NCBI GenBank assembly: GCA_003223415.1
Contig: QHUY01000015.1
Location: forward strand, 14,115-78,114
DNA from: Gemmatimonadota bacterium
Lineage (GTDB): Bacteria; Gemmatimonadota; Gemmatimonadetes; Gemmatimonadales; GWC2-71-9
Length of the DNA stretch: 64,000 nucleotides
Reading direction: 5' to 3'
In this document: piece by piece, positions 1 through 64,000 of the stretch
Position numbering within the stretch: position 1 is the stretch's first letter
How the letters are laid out: each line of letters opens with the position of its first letter
Translations under genes and position numbers: made by a program
The notes under the pieces: generated by a model
The model's input: only the letters and a program-made list of their open reading frames with translations
Database searches by the model: none
Told to the model about the DNA's origin: nothing

Positions 1-78
1 GACTCATCGCGGAGCTGGAGCATCAACACCAGGCGGGCGACAGTGCAAAATCCAAAACGGACGGAGGGCGAAACTAGC

Positions 79-1363
79 ATGCGGTTGATCGGCGGATTCC
101 TGAGCGTAGTCCTGGCCACCCCCCTGGCGGCACAGCAGCAGCAGTCGCCCCCCGCCCCCCCCCCCCCCCCCCCCCCCCCCTGCAGGTGCAGCCGGCCATG
201 GTCCAGGCCGAGGGTGACCAGCGCAACGCCGGCGCCGGCTACCGCGCCGCCCTGGGCGCGTTCCTGCCGTCCTTGACCATCACCAGCTCGGCGGCGCGCA
301 GCAACGTGAGCGTGATCGATCGGACCACAGGAATTCAGGTGCCACCGCAGTACTCATATACGAGTAGCCTGTCGGCGAGCTTGGATCTGTTCACCGGATT
401 CCGCCGGCTGGCCAACCGCGGCGCCGCGGCGGCCACCCAAAACGCGGCCGACGCCGGCTACGTGAACCAACAATTCCAGGTGACGCTCCAGACCAAGCAG
501 GCGTTCTATAACGCGCTCGCGACCGAAGAGCTGGTGCGGGTCGCCGAAGCCCAGGTGAAGCGCACCCAGCAGGAGCTGCAGATCTCGGTGGACAAGCTGC
601 GGGCCGGCTCGGCCACTCGCTCAGACTCCCTCCGCTCGGCGGTGGACGTCGGCAACGCGCGCTTGGCCCTGCTGCAGGCGCAGGCCAACCTCGCCTTCGC
701 CCAGGCCACCCTCGGTCGGCAGGTCGGCGTGGACCAGCCGGTGCGCGCCGTACCGGACACCGCCCTCCCCACCGTGCCTGACACGGCGACCCTGCGCGCA
801 GAGGTCGTGGCGAGGGCGCCGGCAGTCCGGCAAGCCGATGCCCAGGCCCGCGCGGCGGGCGCGCAGGTGTGGTCCGCGCGGTCCCAGTATTTCCCGTCGC
901 TGACCGTGTCCTACGGCGACAACCGGCAGGGCACCGCCTCGCCCTCGTGGGAGCGCTTCGTGGGCGGGGGCTACCCGGAGACGTACTCGTGGCGCTTCGG
1001 CCTCTCCTGGACGCTGTTCAATGGCTTCGCGCGCGAGCAGCAGCAGACGTCGGCCGCGGTGGCGCACGACGTCGCCCAGTCGAAGGCGGACGACACGCGC
1101 CGCGCGGTGAACGCCCAGCTCACCCAGCAGCTCGCCGCCCTGGAGACCGCGTTCGCCCAGGTCGACATCGCCCAAGCGAACGTCGCGGCGACCACCGAAG
1201 ACATGCGCGTGCAACAGGAGCGCTACCGCGTCGGCGCGGCGACGATCCTCGACCTGCTGACATCGCAGGCGAATCTGACCCAGGCGCAGGTGAGCCTGGT
1301 GCAGGCCCGCTTCAACTATGTGATCGCCCGGGCCACGCTCGAGGCGCTCGTGGGGCGCGCCCT

Positions 1364-1367
<4 letters not shown>
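79..1367 (+). pseudogene. TolC-family outer-membrane efflux channel; signal peptide and mature part lie in different frames across a poly-C tract
   Basis: A signal-peptide-like MRLIGGFLSVVLATPLAAQ starts at 79 in frame 1. The TolC-like body (AFLPSL, two coiled repeats, 393-aa ORF 186..1367) is in frame 0. The frames switch at the 26-nt C run at 155-180. Its stop overlaps the next gene's start (ATGA at 1364). Confidence 0.75.
155..180. repeat. 26-nt poly-C homopolymer
   Basis: Counted directly: C at every position 155-180, preceded by CCCCCCG. Confidence 0.95.
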
Positions 1368-2100
<733 letters not shown>

Positions 2101-2104
<4 letters not shown>

Positions 2105-3663
2105 AGCGATTCCTGACCGCGGCGGCCCTCGCCTTGGGCCTGGCCGCCTGCAAGAAGGCCCAACCCGCGGTGCTCTACGAGAAGGTCCCCGTGGAGCGGC
2201 GCGACATCACCGTCACGGCCTCGGCGTCGGGGACGATCCAGCCGATCCTCACCGTGCAAGTCAAGTCGCAGGCGTCGGGGGCGATCACCGAGATGCGGGT
2301 GCAGACAGGCGACGACGTGCACCCGGGGCAGGTGCTCGCGCTGATCGATCCACGCCTGCCCAAGAGCGCCCTCGACCAGGCGAAAGCGAACCTGGAGGTC
2401 GCGAAGGCGCAGTACCAGAATGCCGCGACTCAGCTCGCTCGCGAGGACACCCTTTTCCGGGCGCAGGCGGTGACGCAGACGGAGTACGACGCCGCCAAGG
2501 TCACCTTCGCGCAGGCCAAGGCCGCCCTCGTCAACGCCCAGGCGAACCTCAGCGACGCGCAGATCGCCTACGACCAGACGCGCGTGACCGCGCCGCTCGC
2601 CGGCACCATCATCCAGAAGAACGTCGAACTCGGCACCGTGATCTCGAGCCCCACGCGCGACGTAGGCGGCGGCACCGTGCTCTTCCAGATGGCCAACCTC
2701 GACACCGTCCAGGTCCAGTCGATGGTAGACGAAACCGACATCGGGAAGGTCCAGCCCGGCCTGCCGGTGACGATCACCGTCGACGCCTACCCCAGCCGGC
2801 CGTTCCAGGGCACCGTGCGAAAGATCGAGCCGCAGGCCACCGTCCAGCAGAACGTCACCATGTTTCCGGTGCTGGTGAACATCCTCAACCCCGAGCACCT
2901 GCTCAAGCCCGGCATGAACGCCGAGGTGGAGGTCCACGTGGGCCAGCGGCAGGGCGTGCTGGCGATTCCCAACTCGGCGCTGCGCACCCAACGCGATGTC
3001 GCGTCCGCTGCTCAGGTGCTGGGCCTCAACCCGCAAGACGTGCAGGCGCAGCTCGCCGCGGCGTCGCCGCCACCCGCGCCCCGAATGGGCGGGGATACGG
3101 CCGCGCGGACCGGCACGTCGCTCGGCCAGGCCGCGCCGTCCGCCGCACGGCCCGGCGATCCCGCGCCCCAAGGGGGCAAGCGGGACAGCACGAAGCCGGC
3201 GGCCAACGTGTTCACGACGGCCGACGGCCGCCAGATCCCGCTGCCGGCGGGCGTCACAGCCGAGCAGGTACGCGCCGCCATGCAGAAGCGCTTCACGGGC
3301 GGCGAGGTCACGCCTGCCGAGCAAGCGATGCTGCGCCAGGTGTTCTCGCAGTTCACGGGCCGCGGCGGCGCCGGAGGGGGAGGGGGAGGCATGCGCCGCA
3401 GCAACAACTTCAGCGGCAACTACATCGTGTTCGCGCTACGCAATGGCAAGCCGACGCCGGTCAACATCCGCACCGGCCTCACCGACCTCGACTACGTCGA
3501 GGTGACGAGCGGCCTGGCGGAAAAGGACACCGTGCTGCTGCTGCCGAGCGCGTCGCTGGTGCAGTCGCAGACGGACATGAAGAACCGCTTCCAGAACATG
3601 ACCGGCGGTGGGCTGCCGGGGCTGCGCCAGCAGAGCGGCGGCAGCGGGACTACGAAGAACTAG
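2101..3663 (+). CDS. HlyD/MacA-family periplasmic adaptor (membrane fusion) lipoprotein
   Basis: Lipobox LGLAAC at the N-terminus, coiled-coil segment, barrel-sandwich motifs ([16 protein letters not shown]). GTGA overlap with the upstream ATPase gene. Confidence 0.85.
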
Positions 3664-3665
3664 CC

Positions 3666-4880
3666 ATGTTGCTCGGCGAGATCATTCAGGTCGCGCTGCA
3701 GGCGATCCGCGCCAACAAGCTGCGGTCCCTGCTCACGACGCTGGGCATCATCATCGGCGTGGGCGCGGTGATCACCATGATCGCGCTTGGCTCCGGCGCG
3801 CAGAAGTCCGTGCAGGACCGGATCCAGGCGCTGGGGCCGACGCTGCTGACCATCTTCCCGGGACAGAACTTCCGCGGCGGCATCGCCATCATGGGAGCGA
3901 TCAGCATCACCATGGACGACGACACCGCCCTCGCCCAGCGCGCGCGCTATATCGACGCCGTCGTCCCCGAGCTGTCGCGGAACGTCCAGGTGAAAAAGGC
4001 CAACCAGAACATCAACGTGAGCGTGGTCGGCACCACCTCCAACTACGTGCCGGTGCACAGCTACACCATCACCTACGGCCGCATGTACACGCCCGGGGAG
4101 GACGACGCCCGCCAGCGCTATGCCGTCCTCGGCTCGGCCATCCCCGACATGTTCAACACCAACCCCGCGGCGATCATCGGGCAGGACATCCAGATCCGCG
4201 GCATCACCTTCCAGGTCATCGGGGTGCTGAGTCAGAAGGGCGCCCAGGGATCGTTCAACAACCCGGATGAGCAGATCCTCATCCCGCTGCAGACCGCTCG
4301 CTACCGCATGTTCGGCCCCGACCGGCTGCGCTCGATCACCGTCCGCGTCGTGGACTTGGACCACATGAACCTCGCGATGATCGAGATCGAGCGGGTGATG
4401 CGACGCATGCATCACATCCGCCCGGGCGGCGACAACGACTTCCAGATCCGCAACCAGACCGACATCCTGGCCACGTTCCAGCAGACCACGCAGACCTTCG
4501 GGGCGCTCCTGGCGGGCATCGCCGCGGTCAGCCTGCTCGTCGGCGGCATCGGCATCATGAACATCATGCTGGTCTCGGTCACGGAGCGCACCCGCGAGAT
4601 CGGCGTCCGCAAGGCGCTCGGCGCCACGCGGAACAACATCCTGTTTCAGTTCCTCGTGGAGGCGCTGGTCCTGTGCCTGACGGGCGGCATGATGGGCGTG
4701 GTGTTTGGCTCACTGGGCGCGATCGTGCTGTCCAAGATGTTCCACTGGAACACGCTGATCTCGCCGCTCGCCATCCTGCTGGCGTTCTTCTTCAGCGCCA
4801 TGGTCGGCCTGTTCTTCGGCATCTGGCCCGCGCAGCGCGCTGCGCAGCTGGACCCGATCCAAGCCCTCCGGTACGAATAG
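3666..4880 (+). CDS. MacB/FtsX-family ABC transporter permease
   Basis: N-terminal TM (LRSLLTTLGIIIGVGAVI), large periplasmic domain, C-terminal FtsX-type TM bundle (RTREIGVRKALGA). Only the last approx 404 aa of ORF 2079..4880 are taken as real. Confidence 0.9.
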   Translation: MLLGEIIQVALQAIRANKLRSLLTTLGIIIGVGAVITMIALGSGAQKSVQDRIQALGPTLLTIFPGQNFRGGIAIMGAISITMDDDTALAQRARYIDAVVPELSRNVQVKKANQNINVSVVGTTSNYVPVHSYTITYGRMYTPGEDDARQRYAVLGSAIPDMFNTNPAAIIGQDIQIRGITFQVIGVLSQKGAQGSFNNPDEQILIPLQTARYRMFGPDRLRSITVRVVDLDHMNLAMIEIERVMRRMHHIRPGGDNDFQIRNQTDILATFQQTTQTFGALLAGIAAVSLLVGGIGIMNIMLVSVTERTREIGVRKALGATRNNILFQFLVEALVLCLTGGMMGVVFGSLGAIVLSKMFHWNTLISPLAILLAFFFSAMVGLFFGIWPAQRAAQLDPIQALRYE

Positions 4881-4889
4881 TCGCCTCAA

Positions 4890-4904
4890 CCGACGAAGCG
4901 TCGG
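4890..4904 (+). terminator. Short hairpin downstream of the efflux operon
   Basis: CCGACG-aag-CGTCGG, a perfect 6-bp stem 10 nt after the stop codon. No T tract follows. Confidence 0.3.
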
Positions 4905-4917
4905 ATTGCCGGGACAC

Positions 4918-4985
4918 GGGAAGCGAGAAACGGGAAACGGGGTGACGAATCGCCCACGTTTCCCGTTTCCCCTTTCTCGTTTCCC
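4918..4985. repeat. Long imperfect inverted repeat built from GGGAAAC-type heptamers
   Basis: The left arm GGGAAGCGAGAAACGGGAAACGGGG faces the right arm CGTTTCCCGTTTCCCCTTTCTCGTTTCCC. It is intergenic between the permease gene and the next CDS. Confidence 0.6.
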
Positions 4986-5002
4986 GGCTGTAGTTTTGTC
5001 AT

Positions 5003-7327
5003 ATGGTTCCCGCCCTCCTCGCCCTCGCCCTTTTCCAGAGCGGTGATGGCCCGAGCCCCGTCTACGACGGCCGCGCCCGCCAGCTCGGCGTCCGCCCGCC
5101 GCGTCTCGAGGCGGCGGTCATCATCGACGGCGTCTTGGGCGAGCCCGTCTGGCGGCAGGCCGCGCGGCTCACCGGCTTCACCCAGTACCGCCCCGTCGAC
5201 AGCCGCCCCGCGGCGGACTCGACGGTCGCGCTCGTGTGGTACGCACCCGATGCGATCTACTTCGGCATCCGGGCCTACGAGGCCCACGGCTCGGTGGTGC
5301 GCGCCACGCTCGCCGATCGCGACAATATCGACGCCGACGACAAGGTCCAGATTCTCCTCGACACCTACGACGACCACCGCCGCGCCCTGCTTTTCGCGGT
5401 GAATCCCCTCGGCGTCCAGCAGGACGGCGTGCGCAGCGAAGGCCAGGACGCCGGCGCGGCCGGCGGCGGCGTCGGCACCGGCCGGTTCGACGGCATCGTG
5501 GATCTCAGCCCCGACTTCGTCTACCAGTCGCGGGGCCACGTAACGCCCTGGGGCTACGAGGTCGAGGTCCGCATCCCGTTCAAGAGCATCCGCTACCAGA
5601 GCGCCGACCCTCAGGACTGGGGCCTCCAGATCGTCCGTACCACCCAGCACACCGGATACGAAGACACCTGGGCGCCCACCGTGCGCGCCAGCGCGAGCTT
5701 CCTGATCCAGTCGGGCCGCCTCCAGGGTCTCACCGGCCTGCGTCGCGGCCTGGTCATGGACCTGAACCCCGAGTTCACGACGCACGTGGACGGAGCTCCG
5801 GTCGCGGGGCCCCCCCCTCGGTACCTCTACAAGGGCGACCCGCAGCCCGGCGGCAACCTGCGCTGGGGACTCTCCCAGAACCTGAACGCCACCGGGACGG
5901 TCAACCCCGATTTCTCGCAGGTCGAGGCCGACATCGCCCAGGTGACGGTGAACCAGCGCTTCGCCCTGTTCTTCCCCGAGAAGCGCCCGTTCTTCCTGGA
6001 GGGCCTCGAGCAGTTCGACACACCCAACCGGCTGATCTATACGCGGCAGATCGTGTCCCCCGTGGCCGGCGCCAAGCTCACCGGCAAGGTGGGCGGCACC
6101 AACGTGGCCTACCTGGCGGCGGCCGACGACCGGGCGCAGTCGCGCACCGACGCCAACCCCGTGTTTAACCTGCTGCGGGTGCAGCGCGACCTCGGCGCTA
6201 GCTCGACGGTCGGCCTGGCGTACACCGATCGCCTCGTCGGCGGCGACTACAACCGGGTGCTCGGCGCGGACGCGCGGATCATCTGGAAGCACATCTGGTT
6301 CTCACAGGTGCAGCTGGTCGGCTCCTGGGACGACAGCGCCGGCGTCCCCCGCGCGGGCAAGCTGTGGGACGTGACGCTGTACGACCGCACGGGGCGCTCC
6401 TACGGCAACCACGCGGAGATCGTCGGCAGCACTCCCGACTTCGTCGCCCGCAGCGGCTTCGTGAACCGCGTCGGGGTCGTCACGGGGCGTTTCTTCAATC
6501 GCTTCACCGTGTACGGCCGACCCGGTGCACTCGTCGAGCAGCTGAGCACGTTCCTGCTCGTGAGCCCGCTGTGGCGCTACGACGACTTCTGGAAGCTCGG
6601 GGGCTCGATCGAGGGAGGGTACACGCTCACGTCAACCGCGAACGTACGCGGGGGATGGAGCCTCAACGCCGCCGTGTCGAACAACCTGCAGCGCTTCGAC
6701 GCCGCGCCGTACGCCGGCTACCGGGTCAACCGCACCGTTGATACGATCCCGTTCGTGCTGCCACACGGGCTGTACAACCTCTGGGGCGCAAACGCCGGCT
6801 TCAACACGCCGAACCGCGCGCTCACGCTGACGGCGACCGCGGGTTACGGCGCGGCACCGATCTTCGCCGAGGCGTCCGAGGGACACCAGCTCGCACTCAC
6901 CGCGACGGCCGGCTGGCGACCCACCACGTCGATTCGGGTCGACGCCCGCTGGACGCACCTGCGCCTCACCAGAGCCCGGGACGGCAGCCGCTTCTCGACC
7001 GCTAACATCCCGCGCGTGAAGATCGAATACCAGCTCACGCGAGCGATCTTTTTCCGCTACGTCGGCCAGTACTTCGCCCAAGATCGGGTCGCGCTCCAAG
7101 ATCCCCGCACCGGCCAGCCGCTCATCGTGAACGGGACGGCCGCCGGGTCGCAGGCGACCAACGACTTCCGCAACGACGCCCTGTTTTCGTTCAAGCCGAC
7201 CCCGGGAACGGTGTTCTTCTTCGGCTACGGCGCCTCGCTCGACGAGCCCGAGGCGTTCACCTTCCGGCACCTCCACCGCAGCGGCGACGGGTTCTTTCTC
7301 AAGGCAAGCTATCTGTTCCGGATGTAA
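5003..7327 (+). CDS. DUF5916 / CBM9-like domain protein (secreted or outer-membrane associated)
   Basis: 774-aa ORF. The N-terminal [10 protein letters not shown]...YRPVD...FGIRAYE...[12 protein letters not shown] pattern resembles CBM9-like/DUF5916 proteins. The C-terminal two thirds are beta-rich and end in Phe-Arg-Met. Confidence 0.6.
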
Positions 7328-7374
7328 GCCCGCCGGCTCTACCACTTCCTCGCGTCTCGGCACATCTTCCCCGC

Positions 7375-9756
7375 ATGCTCGTCTGGACGTCCATCGAAGC
7401 GCAGCTGGCACAGGAGCTCGCCGCCAAGCGCCGCCAGTACGTCCTCACCGACACTCGCACCCGCTGGGGCTTCGTCGGGCTCGCGATCGCGCTCCTGCTG
7501 GTCGTGCGGCTGGTGCGCTTCGTCCCGATCTCGTGGGTCTTCATCGCCGCCTTCGCGGCCGGCTTCCTGCTGGCGAATTACGCGATGTCCCGCATCGCGC
7601 GGGATCCCGCGTTCCAGCCCGGGTACGCTCTGCTCCACATCGCCATCGGCGGCGCGCTGATCTCCGCAGTCCTCTATGCGCTGGGGCCGACGGGCCATGT
7701 GCTCTACGCCGCATACCTGGTCGCTCCGATGCAGGCGGCGCTCTACCTGGGGCGGCGGGAGGCCTGGGGCGCCCTCGGGATCAACCTGGTGGGGTTTGGG
7801 CTCGTCGGCGCGGTGCGGGGGATGCAGACGGTCTGGCCTTGGAGCGTGCTGGTCCAGGAGGCGCTGGTGCTGCTCTTGACGTGCGCGGGACTGATCCCCC
7901 TGCTCACCCGCATCGTCGAGCGGCTGCGGGACACGCGCGGCGTGCTTGCGCAGGTCGAGCGGGGCGACCTCACCATGAAGGTCGCCGACGCCGCGCCCGA
8001 CGAGCTCGGCTACCTCGGCGTGAGCGTGGACCGCACCACCGACGCCATCGCCGACATCGTGCGCCAGGTGCAGCATCAGGCGCAGGAGCTCGCGTCGATG
8101 GCCCAGCAGCTCGCCGCCTCGGCCGAGGAGCTGCAGGCGTCCTCGCAGGAGATCTCGGCCACCACGGTGCAGCTCTCCGCGGGCACCGAGCGCCAGCGCC
8201 AGCTCATCGGCCACGGCCGGACCGACACCGATGCGGCGGCCGCCACCGCGCTCACCCTGCACGGCCGCGCCCAGGAGGCCGAGCAGGAGATCGGTGCCAT
8301 CGCGCAGCAGGCCCGGCGGCACGGCGAGGAGATCGCGCGCGCGCGCGAGCTGCTGCGCACCCTCGTCACCCACATCGACCAGGTCGCCCAGGCCGCCACG
8401 ACGCTCGAGCAAGGGTCGAAGGAGGTGGGGAAGCTGGTGGAGAGCATCACGCGCATCGCCAGCCAGACCGACCTGCTGGCCCTCAACGCCGCCATCGAAG
8501 CGGCCCGGGCCGGCCAGCACGGGCTGGGGTTCCGCGTGGTGGCGGCCGAAGTCCGCAAGCTCGCCGAGCAGAGCACCCGCGCCGCCGCCGAGGTGCAGGC
8601 GCGGGTGGCGCAGACTCAGGACCAGATCGGTCGCGTGGTGACCGCGATGCGGGAGAGCCGCACCACGGCGCAGGGGGTGGGTTCGGTCTCGACGTCGGTG
8701 CAGCAGGCCCTCGACGCCATCTTCGCCGACCTGAATCGCACGGTGCAGTTCGCCACGACCTTCGCAGGCGAGACCGAAGGCCAGACCCGGCGGATGCGCG
8801 AGGTGGTGCGGCGGATGGAGGAAGTGGCGGCGATAGCCGACGCGGCGGCACAAGGCGCGCAGCAGACCTCGGCGGCGACCGAGCAGCAGATCGCCTCGCT
8901 GGGCGAGCTCACCACCACGTCGCAACACCTGTCGGTCGCCGCGGCGAAGCTCACGGAAACGATTCAGCGGTTCACGGTGAACGGGAAGGACGGGCTGCTC
9001 GTCGTGCTGCTCGGCGCGAGCGCCGCCCTGTTCCCCACGCCGGCCCGTGGCCAGGACAACTTCGAGATCCAAGTCTATGGCTCCGAGCTCATCGCGCCCC
9101 GCCGGACCTTGCTCGAGCTGCACAGCAATTTCACGGTCGACGGGCGACACGGCGTCTCGGACGGCGTGTGGCCGAGCGATCGCGCACTCCACGAAACCAT
9201 CGAGCTCACACACGGGTTCACCCCGTGGTTCGAGGTCGGCTGGTATCTCTTCACCAGCCTTCAGGGCAGCGGGGACTGGAACTGGGTGGGCGACCACGTT
9301 CGGCCGCGACTGCGCGCGCCCGAAAGCTGGCACTGGCCCGTGGGAGCGAGCTTGTCCTTCGAATTCGGATACCAACGCCGCGCATTCTCGGCCGACACCT
9401 GGTCCCTGGAGATTCGGCCGATTATCGATCGCCGCTGGGGCTCATGGTATTGGGCGATCAACCCGACACTCGAGCGGGCGCTCACAGGAGCGGGCAGCTC
9501 CCGCGCATTCACATTCTCGCCCAACGTCGCGGTCACCTACGATGTCACCTCGAAGTTTACCGCGGGCCTCGAGTATTACGGGGCCGTCGGTCCCCTAACG
9601 GGGTTCGACCCGTTGAATCAGCAGCAGCACCAGCTCTTCCCGGTCCTCGACCTGAACCTGTCCCCCAACTTCGAGTTCAACTTCGGGGTGGGGGTCGGGA
9701 TGACGGCCGCCACGGATCACGTCATTGTCAAGATGATCACGGGATATCGCCTTTAG
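7375..9756 (+). CDS. Methyl-accepting chemotaxis protein continuing in frame into an outer-membrane beta-barrel-like module
   Basis: Multi-TM N-terminus, HAMP-like segment, canonical MCP hairpin ([37 protein letters not shown]), and an MCP-type C-terminus ([10 protein letters not shown]). No stop codon follows before a signal-peptide-like segment and a 250-aa beta-rich domain. Confidence 0.75.
8977..9756 (+). CDS. Candidate nested or independent outer-membrane beta-barrel protein
   Basis: In-frame GTG at 8977 gives [27 protein letters not shown] (n-h-c signal peptide). Alternating-hydrophobic beta strands follow, with a C-terminal ...KMITGYRL. Confidence 0.5.
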
Positions 9757-9780
9757 CTCCCCCCCCCCAACGTTTCGCGT

Positions 9781-11142
9781 TCACACCTCAATCGCCTTCC
9801 GCAACCGCCGCGCCCAGCGATTCGCCTCGCGCCGAATCTCCGAGTAGTCCGCCATCCGCAACCGCCCGTCTTTCACGACGAGCTTCCCATCCACGATCAC
9901 GTGGCACACGTCGCTCGCCCGCGCGCTGTAGACGATGCGCGAGATCAAATCGGCCCCCTCCGGCTGCGCGTGCGGGCCCGACAGGTCGAGCACGAGGAGG
10001 TCGGCCCGCTTGCCTGGTTCGATCGTGCCGATTTCTCCTGCCAGGCCCAGCGCGCGCGCGCCGCCCAGGGTGGCCAGTTCCAGCGCCTGGCCGGCGGGAA
10101 GCGCGTCGGGGCCCAGCCGCGGTTTCTGGACCAGCGCCGCGAGCCGCAGCTCGGTGAAGGCGTCGAGCCGGTTGTTACACGGCGCGCCGTCGGCGCCGAG
10201 CGCCACGCGGCAGCCGGCGGCGAGCATCTCGGGAATGGGGGCGATGCCGCTACCCAGCTTCAGGTTCGAGCTAGGACAGTGGACCACGTTGGTCTGCTGG
10301 CGAGCCAGACGCCGGATACCTTCGCCGTCCACCCAGACGCAGTGGGCCAGGGCCGTGCGGGGGCCCGCGATTCCCACCGAATCCAGGTAGGCGAGCTCGT
10401 CGTTCCCCGTTTCCCGTTTGACGGTTTCCAGCTCGACCGGCGTCTCAGCGGCGTGGGTGTGGATCACCGCGTCGGCCTTCTCCGCGAGGTCGCTGACTGC
10501 GCGAAGCAGCTGCCCGGTGCTGCTCGGAGCGAAGCGCGGCGCGTAGCACCAGCGGAGCCGGCCGTTCGCCCGGCCGTGCCACGTGGCGCACAGGTCGGCC
10601 GCTTCCTGCAGCGCGTGGTCGGTCGGCTCCCGCAGCCCCGGCGGCGCCGACGGTGCGTCCATCAAGCACTTGCCCGCCGTGGCGCGCAAGCCGATGGCCT
10701 CCAGCGCCTGAAAGGCGGCCCCGGTGTGCCGAACCGTCTCCATGTCGAGGATCGCGGTCGTGCCCCCGAGCAACAGTTCGGCGGCGCCGAGCATCGCCGA
10801 CCAGTAGACGGAGTCCTCGGTATGCGCCGCCTCGAGCGGCCAGATGCGCCGGGCTAGCCACTGCTCGAGCGGCAGGTCGTCGGCTAGCCCGCGGAACAGC
10901 GTTTGACAAAGATGGACGTGGGCCTGCACCAGCCCGGGCAGGAGAATGAGACCAGAACAGTCGATGACGCTTTTTCCGTCCGACCGTCCGACCGTCCGAC
11001 GGTCCGACCGCTTTTTCACAGCCGCGATCTTCCCCGCCTCAACCCACACATCCGCGTCGAGGATGCGGCGCCGCGGATCCATCGTCACGACGCGGGCGCC
11101 GGTGAGCACCAGCGCGCGCGGGGGGGAGGGGGACGCGCGCAC
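9781..11142 (-). CDS. Amidohydrolase-superfamily deaminase/chlorohydrolase (MtaD/SsnA-like)
   Basis: Metal-binding HVHLCQT motif after VIDCSGLILLPG, later HTHAAE and HCVW motifs, 453 aa. Confidence 0.85.
   Translation of the reverse strand: MRASPSPPRALVLTGARVVTMDPRRRILDADVWVEAGKIAAVKKRSDRRTVGRSDGKSVIDCSGLILLPGLVQAHVHLCQTLFRGLADDLPLEQWLARRIWPLEAAHTEDSVYWSAMLGAAELLLGGTTAILDMETVRHTGAAFQALEAIGLRATAGKCLMDAPSAPPGLREPTDHALQEAADLCATWHGRANGRLRWCYAPRFAPSSTGQLLRAVSDLAEKADAVIHTHAAETPVELETVKRETGNDELAYLDSVGIAGPRTALAHCVWVDGEGIRRLARQQTNVVHCPSSNLKLGSGIAPIPEMLAAGCRVALGADGAPCNNRLDAFTELRLAALVQKPRLGPDALPAGQALELATLGGARALGLAGEIGTIEPGKRADLLVLDLSGPHAQPEGADLISRIVYSARASDVCHVIVDGKLVVKDGRLRMADYSEIRREANRWARRLRKAIEV
10977..11010. 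repeat. Tandem 8-mer array (CGTCCGAC x3, GGTCCGAC x1)
   Basis: Read directly. It lies inside the amidohydrolase CDS (encodes RSDRRTVGRSDG) and is flanked on both sides by CGCTTTTTC. Confidence 0.9.
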
Positions 11143-11144
11143 GC

Positions 11145-11663
11145 CTACGTCGTCACCCGGGGTCGCGCTTTGGTGGTATCCTGGGGCAGGTCGAAGTACG
11201 CCGCGACTTCGTCCGCAAGCTCGTCTTCGGCGTATGTCCCGGTGAGGATGCGCTCCGGGCTTCCGGGCTCGACCAGCAGGTACCCGAAGGGATAGTCGAG
11301 GCCGGAGAGCAGGATCGGGCGCCGCTGCCGATTGGGCAGCGCCACGTACACCGTCTCGGCGTGCGTAGGGAGCAGTTTGATGTCGAATGCGGTGAGCTGC
11401 GGCACGATCGCCTGGGTGGCCGACGTCAACTCCCCGAACGCGTCGACCGCGTCGTCGGGATTGAGGGTGTCCCCACCGGCCGGCAGCCAGAACACGATCA
11501 CCGTCGGTCCCGTGACGACCCGCGGCGCATGCAGCACGCTGTCCGTGGAGTCGCGGGTGAACTGCCCGAGATCCGCGGCGGCCGCTCCCTGGGGAGCCTT
11601 GACGACAGTGCGGGAGTGGCAGCCCACGAGGAGCGCCAGCCCCGCGAGCAAGACCGGTCTCAT
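11145..11663 (-). CDS. Hypothetical lipoprotein
   Basis: Lipobox ALLVGC near the N-terminus. 172 aa with no recognised domain. Confidence 0.55.
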   Translation of the reverse strand: MRPVLLAGLALLVGCHSRTVVKAPQGAAAADLGQFTRDSTDSVLHAPRVVTGPTVIVFWLPAGGDTLNPDDAVDAFGELTSATQAIVPQLTAFDIKLLPTHAETVYVALPNRQRRPILLSGLDYPFGYLLVEPGSPERILTGTYAEDELADEVAAYFDLPQDTTKARPRVTT

Positions 11664-11690
11664 TGCGGAAATATATTCGCCCGATGCCCG

Positions 11691-13740
11691 CTACCCGATG
11701 GCCGCCAGCGCATCATGGAGCTCACTCGCGCTCCGGTATCGCTCCTCCGGCCTCTTCCCCATCGCTTTGAGGACGACCCTGGCGAGAGCGTCCGGCACGT
11801 CGGCGTTCAGCGTGCGCGGGTCCGGGGGCGCCTCCTCGAGGTGCTTGGCGATCAGCGACCACGTCGTGTCGGCCTCGAAGGGGACGCGGCCGGTGAGACA
11901 CTCGAACAGCACCACCCCCGCCGAGTAGAGATCGCTGCGCGGATCGAGCTCGGAGCCCGAGAGCTGCTCGGGCGACATGTAGTCCGGCGTCCCGATCGTC
12001 GTCCCGGCCTCGGTGAGGCCCGGCTGTTTGTCTTTCGGCGGGTTGGCGAGCCGCGCGATGCCGAAGTCCATCACCTTCAGGAAGCCGCTGGGCTCGACGA
12101 CCATGTTTTGCGGCTTGATGTCGCGGTGGATCACGCCCTCGGCATGCGCCACCTCGAGCGCGCGACACAGCTGCTTGCCGACGGTCAGTGTCACCGCCAC
12201 CGGCAGCTTGCCGCGGCTCGCGATCAGCACCTTCAACGAGGTCCCCTCGACGAATTCCATGGTGAGGTAGTACATCCCGTTCACCTCGCCCAAGTCATAC
12301 GTGCGGACCACGTTGCGGTGGGCGATCCGGCGCGCGAGACGGATCTCCTGCTTGAAGCGCTCCAGGGCTACGGAGTCGCCCGTCAACGCCTCGGGCCGCA
12401 GGGTCTTGATCGCGACGGGCTCCTGGAGCTCGCGGTCCAGGGCGCGGTACACGACGCCCATGCCGCCCATGCCGAGGACTTCCTTGATCTCGTAGCGGCC
12501 CGCGAAGGTCGAGCCCGGCCGCAGCACATCCCCGCCCGAGGTGATCGAGGGCCGACCCGCGACTTCCCGGATGGCGGTCGGGGCGGCGCTGATCGGTTGG
12601 GTCGCCGCGGCGCCGGTGGCGCGCATCATGTACTCGACGAGGTCGGACTTCTCCTTCAGGTCCTCGACCAGGCCCTTGAAGGCCCGAGCCAGCACGCCGA
12701 TCTCGTCCCCGGAAGAGACGTCGATCGCCACGGCGTAATCGCCGTCCTGAACCCGGCGCGTGGCGAGGGCGAGACGCCGTACCGGCCCGGCGATCTGGCG
12801 CGCCTGCACGAAGGCGAAGGCCAACGCGAGCACGACGCCAAGCCCGATGGCGAGGAGCATCGTGCGCTGCAGCGCACGGAAGGCCGCGAGTTCCGCTTCC
12901 CGCGAGCGGAGCGCGACGAACCCGCCGCGCAGGTCCCCAGCCGGGGAGCGGATCGCCCCGGCCAGGCCGACCAGATGCTCGTGCAGCCGACATGGCCACA
13001 CCTTCCCCGCCGCTGTCGGCCGCGAGCGCCTCCGGCCGCACGGCGGTGATCAGCGCCGGACCGATGTCTTCGCGCGGGACGGTGCTGCCCACCACATACG
13101 GCCGGTTGAGCGTGTCGAGCGCGAAGAAGACCACGTCCGAGCTCGTCGCCTGCTGGATCGCGCGGGCCAGGGAGTCGCTGATCTCGTACGCCGCGACCAG
13201 CGTTCCCTGCGGGGCAGCCGTCGGCTTGTCGCGGAGCGGGGTGCCCACGGCGATGAACATCTTGTTCTGAACGTCGTCCAGCCACGCCCCGCTCGTCTGC
13301 TCGCCGTTCAGCGCGCTCGCGACGAGGGGCGCGACCGCCATGTTGCGGTCGAACTGGTCCGGGTAGTCGGTGCGCGCGATCAGAACCCCGTCCCCGTTGG
13401 TCACCAACACCCAGGAGGCGTCGATCAAGCTGTCGATCTCGCGCGCCTGGTCGAGCGCTTCGGCGCGCTCACGCTGATTCAGCAGCCGCTGCCGGTACTG
13501 GGGCACATCCGTCGCCACGGTGCTGGCACGACCGAGGGTTCGCGTCCGTGCGGCGAGGTAGTCGTCCACTGCGCTGCGCGTACCCAGGAGCGCGCGGTGG
13601 ATGGACGCGTCCGCGGTCCGGTTGGCCTGCAACGATGTGACCCCGAAGGTCGCGCCGAGCACGGCGACCACGAGCAGCGTGGAGCCAAGGAAGATCTTCC
13701 CGGCCAGCCCGAAGCCCTTAGTAGCGCTCGAGTCCGGCAT
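11691..13740 (-). pseudogene. Transmembrane Ser/Thr protein kinase with extracytoplasmic sensor and HAMP; frame broken near 12990
   Basis: The upstream frame (ORF 12295..13740) gives a TM segment plus a periplasmic sensor up to ...EALAADSGGEGV. The downstream frame (ORF 11691..13001) continues with the sensor end, TM, HAMP-like segment and kinase (GMGGMGVVYRA, VAIK, HRDIKPQN, DFGIA, GTPDYMSPE). Confidence 0.8.
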
Positions 13741-14434
13741 TCGTTGGATAGTCCTGGCCGTACTTGTTCTTGTGGGGCTCCCACTTGTAGCCGCGGGCGT
13801 TGAGGGTGATCTGGAGGTCGACCGCCCCCCCCCCTCCCTCCCCCCCGGGCGTGACGGTGATGTCTTTCATCAGCTCGGTCGCGACCCGCTCGTGCCAGAC
13901 GTGCAGCTTGTACCGGCCCGCCGGGACGTCGGCGATCATGAACGCGCCGTCCCCCGCCGGCTGGGCGTACCAGCGTTTGGCCATAACGACGACGTACGCC
14001 ACCATCCGCGGATGCACGTTGCAGAACACGCGCACCAGCCCCGCGGCCGTGAACGTGTGGGCCTTGGCCTCGCCGCGGCCGTACAGCCCCAGATCGAACT
14101 GACCCGGCTCGCTCACCGAGAAGACGTTGTGGTTGAACGGATCGAGATTGGGGAACCGCACCGTCGAGCCCAGCGGGACAACGACCACGTGTGGCGCGTA
14201 CGCCTTGTCTCTAATGAAGATCTCCGCGGTCGCGGGCCGCGCCGCCGGCCCGGGGCCCTCCACGAAGATCACCGCGTCTCCGAGATCGGGGCTGGGCTTG
14301 TTGCCTTTCTCCAGGATGGTGACGTGGCCCGTCACCCGCGCGCCGCCCCCCCCACCCCCCACGCCCCCCTGCGCTCTGGATCCGGGCGGCGTGAGACACA
14401 TCAGCGCCGCGAGTCCCAATCCCCAACGCGTCAT
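13718..14434 (-). CDS. Secreted cupredoxin-like protein (putative type-1 copper site)
   Basis: Signal peptide, then candidate ligands His in DPFNHNVF and Cys/His/Met in FCNVHPRM. The C-terminal domain is beta-sandwich-like. Its 3' end overlaps the kinase start. Confidence 0.6.
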   Translation of the reverse strand: MTRWGLGLAALMCLTPPGSRAQGGVGGGGGGARVTGHVTILEKGNKPSPDLGDAVIFVEGPGPAARPATAEIFIRDKAYAPHVVVVPLGSTVRFPNLDPFNHNVFSVSEPGQFDLGLYGRGEAKAHTFTAAGLVRVFCNVHPRMVAYVVVMAKRWYAQPAGDGAFMIADVPAGRYKLHVWHERVATELMKDITVTPGGEGGGGAVDLQITLNARGYKWEPHKNKYGQDYPTNAGLERY

Positions 14435-14503
14435 CGCTCGTTTCCCATTGCGCCGAAGGCCGTTCAGCTTACTGTAATCTCACCGATACCGCCAGGAGTT
14501 CCG

Positions 14504-15661
14504 ATGCGTGCTCCGCCGCTCGTCGCCGCCTACGCCCTGTTCGCCCTGCGGCTCGCGGCCCAGTCTCCCGCCGCAGTGCCGCGCCAGCGCACGGCCCTAT
14601 TCACGGGTCTCGCGCTGGTGAACGGCTTCTACAACAGCGCGCGGGTCAACAACAGCGACGTGCCGCAGGTCGCGGACTCGGATGTGGTCGGTGTGAAGGG
14701 CGGCGGCGGCACGATGCGCCAGACCCGCCTCGGCGCGCTCGTCACCGAGCCCGACGTGCTGGGCGGCAGCTTCAGCGGCGAGGTGGACGTAGACTTCTTC
14801 GGTGGGCAGCTGCCGAGCTCGGGCGGCCGCACCTTCCCCTTGATCCGCCTGCGCCGCGCGGTCGGCACGGTCCAGTGGAGTCACGCACAGCTGCTGTTCG
14901 GCCAGGAGGCCCCGCTGGCGGCCGAACGCAACCCCCGCTCCCTGGCATCGGTGGGAGTCCCGGGCTTCGCTGGCGCCGGGAATCTGTGGCTCTGGATCCC
15001 CCAGGTGCGCGTGACGGCGGAGGTGGGCTACACCTTGCGGCTCGCCGTGCAAGGCGCCGCGCTCGCCCCCACCGCCGGCACGCCGCAAGGCACCTTCGCC
15101 ACCCAACCCGACTCCGCCGAGCGCACCGGCCGCCCGTATCTCGAGGGCCGCGTGCGGCTCGGCTGGGGCCCGACCGACGACCCCAGCGAGATCGCGGTGG
15201 GCGGCCACATCGGCTGGTTGCGCGGGCTCGACAGCGTCACCAGCGACACCCTCCTCGATTCCCGCGCGATCACCTTCGACGCCCGCCTCAGGTTCGGCAA
15301 GCTCGAGCTGCTCGGCGAAGGGTTCGTCGGCAAGGCGCTCGGCGGCCTGGGAGGTGGGGGGATCGGCCAGAGCATCGGCCGGAACGGCCAGCCGATCCGC
15401 TCCAAAGGCGGCTGGGGCCAGATGAACGTGCGGCCGAGCGGCGCATGGCTGCTGGGGAGCGGCTGCGGCATCGATAACCCCGACGACAGCGACGTACCAT
15501 CTGGCGGCCGTCTGAAGAATTTCGTCTGCGAGGGTCATCTGGAATGGCGGCCACCGGGGCCGTTGGTGTTCGGATTCGAGTACCGGCTGCTCAAGACCAC
15601 CTACCAGAGCGGGGGTTACACCGCGACGCACCTGAACCTGGCGGCGGGGTTTCGCTTCTAG
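14504..15661 (+). CDS. Outer-membrane beta-barrel (porin-like) protein
   Basis: AGGAG RBS 6 nt upstream of the ATG, signal peptide ...LRLAAQS, beta-rich sequence, and C-terminal LNLAAGFRF ending in Phe. Only the last part of ORF 13601..15661 is taken as real. Confidence 0.6.
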   Translation: MRAPPLVAAYALFALRLAAQSPAAVPRQRTALFTGLALVNGFYNSARVNNSDVPQVADSDVVGVKGGGGTMRQTRLGALVTEPDVLGGSFSGEVDVDFFGGQLPSSGGRTFPLIRLRRAVGTVQWSHAQLLFGQEAPLAAERNPRSLASVGVPGFAGAGNLWLWIPQVRVTAEVGYTLRLAVQGAALAPTAGTPQGTFATQPDSAERTGRPYLEGRVRLGWGPTDDPSEIAVGGHIGWLRGLDSVTSDTLLDSRAITFDARLRFGKLELLGEGFVGKALGGLGGGGIGQSIGRNGQPIRSKGGWGQMNVRPSGAWLLGSGCGIDNPDDSDVPSGGRLKNFVCEGHLEWRPPGPLVFGFEYRLLKTTYQSGGYTATHLNLAAGFRF

Positions 15662-15672
15662 GGACGGCGCCC

Positions 15673-15828
15673 CTACTCGACCTCGGTCCGACGGTGGTGC
15701 TTTTCCCGACGGCGGTACTGCTTCTTGGACCGGTGGACCTTGTGCGACGGGACCTTGAGTCTCGGCTTGACGGGGGCGTTCGGGTTCGGGACACGCACCG
15801 TCAGCCTTTCCTTCTTCTTCCGGCTCAT
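15673..15828 (-). CDS. Small, highly basic protein (51 aa)
   Basis: MSRKKKERLTVRV...KKQYRRREKHHRR. The start ATG overlaps the DinB-family stop (ATGA), suggesting translational coupling. No known family recognised. Confidence 0.4.
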   Translation of the reverse strand: MSRKKKERLTVRVPNPNAPVKPRLKVPSHKVHRSKKQYRRREKHHRRTEVE

Positions 15829-16346
15829 CGCCCGCCCCCCCGCCCCCCCCCCACGCGCTTCCGGATCTGCCTGGCGTGGTGGCGGGCGTGGACCACATGA
15901 AACCGCTCCCACTCCTCGAGCGTGAGGTCCCCGAGCCGCGGATGCTTGACGAACAGGTCGTGGCGCCGGGCCGGCAGAAGTAGTTGCTCCAGCTCGAAGA
16001 ACCGCGCTACGCCCTCGCGAAAATGGGCATCCGCGCTCGCCCGGGGGACGTACGCCGCTGGCACCGAGGCCTGGGGCGCCTTCCGGCCTGGCGGGTGCAC
16101 GCCCAGGCCCATGACCAGGACGTTGCTGAGCCGCTGGAGCAGGGTGCGGGGGCGGCGCGTCATGGGGTCCCGGGCCCGGCGCTCTTCGAATCCCTTGCCG
16201 CTCCACTCCAGCCCCAGCGCCAGGTGCTCCACGATCTGCGCCGCGTTCCACTTGCCGGCGGGCGCCACATACCACTCCGCCTCGGACCGGCCGGCGAGCG
16301 GCCCGAGAACGAGCTCCGGCAGATCGGCGAAGGCAGGATTACCCAT
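15825..16346 (-). CDS. DinB-superfamily (DUF1569-like) protein
   Basis: Four-helix-bundle pattern with conserved His positions (IVEHL..., HVVHARHHARQI). 173 aa. Confidence 0.7.
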   Translation of the reverse strand: MGNPAFADLPELVLGPLAGRSEAEWYVAPAGKWNAAQIVEHLALGLEWSGKGFEERRARDPMTRRPRTLLQRLSNVLVMGLGVHPPGRKAPQASVPAAYVPRASADAHFREGVARFFELEQLLLPARRHDLFVKHPRLGDLTLEEWERFHVVHARHHARQIRKRVGGGRGGGR

Positions 16347-16382
16347 TAGCTTCCATCGTCCGCTTTCGCAGAGATACTACGG

Positions 16383-17579
16383 TTGAGCCTGGTGCGCCGC
16401 CACCCGATTGCGCTTGCCCTCACCACGCTCCTCGTATTGAGCGCGCTGTGGCCGCTTCCCTCGCTGCTCGACGCGGTGACTGGCGCTCCCCCCGGGGACG
16501 CCGACCTCACCCGGCCATTCCTCTACCTGTTGATGGCGCCCCTTACGAACCTGCTCGACGCCCTCACGTTTCTCAGCCTCGCGCGCGCCCAGGCCCTGGT
16601 GGCTACCTGGATGGTGGCGCTCGCCCTGTGGGGGCTGCTGCGCCCTGGCTCCTGGCGGCTTCGAATGGGCCGGGCAGCCTTGGGTATCGGGACCATGCTC
16701 TTCCTGGTGGGTGCCACGCTGGCGCTGCCCCGTCCGGTGCCGCGCCTCGTCACGGCGGACTCCTCGGCCGTCGTGCTCGACTACCATGCCCACACCGCCG
16801 CGTCGCACGACGGCCGGAAACGATGGACGGCGGCGGACTTGGCCGATTGGCACGCCGCCCAGGGGTTCCAGGCCTCCTACGTCACCGACCACAACCTGCT
16901 CTTCACCCAGCGAGTCGAGCAGCCCATCCGTCTCCTTCCCGGGGTGGAGTGGAGCGTCTACCGCCAGCACGTGGTGGCGCTCTCACCGGCGACGGCCATC
17001 GACCGAGACAGCTTCTCCCGGGATACCCCTGCCATGCTGCGGCTGTTCGCCGAGTTGCACCGGCAAGGCTCCTTGGGGATCGCCTCCCTGCCGGAGTACT
17101 GGGATCACCATCGCGAGGACCTGGACGCCTTCGTGGCGGCGGGAGTGGACGGCTTCGAGATCGTCAACTGCGCCCCCAAAGGCCTCGCCTTTCCGTCCCA
17201 GGCCCGGCGGGACATCCTCGACCTGGCGGGCCCCAACGATCTGTTGGTCACGGGGGCGAGCGACAACCACGGCTGGGGGAAGGTCACGTGCGTCTGGAAC
17301 GTCACACACCCCGGCGAGCAGGGCTTCAAGGCCAATCACGTTTTCGCCCGGCCGCTGGCGCTCGCGCAGGGGGACCTGCCCGCGTGGAACGCCGCTGTCA
17401 CCCAGCCGTGGCTGATGCTGCGCGGCCTGTCCGGGAGCGAGCGGGTGAGCTGGCTCACCTGGATCGCGGTGGTGACCCTGTACCTGGCGCAGCCGCGACG
17501 GCAGGGCCAGCCGGCGGGCCTCGGCATCCTTGCCCGCTCGGTCTCCGCCCGGCGCCCGGAGGACGCGCCTGAGGGCTGA
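16383..17579 (+). CDS. Membrane-anchored PHP-domain phosphoesterase
   Basis: N-terminal TM helices followed by the PHP metal motif LDYHAHTAASHDG and later DNHGWG. Confidence 0.65.
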   Translation: MSLVRRHPIALALTTLLVLSALWPLPSLLDAVTGAPPGDADLTRPFLYLLMAPLTNLLDALTFLSLARAQALVATWMVALALWGLLRPGSWRLRMGRAALGIGTMLFLVGATLALPRPVPRLVTADSSAVVLDYHAHTAASHDGRKRWTAADLADWHAAQGFQASYVTDHNLLFTQRVEQPIRLLPGVEWSVYRQHVVALSPATAIDRDSFSRDTPAMLRLFAELHRQGSLGIASLPEYWDHHREDLDAFVAAGVDGFEIVNCAPKGLAFPSQARRDILDLAGPNDLLVTGASDNHGWGKVTCVWNVTHPGEQGFKANHVFARPLALAQGDLPAWNAAVTQPWLMLRGLSGSERVSWLTWIAVVTLYLAQPRRQGQPAGLGILARSVSARRPEDAPEG

Positions 17580-18410
17580 TCAGGGAACCCCCGCCAGGTT
17601 GTAGAATGCCCGCCAGGCCCTGAACACCTCGGGAAATTCGTGGTGGCGATAGGCGACGGTGCGCGCTCCCGTGCGCAGCGCGCCCGGCACCAGCTCGGCC
17701 ATGTCGGCCATCACCGTCATCTGGAAATCCACCTCCAGCGTGATCGGCGCCTCGACACGGTAGGGCCGGGGCAGCGATTTCTGTCGCAGCACGTCGGCGG
17801 CGGCTTCACGGATCAGCCGGCAGGCGACGGCGGGGGCGACGCTCTTGGCCGCGTGCCGGCTCACCGCCTCTTTCACGATCACCGGCCGTACCCCTTCCCC
17901 CAGCAGCTCGCGCGCCTCGGCCGCAAGCGCGTTGTCGCCGCTCACCAGCACGACCGGCACCCCGAAGCCGCCCGCGAGGGCCGCGTTCAGACCCAGCTCC
18001 CCCACCGGCCGGCCGTTCAGGCGCGCCTCGTGGATGAGGTCGGCATACGTGTGGTCCAGGATGGCGTTGCGGGTTCCGGCGCGCGCGTGGTAGCCGATGC
18101 AGAAGGCCGCGTCGAAGCCGCCGTCGATCCCTTCCATCATGCTGCGCGGCTTGGGCCCGCCGCTCACGAGCACCGCCGCCTGGTTCAGCTCCTCGGCCAG
18201 GAGATTCCGCATCAGCCAGTGGCTGTCGTTCACGAGGATCGTCGTCGCGCCGGCCTCCGCCGCGCCTTCGATTGCCGCATTGGCCTCGGCGGTCATCAAC
18301 CTGCGGAATCGGTCGTACTCGCCGGCGCACCGGGGGTCGAGGGGATTCGTCTGATCCTCGTGGACGACGCCGGCGACGCCTTCCATGTCGACGGAGATGT
18401 AGACGCGCAT
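17580..18410 (-). CDS. dppA: M55-family D-aminopeptidase
   Basis: N-terminal MRVYISVDMEGVAGV and overall length of 276 aa are typical of DppA/M55. Confidence 0.85.
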   Translation of the reverse strand: MRVYISVDMEGVAGVVHEDQTNPLDPRCAGEYDRFRRLMTAEANAAIEGAAEAGATTILVNDSHWLMRNLLAEELNQAAVLVSGGPKPRSMMEGIDGGFDAAFCIGYHARAGTRNAILDHTYADLIHEARLNGRPVGELGLNAALAGGFGVPVVLVSGDNALAAEARELLGEGVRPVIVKEAVSRHAAKSVAPAVACRLIREAAADVLRQKSLPRPYRVEAPITLEVDFQMTVMADMAELVPGALRTGARTVAYRHHEFPEVFRAWRAFYNLAGVP

Positions 18411-18762
18411 GCCCCGAAAGTTAGATTGCGGAGCCGTGGCGGGATACTCGGGAACACCGCTTGCTCAGAAGCTCGGTCTGAAGCCGGGACTCGCTGCCGC
18501 CCTCCTGCATCCCCCGCGTGGCTTCTTCACCAGGAGCCGCCGCCAGCTCGCGGCGCAACTTCCTGCGCTGCAGCGCGCCCTAGCGCCCGCGGGTGCGCTC
18601 TGGATCTCCTGGCCCAAGCAGGCGTCGGGCGTCGCCACCGACCTCACCGAGGACGTGATCCGCACTCTCGCGCTCCCGCGGGGCCTCGTGGACGTGAAGG
18701 TATGTGCCATGGACGACATCTGGTCCGGATTGAAGCTGGTACGCAGACGCAAGGCGCGTTGA
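18409..18762 (+). CDS. DUF3052-family protein
   Basis: AGYSGTPLAQKLGLKPG near the N-terminus and GALWISWPKQASGVATDLTEDVIR...GLVDVKVCAMDDIWSGL at the C-terminus. The middle part seems shorter than usual. Confidence 0.6.
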   Translation: MPRKLDCGAVAGYSGTPLAQKLGLKPGLAAALLHPPRGFFTRSRRQLAAQLPALQRALAPAGALWISWPKQASGVATDLTEDVIRTLALPRGLVDVKVCAMDDIWSGLKLVRRRKAR

Positions 18763-18778
18763 CGCTAAGCGGGGTTTC

Positions 18779-18797
18779 TACTTTGCCTTACAAAGTA
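18779..18797. promoter_or_regulatory. Palindrome TACTTTG-N5-CAAAGTA upstream of the membrane-protein/wHTH operon
   Basis: Perfect 7-bp inverted repeat in an unusually AT-rich intergenic stretch. The 10-mer CAAAGTACTT recurs at 19825-19834. Confidence 0.4.
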
Positions 18798-18834
18798 CTT
18801 GTCAGAACCCTGTCCCTTCCCTAGATTCGTCTCC

Positions 18835-19419
18835 ATGGCGTCGCCGCAGCCCCTGCACGACCGCGCGATCGAGAACCTGCGCTTCATCCGCGATACCATG
18901 GAGCGCGCCAGCGCCTTCACCGCGGTGCCGGGCTGGGGCCAGGTGGGCATCGGGGTCACGGCGCTCGCTGCGGCGGCCGTCGCGGCCCGGCAGCCCTCCC
19001 TCCTGGCCTGGCTCGCGACCTGGCTCGTGGAGTGCTTCGTGGCCCTCGCGCTCGGCGGCTGGGCCATGGTGCGCAAGGCGCGCGCCGCCCACGACCCGAT
19101 CCTCTCGGGCCCGGGCCGGCGTTTCAGCCTGAGTTTCCTGCCGCCGTTCGTCGCGGGTGGGCTGCTGACGTTCGCGCTGTATTTCGGCGGCGACCCGGCG
19201 CGGCTGCCGGGCAGTTGGCTGCTGCTCTACGGCGCCGGAGTGACGACGGGCGGAGCCTTCTCGGTGCGGGTCGTGCCCGTGATGGGGCTGTGCTTCATGC
19301 TCGTCGGCGCCGCGGCGTTGTTCACCCCCGCGGCCTGGGGCAACTGGTGGATGGCCGTCGGGTTCGGCGGGCTGCACCTCGTATTCGGCGGGATTATCGC
19401 CCGGAGGTACGGTGGCTAA
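18835..19419 (+). CDS. Integral membrane protein, partner of the wHTH regulator
   Basis: Four or five hydrophobic helices. Its stop overlaps the downstream GTG start region, and GGAGG lies 5 nt before that GTG. Confidence 0.6.
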
Positions 19420-19783
19420 GACAAACGTGGTCCGGAACGCGGAAGCCGGGATGGGAGCGCCGAGCGGCGCGCGCCGGCACGCGGCGCAGGCGGCCGAGCT
19501 CGACCGGCTCATTCACGAGCGGGTGCGGCTGGGCATCGTGAGCGCCCTCGCGGTGAACGAGAGTCTCACCTTCAATGAGCTGAAAGCGCTGCTGAAGGCG
19601 AGCGACGGCAACCTGAGCGTGCATGCGCGCAAGCTTGAGGAAGCCGAGTACATCACCTGCACCAAGTCGTTCGCGGGCCGCGTGCCGAAGACGCAGTACC
19701 GGCTCACGGCCGTGGGGCGGCGTGCGCTGCAGCGCTACCTCGACCACATGGAGGCTCTGATCCGCGCGACGCGGGACCGCTGA
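19412..19783 (+). CDS. Winged-helix transcriptional regulator (HTH_34-like)
   Basis: [17 protein letters not shown]...[28 protein letters not shown]...[18 protein letters not shown] matches the winged-helix family that pairs with small membrane proteins. Confidence 0.75.
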
Positions 19784-19818
19784 GCCTGGTCATTCTCTTT
19801 TTTTTGAGGACGGACTTT

Positions 19819-20475
19819 ATGATGCAAAGTACTTCTCTGCACGTGGCGATCATCATGGACGGGAACGGCCGCTGGGCCTCGCGCCGCGGCCTGCCCCGCA
19901 CCGCCGGCCACCACGCCGGTGCCCGCGCCGTGCGACGCGTGGTCGAGGCCGCCGCTGCGCAAGGCGTCGGCGCCCTCACGCTCTACGCCTTCTCCAGCGA
20001 CAACTGGCGCCGGCCCGCTGCCGAGGTCGCCGCGCTGATGCGGCTGTTCACGCGCCACCTGCGCTCCGAAACCGCCCGGCTGGTCGAGGCCGGCGTCCGG
20101 CTCTCCGTCGTCGGGCGCCGCGACCGCCTGCCCGCCGCGCTCACCGCCGCGATCCGTGCCGCCGAGCAGAGTACCGCCGGCGGCACGGCCCTGCACCTGC
20201 GGCTCGCGGTAGACTACTCAGCGCGCGACGCCATCCGCACGGCCATGCTCCTGCCGTTCGCCGGCGCGCTGCTCCCCGACGTGGACCTGCTGATCCGCAC
20301 CGGCGGGGAGCAGCGCCTCTCGGACTTCCTCCTCTGGGAAACCGCCTACGCCGAGCTCGTGTTCATTGACACGATGTGGCCCGACTTCGGCGCCGACGAC
20401 CTCGCCACGGCCATCGCCGCTTTTCACTCGCGCGAGCGCCGCTTCGGCGGCCTCCCCAGCCAGGCAGCCGGATGA
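19819..20475 (+). CDS. uppS: Undecaprenyl-diphosphate synthase (cis-prenyltransferase)
   Basis: [57 protein letters not shown] 8 nt before ATGATG. Confidence 0.9.
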
Positions 20476-22034
20476 CCGCCCCCCCGACGATCTCCCCGCG
20501 CACCCAGTTCGGGCTCGGCATCCTCGGCGCGGCGTTGGCGCTCGGCGTGACAGGTGATCTGGTGCTGCGCGTCATGCCCTGGGGGCTGAACGTGACGCTG
20601 TGCGCCGCGGCGCTCGTCGCGACCGGGACCGGGCTGGTGCGCTGGCGTCGCATCCCCGTCAGTCCCGACGCGCCCTGGCTCGCCCTCACGATCCTGTTGC
20701 TCGGCGCCGCGTTCGCACGCCGGGACTCTCGCACGCTCGCCGCGTTCGACGTGGTCGCTCTGGTGCTCACCCTCGGGCTGGCGGCGGCGAGCCTCCAGGG
20801 CGTCCGGATCCGGGTGCTCGACGCGGCGGGCCACGTGCGGGCCCTCGTCCTGGCCGCCTTCGGCGCCGCGCTCGGTTCGCTCCCCCTCGTGTTCCGCGAC
20901 GTCGCCTGGCACGAAATCCCCCAGGGCGGCCGCCTGCGGCGGGTGCGCGCCGCGGCACTGGGTGCCGTCCTCGCCCTCCCCCTGCTGGTCGTGTTCGGCG
21001 CCCTGTTCACCGGTGCCGATGCGGTGTTCGCGAACGTCGTCTCCAACGTGTTCGCCCTCGACCTCCCGCGGCTCGTGTCCCACATGCTCCTCATTGCGTT
21101 TTGGGCCGCGCTCACCGGCGGCTACCTGCGCTTTGCCCTCCGCCGTGAGGAGGGGCAACCCGCCCCCGCCGCTGCAGCGTCCGCCCCCGGCCCGGCGCTG
21201 GGTATCGTCCCCGTCGCCACGGCGCTCGGGCTGATCGATCTGCTGTTCCTGCTCTTCGTGGTCGTGCAGGCGCGCTACTTCTTCGGCGGGACGGCGGTGA
21301 TCGAGCAGACGACCGGCCTCACTTATGCCGAGTACGCCCGGCGCGGTTTCTTCGAGCTGGTGACGGCGAGCGGCCTTGCCCTTCCGGTCCTGCTCGGCGC
21401 CGATTGGCTGGTGCGCGGCGAGGCGGCTCAGCATCGACGCACCTTCCGGCAGCTCGCCGGCCTGCTGGTCAGCCTGCTCGCCGTCGTGATGGCCTCCGCG
21501 CTGGAGCGCATGCGCCTCTACGTGGCGGCGTTCGGGCTGTCCGAGATTCGGCTCTACTCGACGGCCTTTATGGGTTACCTGGTCGTGCTGTTTGCGTGGT
21601 TCGCCTGGACGGTGCTGCGAGAGCATCGGCCACGCTTCGCGTTCGGGGCGCTGGTGCAGGGCTTCGCGGTGCTGGCGGGCCTGCACGTGTTGAACCCGGA
21701 CGCCTTCATTGTGCATCGCAATCTCGTGCATCCGGGCGCGCAGCGTCCCTTCGACGTGACGTATGCCGCGAGGCTGAGTGCCGACGCCGTGCCCGCCCTC
21801 GTGGCGGCGTTGCCGATGCTGGAGCCTCGCGAGGCGCGCTGCATGGGAGCGCGTATTCTGCTCAGCCGCTGGCTCGCCGCCGCTTCCGACGACTGGCGCA
21901 GCTGGAACTGGGGCCGGGCGCGCGCCCGCGCGTTGGTGCGGGCCGATGAAGCGCGGCTTCGCAGCCTGGCGTGCGCCCCGACCCCCATGCTCCACCCGCC
22001 ACCAGCCGCTTCGGGCAGGGAGCGCGACCGGTGA
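20472..22034 (+). CDS. Polytopic membrane protein (DUF4153/DUF4173-like)
   Basis: Approx 520 aa with many TM helices. ATGA overlap with uppS. The family assignment is from memory only. Confidence 0.5.
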
Positions 22035-22705
22035 ACACCCCGATCTTCGGCATCTTCCTGATGCTGCTCACCGTCGTCGCGATGTTCCTGGGTACGGTGG
22101 GTGTGATTCACGCGCTGCTCAAGCAGAAGCGCGACCTTTTGAAGGCGATCCTCATCGGCGCGGCCATCTGGATCGCGGCCTACCTCCTGGTTCTCATCTC
22201 GGTCTCCGCGTTCAGCCACGGTCAAGTGCTCGGCCTGGGCGCCGAGAAGCGGTTCTGTGGCTTCTACCTCGACTGCCACCTCGCTGCGTCCGTCGATCGC
22301 GTGGACACCGCGCGTGCCATCGAAGCGCGAGTGCCGCCGCAGCAGCTCGGCGCGGACGGCGCCTGGTGGATCGTGACCGTGCGGGTGTCGAGCAACGCGC
22401 GGCGCGCGCGCCTGGCGCTGCTCCAGCCGCACGTCACCGTGGTGGACGACCTCGGCACCGAGCATCCTCGCGCCGTCGCCGCCGAGCGCGCGTTGGGCGA
22501 TACCGTCTCGCTGGAGCGCAAGCTGGGACCGGGGGAATCGCTGGCGCGGCGGGTCGTGTTCGATCTGCCGCGCGGCGTGCGCCGGCCGCGGCTGAGGTTC
22601 ACCGAGGGCTACTGGATCGACCGCGTGATCGAGCTGTTCCTCATCGGGGACGAGGACAGTCTGTTTCACGGCCGCCGCACCTTCGCGCTGACGGCCGATG
22701 GCTGA
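22031..22705 (+). CDS. Membrane-anchored hypothetical protein
   Basis: GTGA overlap with the upstream gene. Two N-terminal TM helices, then a soluble beta-rich domain. Confidence 0.5.
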   Translation: MNTPIFGIFLMLLTVVAMFLGTVGVIHALLKQKRDLLKAILIGAAIWIAAYLLVLISVSAFSHGQVLGLGAEKRFCGFYLDCHLAASVDRVDTARAIEARVPPQQLGADGAWWIVTVRVSSNARRARLALLQPHVTVVDDLGTEHPRAVAAERALGDTVSLERKLGPGESLARRVVFDLPRGVRRPRLRFTEGYWIDRVIELFLIGDEDSLFHGRRTFALTADG

Positions 22706-22730
22706 CGGCTGAGGGCTGTATCTTTGCGGC

Positions 22731-23531
22731 ATGGCCCTCCGCATTCTTCAAGTCGACGCCTTCTCCGACCGCCCCTTCGCCGGCAATCCCGCCGCCGTCT
22801 GCATTCTCCGCGGCCCGGCCGACCCAGCCTGGATGCAGAACGTCGCGCGCGAGATGAACCTCTCCGAGACGGCTTTTCTACATCCCGAGGGCGACGGCTA
22901 CAGCCTCCGCTGGTTCACGCCCGCCGTCGAGGTGGACCTGTGCGGCCATGCGACGCTCGCCGCGGCGCACGTGCTGTGGGAGGAAGGGCATCTCGCGGGA
23001 GATAGCCAGGCGCGGTTCCAGACCAAGAGTGGGCTGCTCACGGCCGACCGCCGGGGCGACTGGATCGAGCTCGATTTCCCCGCCACCGGCCCCGCGACCG
23101 CCCCGCCCCCGGCGGGCCTGATCGAGGCGCTCGGCGTCGCACCGAGCTACGTGGGCAAGACGCGCTTCGACTATTTGCTCGAAGTCGCCTCCGAAGCGGC
23201 GGTCCGGGCGGTGCAGCCCGACTTCGGCGCGCTCCAGGGCGTGGAAGCGCGCGGCATCATCGTCACGGCGCGGGCGAGCACGTCGGGCTTCGACTTCGTG
23301 TCGCGGTTCTTCGGGCCGCGCTCCGGCGTCCCCGAGGACCCGGTCACTGGGTCGGCGCACTGCGCGCTCGGCCCGTACTGGCAGGGCCGGCTCGGCAAGG
23401 CCGAATTCGTCGCCTATCAGGCGTCCGCGCGCGGCGGCACCGTGCGCGTACGCGTCCTCGGGGGGGGAGACCGCGTCCGCCTCGGCGGCCGTGCCGTCAC
23501 CGTGCTGCGGGGAGAATTGGCCGCGGCGTGA
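22731..23531 (+). CDS. PhzF-family isomerase
   Basis: QVDAFSDRPFAGNPAAV, LSETAF, CGHATLAAAH, EDPVTGSAHCAL. Confidence 0.85.
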   Translation: MALRILQVDAFSDRPFAGNPAAVCILRGPADPAWMQNVAREMNLSETAFLHPEGDGYSLRWFTPAVEVDLCGHATLAAAHVLWEEGHLAGDSQARFQTKSGLLTADRRGDWIELDFPATGPATAPPPAGLIEALGVAPSYVGKTRFDYLLEVASEAAVRAVQPDFGALQGVEARGIIVTARASTSGFDFVSRFFGPRSGVPEDPVTGSAHCALGPYWQGRLGKAEFVAYQASARGGTVRVRVLGGGDRVRLGGRAVTVLRGELAAA

Positions 23532-24481
23532 TCTCCGCCCGCGGGCTGACCCGCGCCTTCGACGGGACGGTCGCCGTCGAGCACCTCAGCTTCGACGTCC
23601 CCAACGGCAAGCTGTGCGCCCTGCTCGGCCCCAATGGCGCGGGCAAGACCACCACCGTTCGCATGCTGCTCGGGCTCATCGGACCCACGACCGGGACCGC
23701 GCGCGTCGCGGGCCACGTGCTGGGCAGGGGTCCGAACGCCAACCGCGCCCTGCGCGCCGCCTGCGGCCTGCTCACCGAAACCCCCGGCTTCTACGATCGG
23801 GTGTCCGCCTGGGACAACCTGTTGTTCTTCGGCCGGCTGTACGGTGTCGCCGACGACGTCTTGAAGCCGCGGCTGGAGCACTACCTGCGGGCGATGGAGC
23901 TGTGGGACCGGCGGGAGGGCCGCGTGGGCGAGTTCTCCAAGGGGATGAAACAGCGCCTCGCCATCATCCGGGCGCTGTTCCACGATCCCAAGGTCGTGTT
24001 CCTCGACGAGCCGACCTCGGGGCTCGATCCCGAGGCGGCGCTCGCGGTGCGGGAGCTCATCTTGAGCCTCAAGGCCGAGGGCCGGACGATCCTCGTCTGC
24101 ACGCACAACCTCGACGAAGCAGAACGGCTCGCCGACCTGGTGGGGATCCTGCGGCGGCGGCTGCTGGCGTTCGGCACCCTGGACGAGCTGCGCGCGGGGA
24201 CGGGGGGGCGGGGGAGGGCGGGAAACGGTCGCACCGTGCGCGTGCGCCTGGTCGACGCTGCGGCGGACCACGCTGCCGCGCTCGCGGCGCTTCCCGGAGT
24301 CCGTGCCGTGACGCCCGCCGCCACGACGCTCACGGTCCGCGTGGAGGACTTTGCCGCGGTCGTCCCTCGACTGGTCGCACGACTCGTGGAACACGGCGCC
24401 GCCGTGCTCGAGGTACGGCCCGAGGCCGAGAGCCTCGAGAGCGTCTACCTGCAGTGCGTGCGGGGGGAGGAGCACGCGTGA
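23528..24481 (+). CDS. ABC transporter ATP-binding protein (ABC-2 exporter type)
   Basis: GPNGAGKTT, FSKGMKQRLAI, VVFLDEPTSGLD. GTGA overlap with phzF-like gene. Confidence 0.9.
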   Translation: MISARGLTRAFDGTVAVEHLSFDVPNGKLCALLGPNGAGKTTTVRMLLGLIGPTTGTARVAGHVLGRGPNANRALRAACGLLTETPGFYDRVSAWDNLLFFGRLYGVADDVLKPRLEHYLRAMELWDRREGRVGEFSKGMKQRLAIIRALFHDPKVVFLDEPTSGLDPEAALAVRELILSLKAEGRTILVCTHNLDEAERLADLVGILRRRLLAFGTLDELRAGTGGRGRAGNGRTVRVRLVDAAADHAAALAALPGVRAVTPAATTLTVRVEDFAAVVPRLVARLVEHGAAVLEVRPEAESLESVYLQCVRGEEHA

Positions 24482-25287
24482 GCGTGCTGTGGCTGTTCCT
24501 CGCGCGCGAGGTGCGGGACCTGCGGGGGAACAGCCGCGTCTGGCCGCTGTATCTCATCCTCCCCCTCCTCGCGATCGCCCTGCCGGTGGTGTTCGCCGTC
24601 GCTATGCCGCAAATGATTGCGATGGGCCAGGCCAAGGGAGATCCGGCCCTCCTGCTGTTGCTGCGGACCGTGCAGGCCACGCCCGAGTTCGCCCACTACT
24701 CCCTCGTGGAGGCGATGACGCGCTACATGCTGCGCAACTCCTTCGCGATCCTCCTGCTCGTGCCGATCGCGATCTCGTCCACGTCCGCGGCGTTTTCGAT
24801 CGTCGGCGAGAAGCTGCAGCGCACCCTGGAGCCGATCCTCGCCACGCCGATCAGCGACCACCAGTTCCTGCTCGGCAAGCTGCTGGCCGCGCTCGTGCCG
24901 ACCGTGGCCGCGACGTGGATCGCAGCCGCCGCGGGCGCCATTCTCGTGGATGCCCTCACCTGGTCACGCTACGGTAGCCCCTTGCTGCCCGACCGCTTCT
25001 GGCTGGTCGGGGTGCTGGTGCTCGCCCCGCTGCTCGGCGCCTGCGTTGTGCTCGTCACGATGCGCCTGTCCGCCCGCGGCACCGACCCCCAGGCGGTGGT
25101 GCAGACGACCGCTCTGGCGACGATCCCCGGGTTTCTCTTGCTCGGCGCGATCTTCGGCAAAGCGCTGACCATCTTCTTCCCCGCCCTGCTCGGGGCCTGC
25201 CTCCTCATGCTGATCGTGGACGCGATCCTGTTCCGCGGCAACGTGCGCACCTTCCGCCGTGAGGAGATCCTGACGCGCTGGAAGTAG
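24478..25287 (+). CDS. ABC-2-type transporter permease
   Basis: Six hydrophobic helices. GTGA overlap with the ATPase gene. Confidence 0.8.
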   Translation: MSVLWLFLAREVRDLRGNSRVWPLYLILPLLAIALPVVFAVAMPQMIAMGQAKGDPALLLLLRTVQATPEFAHYSLVEAMTRYMLRNSFAILLLVPIAISSTSAAFSIVGEKLQRTLEPILATPISDHQFLLGKLLAALVPTVAATWIAAAAGAILVDALTWSRYGSPLLPDRFWLVGVLVLAPLLGACVVLVTMRLSARGTDPQAVVQTTALATIPGFLLLGAIFGKALTIFFPALLGACLLMLIVDAILFRGNVRTFRREEILTRWK

Positions 25288-25377
25288 GCAGACCTTGCCC
25301 GCGCTCCGTTCCCCGGACAATATCCCCGCAGCGGACCGCCTTCACGTCCTCCCCCCCTCTTTAACCCGAGGCGCGCC

Positions 25378-25812
25378 ATGAAAGAGATCCGGACCACCGC
25401 CGACATCCATGCGACCCCGGAGCGGGTCTGGGCCGTGCTCACCAACTTCGCCGCCTATCAGGACTGGAATCCCTTCATCACCCGCGCCAGCGGCGCGCTG
25501 CAGCCCGGCGAGCGGCTGGAGCTGCGGCTGGAGCCCCCGGGCGCGATGGCCCGGACCGTTCGCGCCGTGCTGCTGGAGGCCGAGCCGGGGCGCGAGCTGC
25601 GGTGGCTCGCGGAGGGCTGGCTGAGCGGCCTGCTCGACGAGCACCACTGCATCTCGATCGTCGACAAGGGTCCCAACCGGACGCACGTGATCCAGCGGTC
25701 CACCTTCACCGGGCTGCTCGTGCCGTTCCACCGAGCGTCGATCGAGACGAACCTGCGGGAAGGCCTCGAGACGATGAATCGTGCATTGAAGCAGCGGGTG
25801 CAGGCGTCGTGA
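25378..25812 (+). CDS. SRPBCC-superfamily protein
   Basis: ATPERVWAVLTNFAAYQDWNPF at the N-terminus. 144 aa. Confidence 0.8.
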   Translation: MKEIRTTADIHATPERVWAVLTNFAAYQDWNPFITRASGALQPGERLELRLEPPGAMARTVRAVLLEAEPGRELRWLAEGWLSGLLDEHHCISIVDKGPNRTHVIQRSTFTGLLVPFHRASIETNLREGLETMNRALKQRVQAS

Positions 25813-26720
25813 ACCGCCGCCTCGTCGGCTACCTCTGTGCGGTCGGCGCGGGCGCCACTTGGGGCACGACCGGCCCGCTCTCCACGGGACTGTACGCCTA
25901 CATGCCCGCGACGAGCATCGGGTTCTGGCGCGTGCTGTTGGGGACCGTGTGCCTCGCGATCTGGGGGCTCGTATTCCGACGCGATCTGCTCCGGGTGGAC
26001 GCGCATGGCTGGCTGCTGGTGGGCTTGGGGGGCGGGATCCTGGTCGCCCTGTTCGAGATCGCGTACCAGCTCGCGATCGCGGGCGCCGGCGTCGCGGGCG
26101 CCGCGGCGCTGCTCTACACCGCTCCGGTGATCGTCGCCGTGCTGGCCCGGGTGATCCTGCGGGAGGCGCTGACGCCCGTCCGGCTGGCGCTCGCCCTGGT
26201 GGTGATGATCGGCGTCGCGCTCACCGTGACGCACGGCAGCAACGCCGGCGCGGAGGCCGCCCGGCTGGGGATCGGCGCGGGCATCGCCGGCGGCTTGCTG
26301 TCCGCGCTGAGCTACGCGCTCACGACGCTCTTGGCCCGGTTCGCCGTCCCTCGCTACGGGGCCGTCCGGGTGTTGTTCCTCGAGGCGCTGGGCGGCGTCG
26401 TGATCCTGGGAATCGTGCTGCCGCTGGCGCGCCATGCCCCCCCCCCACTGCCGCCCACGGCCGCCGCCTGGCGCGGCCTGCTCGGCCTGACGGTCGGCTC
26501 AGTGCTGGCAGCGAACATTCTCTTCTTCTCCGCCGTCAAGCGGATCGAAGCGGCGCCCGCGGCGGTGGCCGCGACAATCGAGCCGGTCGTGGGCACGCTG
26601 CTGGCGTTGGCGCTGTTCGCCCAGCGACTCACCGCGCTCGGCTGGCTGGGGCTGCTGCTGGTCGTCGGCGGCGTGGCGGCGGGGTATCTGAAGGAAGGCG
26701 CTCCGGAACCGACTGCATGA
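25809..26720 (+). CDS. EamA/DMT-family transporter
   Basis: Ten hydrophobic helices in two EamA-like halves. GTGA overlap with the upstream gene. Confidence 0.85.
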   Translation: MNRRLVGYLCAVGAGATWGTTGPLSTGLYAYMPATSIGFWRVLLGTVCLAIWGLVFRRDLLRVDAHGWLLVGLGGGILVALFEIAYQLAIAGAGVAGAAALLYTAPVIVAVLARVILREALTPVRLALALVVMIGVALTVTHGSNAGAEAARLGIGAGIAGGLLSALSYALTTLLARFAVPRYGAVRVLFLEALGGVVILGIVLPLARHAPPPLPPTAAAWRGLLGLTVGSVLAANILFFSAVKRIEAAPAAVAATIEPVVGTLLALALFAQRLTALGWLGLLLVVGGVAAGYLKEGAPEPTA

Positions 26721-26786
26721 CGCGTGGAGGAGGTCCTGCGGAGCCACTGTGTCTTTTTGTGGCGCAGCGGGACCTCCTCCACGCGT
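26719..26786. terminator. Bidirectional hairpin between convergent genes
   Basis: Perfect 18-bp stem GACGCGTGGAGGAGGTCC ... GGACCTCCTCCACGCGTC with further inner pairing. TTTTT in the loop and TTTTTT after the 3' arm. Confidence 0.7.
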
Positions 26787-26799
26787 CAGCGAGCCTTTT

Positions 26800-29568
26800 T
26801 TAGAACACCAGCTCAATCCCTAGCCGAATCAGCCGCGGCGGGCCGTACTGGAAGTACGGCTGCGTGAAGTCGCGCGCCGCCGCCAGGTAGAGCGGCATCA
26901 GCTCCCCCGCCCCCTCGATCAGCCCGTTGCCGTCGAGGTCCGCCCAACGACGGTAGCGCGGCGACTCGTAGGGGATCGCCTCGGGGTGCGCGCTGTAGGC
27001 GGCCTCGGCGAGACGATTCAGGGTGGGATCGCCCACGCCGGGCTCGCCGGTGTCGCGCCGCACGCTCTCCACGTTTCGGAAGTTGAAGAGGTTCCGCACG
27101 TCGAGGTACAGGCCCCCCTCGCGACCCGCGACCCGGATCGGCCGCCGCACCAGGAGGTCGAGCGTCTTCTCCGCCGGCAGCCGATAGCTGTTGGGAAGCC
27201 CGATCAGCGTGTCGCCGGTGGCGTTCGTGCGGGAGTAAGGGAGGCCCGAGTTGTAGCGCGCGATGGCCGCGACCTCGAGCCCTTCGACGAGCCGCACGCC
27301 GCCAACGCGCGGGCCGGCGCCCTGGGACACCCGCGCCTGGCCGATCACGGTGAGGCTGTGCCGGCGATCGTAGTCGAGCGGGAACTGCACGCGGGCCGGG
27401 TAAATCGTGTCACCGATGGAACCGATGCGCACGCGACGCAGGATCTGGAAGGCGTTGGTCGCGGTGGCGATCGCGTCCTGCAGCGAGTAGTTGACCCGCA
27501 CGCCCCAGCCGCCCGTGATCTCTCGCTCGACCAGCAGCTCCAGGCCCCGCACGGTCCCGAAGTCGCCGTTGCCGAAGATCGCTGAATCGGGATTGAGGCC
27601 GAGCGGCACGGACGCGACCAGCCCGTCGAGTCGTTTCACGTACAGGTTGGCGCGGACCGACGTCCGCTCGCTGGGGCGGGTGCGCAGGCTGAACTCGTAC
27701 TGCATCGCCGACTCGAAGCCGAGATTCGGATTGCCGCGGCGGAACCGACCGGTGCGCAGCGTGTCGTCGAAGGCGGCGTCCACGAGGTACTGGAAGTCGG
27801 GCGGCTGGCTGAAGCGGCCGATGCTGGCGACGAACGTCGCGTCCTTCAGCACTGTGGACACCGCGATCCGCGGGTTAAGGCTGCGCTGCGCCCCCAGATT
27901 GGTGCGCGGCTCGAACTGGTCGTAGCGCAGACCGAAGGTGAACGCCAGGTCTTCCACCCGCAGCTGCGTCTCGGCGTACGCCGCCGCGACGCGAGGCTGA
28001 AAGTTCGCTGTCGTCGGCGTGGGGACGGTGTCCTTGCCGGTGAATCCCACGGGGAGATAGGCGAAGATGCGCTGGAACGTCTCGACCCGCTGGCCCGCGA
28101 CCTCACCGCCGAGGTAGAAGTCCGCGTCCTTGCCGCCGCCCATGGTGACGTCGACTTGCGTGCGAAGCTCGCGGAAGCGGTTCCAGGAGATCTCTCCTCT
28201 CGACCCCGCCGCGAGGAAGAAGGCCGGCACCCCCCACGGCGTACGCGCGCTGAAATCGGGCAAGCCGAAGCCCGGGACCGCAGGCGTAGCGGCGGCGGTG
28301 TCGCGGGCCCGGGCCAGGTCCTCCCCCAGGAAGTGGAAGGTCTGGCCGGTGAACGCCCCGAACTTAAGATCCGGCTGGCTGGATAGCGTCCCGCGCAGGA
28401 ACTGCCGGTCGAAGTAGCCGGCGCGCAGATCCACGGTCAGCGGGTTGACCGCCCCGGGGCCGGAGGTGTGCTGCAGGTGGCCGCTGAGCAGCGTCCCGCC
28501 CACCCAGCTCGCCGGCGCGAAGTCGAGGTCGTACTTGTAGACCGGGTCGAACAACAGTCGCTGCTCGACGGAGCGCAGCCCGAACAGCCGCAGGGTCTGC
28601 CGAGCGCCGAGCGGAAACGTGAGCTTGCCGCCGGCGTCGAGGCGCTCGCCGCTGTTGTGCGGCAGCAGGCCCGGGGCCCCGTAGCGCGGATCGCGCGGGT
28701 CGCTGGGCGACGGCGCGTTGACCGGGTCGGCGTCGAGGCGCCCCTGTGCGTCGAGCACGCCGACCAAGCCGATCCCGCGGCCGAGGGGGCCGTCGCCGGT
28801 GATCAGCAGGCGGTCGAGGCCGTAATCGAGCCCACTCCACAGCGGGCGATCGGTCTCGTAGGCGGCCCGGCCCTGCCAGCGGTCCCCGCCGTCCTTGGTC
28901 ACGACGTTGACGAGGCCCGACAACGCCTGCCCGTACCGGGCCGAGAAGGCGTTGGTGACCAGCGACGCTTCCGTGAGAATGTCGGGCGGGATGCGCAGCC
29001 CGAGCGGGCCGGTGGACGCGTCAAGCTGGTTTTTGACGCCGAGCCCGTCCAGGACGAAAGACTGTTCCCCGACGCGCCCGCCACGGTAGCTGTCGCCGAC
29101 GGCACCCGCCGACAACTGCACCGCCTCCTCCAGGGTCGTGATGGGCAGGTGCCGGATCTCTTCGGCGGTGATGCGCTGCAGGTCCATCGGCGCGAGTGGA
29201 TCGAGCACGCGGTCGGGTGTCGCCTGGACCAGGATGGAGTCGATGCGCAGGGCGTGCGGCTGCAGCCGGACGTTCAGCGTGACCGTCTCGCCGCTGCGCA
29301 CCAGCACGCTGTCGTAGACTACCGGGCGGAAGCCGATCGCCGAGATCTGCACTCGGTGCCAGCCGCTGCGCACCTCCCGCACCCGGAACGCCCCCGACGT
29401 ATCCGTACCGGCGCCGGCGCGCCCGCCGTCGACCGAGATCACGGCGCCGCCGATGCCGCGCCCGCTCACGGCGTCCCGCACCCGGCCGCCGATCGCGCCG
29501 CTCGTCTGGGCGGCGAGCGGCGCCGCGGCGGCAAGTAGTAGCAGCAGCGCGCCGGCCCGCACGCTCAC
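26800..29568 (-). CDS. TonB-dependent receptor with N-terminal carboxypeptidase-regulatory-like domain
   Basis: Signal peptide, CarboxypepD_reg-like GRVRDAVSGRGIGGAVISV...GFRP, plug and large barrel, terminal ...GIELVF. Start chosen at the GTG that forms a GTGA overlap with the upstream stop. The longest ORF extends to 29586. Confidence 0.85.
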   Translation of the reverse strand: MSVRAGALLLLLAAAAPLAAQTSGAIGGRVRDAVSGRGIGGAVISVDGGRAGAGTDTSGAFRVREVRSGWHRVQISAIGFRPVVYDSVLVRSGETVTLNVRLQPHALRIDSILVQATPDRVLDPLAPMDLQRITAEEIRHLPITTLEEAVQLSAGAVGDSYRGGRVGEQSFVLDGLGVKNQLDASTGPLGLRIPPDILTEASLVTNAFSARYGQALSGLVNVVTKDGGDRWQGRAAYETDRPLWSGLDYGLDRLLITGDGPLGRGIGLVGVLDAQGRLDADPVNAPSPSDPRDPRYGAPGLLPHNSGERLDAGGKLTFPLGARQTLRLFGLRSVEQRLLFDPVYKYDLDFAPASWVGGTLLSGHLQHTSGPGAVNPLTVDLRAGYFDRQFLRGTLSSQPDLKFGAFTGQTFHFLGEDLARARDTAAATPAVPGFGLPDFSARTPWGVPAFFLAAGSRGEISWNRFRELRTQVDVTMGGGKDADFYLGGEVAGQRVETFQRIFAYLPVGFTGKDTVPTPTTANFQPRVAAAYAETQLRVEDLAFTFGLRYDQFEPRTNLGAQRSLNPRIAVSTVLKDATFVASIGRFSQPPDFQYLVDAAFDDTLRTGRFRRGNPNLGFESAMQYEFSLRTRPSERTSVRANLYVKRLDGLVASVPLGLNPDSAIFGNGDFGTVRGLELLVEREITGGWGVRVNYSLQDAIATATNAFQILRRVRIGSIGDTIYPARVQFPLDYDRRHSLTVIGQARVSQGAGPRVGGVRLVEGLEVAAIARYNSGLPYSRTNATGDTLIGLPNSYRLPAEKTLDLLVRRPIRVAGREGGLYLDVRNLFNFRNVESVRRDTGEPGVGDPTLNRLAEAAYSAHPEAIPYESPRYRRWADLDGNGLIEGAGELMPLYLAAARDFTQPYFQYGPPRLIRLGIELVF

Positions 29569-30629
29569 GGCAGCGACACCGCCCACAGATCCGTCGTCCG
29601 CCCGGTCACTAGCTCGGCGACGAGCTGCGTCCCCGAAGGAGCCAGCGCCGGGTGACGGAACGCCAGTGCCGCGTCCGTGAGCGTCACGTCCATGCCGGAC
29701 GTCAGGTCCACCAAATGCAGAACGCCGCCGCCGTCGCGCTGCACCGGCTGCAGGTTGGAATCGTAGGAAAACGAGACGGCGCCGCCGACGACGGCCACGA
29801 GCCTGGTCCCGGCCACTTGCACGTCACGCGCGATCGGCCCCCCGAAATCGTGCGCGACCGTGGTCGCCCCGGTGGAGAGCACCAGGCGAAACACCCGCGC
29901 GTCCCCGTTGCGGGTGTAGTAGACGGTGTCGCTCCCCGCGACCGCGACGGACGAGGCTTGGTCCGTGCCCGGGAGCGTGTCCAGGACTGGGTTTGGCGCG
30001 CTCAAGTCCATCGTGACCAGCTCCAGGCCGGTGGGCACGGTGTCGGCCAGGCAGCTGCCGCACGGTCTCGGATAGGCGACGCGCTGCCCCACGTACACGA
30101 GCGTGGTGGCGCTCAGCCAGCGGATCTGCGCGACGGCCTCGTGCCCGCGACCGCTGGGGCTCTGATAGGGAATGCTGAGGAGCACCCGCACCGCCACTGA
30201 TCCGTCGAACGTCCCGAGCACCAGCTGTTGGTCATGTGGGGCGAGGCTCCCGAGTGCTGTGAGCGACGTGGCCCGAACGTACACCAGACGACCGTCGGCC
30301 GCGGGAGCCGGCCACTGATACGCGTCGGTCGAGTCGTCCGAGGCCGGGATCCGGTCACACAACTCCCCGGTGATCGCCCCGCCGCCGGCTGGCAGCCGCG
30401 CCACGCACCGGTCCCGGTCGTAGCGGTCAGTCCGCTCCCGGGAGTACAGGATCCCGCTGCCGTCGAGGAGCCAGACGGGGGTGAGATCCTGGCCGGGGTT
30501 GTAGGTGAGACGCAACGGCGAGCCGGAGCCGAGTGGCCCGGTGGGGGCGTAGCTCCCCCCATGGAAGGGGCTGGTGTGCTCGCACGCGGCGAGCCCAGCG
30601 ATCAGCAGCAGGCCGAGGCGAGGCGTCAT
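29565..30629 (-). CDS. TolB-like beta-propeller lipoprotein
   Basis: Lipobox IAGLAAC. Repeated propeller-blade-like segments (P.WL.DG..ILY, ADGRLVYV). Confidence 0.6.
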   Translation of the reverse strand: MTPRLGLLLIAGLAACEHTSPFHGGSYAPTGPLGSGSPLRLTYNPGQDLTPVWLLDGSGILYSRERTDRYDRDRCVARLPAGGGAITGELCDRIPASDDSTDAYQWPAPAADGRLVYVRATSLTALGSLAPHDQQLVLGTFDGSVAVRVLLSIPYQSPSGRGHEAVAQIRWLSATTLVYVGQRVAYPRPCGSCLADTVPTGLELVTMDLSAPNPVLDTLPGTDQASSVAVAGSDTVYYTRNGDARVFRLVLSTGATTVAHDFGGPIARDVQVAGTRLVAVVGGAVSFSYDSNLQPVQRDGGGVLHLVDLTSGMDVTLTDAALAFRHPALAPSGTQLVAELVTGRTTDLWAVSLP

Positions 30630-30763
30630 GAGCGGATGGTGGACTACCGACCGGGTTCAGATCGTACCCGAGCGCGACGGCGGCGTTCCGGCGATGCACA
30701 TCGGTGCTCCAGCGAGGGTATCATTCAGGCCGCCGTCGCCACCTTGACCCGAGGAAACAACCG

Positions 30764-32734
30764 ATGACCGTGGCTCCGTTGCTCTTTGCCGTTCTGTTGC
30801 AGCAGCCGGCGGCGCCCCCAGCGCCGCAGGCCCCTGCCCGTGTCCCACCGAGCGTGGGCGACACGTCCCCGTTCCGACGGCTGGAGCTGCCGGCGCCCAA
30901 CCTGATCCGCGAAGGCTCCGGAATGCCGGGGCCGCGGTACTGGCAGCAGCGCGCCGATTACACGATTCAGGTGTCGCTCGACACCGCGGCGCACACCGCC
31001 GGCGGCCGCGAGACCATCCGCTACACCAACAACTCGCCCGACACGCTGCGCTACGCCTGGTTGCAGGTGGATCAGAACATCTACCGCGAGGACAGCCGCG
31101 GCGGCGCGATCAACCCCGCCGACGCGCGGTGGGCTGCCCGCGGCTTCCAGGGCGGCTACGCCATCACGGCGTTCGACGCCGTGCGGAGCGCCGCCACACG
31201 TGGCCAGGCCGGCATCCGCCGGTCGCTCACGACAACGGTCAACGGCACCGTGCTCCGCGCCGACCTCGACCGGCCGCTGCCGCCCGGTGGCACGGCGACG
31301 TGGGATGTCGCGTTCTCGTTTCAGATCCCCGAGCACGGCTCCGACCGCATGGGTCGCAGTCAGTACGGGGGCCGCTGGCTGTACGAGATCGCGCAGTGGT
31401 TCCCCCGCCTGGCGGTGTATGACGACGTCCGCGGCTGGAACACCGAACAGTACCTTGGTCAGGGCGAGTTCTACCTCGAGTATGGCGACATCGACTTCAC
31501 GGTCACCGTGCCGCGCAACTACGTCGTCGCCGGGACCGGGACGCTGCTCAACCCGGTCGAGGTGCTGACCGCGACCGAGCGAGCGCGCCTCGCCCGGGCC
31601 CAGCACGCGGACTCGACGGTCGCGATCATCTCGCGCGACGAAGCCGGCCAGCCCGCGACCCGGCCGGCCGGGACGACCCCTACCCTCAGCTGGCACTTCA
31701 GCGCCAAAAACGTGCGGGACGTGGCCTGGGCCGCCGCGCCCAACTTCGTGTGGGACGCGAGCTCCTGGAACGCCGTCCTGATGCAGTCCTACTATCCTCC
31801 GGACGCCAACCCCGACTGGGCCAACTCCACGGTGTACGTGCGGCACACGATCAAGCACTACAGCGAGAAGTGGTTCCCCTACCCCTACCCGACGGCGATC
31901 AACATCGCCGGTCCGGTGGGCGGGATGGAATATCCGATGATCGTGTTTTGCGGATCGCGCGCGGGCGGCCGGGGCCTGTTCGGTGTGACCACCCACGAGC
32001 TCGGCCACCAGTGGTTTCCGATGATGGTGGGCAGCAACGAGCGGCTGTACGCGTGGGCGGACGAAGGGTTCAATACGTTCATCAACATTTATTCGGCGCT
32101 GGCCTTCTACAAGACCGACACCGTGGTGCAGCGGCGAGGCGTCCCCAACGCCGACCAATGGGCGAGCTGGGCGGCGATCGGCCGCGACGTGCCGTCGATG
32201 CTCCCCGCCGACCGCATCACCGGTTTCGCGCTCGGCCAGGCGGCCTACAACAAACCCGCCGTAGGCCTCTACCTGCTGCGCCACCGCATCCTCGACGACA
32301 CGACCCGCTTCGACACGGCGTTCCGCGAGTACATCCGGCGCTGGGCTTTCAAGCACCCCACCCCGGCCGATTTCTTCCGGACAATGAACGACGCCTTGGG
32401 CGAAGACCTGTCGTGGTTCTGGCGGGGCTGGTTCTACCGCACGGACGTGGTGGATCTCGCGGTGGACTCGGTCCTGACCCGGGCCGACTCGGCCGGCACT
32501 AAGGTGACGGGCATCTTCCTCTCGAGCCCGGGTCAGCTCCCGGTGCCGGTAGACTTGAAGCTTGGCTTCGCCGACGGGACGAGCGCGCAGGTCCGCCTGC
32601 CGGTGGAGGTATGGTATCTCGGCAACCACTACGTCTACGTCCGACAGTTCCCGAGCGACCTGACGAAAGTGGAGATCGACCCCGCGCACAATTTCCCGGA
32701 CGTGCGGCGGGAGAACAACGTGTGGAGTAAGTAA
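30764..32734 (+). CDS. M1-family zinc aminopeptidase
   Basis: HELGHQWF followed by E exactly 18 residues later (WADEGF), plus a signal-like N-terminus. Confidence 0.85.
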   Translation: MTVAPLLFAVLLQQPAAPPAPQAPARVPPSVGDTSPFRRLELPAPNLIREGSGMPGPRYWQQRADYTIQVSLDTAAHTAGGRETIRYTNNSPDTLRYAWLQVDQNIYREDSRGGAINPADARWAARGFQGGYAITAFDAVRSAATRGQAGIRRSLTTTVNGTVLRADLDRPLPPGGTATWDVAFSFQIPEHGSDRMGRSQYGGRWLYEIAQWFPRLAVYDDVRGWNTEQYLGQGEFYLEYGDIDFTVTVPRNYVVAGTGTLLNPVEVLTATERARLARAQHADSTVAIISRDEAGQPATRPAGTTPTLSWHFSAKNVRDVAWAAAPNFVWDASSWNAVLMQSYYPPDANPDWANSTVYVRHTIKHYSEKWFPYPYPTAINIAGPVGGMEYPMIVFCGSRAGGRGLFGVTTHELGHQWFPMMVGSNERLYAWADEGFNTFINIYSALAFYKTDTVVQRRGVPNADQWASWAAIGRDVPSMLPADRITGFALGQAAYNKPAVGLYLLRHRILDDTTRFDTAFREYIRRWAFKHPTPADFFRTMNDALGEDLSWFWRGWFYRTDVVDLAVDSVLTRADSAGTKVTGIFLSSPGQLPVPVDLKLGFADGTSAQVRLPVEVWYLGNHYVYVRQFPSDLTKVEIDPAHNFPDVRRENNVWSK

Positions 32735-32785
32735 GGGGCGCGCGGAGCAGCGAGCGGAGAGCGGGTGAGCACTGCCACTCCCCGC

Positions 32786-33205
32786 CTACCGCCCCCCACT
32801 CCCCGTATAGAAGTTGGGTTTGCCTTGCGCCCGCAGCATCGCGTGCACGACGAGCTCGAGGACCACGAAGAACACCCCCCCCAATACGAGCGGGGGCAAG
32901 TCGAGGGTGCTGCGCCCGTAGAGCAGCCACAGCCGCCGACCGATCTCGTAGACCCACACGCCGCCGCCGAACCACCCCGCGAGTCGCACCACGCGCCCCA
33001 AACCCACTTGGATGTCGGGGATCATCAGCAGGATCACTTCGACGTAGTGGCCGAGGAACGTGAAGCAGAAGGCCAGCGAGAAGGCGTCGAGGAACGCCCA
33101 CCAGCCGCCTACCTGCCGCGGCAGCACCAGGTAGAGCACCACGCCCAGCGCGGCGGCGAGCGCGGCGCTGCGGGTGAGTGTAGTGAGGAAGCGCTCGCGC
33201 ATCAT
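32786..33205 (-). CDS. Small integral membrane protein
   Basis: Four hydrophobic helices. ATGA overlap with the S9 peptidase stop. Confidence 0.5.
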   Translation of the reverse strand: MMRERFLTTLTRSAALAAALGVVLYLVLPRQVGGWWAFLDAFSLAFCFTFLGHYVEVILLMIPDIQVGLGRVVRLAGWFGGGVWVYEIGRRLWLLYGRSTLDLPPLVLGGVFFVVLELVVHAMLRAQGKPNFYTGSGGR

Positions 33206-35229
33206 TTCTTCAGGTATTGATCAATCCAATCCAACACGACGCCCCACCAGAGGCGTCGGTTGCGAGGCCGCAGCACCCAGTGCCCCTCGTCCGGAAAATA
33301 CAGAAATTTGGCCGGCACGCCCAGTGTCTTCAGCGCCGTGAACGCCTGGTAGCCTTCCGACAGGTCGACCCGGTAGTCGAGCTGCGAGTGGACGATCAGC
33401 ATGGGGGTCTTCCAGTTGCTCACGAAATCGAGCGGCGACCATTTCTCGTACAGCGGGCGGTTGGCGTAGGGGGTGCCGCCGTACTCCCAGCTCACGAACC
33501 ACAGCTCCTCCGTCGTGCCGAACATGCTCACCGGGTTGAACACGCCGTCGTGGGCCACGAGCACCTTGAATCGGTTGGTGTGGCCCGCGATCCAGTAGAT
33601 CATATAGCCCCCGTACGAGGCGCCCGCCGCGCCCAGGCGCGTCGAGTCCACGTAGGGGAGCCGCGCCACCACGTCCAGCCCCCTCATCAAGTCTGCGTAA
33701 GGATAGTCTCCCCAGTGTTGCGAGATGGCGTCGGTGAACTTCTGGCCGTAGCCGGTCGAGCCGTGAAAGTTCACCGCCGCGACGATGTAGCCGCGCGATG
33801 CGAACAGCTGATAGTTCCAGCGGCTCCCCCAGTAGTCGGCCCACGCGCCCTGCGGCCCGCCGTGGATCAGGTAGATCACCGGATAATGCTTGGCCGGGTC
33901 GAACCCGGGTGGCTTCTGGAGCCAGCCGAACACCGAGTCGCCGAGCGCGCCGACGAAGCCGTACGCTTCCAGGGGCGGCAGGTCGAGCGCCGCGAGCGCC
34001 TGGTCGTTCACATGTGAGAGCGGCTTCCCGTTGGCCCACACCTCGGGTGGTTGGATGTCGCTCTGGTGCAGATACACGAGCGTCTTGCCGTCGGGCCCGA
34101 CGTTGACGTTGGTGTTGAGGCCGCCGCCCGAGACGGCGACGGAACGATGGAAGGATGGAACGTCAATTCGGTAAACGTTATCCCTCCCGCGCTCCTCGAT
34201 GACCGCATAGACGCACTTCGAATCGGGACACCACGTGTAGGCGCTCACCGAGAGCGTCCACCCAGCGGTCGCCTCCACGGGTTGTCCGACGGTCCGACCG
34301 TCCGACCGACCGGCGAGCATCAGGCGCTGCCGGTCCGCCTCAAACCCCGCCCGCTCCATGGACAGCCACGAGAGCCACTTCCCGTCCGGGGAGAAGCGCG
34401 GCGTATTGTCGGCGCCTTTGCCGGTCGTGAACGCGCGCGACCCACCGCCGTCCGGCCCCATCAGGTACACGTCCACGTTCGTGTTGTCGGCCACGGTCGA
34501 GTCGCCATGGAAGGCGAGCGCGATCTCCTTGCCGTCCGGCGCGACCGCCACGTCCCCGTCGCCGCTCGTCGCGATGGTGGGCACGTCGTGGTCCACGAGC
34601 GTGAGGTCGGTGGCCTGCCCGCTCGACAGGTCCACCCGGAACACGTGCTGGCGGTGGCCGGCGCGCCAGTCGTCCCAGTGGCGCCAGAACAGGCCCGTCC
34701 ACAGCCGCGCTTCGGTGGGGAAGTCCCCGTTCCGCTTGTCGATCTCCTGGTCGGCCGGCCATTTGATGTCGCTCACGGCCAGGAACCCCCCCCCCCTGCC
34801 GTCGGGCAGCCAGTACAGCTCGCCGACTCCATCAGGCAGGCTGCTCACGCGGCGCGCCTCGCCGCCGGCCAGGCTCAGCACCCAGATCTGCGAGCCGTTC
34901 TGGCGGGTCGAGAGGAACGCCAGCGTCTGGCCGTCGGGCGACCAGCGCGGCGAGCGGTCCGAGCCTGGGCCTTGCGTGACTTGGCGGCTCTGCCCGGTGG
35001 CGACCTCCGCCAGCCAGATGCGCGCGACGCCGCGATTGTCCTGCAGCGAATTCGTGGTGACGGCGTAGGCCACCCACTTGCCGTCGGGCGAGAGCTGAGG
35101 ATCGTTCACGGTCTTCAGCGCGATGAGGTCATCGAAGGTGATGGCCCGCTTCTGCGCCGAGAGGTGGGGAATGGGGAATAGGGAAAGGGGTATGGCGACG
35201 AGCGCCGTCCACACCGACGTACGATTCAT
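33202..35229 (-). CDS. S9-family serine peptidase (prolyl oligopeptidase / acylaminoacyl-peptidase type) with N-terminal beta-propeller
   Basis: Propeller repeats (SPDGKW..., SPDGQTLAF), nucleophile elbow GASYGGYM, C-terminal FPDEGHW. Confidence 0.9.
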   Translation of the reverse strand: MNRTSVWTALVAIPLSLFPIPHLSAQKRAITFDDLIALKTVNDPQLSPDGKWVAYAVTTNSLQDNRGVARIWLAEVATGQSRQVTQGPGSDRSPRWSPDGQTLAFLSTRQNGSQIWVLSLAGGEARRVSSLPDGVGELYWLPDGRGGGFLAVSDIKWPADQEIDKRNGDFPTEARLWTGLFWRHWDDWRAGHRQHVFRVDLSSGQATDLTLVDHDVPTIATSGDGDVAVAPDGKEIALAFHGDSTVADNTNVDVYLMGPDGGGSRAFTTGKGADNTPRFSPDGKWLSWLSMERAGFEADRQRLMLAGRSDGRTVGQPVEATAGWTLSVSAYTWCPDSKCVYAVIEERGRDNVYRIDVPSFHRSVAVSGGGLNTNVNVGPDGKTLVYLHQSDIQPPEVWANGKPLSHVNDQALAALDLPPLEAYGFVGALGDSVFGWLQKPPGFDPAKHYPVIYLIHGGPQGAWADYWGSRWNYQLFASRGYIVAAVNFHGSTGYGQKFTDAISQHWGDYPYADLMRGLDVVARLPYVDSTRLGAAGASYGGYMIYWIAGHTNRFKVLVAHDGVFNPVSMFGTTEELWFVSWEYGGTPYANRPLYEKWSPLDFVSNWKTPMLIVHSQLDYRVDLSEGYQAFTALKTLGVPAKFLYFPDEGHWVLRPRNRRLWWGVVLDWIDQYLKK
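34283..34310. repeat. Tandem 8-mer array (TGTCCGAC GGTCCGAC CGTCCGAC ...)
   Basis: Read directly. It lies inside the S9 peptidase CDS (encodes GRSDGRTVGQ). Confidence 0.9.
35166..35193. repeat. Tandem heptamer array (GGGGAAT GGGGAAT AGGGAAA GGGGTAT)
   Basis: Read directly. It encodes the odd signal-peptide segment IPLSLFPIPHL of the S9 peptidase. Confidence 0.85.
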
Positions 35230-35241
35230 GTTTCGCCTTTC

Positions 35242-35262
35242 GGTCCGACCGTCCGACCGTCT
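35242..35262. repeat. Tandem 8-mer array (GGTCCGAC CGTCCGAC CGTC)
   Basis: Read directly. Intergenic, 13 nt upstream of the S9 peptidase start codon. Confidence 0.9.
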
Positions 35263-35263
35263 G

Positions 35264-35521
35264 TCAGTATTCGGGATGTGTGAGAATGGCGCGCACGAGC
35301 TCGTCGTAGATCCGCGAGCCCGCCGTCACGTTGCCCGCCGCGTCCATATGGACGTTCCAGGCGCACAGCTCCTGGAGGGCGGTCGCCTCCTCGTACGTGA
35401 GGTGGAGCACGACGCCGTCGCCCGACATCTTCGCGCGATCGAGCACCGCCTTGAGGACGTCCGGGAGGTGCTGGGCGCGGCCGATGGCGTCGAACTGCGG
35501 GCGGGTGATCGCGAGATCCAT
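35264..35521 (-). CDS. Hypothetical 85-aa protein
   Basis: AGGGAG RBS-like sequence before the ATG. No recognised family. Confidence 0.45.
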   Translation of the reverse strand: MDLAITRPQFDAIGRAQHLPDVLKAVLDRAKMSGDGVVLHLTYEEATALQELCAWNVHMDAAGNVTAGSRIYDELVRAILTHPEY

Positions 35522-35619
35522 GACTCCCTTGCTTTGGCGGTGCCGGGGCGAAATCTTCTCCCGTTCCCCCGATCCCGCAACCGCGGTCCGGCGGAATCCG
35601 ACTCGTCCGAAAGGCCCTG

Positions 35620-36587
35620 ATGCCCCGCACCGAGTTCATCGCCACCGGCTTCCACGTGCCGGCCCGCGTCGTCAGCAACGACGATCTCGCGCGGATGATG
35701 GACACCTCGGACGAGTGGATCGTCCAGCGCAGCGGCATCCAGACGCGGTACTGGGTGGCGAACGGCGACACGGGCGCCAGCCTGGCGAAGGAAGCCTCGC
35801 TGAAAGCGCTGGCCAAGGCGGACCTCACCCCCGCCGACCTCGACTGCATCGTCTACTGCACCTGCACCCCCGATCACTTCGAGCCCGGCAACGGCGTGTT
35901 CCTGCAACGCGACCTCGGCATCACCGACATTCCGGCCGTCGACGTCCGCAACCAGTGCACGATGCCTGGATCCGGACGGGCCAGTACCAACGCATTCTGC
36001 TCGTGGGCGCCGAAGTGCACTCGCGCGGGCTCGACAAGACGACGCGCGGTCGCGACACGGCGGTGCTGTTCGGCGACGGCGCGGGGGCCGTGATCCTCGG
36101 TCCGACGACCGATGGGAAACGCGGGGTGCTGTCGACGCACATCTTCGCCGACGGCCGGCACGCCGAGAAGCTGTGGGTGGACGGCCCCGGTCTGGCCCAC
36201 GACCCCTACGTGAGCGTGCAGATGCTGGAGCGCGGCTTGCACCGGGCGGTCATGGAGGGTCGCGAGGTCTTCAAGTTCGCGTCGGTGAAGATGCCGGAGT
36301 CGATCGCCGTCGCGCTCGAGGCCAACGGGCTCACCCCGGCCGACATCCGGCTGCTGGTGCCGCACCAGGCGAATCTGCGCATTCTCGAGATGGTGCAGAA
36401 GACGGTCGGCCTGCGCGACGATCAGGTGTACGTGAACATCCAGAAGTACGGCAACACCACCGCGGCCTCGATCCCCATCGCGCTGGACGAGGCGCTGGCC
36501 GAAGGCCGCCTGCGGCGCGGCGAGCTCCTCGTCCTCACGGCGTTCGGCTCAGGGTTCACGTGGGGAAGCGCGGCGATCCGGTGGTAG
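35620..36587 (+). pseudogene. fabH: 3-oxoacyl-ACP synthase III with an internal out-of-frame deletion after the active-site Cys
   Basis: Frame A gives ...PAVDVRNQC up to 35958. Frame B resumes at 35961 with DAWIRTGQYQRILLVGAEV... and carries HQAN and GNTTAAS. The approx 9-10 residues that normally follow the Cys are absent. Confidence 0.8.
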
Positions 36588-36596
36588 CGGAGTCTA

Positions 36597-37535
36597 TCAG
36601 CCGTCGGCCGGCCGCCGCGGCCGGACTCGGAACTCGAACACGTCCGGCCGGCTGTAGTGGCCGCTCACGTCGAGCGTCAGCGATTCGCGGGTGATCTCCG
36701 CCAGGTCGCAGTCGGCAACCACCACCGTTTCCTCGTCGAAGACCGGACCCGCCAGATAGCGCCCGTCGGGCGCGATGATCGCGCTGCCGCCGCGGATCAT
36801 GAAGGCGTCGGGATCCTTCGCCTTCTCGGGGACAGGCGGCAGCTCGGGCGGCATGTCCTTCCACCGCAGGATGCTCCCCACAGCCAGCACGAAGCAGCGC
36901 CCCTCGAACGCGTAGCCGCGCGAGGCGACCTGGTGCATCTCCTGCACGCCCGGCCAGGCGGCGACGTGGATCTCCTCGCCCGAGTCGTGCATCGCCTGGC
37001 GCGCGAGCGGCATCCAGTGCTCCCAACAGATCAAGCCGCCCACCCTGGCCCCGTCCACCGGGACCGCCGCCAGCGAGTCGCCCGCACCCTGGCCCCAGAT
37101 CAGACGCTCGTGGTAGGTGGGCATCAGCTTGCGGTGGCGCCGGGCAAGCGTGCCGTCCGGCCCGTAGGTGAGCTGCGTGTTGTACAGCGTGCGCCCCGCG
37201 CGCTCGTGCACGCCGACCACCAGCGTGACCTTGAGCCCCCGCGCGAGCTTCGCGAGCCGTTCGGCTGCCGGGCCGGGTACCTCGACGCTGTTCAGGGCCA
37301 GCCGCTCGAACACCGCCTTGGCGCCCGCGTGTCCCCATAGCGCCGCCCCGGGCGACTCGTCGAGCCATTCAGGATAGCCGGTCAGCCAGGTCTCGCCGAC
37401 CGCGACCAGGCGCGCTTCATCCTTCGCGGCGCGGCGCGTCCACTCCTCGAGCCGGTCGAGCGACGCTGGAAGATCGAGCAGGGCGGGCGCCGCCTGCAGC
37501 GCGGCGACGCGGACGACGCGGGAGGCAACGAGCAT
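36597..37535 (-). CDS. Nitrilase / carbon-nitrogen hydrolase
   Basis: Catalytic triad contexts VAVGETW, HRKLMPT, LICWEHW. Start at MLVASRVVRVAALQ; the longest ORF extends to a TTG at 37571. Confidence 0.85.
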   Translation of the reverse strand: MLVASRVVRVAALQAAPALLDLPASLDRLEEWTRRAAKDEARLVAVGETWLTGYPEWLDESPGAALWGHAGAKAVFERLALNSVEVPGPAAERLAKLARGLKVTLVVGVHERAGRTLYNTQLTYGPDGTLARRHRKLMPTYHERLIWGQGAGDSLAAVPVDGARVGGLICWEHWMPLARQAMHDSGEEIHVAAWPGVQEMHQVASRGYAFEGRCFVLAVGSILRWKDMPPELPPVPEKAKDPDAFMIRGGSAIIAPDGRYLAGPVFDEETVVVADCDLAEITRESLTLDVSGHYSRPDVFEFRVRPRRPADG

Positions 37536-37601
37536 GGGCACTGATTTGCGCCCGAAACGCCGACCCCGCAAGTTCCGTATGGAGGTCTGAGAGGAGCGTC
37601 T

Positions 37602-37868
37602 ATGATCATCGGACTGCTGGTCGGCGCCGCCGCACTCGGCGGCGGTTTCGTCTTCACGCGGGGGTTCGTGCGGCGGCGGCTGCGCTACGTCGACGCCATC
37701 CAGAAGCCGGCCGCGCCATGGATCGCGGGAGCGGTGGCAACCGCCGTCGCGCTCCCCATCACGGCCCTGCCCGTGATCACCCTGGGGACGGCCATCGCCT
37801 TCGGCGTGGGGGTCGCCGGCGGCGTCGCGAGCGGCCGCAAAGAGCCCGGCCTACTCCCGCCCTCCTAA
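37602..37868 (+). CDS. Small membrane protein (88 aa)
   Basis: GAGGAG RBS before the ATG. Three hydrophobic segments. Confidence 0.45.
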   Translation: MIIGLLVGAAALGGGFVFTRGFVRRRLRYVDAIQKPAAPWIAGAVATAVALPITALPVITLGTAIAFGVGVAGGVASGRKEPGLLPPS

Positions 37869-38876
37869 TCAGACGACGCGCAGCTCCTGGGCGGCCGTGA
37901 CCTCCGGCCGCCCCGCCACCACCCGCAATGCCCGGACCGCCTCGCGGTCGAACGTCTTTCCCGCCCCTTTCTCCACTTCCTCCAGCGCGCTCCATTGGGG
38001 AAACGCGGCCCGCACCGGCGTCGCCATCTGCAGCGTCTCGAACGCGTCGGCAACCGCCAGGATGCGCACCGTTTCAGGGATCGGAAGCGCCTCGATGTCC
38101 CAATCCTCGCCCACGATCTCGTAGTAGTGGCCGTACTCGCCGATAATCTGCGCGGCACCGCGCATCGCCACCGCCACCGGCACCGCCCCCCCCCCCCCCC
38201 CCCCCCCCCCCCGTAGCAGGGCGGCCACGCGCAGGTTCTCGACCTCCTCCTCCGTCAGTTTCCGCTCGCGCGCGATCGCCGTCGCCACGACGGACACCCG
38301 GTGGCTGTGCCCTTGCTGGTGCCGCTCCGTCGACTCGATGTGGAACGTGAGCAGCTCCAGCGTCGCCAGATACGCGTTCTTCACGTCGTTGAGCTGCTGC
38401 TGCCGTTCCTCGGCGAGCCGCCCGACCACGTACCCGGTGAGGATGAGAAAGCCGGCCCACGGGACCAGCGTGAGCAAGGCGTCCTCGTAGAAACCGGGGA
38501 GCATGTCCAGACCGACAATCGCCTGGAAAAAAAAGACCAGGACGACGATGAACACGCCCGACATCACGGCCAAGCGGCGTCCACCGTAAGAGCCCGCGAG
38601 AATCGTCGCCAGGTAGTAGAAGCTCAGGAACGCCAGCTTCTGCTCGACCAGGTAGTGGATGCCGAGCAGGGAGGCGACTAAGAGGAGGACGAAGATCTGC
38701 TCGAAGTGACGGAAGAAGAACGACTTGGCGCGCTCTAGCGCACGCGTCTCGACCACGTGTGCCTCGGGATGAGGGAACGGGCGCGCCCCAAAGTGGGGAC
38801 TGCGCTGGCACATTGCAAGTAGGTCGATTGCATTGGTCCGACGCGCCGCCACTCTAACTGGCTGTGCGCGCGTCAC
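37869..38876 (-). CDS. Membrane-anchored HD/HD-GYP-like domain protein; metal-binding motif position occupied by poly-Gly
   Basis: TM helices, then HQQGHSHRVSVVATAIA...LRVAALL. A 27-nt C run follows (RGGGGGGGG on this strand) where HD-GYP proteins carry HDIGK. A degenerate C-terminal part ends ...ILAVADAFETL. Confidence 0.6.
   Translation of the reverse strand: MTRAQPVRVAARRTNAIDLLAMCQRSPHFGARPFPHPEAHVVETRALERAKSFFFRHFEQIFVLLLVASLLGIHYLVEQKLAFLSFYYLATILAGSYGGRRLAVMSGVFIVVLVFFFQAIVGLDMLPGFYEDALLTLVPWAGFLILTGYVVGRLAEERQQQLNDVKNAYLATLELLTFHIESTERHQQGHSHRVSVVATAIARERKLTEEEVENLRVAALLRGGGGGGGGAVPVAVAMRGAAQIIGEYGHYYEIVGEDWDIEALPIPETVRILAVADAFETLQMATPVRAAFPQWSALEEVEKGAGKTFDREAVRALRVVAGRPEVTAAQELRVV
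38186..38212. repeat. 27-nt poly-C homopolymer
   Basis: Counted directly. It is in frame (9 codons) within the HD-domain gene. Confidence 0.95.
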
Positions 38877-38963
38877 ATAGAACCGGCCCTACCGTCCGGC
38901 ACGGAATTCGCGAGTCACGGCCCGCACTGCGGTTGCAGGCACCACCAAAACGGGAGCGTATCT

Positions 38964-39401
38964 ATGAGTCGGACTGTTCTCGCATGCCTCGTCGGCGCGG
39001 CGCTGCTCGCACCGGGCGCGGCGCGCGCGCAAAACCAGTGGGAGCGGACGGTGCGGAGCCAAGTCCGCCAGCACAGTCAGTTCTTGACGGATCGGGACTA
39101 TCAGTTGACGGGCGACGTCTACCAGGGCAAGCTCGCCAACCACGAAACCGAGTATCTCACCATCACCCTGCACCCCGGCACGAGCTATTCGTTCCTCGGC
39201 GTGTGCGACGACGACTGCCGGGACATCGACCTGCGGTTGTTCGACCCCGACGGTGACGAGATCGATGCCGACGTCGGCACCGATGACTGGCCAATCGTCA
39301 AGGTCACTCCCAGGGTCACCGGGCAGTACCAGGTGAAGGTCGTCATGGCGAGCTGTGCGACCAACCCCTGCTACTACGGGATTGGGGTCTTCACGAAATA
39401 A
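38964..39401 (+). CDS. Secreted Cys-containing beta-sandwich-like protein
   Basis: Signal peptide ...APGAARAQ. 145 aa with four Cys residues. No family recognised. Confidence 0.5.
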   Translation: MSRTVLACLVGAALLAPGAARAQNQWERTVRSQVRQHSQFLTDRDYQLTGDVYQGKLANHETEYLTITLHPGTSYSFLGVCDDDCRDIDLRLFDPDGDEIDADVGTDDWPIVKVTPRVTGQYQVKVVMASCATNPCYYGIGVFTK

Positions 39402-39413
39402 CCGCGAGCTCCC

Positions 39414-39872
39414 TTACGTGCGCAGCGCCCCCCGCACGTTCTGGGGTGGAACTTCCACGATCTCAGGCGTCGCGACTCCCGCCCGGACATACGGGTCCTC
39501 GGCCACCACGGCCTCCAGCGCGGCGCGGTCGGGCGCCGTCGCGATGAACAGCCCCCCGGTCGGTGGCTCCCGTCGCGCCCACGCGTGGATCAGGCCGCGC
39601 GCCGCACACGCCTCTAGGTGGCGGAGGTGTTCGGCGCGCACCGCGTTCACGGCGTCCAGCGGCTGGGTGTAATGCATCAACACCACGAATAGCATCGCAA
39701 CCTCGTAGCCGGGGCAGTTCCGCACCGGCAGCGTCGGGTACCGCACGAACCGGGCGTCGGTCTCGGCGCGGGCGCAACGGAAGAAGGTGGATCCGCGCCG
39801 CGTCGTGGTCGAGCGCATCCACCAGCAGGTGAAGCACTGGCCGACCGCGTCGGCGGGGGAACCGGCGGGCAT
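39414..39872 (-). CDS. YciI-family domain preceded in frame by a small Cys-rich module
   Basis: The C-terminal 93 aa (from MLFVVLMHY at 39695) is YciI-like. The N-terminal approx 55 aa carry CFTC...FFRC...RYPTLPVRNCPGYE. Confidence 0.6.
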   Translation of the reverse strand: MPAGSPADAVGQCFTCWWMRSTTTRRGSTFFRCARAETDARFVRYPTLPVRNCPGYEVAMLFVVLMHYTQPLDAVNAVRAEHLRHLEACAARGLIHAWARREPPTGGLFIATAPDRAALEAVVAEDPYVRAGVATPEIVEVPPQNVRGALRT

Positions 39873-39962
39873 CGCGCCAGGATACCCCGTCGGTGGCTCC
39901 GGGGGAAGCGGCGCCCTGGTGCGCTATGGCATTTCGGCGGCCCCATTCCCCATCTTAGGCGC

Positions 39963-41387
39963 GTGAGCGACCCTTTCGACACGGGCGAGCTGCCCCCGGG
40001 CCTCCGGGAGGAGTACCTCGCGGGGATGCGGGCCGCGCTGGGCGTGCTCGCCGCGATTGTCGAGCGCCTCGCCGCCGCGGCGAACGATCGCGAGGCGCTC
40101 GAGGTGCTGCAGCGGGAGGCCCACAAGATCCACGGCTCCGCCGGCTCGTACGGCTTCATGGACGCCTCCCGCCTCGCGGCCGGCATGGAAGTCACCGCCA
40201 AGGACTGGGTCGCCCACGCGGACGACCGGGATGTCGACCGCGGCTCGCTCGCTCGCTGGTTCGTCGCGCGGCTCGCCGAGATGCTCGGACTCCACGTCCC
40301 CTCCCCCCCCTCCCCCTCCCAACCTCCCCCCCGTCCGCCAGCGGCCGCGGCACCGCGGAAGTTAGGGGTCGGTCCCCCACCTCGCCCGTCGCAAGCGGCC
40401 GCTGCGAAGCCGACCCAACCGCCTCGGCCCGCGTCGCGCAGCGTTCGTCCGCCGGCACGGCCGCAGGTGCCGAGCTCGCCAGCCCCCGCTCCTTCGCGCC
40501 CGAAGCCCAAGGCAGAGCCTACCCGCCCCCCACCCCCCCGGGCACCGACGCCTGCCACCACAGAGCTGCCGTGGATCCTCTCACCCGAGGCCGCAGCGGA
40601 ACCCCCTGCGGCCGCCCACGTCGAACCCGTGCTGGCCGCCCAGCCAATCGAGCCGGTCGCCGAGGTGCCGCCAGCCGCGGCAGAGCCCGAGCCGCCGCTC
40701 ACCGCTCCGCCTGTGGTGGTACCGCCCGAGGCCGCAGCCCCGGCGGTGGAGCCGGAAGCCGTTCCGGCAGGGCCCGAACCGGCACCGCGCGCTCCGTCAG
40801 TCAAGCCCGTCGCCGCGGTGGTGCCAGCCACGCCCGAACCCGAGCCGCCGCCCGCCCCGCCGCCCGCCGCGGAGCCACCCGCGGTGGCAGCCCCGACGGT
40901 AGAGCCGCAGGCCGTCTCGGCAAGGCCCGAACCGGCGCCAAGCTCCCCGCCGGCTGCGCCGCTGCCCGCGGCTGAGGCACCCGTCGCCGATGCGCCGGCG
41001 GTTGCGAGCGACGTGCCAGAGGTGATCTTCGTGGAAGACGACGCGGCGCTCGCCGAGCTGCTCGCGTACGGGCTCCGCACCCGTGGGTACCGGTTCGTGG
41101 CGTACCGCAACGGGCGCGAGGCGCTGCGCGAGCTGATCGCGCTCGACGCCCAGGGAACTCACCCCCTGCTGCTGCTGGACGTCGATCTCCCCGCGCTCGA
41201 CGGGTACTCGATCTTCGCCGCTCTCCAGCGGGAGCGGCCCGGGACGTACCGCGTGGTCTTCACAACGGTGCATGGAACCGAGGAGGAGCAGCTGCGGGGC
41301 CTCGAGGCGGGTGCGCTCGATTACCTCGTGAAGCCGATCAGCCTGCGCGTCGCGCTCGAGAAGATCAAGCGTTGGGTGGGGAGGTGA
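39963..41387 (+). CDS. Hpt domain - long Pro/Ala-rich linker - response-regulator receiver protein
   Basis: Hpt motif EAHKIHGSAGSYGF, approx 230 aa of P/A/E low complexity, and a receiver domain (VIFVEDD...LLLLDVDLPALDG...VKP). Confidence 0.8.
   Translation: MSDPFDTGELPPGLREEYLAGMRAALGVLAAIVERLAAAANDREALEVLQREAHKIHGSAGSYGFMDASRLAAGMEVTAKDWVAHADDRDVDRGSLARWFVARLAEMLGLHVPSPPSPSQPPPRPPAAAAPRKLGVGPPPRPSQAAAAKPTQPPRPASRSVRPPARPQVPSSPAPAPSRPKPKAEPTRPPPPRAPTPATTELPWILSPEAAAEPPAAAHVEPVLAAQPIEPVAEVPPAAAEPEPPLTAPPVVVPPEAAAPAVEPEAVPAGPEPAPRAPSVKPVAAVVPATPEPEPPPAPPPAAEPPAVAAPTVEPQAVSARPEPAPSSPPAAPLPAAEAPVADAPAVASDVPEVIFVEDDAALAELLAYGLRTRGYRFVAYRNGREALRELIALDAQGTHPLLLLDVDLPALDGYSIFAALQRERPGTYRVVFTTVHGTEEEQLRGLEAGALDYLVKPISLRVALEKIKRWVGR
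40600..40980 (+). repeat. Imperfect approx 150-nt tandem repeats encoding the PEPEPP...VEP.AV...PEPAP units
   Basis: Two clear approx 50-aa units (PEPEPPLTAPP...GPEPAPRAPS and PEPEPPPAPPP...RPEPAPSSPP), with a weaker one before them. Boundaries are approximate. Confidence 0.6.
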
Positions 41388-42445
41388 CGAGCCGTCAGTT
41401 TCTCCTCATCGTCGCCATCGCCCAGGGCATGCTGTTCGTCGCGCTGGTCATCCTCATCATTCTGAATCGCTGGATCCGGCTGCGCCGGCGCGCCAAGGTC
41501 AACCCGCGTCAGATCGAGCTCGACGCGGTCATGCAGCGGTGGGCGCTGGGCCAGGCAAGCCAGGACGAGGTCCTCCGAGCGTTGGCGCGGCTGCCGGTGC
41601 CGATCGCGATCGACGCGCTCGTCACCTGGTCCGCCCGCGTTGCGAGCGAGCGGTGGCAGGAGCTGTCGCGGGGGCTCGAGAGCCAGTGGTGGGCGAGGGC
41701 AGTGCGCGCCAACAGCCGCTCGGCCCGCTGGTGGAAGCGGTTGGACTGTGCCCGCTTCCTCTCGGTCGCGGCCACGCCGCGCGACATCGGCCGCGTGCGG
41801 CAGCTGCTGCGCGACCCGCACCCCGCCGTGGAGCTCGCCGCCGCGACGACGCTCGAGCGGGTCGACAGCCCCGTCTTGGTGGCCGCGGCGCTGGACCAGC
41901 TGCCGTTCCTCGGCCCCACCGTCCAGGCCTACTACGCAAGCGTGCTCAAGCGCGCGCGCCCGGCCGTCCTGCGACATCTGCAGCACCTGTTTCGGCGGCA
42001 GGGCGACCCCCGGCTCCCCCGCATCGTCGAGTTCGCCGGGCGACTGGAGGAGCCGGTGCTGCGGGAGCCGTTCACGACGCTCGCCACCCATCCGGAGGCG
42101 GAGGTCCGAACCCAGGTGGCCCGCGCCCTCGGCAAGTTCCCGCACGCCGAGTCGGTCGCTGCGCTCGGCTTCCTCGTCCAGGACGAGGCGTGGCCGGTGC
42201 GTGCTCAAGCCGCCCGCTCGCTCGGCATGATCGCCGATCCAAGCACCCTCCCCGCTCTGCGAGAGGCGCTTCGCGACACCGAGTGGTGGGTGCGGTTGCG
42301 CGCGGCCCTCGCCCTCACGCGCTTCGGCGCAGGCGGCCGGAACGCGTTGCTCGAGGCCGAAGTGGGCCCGCACGCGGAGGCCCGTGACATGGCAGGGCTG
42401 GTCCTCGGGCTCTCACTGCAGGCCCTGTCGGAGTACGCCGCGTGA
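41384..42445 (+). CDS. Membrane-anchored HEAT-repeat protein
   Basis: N-terminal TM, then repeated HEAT-like units (DPHPAVELAAATTL, EAEVRTQVARALG, DEAWPVRAQAARSLG, DTEWWVRLRAALAL). GTGA overlap with the upstream gene. Confidence 0.7.
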   Translation: MTSRQFLLIVAIAQGMLFVALVILIILNRWIRLRRRAKVNPRQIELDAVMQRWALGQASQDEVLRALARLPVPIAIDALVTWSARVASERWQELSRGLESQWWARAVRANSRSARWWKRLDCARFLSVAATPRDIGRVRQLLRDPHPAVELAAATTLERVDSPVLVAAALDQLPFLGPTVQAYYASVLKRARPAVLRHLQHLFRRQGDPRLPRIVEFAGRLEEPVLREPFTTLATHPEAEVRTQVARALGKFPHAESVAALGFLVQDEAWPVRAQAARSLGMIADPSTLPALREALRDTEWWVRLRAALALTRFGAGGRNALLEAEVGPHAEARDMAGLVLGLSLQALSEYAA

Positions 42446-43839
42446 GCCACCTGATTCAGGCGAGCGACGTCATCATCCTGGCCTACTTTCTGGCACTCAA
42501 CACCATCTACGCCCTCCTGCTGGTGTTGTCGATCCCGGAGATCTGGGAGCAAACCCGTCTGGCCGAGGACGAGGACTTCCAGCGCCTGATGCAGAGCGAC
42601 GCCCTGCCGCCGATCACGATCCTCGTCCCGGCCTACAACGAGAGCGCCACCATCGAGGCGAGCGTCACGGCGATTCTCACGCTCGAATATCGGACCTTCG
42701 AAGTCGTTGTCGTGAACGACGGCTCGAAGGACGACACCCTGGAGCGACTGCGGCACGCGTTCGACCTGTACGAAGTGCCGCGCACGTACCCCGAGACGAT
42801 TTCGACCCAGGCGCTGCGCGGCGTGTACCGGTCGCGCACCCGCACCCGGCTGCTGGTCATCGACAAGGAGAACGGCGGCAAGGCGGATTCGCTCAATGCC
42901 GCCATCAACGCCAGCCGCTTCCCCCTCGTCATCGCCGCGGACGCCGACACGCTCATCGAGCCCGATGCGCTGCTCCGGCTCACGCGTCCATTCCTTCTCG
43001 GCCGGCGGATCGCCGCAGTCGGCGGGACCGTGCGCGTCGCCAACAGCTGCACCGTCCAGGACGGCCGCGTGACCGACGCCCGTGTCCCTCGTCGCTTCCT
43101 CCCCGGCATCCAAGTGGTCGAGTACCTGCGCGCCTTCCTGTTCGGCCGCCTCGGCTGGAACCGCCTCGGCGGTAGCCTCGTCATCTCCGGCGCCTTCGGA
43201 CTGTTCCGCAAGGAATACCTCATCGCCGTCGGCGGGTACCACACAACGAGCGTCGTGGAGGACCTGGACCTCGTCGTGCGCCTGCACCGTCATCTGCGGC
43301 GCGAGAAGGTCCGCTACGAGATACCGTTCATCCCCGATCCCGTGGCCTGGACGGAGGTCCCCGAAACAGGACTGGTCCTGGGCCGCCAGCGCGAGCGTTG
43401 GCACCGCGGGCTCATCGCCGCGATGTGGGAGTACAAGGGCATGCTCTTCAACCCACGCTACGGCCGCGTGGGACTCCTCGCCGTGCCGTTCTACACCCTC
43501 GGTGAGATGCTCGCGCCGGTCGTGGAGGTGCTCGGCTACGTGATCACCGGGCTGGGCGCGGCGTTCGGGGTGATCAACATGTCGTTCGCTCTGCTCTTCG
43601 TGCTCGTGGCATGGGGCTACGGAATGCTGCTTTCGCTCTGGGCGGTCGTTCTCGAAGAGGTGAGCTTCCGACGCTACCGGCGCCCCGGCGATCTCGCACG
43701 CCTGCTCCTGTACGCCGTGCTCGAAACCCTCGGCTACCGCCAGCGCACCGTCTGGTGGCGGCTGCGGGCGTTCTTCACCCTACGCACGCAACGCCGGGTG
43801 TGGGGCGAGATGACGCGCAAGGGATTCGCCACCTCATGA
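42442..43839 (+). CDS. Family-2 processive glycosyltransferase (PgaC/NfrB/YaiP-like polysaccharide synthase)
   Basis: ILVPAYNE, VVNDGSKDDT, ADADT, ISGAFGLFRK, VVEDLDL, GRQRERWHRG (QxxRW-type), flanking TM helices. GTGA overlap. Confidence 0.9.
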   Translation: MSHLIQASDVIILAYFLALNTIYALLLVLSIPEIWEQTRLAEDEDFQRLMQSDALPPITILVPAYNESATIEASVTAILTLEYRTFEVVVVNDGSKDDTLERLRHAFDLYEVPRTYPETISTQALRGVYRSRTRTRLLVIDKENGGKADSLNAAINASRFPLVIAADADTLIEPDALLRLTRPFLLGRRIAAVGGTVRVANSCTVQDGRVTDARVPRRFLPGIQVVEYLRAFLFGRLGWNRLGGSLVISGAFGLFRKEYLIAVGGYHTTSVVEDLDLVVRLHRHLRREKVRYEIPFIPDPVAWTEVPETGLVLGRQRERWHRGLIAAMWEYKGMLFNPRYGRVGLLAVPFYTLGEMLAPVVEVLGYVITGLGAAFGVINMSFALLFVLVAWGYGMLLSLWAVVLEEVSFRRYRRPGDLARLLLYAVLETLGYRQRTVWWRLRAFFTLRTQRRVWGEMTRKGFATS

Positions 43840-44597
43840 GCGCTCGCATCGTCGCGGCCGCGTTCGTCCTGGTCACCCTGCCAGCCAGCCGCCTGGGCGC
43901 CCAAACTGTGCGCGTTGCGACCTGGGGCTCCTACGAGGGCGTTACCGGCAGCCAGAACTGGACCACGGCCGGCGCGCAGGTCACCTTCGCGCCTCCCCAG
44001 GGACACGCTGCGTGGGTCGCCGGGGAGCTGACGGGCCGTTTCGGTGCGCAGGACGGAACCGCGCGCGTGGGCGGCGTCCTCCACCCGATCCCGCGCTGGT
44101 GGATCACCGTGGAAGCGGGGACTGCCGCGCGGCCGGAGTTCATGCCCAAGAACTCGTGGGAGGCGGACGCTACGGCGCTCGTCGCGCGTCGCGCCTCCCT
44201 CGGGCTCAGCTACCGCCGCTGGAACTACGTGGTGGGACCTGTGGACTTCGTGATCCCCCACTTCGCACTCGAGACCCAGTCCATAGCCTGGGACCTGCGG
44301 GTGTTCGTGTCGCGCAACCCCTCGCGGCGCACCGACGCCGCGTTCTACGTCCGGGCCGCCGCGCCCCTCGTCCGCCGCGCTGGCTGGTTGATCTCCGCCG
44401 GGGCTGGCCGGGAGAGCTATCTGGTGGGCGTCGCCCCTTCGCAGCAGGTACGCTCGCTCCAGACGCTCACCGGGGCGGCGGGTGTCCGTGTCAACGCCGG
44501 GAAGGGCGTCACGATCCGGATGGAGGTGAGCGTAGTGAGATCGCGACCGGTGCTGTCACGGCGCGGGCTCACGCTGGGGGCGGAGCGCCGCCTGTAG
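43836..44597 (+). CDS. YaiO-like outer-membrane beta-barrel protein
   Basis: Signal peptide ...SRLGAQT. Approx 250-aa beta-rich protein. ATGA overlap with the GT2 gene. The family call is from memory of the GT2/YaiO pairing. Confidence 0.55.
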   Translation: MSARIVAAAFVLVTLPASRLGAQTVRVATWGSYEGVTGSQNWTTAGAQVTFAPPQGHAAWVAGELTGRFGAQDGTARVGGVLHPIPRWWITVEAGTAARPEFMPKNSWEADATALVARRASLGLSYRRWNYVVGPVDFVIPHFALETQSIAWDLRVFVSRNPSRRTDAAFYVRAAAPLVRRAGWLISAGAGRESYLVGVAPSQQVRSLQTLTGAAGVRVNAGKGVTIRMEVSVVRSRPVLSRRGLTLGAERRL

Positions 44598-44660
44598 CAG
44601 CCGGGCTACACGCGAACCTGCATCGGCTCGTAGAGCGGCCGACGCTGCAGCGTGGGTCGG
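44559..44660. repeat. Left copy of an approx 100-nt imperfect direct repeat (right copy at 58622..58722)
   Basis: Aligned by eye: CGGCGCGGGCTCACGCTGGGGGC...TAG...GGGCTACACGCGAAC.TGCATCGGCTCGT.GAGC.GCCGACGCTGCAG.GTGGG. About nine in ten positions are identical with one 1-nt gap. Weaker similarity extends approx 25 nt further left. Confidence 0.85.
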
Positions 44661-44661
44661 C

Positions 44662-47600
44662 TCAGAAGCGCCGGTGCCAGAACTCCGCCGCGGTCGGGAA
44701 GAGCTTCTCGGTGAGCGCCGCCGACAGCGTCACGAACACGCCGTGCCCGCCGCGCACGGAGAAGTCCGGATCGTTCAGGTTGCCGAACCGATACCCGGTC
44801 GCGACTTCGAGCCCATTCACCGGCCGGAAGGCCAGGGCGGGTGCTCCGTCCCACGCCGTGGCGCCGCTCGTCCGCTCCGTTACCAGCCGGGCGTCGGTGC
44901 GCACGCTCAGCCAGGGACTCAGCGCGACGTTCACGCGGCTGCCGACGTAGTCGGCCCAGGCCGTGAGCGTCCGGGGGGTACCGTCGGAGTAGACGCCATC
45001 GGCTTGCGTGCGACGCACCGCATAGCGGGTGCCGATTTCGAGCGTCGGGACCGGCGTCCAGATCACCTCGGCCGCACCGATCAGCTTGCGCTCGGCGCCC
45101 TGCGACACCAGCACCCCGGCCCCCAACGGATTGCGCGCGTCCGTCCACTGAAGCTTCGCGAGCATGTTCAGCCGGTCGGTGTGCGCGGGCCGGAACGCGA
45201 GACCCCACAGGCTCGACAGCCGGCGGGACAGCGGGGCGCCGGGCCGGGCCTCCTGCGAGAACTCTTGCCGCGACAGCAGGGCGAGCGATGCGTCGAAGGC
45301 CACATCGCCTGCCACAGTGGCGAGCCGGGTGGATTGGAGTGCGCCGTCCTTGTACTCGCCCCGGGCGCTCAGCCGATACGGTGCGCCTTGCGGCAGCAGC
45401 TCCAGGCCGGCACCCGCCGACCAGTAGTCGCCCTCGGTCTGGAGGAACGGCAGCGCGCGCACGGGATCCGCGATCGCGGCGCGACCCACGCCCACGCGCC
45501 GCTCGAACAGCACGTTCACCGCGAGGCCCGGCGCGAGCTGCATCCGGTTGCGGAGCCCAACGACGGCCGCGTTGTTGGCGCCGCTGGCACCACCGATCAG
45601 CTCATAGCTGCCCCACGCCTGCGTCCCGCGCCCCAGGTCCGTGCGCAGGCCGAGGCTCGAGATCGAGTAGTGGCCCTGGCTGTCTGGGCGCGAGACCGCG
45701 CGCTGGCTCGCCTCGAGCGCCACGGCGGGTGCGATCTGATACGTCCCGCCGAAGCCCCAGACCTCCGGTGAGATATCCGGGCCGGCGAGGCGGAAGTGGC
45801 GCCGGGCTTCGGTCCAGAACTGCAGCTGCGGGGACGCCACCCACTTCGCTTTCAGCTCGCCCGCCGTCACCTCGCTGGACGCGGTACTGGTCCCCGACAC
45901 CTGATCATTCGCCACGCCCGCATCCACCTGCAAGGCGGGGCCGAAGGTTTGCACGATGCCGACGCGCGTGTGCTCGCGGCCGACGCCCAGCAGCTCGAAG
46001 TCCTGGCGGGCGTGCTCGGCCCGCAACTCGGTCCCGCCGAGCCGGAACCCGCCTTTCAGGTTTTCCTCGGTCACGCCGGGTTGGAGCGCTACGTTGGACG
46101 GGTTCGTGAACTCGCGGCCGATGCGCATATAGCCGGCCCCGATGTTCACCGCCCCGTTGAACAGGCTGTAGCTGGCTTTCACCGAGGCGGCGACGCCGGT
46201 GGAATCGCCCTGCTCCGCGTAGGCGACCTCTGCGCCCACGTCCAGGGCGCCGAACCGCAGCACCCGCACGTCACCACCGACCAGGCGGTAGCTGGTGATC
46301 GCCTGCTCGGCGTTCACGGCGGTGATGCCGATGCGGAGCGAGTCCACGAGCCCTGCGCCGACGAGCGGCCGCGCGTCCAGCGCCGCCCGGGCACCCGCCA
46401 CGAGCCGCTGCTCGCCGCCGGTGGCTGCCTCGAAGGTGGCGACGATGAACACCGGGTTGCCGTACGCGTCGGCAGCGGGAATCGGCTGCTTGAAGAGGAC
46501 GACGCCGGCGGTGTAGTCGATCTGGTAATCCACGAACCGAGTCAGAGACTGCGTGGCCACGGCGCGCTCGGCGTTCTGGAGGTCCCGCGTCTCGACGCGC
46601 AGGTTCTCCGTCCCCGGCAGCATGTCGGCGGCGAGCTGATAGGGGCCGGAGATGCCCGCGCCGCGGAGCTGCAGCTGTCGCAGTGCCTGGGACGTCAGGC
46701 TGCCGAAGCCACTCCAGGTGACCGCGCCGGTGGTGACGTGGGCGGCGAGCCCCGTCACGGCCCGCCGGTATTGCGCGAGGCGCAGGCCGCTCGCGAAGTC
46801 CGTGGTGGAGAGATCGCCGAACGCCGCCCAGTCGAAGCCGTGCTCGAGCCGGGCCGAGACCCAGTTCTGCGAGGCCGTGCGGGTCTGGAGCTGGCTCGCA
46901 TCCCCGAGGATCGGGTACTGGGCCTCCGCCAACGGATCGGCGCTGCGGCCGAAGGCACCCTGTCCGTCGTTCAGCCGGCGGGAGTCCACCCCGAGCGTGA
47001 GCGACGTCCGGGCATCGAGCCGGCCGCGCGCGGTCAGTGCGCCGTACGCGTCGGGGCTCGCCCCCGCGCCCACCATCCCCACGCCGGTGACCGTGAGCGG
47101 ACGCACCTCGGGGAAGATCTCGAGCGGCACCGTGGCCCGGGCGTCGCCCGACTTGAGCTCGAGCACGCCGCGCCGCACCTCCCGGCCCGGCCGCAGGCTC
47201 ACGACCAGCCAGCCGGCGGAGTCTGTAAGCTGTTGCAGCCCTACCGAGGACGCGTCCGCATCCGCCCCCACCGGCTCCGCGCCGTTCGCGCTCACGGTCA
47301 CGTACGCCGGCTGCACGACCGGAACGCCCCAGGCGTCCAGCACCCGCGCTTTCGTGGCGGCCACCGTGTGCCCATCCGCCATCAGCGTGAGGCGGCTCGC
47401 GCTCACCGCGAACCTGGCCGGGAGGCCCGTCACGTGCACGGCGATGCTGTCCCAGCGCTCGCTGCCCCACGAGTTCTTGATCCGCGCCCGCAGGCGATGC
47501 GGGCCGCGGGCCAGCGGAACGGCGATGAAGTCGAGGACGCCGTCGATCCGCACCGACGCGCTGTCGATCGGCGCCGTGCCGTCGTACAGCACGACCCTCG

Positions 47601-47866
47601 CGCCCGGCTCCCCCTTAACGCCTACGTACACGCGATCGGCCCGGAGCACGGTGCCGTCGACGGGAGCGAAGATCTCGACGCCGGGACCACGCACCAGTGA
47701 CGCCCTGCCCTCCGCCGTCCGCTCAACGGCCGTCCGGGCGGGGGCGACGACCACGGTCTCGGCCGCCGTCGTCCGGATCGTGTCGGCCGGCACTCCGGCG
47801 GCGATCGGCGCCGGAGGGGGAGTGGATGGGGCGGGCGGGGCAGGCGGCAGCTCGGGCGCGTCGACG
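44662..47866 (-). CDS. C-terminal segment of the giant surface protein: P/A linker, Big_1-like Ig domain and approx 800-aa beta-barrel-like region
   Basis: Part of ORF 44662..47964 downstream of the poly-G. It contains LTLMADGHTVAATKARVLDAWGVPV (invasin/intimin-type Big_1 look), then long alternating beta-strand sequence ending ...FWHRRF. Confidence 0.7.
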
Positions 47867-47894
47867 CCCCCCCCCCCCCCCCCCCCCCCCCCCC
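47867..47894. repeat. 28-nt poly-C homopolymer
   Basis: Counted directly. It separates the plausible upstream frame (ORF 47622..50429) from the plausible downstream frame (ORF 44662..47964). Confidence 0.95.
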
Positions 47895-50429
47895 GCGAAC
47901 TACCGACACCGTCCGGCCCACATGCAGCCACATAGTGGCCGAGTCGCGCCGCTCCGACGACCACGCGACGATGCGAATCTCGGCGCCCGGGCGCGCGGGT
48001 GGGATCGGGATCGCCTCGTTGTCGATCCAGTCGTAGCGCGTGAACACCGTGCCGTCGCGGTACACGATGGCCGAATCGGCGACCGGGGTGAACCCTACCA
48101 GGGCGTCCAACGGCGCCGCGAGCGGCTGCCGGACGGTCACTTCGTACCGCACGACCGCACGCCGGCTGCCGACGAGACGAGGCTCGGGGCTGAACGAGAG
48201 CACGGCGGAATCGCGCGCCTGCGGCACCGGTACCGCCACGAACTTGAACTCCACGGGTCGGCCGCCTTCGCTGGGCTGGCGCCCCTCAGGGGGTTGGTGC
48301 CCTTGAGCGGGTTGGCGTCCTGGGACGGGTTGGCGCCCTTCGGCGCGGCGCGGCGCGAGCGGGACGACGCGGAAGTCCACCCGCGGAGTCGTCCAGCCGG
48401 AGGCCTCGACGATCTGAATGTCGTCGCTCACCAGTCGGTAGTCCTGGGAGAGCGACTGCGGGTCAAGCCGGAACGCGTGCCGACCCGGCCGCAGGTTCGT
48501 GAACGAGAACTTGCCGGTGGAGTCGGTCGTGACGACCTGGCCATCCTCGGTCCAGATGTCGATGCCTGCCAGGCCGCCGTCCGTCGGCCGTTGCACCTCA
48601 CTGCCCTCCCGATCGACCCACACCTTCCCGATCACCGCTCTGGTGTCCATCGGCCAGGCGCGCCGCACCTGCACCCAGGCCACGGCCTGCGGCGAGACGG
48701 GCTGAAGGGCGCCGGCGCGCGCGCTGGCGATCGCCCGGACCTCGGCCACGGGCCCCGGCGCGGAGGCGAGCGCCACCACGTAATGCAGCGTCCGCGTCGC
48801 CCCGGGTGCGAGCGGCGCCATCGTCACGAGAATCAAGTGATTCCCAGCCACCTGCACGGAATCCGCGCCGACTGCGGACCCGCGCGCGTAGCTGCCACCT
48901 GTGGGCAGCGTGTTGTCGATCCGGATGTCGGAGATCGGCACGATGCCGGCATTGTGCACGACCTCGGTGTAGGGAATCACCTCGCCGATGCCGACCTCCA
49001 ACGCCTCGGCTGTCAGGTCGAGTCCCAGCGCCGCGGTGGGCGGTCCGATAAGCGCCAGCTGGGCGGCGCTAGCGCTCTGCGCGGTGGCGTTCGTCCCAGT
49101 CAGCGTGGCGACGTTGGTCGCCCACACCGTATCCCGCACCGTGCCGCTCACCTGCAGCACGAGATTGATGACCCCGGTATCCCCCGGCGCGAGGTTGCCC
49201 AGCGCCCAGCTCAACACCGGTCCCACCGTGGACGGGGCCGGCGCAGCGCTCACGTAATTCAGGCCTGCCGGAAGCGTGTCGGTGAGGACGACATTGGACA
49301 CCGGGGCGGCGCCGGCGGCGTCGCCGTAGCGCAGCGTGAATTGGACCTGCTGTCCGACCGGCGCCTGCGGCGGGCCCACGAGCGCCTTAGTCAGGGTGAG
49401 CGCCGGGACGAGGACGTTCGTCTGCACGGCGTTGGAAAAGGCCGTGTCAGAGGTTCCCGCCCGCACGTAAGTCGCGTGGCCGCGGTTCGTCACGGTGCGC
49501 GCCGGCCCCGAATCGACCTTGGCCTGGAACGTCACCGTGCCCCCCGTGCCGCCGGCCACGACCCCCAGGGTCACGACCACCACGCCCTTTCCCGCAGCGA
49601 CGAGGGAGCCGGCATCGTCACCCGTGGCGTCGGTCAATGGAGTACCGTTCCAGCGCATCGATCCGGCGACGTAGGACACACCCGCGGGGATACTGTCCGC
49701 GAGCGTGGCGCTGGAGTCCGTCCCGCTGCCGGCGGCGGCGTAGTCGAGGGTATAGGTGAGCACGTCGCCCGTGACCGCCGTCAGGCGGTCCACCTGCTTG
49801 GTGAGCCCGATCGTGACCGCGCCCGCCGCTACGACGTCGAGCCGATCCGGCACCGAGCTGCTCACCGCGGCGTTGAACCGGCTGGTGGCGGTCACCGTGA
49901 TCGTGTCGCTCACGCCCACGCTGGCGCCGCCCGGCACCGCGACCCGCACGAGCAGGGAGGCGGCTCCGCCGTAGGCCAGCGGGACCGGCCCCGTGAGCAG
50001 GGAGTCGCCGGCGTCCAGGATGCCGTTACCGTTCCAGTCGCGATACTGCGTGACCGGCCATCCGCGGGCGGAGACGGCGACCACGGTGAACGAATCGGCT
50101 CCGTTCCCGGCGTTGGTGAGCGTGTGCGCGAAGACAGCGGTTGCGCCCGGGGCTCCGCTGGTGGCTCGCGGCGGCTGCAGCGTCACCCCGGCCACCTGCC
50201 CGACCAGGAGCGCCACCGTGTCGGAGGCCAGGGTGTATCCCGTCCCAGCCAAGGTGAAGGACAGGGTCGCCCAGTTGGAGACCTGGGTCCCCGCTTGCGT
50301 TCCTTGGGCTTCCAGCGCCGGTGCGGCACGCAGCCCGAAAGCAAAGAGGAAGGCGGCGGCCCAGCGCGCGGCCGCACGGCCGCGGCGGGCGCACCGCCCC
50401 CTCTCCACTGTCCGGGTCCCGAGTCGCAT
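47895..50429 (-). CDS. N-terminal segment of the giant surface protein: signal peptide, multiple DUF11-type repeats and an SdrD-B/CarboxypepD_reg-like domain
   Basis: Repeated pattern PG..V.Y.L...N.GNG.D.F plus LTK....TAV.GDVLTYTL...LAD.IPAGVSYV. GKVWVDREG...GLAGIDIWTEDGQVVTTDSTGKFSFTNLRPGRH. A short GRQP-type repeat (EGRQPVPGRQPAQGHQPPEGRQPSEGGRP). Confidence 0.75.
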
Positions 50430-50442
50430 GGGCCGTCGTCCG

Positions 50443-51666
50443 TTAGTTGATGCTGACCCGCAGCTCGAACGTGGCGCTGGCGCTCGCCGCCAGAACGCCG
50501 CCCGTGCCCGTGTAATTCCCGGTCACGTTCTGCCCGCTCACCACGATGCTCCAACCGGTGCTCGAGCTCGTCGAGACGTAGGTCACTTGCGCCGGCAGCG
50601 CGTCGGTCACCTGCACGCTGGACGCAGACGTGCCCCCGTTATTGGTCACGGTGAACCGGTAGCGGATGACCTGCCCGGGGACGACGCTTCCGGCGACGGG
50701 AGTGACCCCGTCGTCCAAGAACGCCGCCTTCGCGAGCGTCAGGTTCGGCTTGATGACCGTCAGGTCCATGAAGCCGTCGTCGAACGTCGCCGGCTGCCCC
50801 ACCGACCGGGCGCGCAGATACAGCGTGTCCGTCGAGCCGCCTGCCACGTTCGCCACGTTGTAGACGACGGTGACCGCCTGCGACGCCGCGGGCGCCAACG
50901 AGATGCGCGCGCTGTCTCCCGCGGCCCCGTTCACCGAAACGATCGTGATGACCGGCGAGCCCGGGCTCGTGGCGATGAGGTCGATGTTGTCGTTCCCGTT
51001 CCCGTTGTTCCCGATGCTGAACGTGAACGAATAGCCGCTCCCCGGGAGGCGCTGCACGTTTTGGCCCCCGTGGGGCGACGTCGCCACGCCGTACACCGTC
51101 GCCGGCGTGATGGTGCTGAAGGCGCTGCCCGAAGCCGCCGGCGTGCGTCGCGAATTGGCGGTGAGCGTGTAGATCGTGCTCACGCCACCTTGCCCGCTCG
51201 CCACGTTATAGACGATCTTGAGCGTGATCGAGCCGCCCTGGGCGATGCCCACGGTCGCCAGCGCCGTGTTCAAGGCCGCCAGCGTGCCATAGGTCGTGGC
51301 CCCGTAGCGGTACCCCGTCACCGTGATCACCCCCGCGACGGAGATGTTCTCGGAGATCGTCATGCTGTCCGTGCCGTTCCCCGCGTTCATCACTGTGAAC
51401 GTCATCGTATCCGCCGTACTGGGCGACGCGGAGCTCGGCGTTGGAGTGTTGGCGGTCACGCTCACGCCGGCCTTGAAGCCAACCGTCACCGAGACCGAGC
51501 CGCTGACCGCCGTGTAGGGGTTGCTATTCGCGTCGGTGTAGGTCGCGGTCGCCGTATTCGTGATGACCGTGCCTTCCGGCGTCTGCGCCAGCGCCCCGCC
51601 GGCGGCGACCACCAGGGCGACCGCGGCAAGGACGAGGCTCTCTGTCCACTTCAGGTTCCCGAGCAT
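50443..51666 (-). CDS. Secreted DUF11-repeat protein B (407 aa)
   Basis: GGAGGA RBS 7 nt before the ATG, signal peptide ...GGALAQT, and a C-terminal DUF11 unit (PGQVIRYRFTVTNNGGTSASSVQVTDALPAQVTYVS). Its central domain is paralogous to protein A (52625..53875). Confidence 0.8.
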   Translation of the reverse strand: MLGNLKWTESLVLAAVALVVAAGGALAQTPEGTVITNTATATYTDANSNPYTAVSGSVSVTVGFKAGVSVTANTPTPSSASPSTADTMTFTVMNAGNGTDSMTISENISVAGVITVTGYRYGATTYGTLAALNTALATVGIAQGGSITLKIVYNVASGQGGVSTIYTLTANSRRTPAASGSAFSTITPATVYGVATSPHGGQNVQRLPGSGYSFTFSIGNNGNGNDNIDLIATSPGSPVITIVSVNGAAGDSARISLAPAASQAVTVVYNVANVAGGSTDTLYLRARSVGQPATFDDGFMDLTVIKPNLTLAKAAFLDDGVTPVAGSVVPGQVIRYRFTVTNNGGTSASSVQVTDALPAQVTYVSTSSSTGWSIVVSGQNVTGNYTGTGGVLAASASATFELRVSIN

Positions 51667-51705
51667 CTGTGATTCCTCCTCAAGGTTCGTTTCAGCGGCC
51701 GCGGG

Positions 51706-52218
51706 CTACTTCGCGTCGCCTGGGGCTTCACTGACCTGGGTGCGAAACTCCGCCATCACCCGCGCTTGCGGCGCCAAGGATCCCAGCACCGTCCAACGGA
51801 CGTGCGTGTACAGCTGACGCGGCGCAGGCTTCTCCACCTTTCGGCCCTCTTCGACCACCTGGATCGTCGGCTGAGCCGAATAGCTCTTGCCGCCGTCGAT
51901 CGAGTATTCGATCCGCGCGGGGTGATCCGCCGCGGCCGAGCCGGGCACGTAGATCATCCCCTTGGGGATCGGGTCGACGAATTGGATGTTCTTCACGGGG
52001 CCGGCCGTGACGTTCGTGAACACCAGGGCGTAGCGGATCACATCGCCGGGGCGCGCCACGGCGCGAGTGTCCTGCCCGCCGGCTGTTGCCACCGTCATGT
52101 TGTGGGCGGTGATCACGAGCGGCTTGGGGGGGGGGACCTGCGCGTGCGCGGCCACCACTCGCGGCGCGACCAGCGCGGCGCTCATCAGCCCGATCGACAG
52201 CAATCGCAGCAGTTTCAT
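51706..52218 (-). CDS. Secreted single-DUF11-domain protein (170 aa)
   Basis: AAGGAG RBS 8 nt before the ATG of MKLLRLLSIGLMSAALVAP...AHAQ. PGDVIRYALVFTNVTAGPVKNIQFVDPIPKGMIYVPGS. The longest ORF (to 52254) would give an ATGA overlap with the zinc-ribbon gene. Confidence 0.75.
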   Translation of the reverse strand: MKLLRLLSIGLMSAALVAPRVVAAHAQVPPPKPLVITAHNMTVATAGGQDTRAVARPGDVIRYALVFTNVTAGPVKNIQFVDPIPKGMIYVPGSAAADHPARIEYSIDGGKSYSAQPTIQVVEEGRKVEKPAPRQLYTHVRWTVLGSLAPQARVMAEFRTQVSEAPGDAK

Positions 52219-52250
52219 GGGTGCCATCTCCTTGTGAGTTCTCTTGTGAG

Positions 52251-52448
52251 TCATTGTTTGGCTCGCTTTGCGTCGGACCGGCCCGCGTCCCGCGGGTCGA
52301 GCGTGGTGCCGGCTGCGTCAGACTCGCCGGTGTGGGCGTCACCCCACCGGAAGACCGTTTCGCATTGCGGGCACACCACGAGCTCGCCCAGGACCTGCGT
52401 GCGGCCGAAGAACTTGAGCGCCGAACACCGGGGGCAGCGAAGTACCAT
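52251..52448 (-). CDS. MJ0042-type zinc-ribbon protein (65 aa)
   Basis: CPRC...(18)...CPQC with the FRW motif after the second pair. AGGAG 10 nt upstream of the ATG. Confidence 0.6.
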   Translation of the reverse strand: MVLRCPRCSALKFFGRTQVLGELVVCPQCETVFRWGDAHTGESDAAGTTLDPRDAGRSDAKRAKQ

Positions 52449-52480
52449 TAGCGACCTGCTCCTTTCGCCAGCGCGAGATG

Positions 52481-52494
52481 GCAGGTCCTATGCC
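52481..52494 (-). promoter_or_regulatory. Candidate sigma-54 promoter (GGCAT-N5-CTGC)
   Basis: The minus strand reads CGGCATAGGACCTGCC. The GG and GC dinucleotides have canonical -24/-12 spacing. It lies approx 30 nt upstream of the zinc-ribbon ATG with an RBS in between. Confidence 0.35.
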
Positions 52495-52570
52495 GGTTCA
52501 GGCCGATGGTGCTAATGGATTGTGGATGAGCGAGTTACGACGTCTAGGGGAGGGGGGGGAGAGCGCCGCG

Positions 52571-52600
52571 CGTTACTGAACGGTAACGTCGGGAGTAACG
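52571..52600. promoter_or_regulatory. Cluster of three GTTAC/GTAAC half-sites (candidate enhancer)
   Basis: CGTTACTGAACGGTAACGTCGGGAGTAACG, approx 80-105 nt upstream of the candidate promoter at 52481. Confidence 0.3.
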
Positions 52601-52624
52601 AGAAAGCCCGGCTTTCCGTGCCGC

Positions 52625-53875
52625 TCAGCGGATCTGCGCGACAAACTGAAGCGTGCCCGTGTTATTCGGAGCCGAGGAGCTGAGCGGGTTCTGCAAGCGC
52701 CAGCGGACGCGATTGACGCAGCGGTCGTAGCCGGCCGGCGCGCTGCACGCGCCGCTGGCCGGAACGTACGTCCACGTCGCGCCGCCGTTGTTCGAGTAAT
52801 CGACCACGACCGACACACCGGCGGGCAGCGTGCTCACGACGCTGCCCACCTGGAACTGGACCGCGGCGGGAAGCGTATCCACGACCACGACGCTCGCGGC
52901 GTTGCTGCTGCCGATGTTGCTGATGGCGACCGTATACGCCAGGTTCGCGCCAGGCAGCTGGGTGCCGCCGGGACTCACGCTCTTGGCGATCGTCATGGTC
53001 GGCCGCACCACGGTGAGCGTCAGCTTCCCGGTGTCCGCTGTCGCCGGACTCCCGACCGCGCGGGCCTTGAAGACGAGAGTGTCCTTCGTTCCCGACGCCG
53101 CCATGGCCACGGCATACGTCACAGTGGCGATGGCGGAGCTGCCCGCCACGAGGCTCGTCAGGCGGGCACTGTCGGGGTTGGCGCCCTGCGTGATCCCCGG
53201 GCCGGCGATCGAGACGGTCGTGAGCACCGTGCCGGGCCGCCTCGCCGTCAGCAGATCGTAGCTAGTCAAGCCGTTGCCGGTGTTCGTCACCGTGAAGGCC
53301 GCCGTGTAGTTGACGCCGTTGCTCGGCAGCTGGCTGGCGGTCGCAGCGTGCGGGCTCACCGTCACGGTGAACACCTTCGCCACGATCGTCTTGGTGCGGG
53401 CGTCGGTTGCGACGACGGCGCCGCTGGGGCCGCCGGTGATCAGCCCCAGGCGGCTCGCTGCGGACGGGGCGGTGAAGTTCGTGAAGTTGAGCCCGGAGAC
53501 CGTGATCTGCTCGCCATTCCCGAAGTTCGTGGTGACGTTCATGAAGAGATCCAGGTTGCCGTTCGCATAGCTCACGCTCGTCGAGACCTTGCCTGCGGCC
53601 GAGCCCGTGATCGTCGCGGTCGTGAAGGTGGGGTCCCACGTCATGTTCAGGCCCGCCGGAATCCGCACGCGGATGTCGGTGCTCGCCTTGATTTGGCCGC
53701 CGGAAGTTGCTGTGATGGTGATCGGGCTCATCGCTGTGCTCGGATCGCCCACCACGAAGGTCTGATTGGCAGCCGAGGAAATCGTCTGCGCGGCGAGGGG
53801 GGCGGGGCACACCGTCGCCCCGACGCCGAGGCAGGCGAGCAGGATGCCCGCGCTGAGCGAGAGCTGGGTCTTCAT
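52625..53875 (-). CDS. Secreted DUF11-repeat protein A (416 aa)
   Basis: Start taken at MKTQLSLSAGILLACLGVG...AAQ. C-terminal DUF11 unit (PGANLAYTVAISNIGSSNAASVVVVDTLPAAVQF). Its central domain is paralogous to protein B. Confidence 0.8.
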   Translation of the reverse strand: MKTQLSLSAGILLACLGVGATVCPAPLAAQTISSAANQTFVVGDPSTAMSPITITATSGGQIKASTDIRVRIPAGLNMTWDPTFTTATITGSAAGKVSTSVSYANGNLDLFMNVTTNFGNGEQITVSGLNFTNFTAPSAASRLGLITGGPSGAVVATDARTKTIVAKVFTVTVSPHAATASQLPSNGVNYTAAFTVTNTGNGLTSYDLLTARRPGTVLTTVSIAGPGITQGANPDSARLTSLVAGSSAIATVTYAVAMAASGTKDTLVFKARAVGSPATADTGKLTLTVVRPTMTIAKSVSPGGTQLPGANLAYTVAISNIGSSNAASVVVVDTLPAAVQFQVGSVVSTLPAGVSVVVDYSNNGGATWTYVPASGACSAPAGYDRCVNRVRWRLQNPLSSSAPNNTGTLQFVAQIR

Positions 53876-53891
53876 GTCACCCGGACCAAGC

Positions 53892-53906
53892 GCAAGCGCT
53901 GTGCCC
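53892..53906 (-). promoter_or_regulatory. Candidate sigma-54 promoter (GGCAC-N5-TTGC)
   Basis: The minus strand reads GGGCACAGCGCTTGC. This matches TGGCACG-N4-TTGC at all invariant positions with exact spacing, 16 nt before the ATG at 53875. Confidence 0.5.
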
Positions 53907-53951
53907 ACCGCTCTAGGATGCAGCCGTAGTTAGGCCAACGAGTTAGCAACC

Positions 53952-53984
53952 GGTTACGTGATCTTCGGTTACCGTGCGGTAACC
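53952..53984. promoter_or_regulatory. GGTTAC ... GGTTACC-GTGC-GGTAACC palindrome cluster (candidate enhancer, or hairpin after the EBP gene)
   Basis: Perfect 7-bp palindrome with a 4-nt spacer plus a third half-site. It lies in the 85-nt gap between the EBP stop and the promoter candidate. Confidence 0.35.
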
Positions 53985-53993
53985 ACGGCGGTA

Positions 53994-55409
<1,416 letters not shown>

Positions 55410-55472
55410 CGGTCCGATATTTGTCCCGCGCCCCGCTAATATTGGCGACCGCAACGCGCGGAGCCAGGACCT

Positions 55473-55844
55473 ATGGCCGGCACCTTCCGGGCTCTGATCA
55501 TCGATGACGACCGCGACCTCCTCTTGCTCGTACGCAAGACGCTCGAGTTCATGGCGGGGTGGGAAGTCGTGACGGCGGCCTCGGGCGCCGCGGGGATCGA
55601 GCTGGCCCGGAGCGCCGCTCCGAACGTGGTCTTGGTGGACGTGATGATGCCCGAGATGGACGGCTACGAGGTGTGCCGGCGCCTCAAGGCGGAACCCGCG
55701 ACCGCCGGCGTCCCCATCGTTTTGCTGACGGCCCGCCGCGACCTCGATCAGCGCCAGCTCACGGCGGCGGGGGCAGCCGGCGTGCTGTTCAAGCCGTTCC
55801 AGCCGGATCAGCTGGCCCGTCAGCTCCGCGAGTTGTGCCCGTGA
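55473..55844 (+). CDS. Single-domain response-regulator receiver
   Basis: ALIIDDD...VLVDVMMPEMDG...FKP. 123 aa. Confidence 0.85.
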   Translation: MAGTFRALIIDDDRDLLLLVRKTLEFMAGWEVVTAASGAAGIELARSAAPNVVLVDVMMPEMDGYEVCRRLKAEPATAGVPIVLLTARRDLDQRQLTAAGAAGVLFKPFQPDQLARQLRELCP

Positions 55845-58570
55845 CCGCGGCCGATCCCCTCAGCGAAGTCCGGGCCGAGTTCGCGGCCGGGCTGGGGCAG
55901 CGGATCCAGACGATGCGGGCGGTGCTGGAGCGACTGGAGCACGGCTTCCAGCGCGAGGACGCGGAGGCCCTGTACCGCGCCGCCCATTCTTTGACCGGGA
56001 CGGCCGGGAGTTTCGGCGCCGATGGGCTCGCGCACGTAGCGGGCGATCTCGAGGGCCTGGCGCGCAGCTGGCTGGAGCACGGGGACTCGTCGCCTGAGGA
56101 GTGGCGCGTGGCCGCCGCGGCCATCGGGGAGCTCGACCTCGCCGCACGTGAATACCGCGCCACCGTGCAGTCGGGCACTGCCCGGTCGTCGGCAGCCCGC
56201 CTCGCGGTCGTGGGGGAGCTCTCGTCCCTGATCCACGCCGCCGTGGACATGCGCGAGATCTTCCAGGGCGCGATCCAGAAGGTCCAGCGGGTGCTCGACT
56301 TCCGGCGGGCCAGCGTAGTGCTCATCGACGAGGCGGCGACGCACTACTACGTCCACACGCTGTACGACCGGGCGCGCGGCGGGTTCGTCCCGGGGGAAGC
56401 GGTGTTCTCGGTCGCGCAGGGCGTGACGGGCGAGGCGATCCGCACGGGGCGACCGATCCGCGTGGACTCGCTGCCGGGCACTGAGGGCATCCTGCTGCAG
56501 GAAGGGAAGCGCGTCTCGGCGATGATTGTGCCGTTGCACGTCGGTGACCGCGTGATCGGCGCACTGAATTTCGGGCACGAAGACGCGGGTCATTACACGG
56601 AGGACGACCTCGATTGGGCGGTCGTCCTGGGCCGGCAGATCGAGACCTCACTCTACTATTCCAAGCTGCTCAGCACCATCGCGCAGCAGCGCGAGGCCCT
56701 GGCGCGGGAGCACGCGGCCATGCAGGCCCAGCGGAACCAGCTGGAGGCGCTGATCGACGCCAGTGACGCCGCGATCATGCTGGTCGGGCCCGATCGCCGG
56801 ATCGCCTACGCGAATGCCGAGATGGCCAAGCTGGTGGGGATTCCCCGGGAGGCCGTGCTCGGAGCGAGCCTGGAGAGCCTGCACCGCTTCTTCGCGGGGT
56901 CCTTCGTCGATCCGGCTGCGCTCGCCGCTCAGGGGGAGGCCCTGGCGGGCGAGGCAACGCTGCGCGACCGCGTGGACCTCGCGTTCCCCCGGCGGGCGGT
57001 TTATCAGCGCGAGGTGGCGCCCGTGCGGGACCGCGGCGGGGCGCTGCTCGGGCATATCGTGCTGTACCGGGACGTGACCCACGAAGTGGAGGTCGAGCGC
57101 GCGAAGTCCGAGTTCGTCTCCGTGGTCAGCCACGAGCTCCGCACCCCGATGACGTCGGTGAAGACGTCGTTGGCCCTGTTGCTCGCCGGGGCCGGCGGAC
57201 CCCTGGAGGCCGCCCCGAGAGAGCTGCTCGAGATCGCCCTGCGCAACGCCGACCGCCTGATCCGGTTGGTGAACGATCTCCTCGACCTCTCGCGCCTCGA
57301 GGCTGGGCGCATGGAGTTCCGGCTCGAGCCCGTGTCGCTCGAGGACAGCGTGGCGGCCGGGCTGGAGACAGTGGCGGCGTTCGCCGACGAACAGGGGGTG
57401 ACGCTCACCACCGGGCCGTCCGCTGAGCCGCAGGTCGTGCTGGGCGTGCGCGATCGCGTGCTGCAGGTGTTCGTCAACCTCCTCGCGAACGCGATCAAGT
57501 TCTCGCCCCGTGGCGGCCTGGTGGAGGTGCGGTGGTGGCGCGAGGACGACTGCGCCGTAACTCGCATCTCGGATCAGGGGCCGGGGATCCCGCCCGACAA
57601 GCTCGGCGTCATCTTCGAGCCGTTCACACAGCTCGACAGCTCGACGACGCGGGAGCACGGCGGCGCGGGCCTCGGCCTCACGATCACCCACCGCATCGTC
57701 GACGCGCTCGGCGGCGCTGTGTGGGCGGAGAGCGAGGTCGGGAGCGGAGCACGGTTCTTCGTCCGCTTGCCGCTGGCTTCGCCGCAGCAGCTCGTCCAGC
57801 CACCGGCCGCGACCGCCGCGCCCACGCCAGTAGAAGCCACGGTGCTCCTCGTGCACGGCGACTCGGACTGGCGGCGCCTGGCCGCGGCGCGCCTGGCGGC
57901 CGAGGGCTGGCGCGTCACGCCGGTCGCGACCGGTGGTGAAGCGCTGGCCTGCTTGGACCAACAGCCTGTGGACCTCGTCCTCGCAGCGCTGGAGCTGCCG
58001 GACATGCACGGGCTGGACTTCGTCCAGCGGCTCCGCCGGGGGACAGCGACGTTCGACACCCCCGTGCTGGTCGTGTCCGACGCGGAAGTGAGCGCCGCGA
58101 CTCTCGAGTACGGCGCTGAGGAATGGGTACCGGCGGACCCGCAAGAGCTGATCGGTCCGGCTCGACGGCTGCTGTCGGCCGGCGGAGGGAGGAGGGGAAG
58201 GGGGCGACCCGTCGTGCTGCTGGTCGAGGACGACCCGGCGGTGCGTGACGCCTTGACTAAGATGTTGCGCCGGGCCGGCTACGTGTGCCTAGGAGTGAGC
58301 GACGCCGCCGCCGGCCTCGCATTCGTGCGCAGCCGCCGACCGAGCCTGATCATCACCGACCTCCAGATGGCAGGCATGGACGGCCTGGCCTTCCTCGAGG
58401 AAGTGCGCCGCCAGCCGGAGTTGCGCGACGTGCCGGCGATCTTGCTGAGCGCCCACGGGGCCGAGGCCGCGTCCGAGCGGGTGCGCCGACTCGGCGCGCA
58501 TTTTGTCGCGAAGCCGTTCGACACCGAGGCACTTCTCGACCAGGTCCGCGACATGGCGACGAAGCCCTAG
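55841..58570 (+). CDS. Hybrid sensor histidine kinase (Hpt-GAF-PAS-HisKA-HATPase-REC-REC)
   Basis: Hpt AAHSLTGTAGSFG, GAF-like segment, PAS-like segment, H-box SHELRTPMTS, N-box NLLANAIKFS, G-boxes DQGPGIP and GGAGLGLTI, then two receiver domains. GTGA overlap with the upstream receiver gene. Confidence 0.9.
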   Translation: MTAADPLSEVRAEFAAGLGQRIQTMRAVLERLEHGFQREDAEALYRAAHSLTGTAGSFGADGLAHVAGDLEGLARSWLEHGDSSPEEWRVAAAAIGELDLAAREYRATVQSGTARSSAARLAVVGELSSLIHAAVDMREIFQGAIQKVQRVLDFRRASVVLIDEAATHYYVHTLYDRARGGFVPGEAVFSVAQGVTGEAIRTGRPIRVDSLPGTEGILLQEGKRVSAMIVPLHVGDRVIGALNFGHEDAGHYTEDDLDWAVVLGRQIETSLYYSKLLSTIAQQREALAREHAAMQAQRNQLEALIDASDAAIMLVGPDRRIAYANAEMAKLVGIPREAVLGASLESLHRFFAGSFVDPAALAAQGEALAGEATLRDRVDLAFPRRAVYQREVAPVRDRGGALLGHIVLYRDVTHEVEVERAKSEFVSVVSHELRTPMTSVKTSLALLLAGAGGPLEAAPRELLEIALRNADRLIRLVNDLLDLSRLEAGRMEFRLEPVSLEDSVAAGLETVAAFADEQGVTLTTGPSAEPQVVLGVRDRVLQVFVNLLANAIKFSPRGGLVEVRWWREDDCAVTRISDQGPGIPPDKLGVIFEPFTQLDSSTTREHGGAGLGLTITHRIVDALGGAVWAESEVGSGARFFVRLPLASPQQLVQPPAATAAPTPVEATVLLVHGDSDWRRLAAARLAAEGWRVTPVATGGEALACLDQQPVDLVLAALELPDMHGLDFVQRLRRGTATFDTPVLVVSDAEVSAATLEYGAEEWVPADPQELIGPARRLLSAGGGRRGRGRPVVLLVEDDPAVRDALTKMLRRAGYVCLGVSDAAAGLAFVRSRRPSLIITDLQMAGMDGLAFLEEVRRQPELRDVPAILLSAHGAEAASERVRRLGAHFVAKPFDTEALLDQVRDMATKP

Positions 58571-58621
58571 CGGACTGGCTCAAAGCGGCCGCACGCGTCA
58601 AGTCGTGCGGTCCTCCCACCG

Positions 58622-58722
58622 CGGCGCGGGCTCACGCTGGGGGCAGAGCGCTGCTCTTAGCGGCGGGCTACACGCGAACATGCATCGGCTCGTGGAGCAG
58701 CCGACGCTGCAGGGTGGGATGG
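58622..58722. repeat. Right copy of the approx 100-nt imperfect direct repeat (left copy at 44559..44660)
   Basis: It contains a dead copy of the YaiO-like C-terminus (…RRGLTLGAERCS-stop versus RRGLTLGAERRL-stop, with TAG at the aligned position). It also contains the functional 3' end of the membrane-protein gene on the opposite strand. Confidence 0.85.
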
Positions 58723-59630
58723 GTGCGCCACACCTGCCAGCCCATCGCGAGCACGGCGAGGAGGTTCCCGACCGCCACCGACCACCAGCCGATCGTCCCC
58801 AGCACCCATTCTGCTCCGACCGCCAGTGTGGCGACGACCAACGCCTCGAGCACGATGAACGCAAGCACCACGAGGAACGCCATGGCGGGGACCCGCTCGA
58901 CGTGCTCCGCGAGCGCGACCAGCGCGACGCCGGCCACGACGAACGCGGCGAAGTGGACCACCGTGTAAGTCGCCACCAACCCAAGACTGACCGACACGTC
59001 GGCCGGCCCCGCGGCGCCGAGCAGCAGCGCTGAGCCCAGCGCGGCAGGGGTGTGCAGCGGCGCGCCAGCGACGAGGTCGCGGACGAAAAACCACGCCGCG
59101 ACGACGACCGCGCCGACGAGCCCGGTGACGAGTCCCTTCATCACCACCGGACGCTGCTGCAGCGCGGCCAGCCCGAACGGCCGCGGGTCCCGCTCCGCCC
59201 GGTGCAAGTAGCTCATGAGGACGAGCCCCGAGGCGATGTTGGCCCCGAACACATGCGGCCACGGGACGACATCGAGGTGCGGCGCGCCGGACAGGAGGAG
59301 CCCCATGTAAAACACGACTTCCTGGAGCACCAGGCCGAATACCACGCTGAGCAGCAGCCGGGGCGGTGCGGCGAACGCCGCGCTCACCCAGGCCATCGCC
59401 ACTCCCAGCAGCGCGAAGACGCCGAAGTGGAGCACCGAATACGTGGCAACGAGGCGGAACGTCGCCTGAGGGAACTCGCGGTGGAGCAGCACGCCCGCGA
59501 GCAGCGTCGGGGTGCGGAACGGATGGCCGACGAAAAGGTCCACCACCAAGAACCAGAGCGCCACCACCAGCCCCGCCAGGATCCCCCCCGTCACGCCCTG
59601 GACGATCAATGCCTGCACGGGTCGCCTCAT
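58668..59630 (-). CDS. Polytopic membrane protein with internal two-fold duplication
   Basis: Two homologous halves (VQGVTGGILAGLVVALWFLVVDLFVGHPFRTP... and MKGLVTGLVGAVVVAAWFFVRDLVAGAPLHTP...). Approx 8 TM helices. Confidence 0.6.
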   Translation of the reverse strand: MRRPVQALIVQGVTGGILAGLVVALWFLVVDLFVGHPFRTPTLLAGVLLHREFPQATFRLVATYSVLHFGVFALLGVAMAWVSAAFAAPPRLLLSVVFGLVLQEVVFYMGLLLSGAPHLDVVPWPHVFGANIASGLVLMSYLHRAERDPRPFGLAALQQRPVVMKGLVTGLVGAVVVAAWFFVRDLVAGAPLHTPAALGSALLLGAAGPADVSVSLGLVATYTVVHFAAFVVAGVALVALAEHVERVPAMAFLVVLAFIVLEALVVATLAVGAEWVLGTIGWWSVAVGNLLAVLAMGWQVWRTHPTLQRRLLHEPMHVRV

Positions 59631-59689
59631 GATTCTCGACCTCCTGCGAAGGCGGCTGTCGTCAATATGGCACCGGAGTCGGCTGCTCG

Positions 59690-59798
59690 GCTAGCGCCGT
59701 TCCAACCATTTCCCCGAGTCCGGTGACACTCGTGCGGACGAGGATTCAACTCGATGAGCGAAGCATGCCTAGTCCCATTAAGTTGGAACGGCGCTAGC
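59690..59798. repeat. Perfect 17-bp inverted repeat flanking a 75-nt lower-GC core
   Basis: GCTAGCGCCGTTCCAAC at 59690-59706 and GTTGGAACGGCGCTAGC at 59782-59798. The right arm covers the dipeptidase stop codon. Confidence 0.7.
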
Positions 59799-61050
59799 GC
59801 TCGGCCCTCAGCTCCGCCGCGACGCGCTCCACGGCTCGCATGACCCGGAGGCAGTTCTGCCCCGCCACTTTCTTGACGTCCAGATCCGTCCAACCGCGTC
59901 GCAGTAGCTCCGCGATCAGATCGGGGAACTTCGACACGTCTTCGAGGCCAGCCGGCACCTCGGTGATCCCGTCGAAGTCGGAGCCCAGTCCGACGTGGTC
60001 GATCCCGGCAATGTCCCGGATGTGCTGGATGTGGTCGGCGACCTGCTGCGCGGTCGCCTTGGGGCCCCGGGTCATCCATGCCTTCAGCGAGTCGGCGCGC
60101 GTCGCGGAGTCCGCTCCGGAGGCGCGCAGGGCGCGCGCCCAAGCCCCCACACTGTCACCGTACGCCCGCACCGCCTCGGACACGAAGCCCGGGTTGAAGT
60201 TCACCATCACCACGCCCCCGTTGGCCGGCACGAGTCTCAGAATCGAGTCGGGCACGTCGCGCGTGTGGTTGGTGAGGGCGCGGGCCGAGGAGTGCGAGAA
60301 CATCACAGGGGCGCGCGACGTGTGGAGCGCGTCGGACATCGTCATGTCGTTCACGTGCGATAGATCGACCAGCATCCCGAGCCGGTTCATCTCAAGCACC
60401 ACTTGCTTGCCGAACGGTGAGAGTCCGCGGCGCGCCGTGTCGGTCGACGCCACCGCCCAGTCGAGGCTGCGCCAGTGGGTGAGCGTGATATAGCGGACGC
60501 CGAGGTCGTAGAACATCCGCAGGGCGCCGAGCGAGTTCTCGATCGCGTGGCCGCCTTCGATGCCGATCAAGCAAGAGAACTTGCCCGCGGCGAAATTGCG
60601 CTGCACGTCCGCCGCGGTATAAGCCATCGCCATGCTGCGCGAGTACTTGGCGCAGAGCCGATGGATCAGGTCGATCTGCTCGAGAGCGTACACGGCCGGG
60701 TGGGGCCCGGAGTCCATCGTCGTCACCGGCACATAGGCGGCCCAGAACTGCCCGCCCATTTCGCCCGCGCGGATCCTGGGGAGGTCCGTCATCAGCTTCG
60801 GCTGCGGCACGCTGAAGTCCACCGAGTCGAGGCCGCCGCGCTCGCGGATCGCGTCGGGGATGTCGTTGTGCCCGTCGATCAACGGCACGGTCTTGAGCAA
60901 GGCGAGGGCGCGGGCGCGGTAGTCGACGGCTGCAACACGCGGCTTGGTGACTCCAGCCTGGGCGGTCAGGCGCACGGGTGGTCCGGCGGTCAGAAGGAAC
61001 GCCGCCAGAACGACCGCCAGACCGCCTGACCGCCCGACCGCCTGCGTCAT
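59794..61050 (-). CDS. M19-family membrane dipeptidase
   Basis: PLIDGHNDIP and later conserved His/Asp blocks (HVNDMT, FSHSSAR, GLGSDFDG). Start at MTQAVGRS..., with a signal peptide ending ...LTAQAG. The upstream part of ORF 59794..61368 is rejected. Confidence 0.85.
   Translation of the reverse strand: MTQAVGRSGGLAVVLAAFLLTAGPPVRLTAQAGVTKPRVAAVDYRARALALLKTVPLIDGHNDIPDAIRERGGLDSVDFSVPQPKLMTDLPRIRAGEMGGQFWAAYVPVTTMDSGPHPAVYALEQIDLIHRLCAKYSRSMAMAYTAADVQRNFAAGKFSCLIGIEGGHAIENSLGALRMFYDLGVRYITLTHWRSLDWAVASTDTARRGLSPFGKQVVLEMNRLGMLVDLSHVNDMTMSDALHTSRAPVMFSHSSARALTNHTRDVPDSILRLVPANGGVVMVNFNPGFVSEAVRAYGDSVGAWARALRASGADSATRADSLKAWMTRGPKATAQQVADHIQHIRDIAGIDHVGLGSDFDGITEVPAGLEDVSKFPDLIAELLRRGWTDLDVKKVAGQNCLRVMRAVERVAAELRAER
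61011..61042. repeat. Tandem 8-mer array (CGACCGCC AGACCGCC TGACCGCC CGACCGCC)
   Basis: Read directly. It lies in the first codons (signal peptide) of the dipeptidase gene. Confidence 0.9.
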
Positions 61051-61123
61051 TGCGTCCTCGTAGCTGAGTGGGAGCCGAAAGCTGCCGTCGCATCCCCTCC
61101 CCGGCAAGATTAGGTTTCCATTC

Positions 61124-61645
61124 ATGACCGATCCCAAGGTCACCATCGCGTTCGAGCTGAACGGTGAGCTGACTGAGGTCGCGTTCGCGCCGCACAAGAC
61201 GCTGCTCGAGGTCCTGCGGGAGGACTGCGGCCTTACGGGCACCAAGCACGGGTGTGAGCTGGGCGAGTGCGGCACCTGCGCCGTGTTGCTGGACGACCAG
61301 CCGGTGCTCTCCTGTCTCGCGCTCGGCCTGGCCTGTTCGGGCCGCCGCGTCAAAACGGTCGAGGGCATGGCCGCGGGTGGACGCCTGCACCCGCTGCAGG
61401 AAGCGTTCGCCGAGCTTGGCGCGGCGCAGTGCGGCTACTGCACGCCGGCGTTCCTGCTCACCGCCGAGGCGCTGCTCGCGGGGAACCGCACGCCGACGCG
61501 CGACGAGATCAAGCAGGCGCTGGCCGGCAACCTCTGCCGCTGCACCGGCTACATCAAGATCTACGAGGCGGTCGAGCTGGCGGCCGCACGGATGCGGGGG
61601 GAGGCCGCGGCGCCGGCGGACGAGAGCGTGTATGGCCGGCGCTAA
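61124..61645 (+). CDS. [2Fe-2S]-binding small subunit of a xanthine-dehydrogenase-family molybdoenzyme
   Basis: CELGECGTCAV...C, CGYCTP and CRCTGY cysteine clusters. Confidence 0.9.
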   Translation: MTDPKVTIAFELNGELTEVAFAPHKTLLEVLREDCGLTGTKHGCELGECGTCAVLLDDQPVLSCLALGLACSGRRVKTVEGMAAGGRLHPLQEAFAELGAAQCGYCTPAFLLTAEALLAGNRTPTRDEIKQALAGNLCRCTGYIKIYEAVELAAARMRGEAAAPADESVYGRR

Positions 61646-64000
61646 GCTGCGGGTCGTCGGCAAGGCCCATCGCAAACTCGACGCCACCGCGAAGGTCACC
61701 GGTGTCACCAAGTTCGCCGACGACCTCTTCCTGCCGCGCATGCTGTACTCCAAGCTGCTCCGCAGCCCGCACGCGCACGCCCGCATCGTCTCCGTCGACA
61801 CCACCAAGGCGCTCGCCCTCGGCGGGGTGAAGGCCGTGCTCACAGGGAAGGATCTGCCCATCCCCTTCGGCATTCTCCCGGTGAGCCAGGACGAGCACGC
61901 GCTTGCCCACGACAAGGTGCGCTTCGTCGGCGACCCGGTCGCTGCCGTCGCCGCGGTGAGCGAGGAGATCGCGACCGAGGCGCTCGACCTGATCGCCGTC
62001 ACGTACGAGCCCTTGAAGGCCATCTCCTCGGCCGAGGAGGCGGTGGCTCACCCCGAGCCGCGGATCCACGACTACGGCGACTACGGCAACCTGCACAAGC
62101 TCATCGACCTCGAGTTCGGCGACGTGGAAGAAGGCTTCGCGGAGGCGGACCTGGTGCGCGAGGACCTCTTCTTCTTCGAGGGCAGCACGCACCTGCCGAT
62201 GGAGCAGCACGCCGCTCTCGCGGACTGGGCGCCCCCGCCGGATGGCAAGGTGACGCTGTGGAGCGCGACCCAGACCCCGCACTACGTCCACCGCGCGCTC
62301 GCCAAGGTGCTGGAGCTGCCGCCCGCGAAAATCCGCGTGATCGCCACGCCCAACGGGGGCGGGTTCGGCGGCAAGAGCGACCCCTTCAGCCACGAGATCG
62401 TGGTCGCGAAGCTCGCCATCCTGACCGGGCGACCCGTGAAGATCACGCTCACCCGCGAAGAGGTGTTCTACTGCCACCGCGGCCGCCACCCGACGCTGAT
62501 GTGGGTGAAGACCGGTGTGAAAAGGAATGGCGCGATCACGGGGATGCACTTCAAGTCGCTGCTCGACGGCGGCGGCTACGGCTCTTACGGCGTCGCGAGC
62601 ACGTACTACACGGGGGCGCTCCAGACCGTCACCTATCCGGTGCCGCGCTACAAGTTTCAAGGCGCCCGAGCGTTCACGAACAAGCCGCCGTGCGGCCCGA
62701 AGCGCGGGCACGGCACCCCGCAGCCGCGCTACGCGCTCGAGGTCCATCTCGACAAGATCGCCGAGCAGCTGAGCATCGATCCGGCCGAGCTGCGGCTCCA
62801 GCACCTCGTGCCGCCCAACTCGCTCACCGCGAACTACCTGCGCATCGGCTCGATGGGCCTCGGCGCCTGCATCCGCAAAGTGGTCGAGGGCTCTGGATGG
62901 AAGCAGAAGTTCCGGAAGCTCCCGCTCGGCCAAGGGGTGGGGCTCGCATGCTCCAGCTACATCAGCGGGGCCGGCCTGCCGATCTACTGGAACAACATGC
63001 CGCATTCGGGCGTGCAGCTGAAATGCGATCGCGGCGGCGGCGTGACGGTCTTCTGCGGCTCGACCGAGATCGGGCAGGGCTCCGACTCGATTCTCGCCTA
63101 CATCGTGGCCGAGGTGCTGGGGATCGATCCGTTCGATATCGCCGTCGTGACCGCCGACACCGACCTCACGCCGGTGGACCTGGGGAGCTACTCCTCCCGC
63201 GTGACTCTGATGAGCGGCAACGCCGCGCTACAGGCGGCCGAGCGGGCGCGCGAGATTCTAGCGTCGCACGCGGCGCGCAAACTCGAGATCCCGGTCGAGC
63301 GAGTGGTCTTCGCCGATCGGCGGGTGTTCGACGCCGAGGACCCCGAGCGCGGCCTCGCCTTCGCCGCGGCGGTGCAGCTCGCCGAGGCGGCGCAAGGCAC
63401 CGTCGGCACCGTCGGCTCCTACACCCCGCCCCAGAGCGCGGGCCGCTACCGCGGCGCCGGCGTCGGTCCGTCCCCCGCCTACTCCTACACCGCGGCGGTC
63501 GCCGAAGTGGACGTGGATCAAGAGACCGGCATCGTGATCGTGCCGCGCATCTGGATCGCCCACGACGTAGGCCGCTCGATCAATGCGGCGGCGGTGATGG
63601 GCCAGGTCGAGGGCTCGGTCTACATGGGCCTGGGCGAGGCCCTGATGGAGGAGATGGCCTACCGCGGCAACCGGAACACGGTGCATAAATTCCCAAGCCT
63701 GCTCGAGTATAAGAGCCCGACCACCCTCGAGATGTGCGACGTGGTCACCTACCTGATCGAGGACCCCGACCCCAGCGGTCCTTTCGGCGCGAAGGAAGTC
63801 GGCCAAGGGCCCCTGCTACCGGTGATGCCGGCGGTGGCCAACGCCGTGTACGACGCCGTCGGCGTGCGGGTGGACGAGATCCCGGTCACCCCCGAGAAGG
63901 TGCTGAAAGCGCTGAAGCGGAAAGCCAAGGGGGAGGAGCCGCGGTTCGGGCCGAGCACCTTCCCCGACATTCCCTGGCCGGAGCCGACGCGGGTGCCGCC
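61632..64000 (+). CDS. Molybdopterin-binding large subunit of a xanthine-dehydrogenase-family enzyme (runs off the window)
   Basis: My own translation from the ATG at 61632: MAGAKLRVVGKAHRKLDATAKVTGVTKFADDL...RSPHAHARIVSVD...GGGFGGK...GQGS.... No stop before 64000. This frame is absent from the ORF track, presumably because it is open-ended. Confidence 0.85.
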   Translation, partial: MAGAKLRVVGKAHRKLDATAKVTGVTKFADDLFLPRMLYSKLLRSPHAHARIVSVDTTKALALGGVKAVLTGKDLPIPFGILPVSQDEHALAHDKVRFVGDPVAAVAAVSEEIATEALDLIAVTYEPLKAISSAEEAVAHPEPRIHDYGDYGNLHKLIDLEFGDVEEGFAEADLVREDLFFFEGSTHLPMEQHAALADWAPPPDGKVTLWSATQTPHYVHRALAKVLELPPAKIRVIATPNGGGFGGKSDPFSHEIVVAKLAILTGRPVKITLTREEVFYCHRGRHPTLMWVKTGVKRNGAITGMHFKSLLDGGGYGSYGVASTYYTGALQTVTYPVPRYKFQGARAFTNKPPCGPKRGHGTPQPRYALEVHLDKIAEQLSIDPAELRLQHLVPPNSLTANYLRIGSMGLGACIRKVVEGSGWKQKFRKLPLGQGVGLACSSYISGAGLPIYWNNMPHSGVQLKCDRGGGVTVFCGSTEIGQGSDSILAYIVAEVLGIDPFDIAVVTADTDLTPVDLGSYSSRVTLMSGNAALQAAERAREILASHAARKLEIPVERVVFADRRVFDAEDPERGLAFAAAVQLAEAAQGTVGTVGSYTPPQSAGRYRGAGVGPSPAYSYTAAVAEVDVDQETGIVIVPRIWIAHDVGRSINAAAVMGQVEGSVYMGLGEALMEEMAYRGNRNTVHKFPSLLEYKSPTTLEMCDVVTYLIEDPDPSGPFGAKEVGQGPLLPVMPAVANAVYDAVGVRVDEIPVTPEKVLKALKRKAKGEEPRFGPSTFPDIPWPEPTRVP

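Follow-up and report, generated by a model that had tools for sequence, protein, structure and literature searches.

Direct repeats of 98 nt around a 14-kb regulatory and surface-protein operon in a Gemmatimonadales genome: a candidate insertion with long target duplication

Introduction

How does an operon of 14 kb which carries no gene for its own movement come to lie between two copies of the ends of its neighbouring genes? The question is raised by a stretch of 64 kb from a Gemmatimonadota bacterium, here called the window, in which a gene for a YaiO-like outer-membrane protein and a gene for a multi-pass membrane protein are separated by such a block (Table 1). The initial annotation of this DNA had proposed that the two genes were once convergent neighbours and that an element of about 13.96 kb integrated by recombination across the site between them. 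Here we describe the repeat, compare the locus with related ones (L numbers), and weigh the possible origins of the arrangement.

Results

The 3' ends of both flanking genes lie in a direct repeat of 98 nt, whose copies differ by 10 mismatches and a single 1-nt gap; MAFFT, a repeat search and blastn all recover it. It is the top self-match of the whole window in blastn, well beyond background similarity, and no third copy was found by blastn within the 64 kb; among other related loci BLAST yielded no further copy beyond the orthologous empty sites and junctions. The proportion of identical positions (about nine of ten), the single gap and both starts had already been given correctly by the initial annotation, while the ends, placed there at 44660 and 58722, have to be drawn back to 44656 and 58718. 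The weaker similarity claimed for about 25 nt further left dissolves on closer inspection: 15 of 25 positions match in a gapped alignment, which is within the chance range (random 25-mers from the window gave 13.5 +/- 2.0 matches, and 30% of random pairs equal 15). The longest stretch identical between the copies measures 23 nt and lies at the left edge of the repeat.

Each copy represents a complete "empty site", composed of the end of the YaiO-like gene (the last 39 nt and the stop), a spacer of 7-8 nt and the end of the membrane-protein gene (the stop and the last 48 nt). In the left copy the YaiO-like end is live, with its TAG at 44595-44597, and is followed by an 8-nt spacer and the remnant of the membrane-protein gene. 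The right copy is reversed, with the remnant of the YaiO-like end, a 7-nt spacer and the live end of the membrane-protein gene from 58668 (HPTLQRRLLHEPMHVRV-stop), so that the distribution of live and dead ends is the one originally read from the sequence. None of the sampled foreign lineages is closer to the dead halves than the live halves of the window itself are, and given the limited phylogenetic resolution of 98 nt an origin from the recipient's own site and one from a closely related donor appear not to be separable.

The YaiO-like gene sits downstream of a PgaC-like GT2, and its exact protein is present on 12 contigs. The protein matches TIGR04390 (OMP_YaiO_dom) over nearly its full length (profile positions 15-229 of 230, E 5e-6), although the score lies under the cutoff of 32 bits, and has no Pfam match; the name "YaiO-like" is kept with this reservation. 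For the 320-aa membrane protein no family was found in Pfam or NCBIfam.

Table 1. Positions of the repeat copies, the gene ends and the genes of the inserted block in the window
Feature	Position	Strand	Remark
Left copy of the 98-nt direct repeat (target duplication)	44559..44656		88.8% identical to 58622-58718, E 2e-28 (blastn)
Right copy of the 98-nt direct repeat	58622..58718		identical or nearly so in independent contigs L001, L002, L186
Live YaiO-like outer-membrane beta-barrel gene, 253 aa	43836..44597	+	TIGR04390 26.5 bits, below cutoff; ends in left repeat
Dead remnant of membrane-protein gene 3' end (RPTLQRRPLYEPMQVRV-stop)	44606..44656	-	47/51 identical to live end 58668-58718
Inserted block, 13,965 nt	44657..58621		absent from relatives' empty sites; gene-dense
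Giant CLIPPER(DUF11)/SdrD_B/C-terminal beta-barrel protein gene	44662..50429	-	Pfam
CLIPPER/DUF11 protein, 407 aa	50443..51666	-	Pfam
Small DUF11-type repeat protein, 182 aa	51706..52254	-	TIGR01451, 44.5 bits
CLIPPER/DUF11 protein, 427-aa ORF	52625..53908	-	Pfam
Putative sigma-54-type -24/-12 promoter-like site GGGCAC-N5-TTGC	53892..53906	-	between activator gene and CLIPPER genes
NtrC-type sigma-54 activator (receiver + AAA+ + HTH_8)	53994..55454	-	Pfam
Single-domain response regulator, 123 aa	55473..55844	+	called gene, Response_reg
Hybrid histidine kinase (Hpt-GAF-PAS-HisKA-HATPase-2x receiver), 909 aa as called	55841..58570	+	Pfam
51-nt tail after HK stop, with short hairpin	58571..58621	+	part of insert, not target
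Dead remnant of YaiO-like gene 3' end (...RRGLTLGAERCS-stop)	58622..58660	+	37/42 identical to live end
Live multi-pass membrane-protein gene, 320 aa	58668..59630	-	stop + last 48 nt within right repeat

Judged by its predicted genes the block is a self-contained, gene-dense operon of CLIPPER/DUF11 adhesin-like and outer-membrane proteins under sigma-54 regulation, and its boundaries lie 5 nt beyond the stop codon of the outer-membrane protein (OMP) gene at one end and 51 nt beyond the stop of the histidine kinase (HK) gene at the other. A homopolymer run (47867-47894), at which L090 has about 39 extra nt, divides the reading frame of the giant gene into two overlapping ORFs (44662-47964 and 47622-50429); the homologues of this gene are single ORFs of 1,780-1,942 aa. 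The putative sigma-54-type site has one mismatch to the consensus, and because such sites are not more frequent in the window than by chance its position is the sole argument for it.

A Pfam search with all block genes found only CLIPPER/DUF11, SdrD_B, sigma-54 activator, response-regulator and histidine-kinase domains, and neither recombinase, integrase, transposase or prophage genes nor an R, M or S gene or a nuclease domain. No tRNA genes were found with the block and its intergenic gaps do not exceed 370 nt, all of which agrees with the earlier remark that no integrase, transposase or tRNA is visible. Terminal inverted repeats are absent: when the two 400-nt termini are compared in inverted orientation, no match exceeds 11 nt. 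The comparison of k-mers and GC3 with the flanks that had been proposed along with the annotation revealed no compositional anomaly of the block (GC3 0.85-0.92 inside and 0.88-0.91 outside, tetranucleotide correlation 0.988).

The junctions were recovered repeatedly, the left one in 10 independent contigs (L089-L098, 99.3-99.9% identical) and the right one in L001, L002, L185 and L186, and all contigs with at least 99% identity carry the block. This confirms that the arrangement is not an assembly artefact and that the insertion is now fixed in the population. A mis-assembly of metagenomic contigs, joined via the shared repeat or a homopolymer run, might be suspected since the window has three runs of 26-28 nt, one of them inside the block, at which several independent contigs break. 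It is hardly credible: each junction occurs in many assemblies from different samples and assemblers, the repeat copies have no common exact word longer than 23 nt, and L090, L101, L106 and L127 cross the giant gene unbroken.

Among the loci fetched around the membrane gene about 35, spanning 70-93% membrane-protein identity, have the YaiO-like and the membrane gene directly convergent, without the block and with stops 5-14 nt apart. The closest of these, L011, has flanks 86-89% identical to the window, and both repeat copies can be aligned with its site of stop, 7 nt and stop; the block is also missing in L003, L006 and L007. Each lineage has its own spacer at the empty site, of 7 nt in L011 and 12 nt in L033. 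The block of about 13.97 kb therefore sits in a formerly contiguous site with both gene ends regenerated; the two genes were indeed once convergent neighbours, and the contrary expectation, that all relatives carry the block and none has an empty site, does not hold.

It is very improbable that the block, or a prior tandem duplication of 98 nt, is ancestral and that the empty sites are secondary precise deletions between the repeats. Recombination between the repeats would certainly restore a clean empty site, and the junction is occupied even in lineages with flanks as divergent as 73-78%. However, with about 35 empty loci across all sampled depths an ancestral block would need many independent precise losses, the block copies are much younger than the divergence of the flanks, and the occupied junctions copy the local, lineage-specific type of spacer, so that the duplications post-date spacer divergence. 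The comparison of the loci suggests that the occupied sites are nested within clades of empty sites.

Because the repeat copies differ by about 11%, the event is old, as had been supposed. The divergence of the window from its empty-site relatives L011 and L003 amounts to 24-31% at four-fold sites, and the lower divergence between the copies places the insertion after that split.

The block belongs to an old and widespread operon which is conserved across Gemmatimonadota. Relatives also occur elsewhere, with tRNA-Trp, a 3-keto-disaccharide hydrolase gene or an ABC transporter as the neighbour, while the same inter-stop junction is occupied in the same orientation by related blocks in L107, L187 (left) and L101/L102 (right). 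The remnants at this junction measure 51 + 41 nt in the window, 40 + 71 nt in L107, ~11 nt in L187 and 9-13 nt in L102; the duplication itself comprises about 35 nt in the lineages of L187 and L102, which carry a copy of the local spacer type. The block borders directly on the 3' end of tRNA-Trp in L108 and L115, an observation which we count against the explanation proposed below; 3' ends of tRNA genes are a classic integrase target. L106 has integrase-less cargo at tRNA-Trp and tRNA-His. Judged by what natively follows the OMP gene in L106 and L108 (TGAGCCGAC...), the junction has a microhomology of at most 0-2 nt. At a different site, between other convergent genes, L127 holds a 70%-related block flanked by direct repeats of 52-65 nt (92-98% identical) and 37 nt, which stem from a neighbouring gene and probably go back to a duplication of originally ~250 nt.

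Could the block be, or have been, an integrative island, its repeats being the attL and attR left by a tyrosine or serine recombinase that joined a chromosomal and an element-borne site, with the enzyme acting in trans or since lost? Integrase-made junctions typically show direct repeats which restore the 3' end of the target gene, and the 23-nt identical stretch could act as a core. The recurrent use of one junction in one orientation, the relatives at tRNA-Trp, the cargo in L106 and the repeats at the second site in L127 would also fit. We nevertheless regard an island as unlikely. No recombinase was found in or beside the block in the window, L101, L106, L107 and L127, and since the block ends 5 and 51 nt from terminal stops there is no room for a decayed integrase. 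The remnants vary by lineage (98 nt, ~35 nt, 40 + 71 nt) and share no fixed att core, and flanking repeats are absent from 11 other loci holding both block ends.

L107 also argues against an island. It is a mosaic, in which the YaiO-GT2 region is L033-like while at least the last 100 nt of YaiO, the spacer and the 40-nt remnant of the membrane gene (37-38/40 positions) are of the window/L011 type. Because this donor-type tract reaches at least 60 nt past the repeat into YaiO, it points to ordinary homologous recombination with a donor chromosome and not to an element-borne att site.

Between the window and L101/L102 the four-fold-site divergence is 17-22% in the HK and NtrC genes and 44-52% in the adjacent membrane-protein and M19 genes. 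The blocks are far more alike than their flanks, which shows, as judged from these divergences, that the block has been exchanged laterally among lineages. The window lineage might itself have obtained the block in this way, by RecA-dependent recombination from a related donor with an occupied site. A circle excised through the repeats could have entered by a single crossover of the Campbell type, or two crossovers could have taken place in the flanks, and in either case the repeats would combine donor and recipient sequence. In spite of the evident lateral exchange and the mosaic in L107 we consider this rather improbable. The window's flanks just outside the repeats are 86-90% identical to L011 and L003 on both sides without a switch in relatedness, the dead halves do not resemble a sampled foreign lineage more than they resemble the live ones, and the proposal only shifts the origin of the duplication to another genome, in which a primary event is still required.

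Discussion

We favour the reading, with a probability of roughly 0.55, that an "insertion with long target duplication", made by host repair or replication and followed by spread to other lineages, left the 98-nt repeats behind. An ancestor of this Gemmatimonadales population would have carried the YaiO-like porin gene tail-to-tail with the gene of the 320-aa membrane protein, their stops 7-8 nt apart. The 13,965-nt operon with its sigma-54/two-component module, CLIPPER/DUF11 adhesin-like proteins and giant outer-membrane protein would have entered there, probably from another Gemmatimonadales copy of the same operon, at target breakpoints staggered by 98 nt, one within the end of each gene. 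The 98 nt between the breakpoints would thus have been placed on both sides of the insert, leaving each gene with a complete 3' end beside a dead copy of its neighbour's end. Two routes are candidates: the staggered breaks may have been repaired by fill-in and joined with a linear fragment, or replication may have switched template and resumed 98 nt upstream. Later, copies may have been handed on to other lineages through recombination in the flanks or close to them. We assume the work of host DNA repair or replication, and not self-mobilisation, since the block lacks both a recombinase gene and defined termini.

Of the initial annotation the insertion and the regeneration of the gene ends thus stand, while an attP x attB or Campbell route taken by a mobile element is not established; a target-site duplication with both copies from the recipient's own site fits at least as well as recombination across the site. 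We infer a recombinase-independent mechanism and a single origin. To our knowledge no characterised bacterial pathway of end joining has been documented to produce a stagger of 98 nt, and the repeated use of one junction in other lineages, unlike a random illegitimate event, hints at a site preference.

One may speculate, although we think it doubtful, that the operon is a recombinase-less mobile unit in Gemmatimonadales which inserts repeatedly between convergent genes and copies tens to hundreds of target bases. The 98 nt of the window, the ~35 nt in the L187 and L102 lineages and the 52 nt at the different junction of L127 would fit this. If true, it would mean an uncharacterised insertion pathway preferring operon ends and convergent-gene junctions, for which a recombinase acting in trans or a template switch linked to replication or topoisomerase would be candidates, and long target duplication would be a way in which genes are gained in general rather than a side effect of restriction enzymes.

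Comparison with known systems

Homology-facilitated illegitimate recombination in natural transformation, reportedly treated by de Vries and Wackernagel and by Prudhomme et al. (both in 2002), uses a homologous anchor at one end, joins the other at a microhomology of a few bases and normally deletes recipient DNA. The pairing of the left junction of L107 (crossover inside YaiO) with the right junction of L102 (joined at AGCG(G/C)A) fits it, but alone it does not account for the 98-nt duplication in the window.

Transposons and IS elements share with the block a direct target duplication at both ends, usually of less than 10 bp (19-26 bp in IS1630; PMC2853133). A DNA or composite transposon was rejected here, as there is no transposase, there are no terminal inverted repeats, and the duplication of 98 nt is not short and of fixed length. 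Integrase-mediated islands and ICEs, such as the PAISt island, described in PMC4057263 as integrating at the bacA 3' end, resemble the block in their bracketing direct repeats, the regenerated 3' end of the target and the passage between related species. Unlike these, the block has no integrase, excisionase, transfer genes or compositional signature, its ends have no spare bases, and the repeat length varies by lineage. Membership in this class is unlikely, since no tyrosine or serine recombinase gene lies at a block end in the window, L101, L106, L107 or L127 and the junctions share no fixed att core.

The closest parallel is insertion with long target duplication, attributed to Nobusato et al. 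2000 as cited (ref. 37) in Furuta, Abe & Kobayashi 2010 (NAR, PMC2853133). In the latter account the repeats exceed 30 bp and are single-copy in the empty-site genome, and the insert is smaller than 20 kb and lacks mobility genes; the repeats range from 46 to ~420 bp from case to case and can overlap gene 3' ends. The process is described there for restriction-modification (RM) genes in many bacteria, and the authors link the mechanism to double-strand breaks made by RM systems (PMC2853133). Correspondingly, in the window 98-nt repeats abut both block ends, the single site of L011 aligns with both copies, the insert of 13,965 nt is without mobility genes, and the repeat is not dispersed in the window or the related loci compared. 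In contrast to the RM cargo known so far, the block contains no restriction-modification genes and is a 14-kb regulatory and surface-protein operon without a nuclease. The duplication spans the ends of two convergent genes, and the host is an uncultured soil Gemmatimonadales bacterium. The insertion in the window therefore fits as an instance of a rare kind, already described, mechanistically unexplained and so far reported mainly with restriction-modification cargo.

Anatomy and authenticity of the direct repeat

The initial annotation had described direct repeats of about 100 nt on both sides of the DUF11 / sigma-54 / two-component block, with about nine of ten positions identical and one 1-nt gap. 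They were recovered by MAFFT, by a repeat-finding program and by blastn of the window against itself as a 98-nt pair, 44559-44656 and 58622-58718, 88.8% identical (10 mismatches, one 1-nt gap; E = 2e-28). The pair is the top blastn self-match within the 64-kb window, where the self-comparison found no third copy. The repeat limits, first placed at 44660 and 58722, are corrected to 44656 and 58718, and the weaker similarity proposed to continue leftwards for about 25 nt does not exceed chance (15 matches over 25 positions with gaps, versus 13.5 +/- 2.0 for random 25-mers).

Either copy represents an entire small locus: the last 39 nt of the YaiO-like gene plus TAG, a spacer of 7-8 nt and, on the opposite strand, the stop and the last 48 nt of the 320-aa membrane-protein gene. 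We call an end live if it belongs to the intact gene and dead if it is a remnant copy. That the repeat spans the 3' ends of both flanking genes, with live and dead ends swapped between the copies, is borne out by comparison with the ORFs. The YaiO-like gene gives a full-length match to TIGR04390 below threshold (26.5 bits versus a cutoff of 32); because a PgaC-like glycosyltransferase gene precedes it, its product can reasonably be read as a polysaccharide-export porin. Upstream of the HEAT-GT2-YaiO genes, a 474-aa Hpt/response-regulator gene contains a tandem 150-nt repeat (40637-40786 and 40790-40939, 76.7% identical).

A Gemmatimonadales population from soil is the source of the window. Twelve contigs from various samples and assemblers encode the identical YaiO-like protein; all 10 of those listed continue, at 99.3-99.9% identity, across the 64-nt intergenic remnant and into the block. 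The right junction is also present in four loci fetched from related genomes and metagenome contigs (L001, L002, L185, L186). Because both junctions occur in independent contigs, and the longest exact word common to the two copies is only 23 nt, a mis-join is ruled out and the probability of mis-assembly is negligible. A function of the repeat as bidirectional terminator or structured element is likewise ruled out: neither junction matches an intrinsic terminator (the sole hit, 58481-58499, lies within the histidine kinase gene), and RNA folding of both junctions on both strands gave z-scores of -1.4 to +0.3.

Features of the repeats, the insert and the compared junctions
Feature	Location	Strand	Remarks
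Left repeat copy	44559-44656		YaiO end live (gene 43836-44597, +), membrane-gene end dead
Dead membrane-gene end	44606-44656		RPTLQRRPLYEPMQVRV-stop; in left copy
Right repeat copy	58622-58718		Membrane-gene end live (gene 58668-59630, -), YaiO end dead
Dead YaiO end	58622-58660		...RRGLTLGAERCS-stop; in right copy
Giant CLIPPER(DUF11)/SdrD_B protein gene (OMP gene)	in insert		In relatives one ORF (1,780-1,942 aa); in the window broken at a homopolymer run
Three smaller CLIPPER/DUF11 protein genes	in insert
NtrC-type sigma-54 activator gene	in insert
Response regulator gene	in insert
Hybrid histidine kinase (HK) gene	in insert
Putative sigma-54-type -24/-12 site	53892-53906	minus	GGGCAC-N5-TTGC (GGGCACAGCGCTTGC); between activator and first CLIPPER gene
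Perfect palindrome	53967-53984	minus	GGTTACCGCACGGTAACC; same 85-nt gap
Gap holding a small zinc-ribbon-like ORF	52255-52624	minus	...CPRC...CPQC...; sole sizeable unannotated gap (370 nt) in the block
Occupied junction, L107	13167-13300		Live YaiO, 7-nt spacer, 40-nt membrane-gene remnant, 71 nt, OMP stop
Occupied junction, L187	5350-5380		YaiO, L033-type 12-nt spacer, ~11-nt membrane-gene remnant, OMP stop
Occupied junction, L102 (L101)	3307-3340 (12709-12742)		HK stop, 4 nt, 9-13-nt YaiO remnant, 12-nt spacer identical to that of L033, membrane gene
L127 direct repeat	1460-1511 / 15411-15462		52 nt, 98% identical; 65 nt at 92%
L127 second direct repeat	1498-1534 / 15614-15650		37 nt
L127 repeat regions	1447-1534 and 15399-15650

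The inserted operon

The insert comprises 13,965 nt (44657-58621), starting 5 nt past one terminal stop codon and finishing 51 nt past the other. The C-terminal part of the giant protein (~1,000 aa), to which no family model matches, is read as a predicted outer-membrane barrel. CLIPPER/DUF11 domains have a CnaA-like fold and occur in cell-surface fibrillar adhesins (PMC12617251). The -24/-12 site and the palindrome are likely the operon promoter and the activator binding site, as predicted from their position. Given the gene content, this promoter-like site and the adhesin fold, the block is a signal-regulated operon for a surface structure, complete in itself.

Homopolymer runs of 26-28 C (G when read on the minus strand) occur at three places in the window: 155-180, 38186-38212 and 47867-47894. 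The last one splits the giant gene into two overlapping ORFs; two independent contigs (L096, L097) stop there, and a third (L090) has C23 and some 39 additional nt at this point. This run is either a true hypervariable tract or a sequencing dark-cycle artefact, and the window probably shows it in collapsed form.

In agreement with the initial annotation, a domain search of the genes and a tRNA search found no recombinase (integrase), transposase or tRNA within the block, and the window contains no tRNA target. Terminal inverted repeats and a hidden recombinase ORF are also lacking in the block; the zinc-ribbon-like ORF in its largest gap corresponds to a 65-aa gene called in L089, L101 and L105. 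The GC3 and k-mer comparison that had been proposed revealed no difference, as GC, GC3 and tetranucleotide usage of the block are indistinguishable from those of its flanks, which rules out a foreign composition.

Empty sites and age of the insertion

Look-ups and one metagenome scan yielded 88 loci around the membrane gene. In about 35 of them this gene is the immediate convergent neighbour of the YaiO-like gene (stops 5-14 nt apart; protein identities of 70-93%), so that the two genes were indeed neighbours before the block arrived. The nearest such empty site is L011, which shares 86-89% identity with the window in its flanks and whose stop-7 nt-stop site matches either repeat copy base for base; L003, L006 and L007 also lack the block. 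Because relatives have empty sites, the insertion reading stands. Of the integration proposed initially, the insertion between former neighbours is thus retained; recombination of an element across the site is only a conceivable route.

The two repeat copies diverge by about 11%, and the window differs from L011 or L003 at 24-31% of four-fold-degenerate sites. As only one half of each copy is under constraint and the other is free to drift, the insertion dates to roughly halfway back to this split. This agrees with the ancestral empty site and with the fixation of the block in all strains of at least 99% identity.

The stretch from the membrane gene to the PgaC-like locus is a variable spot also in lineages without flanking repeats (L003:10964-15840; L063:10961-12846; L078:10982-20978). 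In some lineages a TPR protein, a 470-aa protein and a PgaA/PgaB-like polysaccharide deacetylase replace the short YaiO-like porin, in others a 416-aa secreted protein is found, and others are devoid of the entire glycosyltransferase locus. In a 93%-identical relative, a 12-G run (L003:10964-10977) fills the space that separates the membrane gene from its convergent TPR neighbour. None of the alternative cargoes between the membrane gene and YaiO/GT2, neither the 416-aa protein (~1.9 kb) nor the TPR protein with the deacetylase (4-5 kb), has flanking repeats; this hotspot therefore does not generally come with long repeats.

The same junction in other lineages

The junction between the YaiO-like and the membrane gene is also occupied in L107, L187 and L101/L102, where the remnants differ in length and the spacers are lineage-specific. 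These occupied junctions copy the spacers of their own lineages, which makes an ancestral block followed by many precise losses very improbable. In L107 the remnant, the spacer and at least the last 100 nt of YaiO match the window/L011 type (at 37-38 of 40 positions), and the remainder of its YaiO-GT2 region is L033-like. Judged from the sequence, homologous recombination with the chromosome of a donor already bearing the block accounts best for this mosaic. We consider it rather doubtful that the window itself acquired the block secondarily in this way, from a donor already carrying the insertion; such a transfer would shift the origin elsewhere and not abolish it.

At four-fold sites the window and L101/L102 differ by 17% in the HK gene and 22% in the NtrC gene, compared to 44% in the adjacent membrane-protein gene and 52% in the M19 gene. 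Because the regulatory genes are far closer than their neighbours, the block, or at minimum its regulatory half, has by this sequence comparison been transferred laterally between lineages. The recurrence at the same junction may reflect a single origin, after which recombination spread the block and the dead remnants eroded, or repeated insertion at one preferred site.

The MAG SMAG_U4508 (L106 and L107) harbours two operon copies, 88-89% identical. The first joins its kinase end to the membrane gene and its OMP end to a tRNA-Trp gene, the second its OMP end to YaiO. An inversion involving one native and one inserted copy, or else a mixed bin, could account for this. When the inversion was tested, the regulatory half of L101 proved to be window-like (88-94%), and the structural halves of L106 and L107 equidistant from the window.

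Other genomic contexts and a second site

Both the giant gene and the kinase have homologues throughout Gemmatimonadota (42-92% identity). The entire operon is conserved and its neighbours vary by lineage: a 3-keto-disaccharide hydrolase gene (L099/L120), an ABC transporter (L100), an aldehyde dehydrogenase region (L103-L105) or, at the OMP end, the 3' end of tRNA-Trp (L108 and, arranged alike, L115). L108 belongs to the same MAG as the empty site L007. The tRNA-Trp 3' end, with tRNA-His adjoining, is seen at L108:4296-4578, L115:3709-3891 and L106:10697-17980; in L106 the 3' ends of both tRNA genes carry cargo of 3.9 kb and 3.2 kb (NAGPA-like, S41 peptidase, kinase-like and VWA proteins) without an integrase. 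No integrase was found beside the operon copies in other contexts, the tRNA-linked ones included.

Among the 13 loci holding both operon ends, which were screened for flanking repeats, only the window and L127 possess them. The 11 others do not, so that the operon is not always accompanied by repeats. The block in L127 is 70%-related and has an amino-acid permease gene on one side and a 23S_rRNA_IVP gene on the other. Of its repeat copies, the one next to the kinase gene is a dead piece of the IVP gene with an internal deletion; the IVP gene is intact on the opposite side. Its sequence makes L127 look like a further insertion with long target duplication, younger and at another site.

Possible mechanism and comparison with known systems

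A 98-nt target segment thus flanks, on both sides, an operon without recombinase and without termini of its own, and the junctions have a microhomology of 0-2 nt when the native sequence downstream of the OMP gene (L106 and L108) is taken as reference. We favour, with a probability of about 0.55, an insertion with long target duplication by a host process. Such a process could have produced the 98-nt duplication by staggered breaks, fill-in and joining of a linear fragment, or alternatively by a replication template switch re-entering the target 98 nt upstream. Because the breakpoints lie inside both genes, only an interval-duplicating event could spare both, which would explain why such a product survived. 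A site-specific recombinase, acting in trans or since lost, would account for the recurrence at the same site and the proximity to tRNA genes; we consider it unlikely, as the remnant lengths vary, the block ends without spare DNA and the donor tract of L107 extends past the repeat. The defining features tested for integrase islands (a recombinase gene at one end, a fixed att core) and for transposons (terminal inverted repeats, a transposase, a short target duplication of fixed length) are absent, and the block is assigned to neither family.

Insertions with long target duplication are recognised by repeats longer than 30 bp that are single-copy at the empty site of a relative, and by an insert below 20 kb without mobility genes (PMC2853133); the window insertion shows all of these features. 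They have been catalogued since 2000 almost solely for restriction-modification genes, and in a text search that matched 32 papers using the phrase, nearly all of the 20 listed concerned restriction-modification systems or Helicobacter. Reported cases include restriction-modification genes of Helicobacter, Haemophilus, Neisseria, Campylobacter, Burkholderia and others, with repeats of 46 to ~420 bp which sometimes overlap gene 3' ends, and restriction-enzyme breaks were suggested to drive the insertion (PMC2853133).

With both an empty and an occupied site, the window provides a clean case, in which a 14-kb regulatory/adhesin operon left the same footprint as restriction-modification genes. 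Together with L127 it suggests a general host-driven gain of whole operons without mobile-element genes, by a process that can place DNA in a tight tail-to-tail gene junction with neither gene harmed. The case would gain in interest if the junction recurrence and L127 reflected a real operon-specific insertion pathway. With the junction sequences, the source soil metagenomes can be searched for reads of excision products or of the empty site.

The window insertion is a further case of a known, mechanistically unexplained kind of insertion. It differs from the published cases in that the cargo encodes no nuclease, the host belongs to a different phylum, and the duplication spans the ends of two convergent genes.

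Follow-up and report, generated by a model that had tools for sequence, protein, structure and literature searches.

A conserved gene cluster of soil Gemmatimonadota with split CLIPPER domains and a giant beta-barrel protein: a candidate sigma-54-controlled fibre system

Introduction

The DUF11 domain, now named CLIPPER, is an isopeptide domain. Among the described systems in which subunits are joined and then covalently fixed, the TasA-like protein BsaA of Clostridium perfringens undergoes donor-strand exchange followed by an isopeptide lock (10.1101/2024.11.04.621531), and archaeal threads also exchange and lock (PMC9715654). CLIPPER domains are found in the Acinetobacter silvestris protein B9T28_05395 (PDB 9IFR), a surface adhesin that combines a CLIPPER stalk with an OmpA-like proximal anchor (PMC12617251).

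The locus described here is an uncharacterised, conserved gene cluster of soil Gemmatimonadota, and it lies in a window of 64,000 nucleotides, the whole stretch of DNA that was analysed. To our knowledge, almost no surface biology has been described for these abundant soil bacteria. An earlier note, made from the sequence alone, had not recognised the locus as a described system, and our literature searches likewise found no described split-CLIPPER or DUF11 donor-strand system. Judged by sequence, the point that goes beyond that note is that DUF11/CLIPPER domains are here split between proteins.

Gene content and conservation of the locus

Six consecutive minus-strand open reading frames had been put forward as one functional unit. 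All six were found, two of them being parts of a single giant gene, and the co-oriented unit consists of A (416 aa), a zinc-ribbon protein (65 aa), S (170 aa), B (407 aa) and the giant gene (~1,920 codons), as listed in Table 1. The intergenic gaps of 13-39 nt given before do not extend to the interval between A and the zinc ribbon, which measures 176 nt and contains a promoter. Co-occurrence of the genes was followed in 34 Gemmatimonadota species loci with at least 7 kb of upstream sequence: the N-terminal part of the giant was present in 33, B in 32 (with a frameshifted B in one more), S in 30, an A-type acceptor in 26 and the zinc ribbon in 21. This near-universal co-occurrence, which also holds across phyla, supports the functional unit. 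The cassette was also found in Latescibacterota and in further metagenome contigs; one Latescibacterota genome has the same order of A-like, S-like, B-like and giant genes with a barrel only ~30% identical, a Latescibacterota locus (L084) holds the S counterpart, and a Thermodesulfobacteriota contig gave partial evidence of the system. All family members found come from metagenomes, and a search for a cultured carrier with a Gemmatimonas-clade B orthologue returned only metagenome-derived proteins.

Table 1. Features of the locus and of its regulatory surroundings, with positions in the window
Feature	Position	Strand	Remarks
Hybrid histidine kinase	55559..58570	+	Hpt-GAF-PAS-HisKA-HATPase-2xREC (Pfam); divergent from the operon
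NtrC-type sigma-54-dependent response regulator	53994..55454	-	REC-AAA+-HTH_8; Sigma54_activat 2.3e-61, Response_reg, HTH_8
Putative upstream activator site 1	53968..53983	.	Palindrome GTTACCGTGCGGTAAC; same position conserved in orthologous loci
Putative sigma-54 type -24/-12 promoter 1	53892..53905	-	GGCACAGCGCTTGC; 16 nt before the ATG of A
Gene A	52625..53875	-	416 aa; signal peptide, unique N-terminal domain, CARDB-like domain, C-terminal CLIPPER domain without terminal hairpin
Putative upstream activator site 2	52572..52587	.	Palindrome GTTACTGAACGGTAAC; conserved in orthologous loci
Putative sigma-54 type promoter 2	52481..52494	-	GGCATAGGACCTGC; 32 nt before the zinc-ribbon ATG, with GAAAGGAG between
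Zinc-ribbon protein	52251..52448	-	65 aa; two CxxC motifs, without signal peptide
Gene S	51706..52218	-	170 aa from the conserved Met; signal peptide and single truncated CLIPPER domain
Gene B	50443..51666	-	407 aa; signal peptide, donor hairpin, two CARDB-like domains, truncated CLIPPER acceptor
B donor hairpin	51478..51585	-	QTPEGTVITNTATATYTDANSNPYTAVSGSVSVTVG; residues 28-63, Asn37; nearly invariant in 52 orthologues
B acceptor domain	50446..50751	-	Residues 306-407, Lys313, Asp355; ends ...ATFELRVSIN-COOH
Giant gene, N-terminal part	47895..50429	-	Pfam/NCBIfam and sequence reading
Giant donor hairpin	50199..50306	-	QGTQAGTQVSNWATLSFTLAGTGYTLASDTVALLVG; residues 42-77
Giant CLIPPER domain D1, intact	49407..49817	-	Residues ~205-341; K211, D245, N315
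G28 run	47867..47894	-	C28 on the + strand; breaks the giant reading frame
Giant gene, C-terminal part	44662..47866	-	P/A linker, two Ig-like domains, ~800-aa beta-barrel; ends ...WHRRF
Giant Ig-like domains	~47116-47688
Giant barrel	~44713-47103
Inserted segment	~46456-46668		Most conserved stretch of the giant C-terminal part

The small proteins, for which an identity as unrelated periplasmic enzymes had been considered, are CLIPPER/DUF11 structural proteins. The open reading frame of A spans 52625-53908, its real start being the ATG at 53875, and DUF11 matches were obtained for PF01345 (25.4 bits) and TIGR01451 (2.5e-8); in other genomes the N-terminal part of A consists of DUF2341 plus Laminin_G_3, and the heads vary across genomes. 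S, previously read as a 170-aa secreted protein with a single DUF11, indeed has a signal peptide and a TIGR01451 match (1.1e-11), its conserved start being M13 (52218) of the frame 51706-52254. The 65-aa protein scored as an MJ0042-type zinc ribbon (TIGR02098, 21.8 bits against a cutoff of 20.9), and B gave a DUF11 match of 46.3 bits (6e-12). A and B had been taken for paralogous secreted DUF11 proteins of ~410 aa, and although their sizes and their DUF11 content agree with this, the paralogy does not run over the full length but is confined to the C-terminal halves (42% identity over 185 aa). B is in fact modular, with an A-like C-terminal half and a giant-like N-terminal half, the latter 38% identical to the donor hairpin region of the giant. 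Its length is ~405-415 aa in roughly 240 homologues listed of the 760 and 959 found, and its metagenome clusters have up to 151 members. Among five structure models of B, the best reached a moderate pLDDT of 76 and the other four 58-63; a pilin fusion and extended arrays of tandem Ig domains were among the best Foldseek matches of the B model.

The earlier note had seen no known assembly machinery, and Pfam and NCBIfam scans of the six proteins and the flanking genes led to the same result: no chaperone, usher, sortase or secretin families were matched, including PapD-like periplasmic chaperones and the usher family PF00577. The subunits end in ...RVSIN, ...VAQIR and ...APGDAK, without LPXTG-type sorting signals. 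No sigma-70 promoters or intrinsic terminators were found in scans of the locus.

The giant frame of ~1,900 aa had been described as split at a homopolymer, and this was confirmed, with open reading frames at 47622-50429 and 44662-47964 and a frame of 1,922 aa that is restored when one G is added to the run of 28 G or two are removed. The run is probably an assembly artefact, and the break not biological, because the run replaces real sequence: relative to the sister contig L083, it stands in place of 40 nt of conserved coding sequence. Moreover, no homopolymer of at least 8 bases was found at the giant junction in 80 related loci, and two comparable runs, lying on that strand too, disrupt unrelated genes, one such run taking the place of an HD motif in another gene. 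Slipped-strand phase variation at the run was rejected, since the run is missing in relatives, real sequence is replaced and similar runs occur elsewhere.

CLIPPER domains split between proteins

At the C-terminus of A, B and S stands a CLIPPER domain without its last beta-hairpin. Lys and Asp are retained in A and B, whose domain is missing the Asn-bearing hairpin; in B and in the giant this hairpin is found at the N-terminus. The domain of S keeps the catalytic Asp and has Ala at the position of the isopeptide Lys. In B the Pfam DUF11 match runs out at position 84 of the 114-position profile, where the last residue of the protein lies, and appending the N-terminal hairpin to B extended the match from 11-84 to 11-105. 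Appending the hairpin to B, A or S brought the match to position 104-105, with a gain of ~8 bits each. In the alignment with the CLIPPER crystal structure 9IFR (PMC12617251), N37 of B falls on N806 and D355 on D748. K313 and D355 do not vary among 52 orthologues of B, and dozens of loci conserve the truncated endings, the ending of B being the same in its orthologues. Most giant orthologues with complete N-termini have the orphan hairpin at their mature N-terminus. Some giant orthologues carry Ser or Ala at the position of the hairpin Asn, so the covalent lock would not be universal.

The junction between hairpin and acceptor was also met as a natural gene fission. At least 10 loci of a sister clade encode a separate ~300-aa protein whose last residues are ...TFQVRVG, and the next gene begins, after its signal peptide, with VxNTAxATY. 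The ~300-aa protein aligns with residues 11-305 of the giant (49% identity, E 3e-81) and the product of the next gene from residue 313 onward (47% identity, E 1e-115), which places the split of D1, by this Rosetta-stone alignment, in the loop of residues 306-312. Taken together, the two alignments indicate that one intact domain has been cut exactly at the predicted junction.

The giant protein and its beta-barrel

The N-terminal part of the giant begins with a signal peptide, followed by the donor hairpin, a CARDB-like domain, three CLIPPER domains and SdrD_B, after which come a P/Q/G-rich repeat and a ~120-aa domain without assignment. The full Lys/Asp/Asn triad is present in two of the three CLIPPER domains (D1 and D2). 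Of the at least four DUF11-type units read earlier, three are Pfam DUF11 (83.3 bits in 3 stretches) and the remaining one is CARDB-like. Other elements of that reading proved accurate: the signal peptide and the P/A linker are both present, the SdrD-B-like domain scored 26 bits here and 36.5 bits in the orthologue P0026 (the giant family profile also matched SdrD in the PDB at 1.8e-15), and the Big_1-like Ig region corresponds to two Ig-like domains, with matches to Invasin_D3 and Big_1 in remote homologues.

The beta-rich C-terminus of ~800 aa, noted before as ending in Phe, was modelled by AF2 as an all-beta barrel (pLDDT 82.8, pTM 0.70) with a predicted count of roughly 32-40 strands. No Pfam or NCBIfam family matched the barrel, and the family-profile search of PDB sequences returned no relative of it, the only matches being SdrD and CLIPPER in the N-terminal columns. 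Foldseek retrieved only generic large barrels (TM-scores 0.14-0.23, rmsd >20 A), among which were BtuB, LptD and the S-layer protein SlpA; the top match was SlpA of Deinococcus radiodurans (8AE1; TM-score 0.21, sequence identity 10%), and no usher was among the top 50 PDB fold matches. Since these matches are generic (TM ~0.2) and no family was matched, membership in the usher, LptD, TonB-dependent receptor and SprA (T9SS) families was rejected, and a known usher, autotransporter or LptD assignment, which would have spoken against the earlier note, gave way to a very large barrel by model. Plug, TonB-dependent receptor and SLH domains were not detected in the giant by Pfam, NCBIfam, Foldseek or the PDB profile. 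The barrel family comprises 1,698 clusters at 50% identity, and an OmpA peptidoglycan-binding domain lies between stalk and barrel in ~24 of 120 listed orthologues and in the Latescibacterota protein.

Regulation

An NtrC-type response regulator and a hybrid histidine kinase lie directly upstream of the operon. The regulator likely starts at the Met of MIPKVYILDDD, near 55409; it is found upstream in 19 of the 34 testable loci with 62-83% identity, and a homologous kinase occupies the same position in orthologous loci. The pattern GTTAC-N(2-10)-GTAAC occurs twice in the 64 kb, against 0.01 expected, both times as GTTAC-N6-GTAAC. Likewise, GGCAY-N5-YTGC was found only twice in the window, in the two intergenic gaps of the locus and downstream of the palindromes. 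In orthologous loci, a -24/-12 element follows the palindrome at 79-106 nt in 36 of 36 cases, against a background of 9%. The putative promoters, the upstream dyads and the adjacent AAA+ activator thus agree with a sigma-54 regulon under an enhancer-binding protein, and the two promoters with their palindromes are predicted to tie the operon to the adjacent regulator and kinase.

Proposed model and alternative readings

These observations are best accommodated by a reading that we hold to be somewhat probable, in which the locus encodes a sigma-54-controlled CLIPPER fibre with A at the tip, B in the shaft and the giant as anchor, its base set in the outer membrane and its subunits joined by hairpins, with isopeptide bonds as the probable lock. 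The kinase and the NtrC-type regulator would act through binding to two GTTACC-N4-GGTAAC sites and switch on the two sigma-54 promoters, one for A and the other for the zinc ribbon, S, B and the giant. With A, S, B and the giant exported by Sec, the CLIPPER domains that end A, B and S would stop just short of their last two strands, mature B and mature giant would start with the matching two-stranded hairpin, and the hairpin of one protein would complete the truncated domain of the next. In this way, the hairpin Asn would be brought beside the acceptor Lys and Asp, and a self-catalysed isopeptide bond would lock the joint, like a natural SpyTag/SpyCatcher pair. A, being an acceptor only and having a variable head, is proposed as the tip; B, both donor and acceptor, is proposed as the shaft subunit that would repeat along the length of the polymer; and the giant, a donor only, would form the base. 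S, an acceptor without Lys, is proposed to bind hairpins non-covalently and reversibly, as a cap or chaperone. The barrel would hold the fibre base in the outer membrane and probably also let the stalk, perhaps the subunits, pass through; no export route for A, B and S was evident at the locus. The likeness to a pilus, fibre or S-layer-like assembly suggested in the earlier note is thus supported, with split domains complementing in trans as the newly proposed feature, and such complementation of isopeptide domains favours a linear fibre over an S-layer.

The gene fission proves one trans joint only, that of the ~300-aa protein to the giant, and donors (B, giant) and acceptors (A, S, B) would balance without polymerisation if the B hairpin closed its own C-terminal domain in cis while the giant hairpin captured a single acceptor, A or S. 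The product would be a finite hetero-oligomeric adhesin of two or three pieces with an exchangeable head, a design that suits the variation of A heads between genomes (e.g., Laminin_G_3). We consider this unlikely, because the N-terminal half of B is homologous to the N-terminus of the giant, whose hairpin has no cis acceptor, because only ~4 residues link the hairpin to the next domain, and because B, whose model resembles elongated domain arrays, exceeds the other components in conservation and in constancy of length, a pattern expected of a repeating subunit.

The OmpA domain found in many giant orthologues speaks against a fibre outside the cell, and domains N-terminal to an outer-membrane barrel are normally periplasmic, so the fibre could be periplasmic as well. 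The assembly would then serve as a scaffold beneath the outer membrane or tie outer membrane and peptidoglycan together, with the barrel as anchor only and the CLIPPER proteins layered on the membrane's inner side, an arrangement like that proposed for chlamydial OmcB; the tether SlpA as top fold match and the lack of a secretion system encoded nearby point the same way. Even so, this arrangement seems to us rather improbable: CLIPPER, SdrD_B and Laminin_G-type heads are characteristic of adhesins that act outside the cell (PMC12617251), the Acinetobacter surface adhesin with its CLIPPER stalk and OmpA-like anchor would have the same topology provided that the chain spans the membrane a single time (PMC12617251), and a barrel of ~800 aa goes far beyond the needs of an anchor. 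Very improbable, in turn, is a large porin, uptake channel or S-layer base with the small CLIPPER proteins as accessory or lattice components that do not complement each other. BtuB, LptD and SlpA among the Foldseek matches and the abundance of B in metagenomes would suit such a role, but the TM-scores are low, the domains expected of a TonB-dependent receptor or an SLH-bearing protein are missing, head-to-tail joints yield lines rather than sheets, and neither the anatomy of the split domains nor a gene fission at exactly that junction would find an explanation.

Beyond the hairpin-joined fibre itself, a wider and more tentative proposal, possible but in our view less than probable, is that the locus represents an unrecognised pilus class of double-membraned bacteria. 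Its naturally split CLIPPER domains would be complemented by hairpins without chaperone, usher, sortase or ATPase, its subunits would weld themselves by intermolecular isopeptides, and they would be exported through and anchored by a new giant-barrel family, fused to the basal subunit or encoded beside it, in Gemmatimonadota, Latescibacterota and partly Thermodesulfobacteriota. If the fibre model holds, it would describe a new route for surface fibres in Gram-negative-type bacteria and a previously undescribed way of building pili, assign a function for the first time to a large family of barrels absent from all databases, and suggest how CLIPPER-OmpA adhesins cross the outer membrane. It would also provide natural, orthogonal Tag/Catcher-like pairs of a CnaA-type fold, already set for ordered chains. 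The regulatory module of kinase, enhancer-binding protein, palindrome and two putative sigma-54 promoters offers a handle for switching the system on.

Comparison with known systems

Chaperone-usher pili, such as type 1 and P pili, resemble the proposed fibre in that an incomplete Ig-like fold is made whole by a neighbour's N-terminal extension, in the division of labour among a tip acceptor without donor, a shaft with both and a terminator or anchor with donor only, and in the large outer-membrane barrel at the base. The locus differs in having neither a PapD-like chaperone nor an usher family protein, in a donor that is a two-stranded hairpin instead of one strand, and in a CnaA-like CLIPPER fold whose joint could be covalent. 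Its barrel forms one polypeptide with the basal subunit, far exceeds the 24-strand usher in size, and shows no relationship to it in sequence or in the ranking of fold matches. With BsaA and the archaeal threads the proposed fibre would share an N-terminal donor that enters the neighbour, followed by a Lys-Asn isopeptide catalysed by an acidic acceptor residue, whereas those systems differ in protein fold, belong to monoderm or archaeal cells without an outer membrane, and have neither a barrel anchor nor a division into tip, shaft and anchor as separate paralogues.

The CLIPPER fibrillar adhesins belong to the same family and have the Lys/Asp/Asn triad and an OmpA-like anchor, as in many giant orthologues. 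Their described domains are intact and their isopeptides intramolecular, whereas the locus has a domain divided among polypeptides, together with a dedicated barrel. Autotransporters (type Va) and inverse autotransporters (intimin/invasin) likewise unite an Ig-rich passenger and a barrel in one polypeptide, and remote homologues of the giant carry Big_1 or Invasin_D3-like domains beside the barrel. Unlike the 12-strand barrels of these proteins, that of the locus spans ~800 aa and matches neither PF03797 nor PF11924; the domain order of inverse autotransporters is reversed in the giant, and extra subunits would join the passenger. SlpA of Deinococcus radiodurans also has a very large barrel (30 strands) after a peptidoglycan-associated module, but this module is made of SLH and coiled-coil segments rather than CLIPPER and OmpA, and there are no partner subunits. 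Finally, in SpyTag/SpyCatcher and kindred engineered split isopeptide domains, Lys and the catalytic acid lie on one partner and a short beta segment bears the other reactive residue, as in the proposed joint; those pairs are man-made and of CnaB type, whereas the split found in this locus is natural, CnaA-like and arranged for chains.

Operon organization and domain content

The six minus-strand ORFs described in the earlier note were all found as stated, and domain scans detected the content that it had anticipated: DUF11/TIGR01451 matches in A, B and S as well as in the N-terminal portion of the giant protein, an SdrD_B domain in the latter, and an MJ0042-type zinc ribbon, slightly over the cutoff, in the 65-aa protein. 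Gaps of 13-39 nt, or overlaps, were also reported there; between A and the zinc-ribbon gene, 176 nt were found instead. These scans returned no family match for the last 1,100 residues of the giant protein. DUF11 has been renamed CLIPPER by Pfam, and presents a CnaA-like fold with an intramolecular Lys-Asn isopeptide bond (PMC12617251).

The zinc-ribbon protein is small and cytoplasmic. The stop codon of its gene lies 32 nt upstream of the conserved S start, and the gene end shares 4 nt with the more upstream ATG in the S frame.

Positions of operon genes, homopolymer runs and the convergent block in the window
Feature	Position	Strand	Length	Remark
A	53875	minus	416 aa	Start ATG
Zinc-ribbon gene	52251-52448	minus	65 aa	First gene after the second predicted sigma-54 promoter
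S	52218	minus	170 aa	Start at conserved Met
B	51666	minus		
Giant gene	50429	minus		
C26 run	155-180	plus	26 nt	Frameshift in TolC-like efflux protein gene
C27 run	38186-38212	plus	27 nt	Occupies HD-motif site of HD-domain protein; motif region missing
C28 run	47867-47894	plus	28 nt	Giant gene; lacks 40 nt present in L083, which has G23
Four-ORF block	39963-44597	plus		Convergent with the operon

A CLIPPER domain split between polypeptides

A complete CLIPPER domain comprises, in order, L.L.K with the isopeptide Lys, V.V.D.LP with the catalytic Asp, TF.a.V, and a terminal hairpin, V.N.A.a.Y...SN.V...V, which carries the isopeptide Asn. In A, B and S, the chain stops directly after TF.a.V, and the resulting C-termini (...ATFELRVSIN in B, ...GTLQFVAQIR in A and ...VMAEFRTQVSEAPGDAK in S) are conserved across dozens of loci; the Pfam match of B stops at profile position 84 of 114, which is the last residue of the protein. 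On sequence grounds, the N-termini of mature B (QTPEGTVITNTATATYTDANSNPYTAVSGSVSVTVG) and of the mature giant protein (QGTQAGTQVSNWATLSF...DTVALLVG) are orphan copies of the missing hairpin, which is the most conserved part of B and stands at the N-terminus of most giant orthologues having complete N-termini. When the B hairpin was appended to the truncated domains, the Pfam alignment reached positions 104-105 and each score rose by about 8 bits, from 48.3 to 56.3 for B, from 35.1 to 43.5 for A, and from 15.6 to 23.4 for S.

In a weak but readable alignment with 9IFR, the crystal structure of a CLIPPER domain from an Acinetobacter adhesin, D355 and N37 of B correspond to the catalytic D748 and the isopeptide N806, respectively. 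K313 and D355 of B are invariant, and S retains the Asp with an Ala at the Lys position. B is modular, combining a giant-like N-terminal half (hairpin and first domain, 38% identical to the giant N-terminus) with an A-like C-terminal half (second domain and acceptor, that is, a CLIPPER domain without its last hairpin, 42% identical to A).

A gene fission in a sister clade bears on the same junction. Where the giants are of the OmpA type, P0026 being one example, a further protein of ~300 aa is encoded between B and the giant gene, matching residues 11-305 of the window giant (49% identity, E 3e-81) and ending in ...TVTFQVRVGG. The sister-clade giant begins, after its signal peptide, with VVSNTAAATY..., and aligns from residue 313 of the window giant (47% identity over 382 aa, E 1e-115). 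The two proteins jointly divide one domain that is intact in the window giant (K211, D245, N315), the division point being a 7-residue loop ahead of the Asn hairpin. The divided form was found in at least 10 loci and the fused form in about 40. Such a fission would be expected if the N-terminal hairpin of one polypeptide completes the truncated domain of another.

The predicted signal-peptide cleavage sites of A, B, S and the giant protein, read by eye (LAA/Q, ALA/Q, AHA/Q, LEA/Q), leave Gln as mature residue 1 in all four, which would permit pyroglutamate formation beside the donor hairpin.

The break in the giant gene

The giant frame had been described as split at a homopolymer, and its halves indeed join at a run of 28 G, where the addition of one G or the removal of two yields a protein of 1,922 aa. 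A broken frame at such a run could be read as a pseudogene or a phase switch. This reading was rejected, since the run is absent in relatives and real sequence has been lost. Some 50 related genomes in which the sequence is complete have the giant gene as a single frame of roughly 1,800-2,250 codons, and none of 80 related loci carries a run of at least 8 bases near the junction. In L083, a 98.6-99.9% identical contig from another assembly, the additional nucleotides at the run encode AVVHNPVRPVTLTW, which an 84%-identical homologue keeps as ALVHNPSRPVVLSAW, indicating that real coding sequence is missing from the window. Moreover, each of the three C runs of the window, all on one strand, damages a gene, and L083 carries the one further run of at least 14 bases that was seen across 1.27 Mb from related loci. 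The break in the giant gene most likely has a technical origin, either a gap or sequence that was poorly resolved, and the three runs look like gap filling or unresolved sequence; the split should not be read as biology.

The C-terminal barrel

For the final 1,067 residues of the giant protein, AlphaFold gave a confident model (pLDDT 82.8, pTM 0.70) that contains two Ig-like domains followed by an estimated 40 or so beta strands, of which about 32, again by estimate, run uninterrupted from model residue 471 to 1051. A small well-predicted insert, placed at approximately residues 400-470, holds the densest cluster of family-invariant positions.

The possibility that this region is an usher, an autotransporter barrel or LptD was considered and rejected. 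Foldseek retrieved only very large barrels, LptD among them together with SlpA, BtuB and SprA, at TM-scores of about 0.15-0.23 and rmsd above 20 A, which are generic large-barrel fold matches, and a family profile search found no barrel relative among PDB sequences; domain scans likewise gave no such assignment.

Conservation and spread

For the barrel part, 214 close relatives were found, and nearly all of those that are named come from Gemmatimonadota. Most of the relatives have DUF11 and SdrD_B joined to the barrel, and roughly one-fifth have, in addition, an OmpA domain that separates stalk and barrel. A scan of one genome per species identified 155 carriers, the best 80 of which all belong to Gemmatimonadota. 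Homologues are annotated only as hypothetical or as TIGR01451 repeat proteins.

Components were counted in the 34 loci that include 7 kb or more of upstream sequence, in which the giant N-terminal part occurs in 33, B in 32 (plus one frameshifted), S in 30, an A-type acceptor protein in 26, the zinc ribbon in 21 and the regulator in 19. Gene order is identical across these loci, in agreement with the claim that the genes form one unit. Two irregularities, the frameshifted B gene of L010 (5938-6585) and a masked stretch within the giant gene of L069 (around 7000-7680), occur in draft genomes and are not to be counted as losses.

An exhaustive barrel-only search extended the family to 1,698 clusters at 50% identity. 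Members from Latescibacterota and Thermodesulfobacteriota, at ~28-31% identity, share the architecture of CLIPPER, SdrD_B/CarboxypepD_reg and barrel, with an additional OmpA domain in the Latescibacterota protein. The same four genes recur in unchanged order in the Latescibacterota locus, with the same donor and acceptor ends.

Regulation and neighbouring genes

An NtrC-type sigma-54 activator is encoded directly upstream of the operon on the same strand, with a hybrid histidine kinase gene divergent from it. The 64-kb window contains exactly two copies of the palindrome GTTAC-N6-GTAAC, where 0.01 would be expected, and they lie in the two non-coding gaps of the operon locus. GGCAY-N5-YTGC has just two sites in the window, which are found ~65-80 nt downstream of the palindromes, on the coding strand, immediately ahead of A and of the zinc-ribbon gene. 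Orthologous loci carry the palindrome at the same two positions, and a -24/-12 element lies 79-106 nt downstream in 36/36 copies, against 9% at random positions. These elements constitute a conserved predicted enhancer-plus-sigma-54 module, which ties the structural genes to the two-component system.

In L036 (13722-14048), an extra palindrome with a -24/-12 element is located downstream of the giant gene and is followed by a zinc-ribbon-like ORF; this genome may thus have a second regulated unit.

The convergent block encodes an Hpt-receiver protein, a HEAT-repeat protein, a family-2 glycosyltransferase and a 328-aa ORF of no family, the last overlapping the glycosyltransferase by about 230 nt. 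The entire block is retained in L083, and L004 also has the glycosyltransferase and the 328-aa ORF. A link between this block and the fibre, for instance via glycosylation, is possible.

A fibre model and its relation to known systems

The first reading of the locus, as a single unit resembling a pilus, fibre or S-layer-like assembly, is supported by these results. In the proposed model, A, with an acceptor only and a genome-variable head (a domain matching no family in the window, DUF2341 plus Laminin_G_3 elsewhere), would form the tip. B, the best-conserved component, whose length is strictly kept at about 407 aa and which has both donor and acceptor, would form the shaft, presumably polymerising rather than closing on itself, and the giant protein, with a donor only, would be the base, anchored in the outer membrane through its barrel. 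A Lys-Asn lock would likely form between subunits, and S may act as a reversible cap or chaperone. The fibre would stand on the surface, its chain passing through the barrel. The OmpA domain present in many orthologues is compatible with a chain that spans the membrane a single time and is fastened to peptidoglycan, and just as compatible with assembly in the periplasm.

The absence of known assembly machinery had been claimed, and, judged by the features that define them, the locus is indeed no chaperone-usher, autotransporter, inverse autotransporter, sortase-dependent or T9SS system. None of the literature searched describes a split CLIPPER domain, a donor-strand system built on DUF11, or the barrel of the giant protein. 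There is a real, though less than even, chance that the operon represents a distinct pilus pathway of diderm bacteria. The anatomy yields a specific mechanism that can be tested cheaply, and would give a function to a large barrel family that lacks annotation.

In chaperone-usher pili, the tip has only an acceptor, the shaft subunits have both ends and the base has only a donor (PMC11821415), and the chain of A, B and the giant protein shows a matching polarity. Donor complementation with an isopeptide lock is a principle already known in monoderm bacteria and archaea; the exchange-and-lock mechanism was shown for BsaA and archaeal threads (10.1101/2024.11.04.621531; PMC9715654), which the likely Lys-Asn lock of the operon matches. 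The Acinetobacter adhesin with a CLIPPER stalk, in turn, was described as crossing the membrane once and being OmpA-pinned to peptidoglycan (PMC12617251). In a metagenomic locus (L086, 3383-12105), the barrel is a separate gene of 1,034 aa right behind a CLIPPER-OmpA protein of 1,860 aa, which suggests that CLIPPER-OmpA adhesins, such as the Acinetobacter protein of 9IFR, may need a partner barrel of the giant's family.
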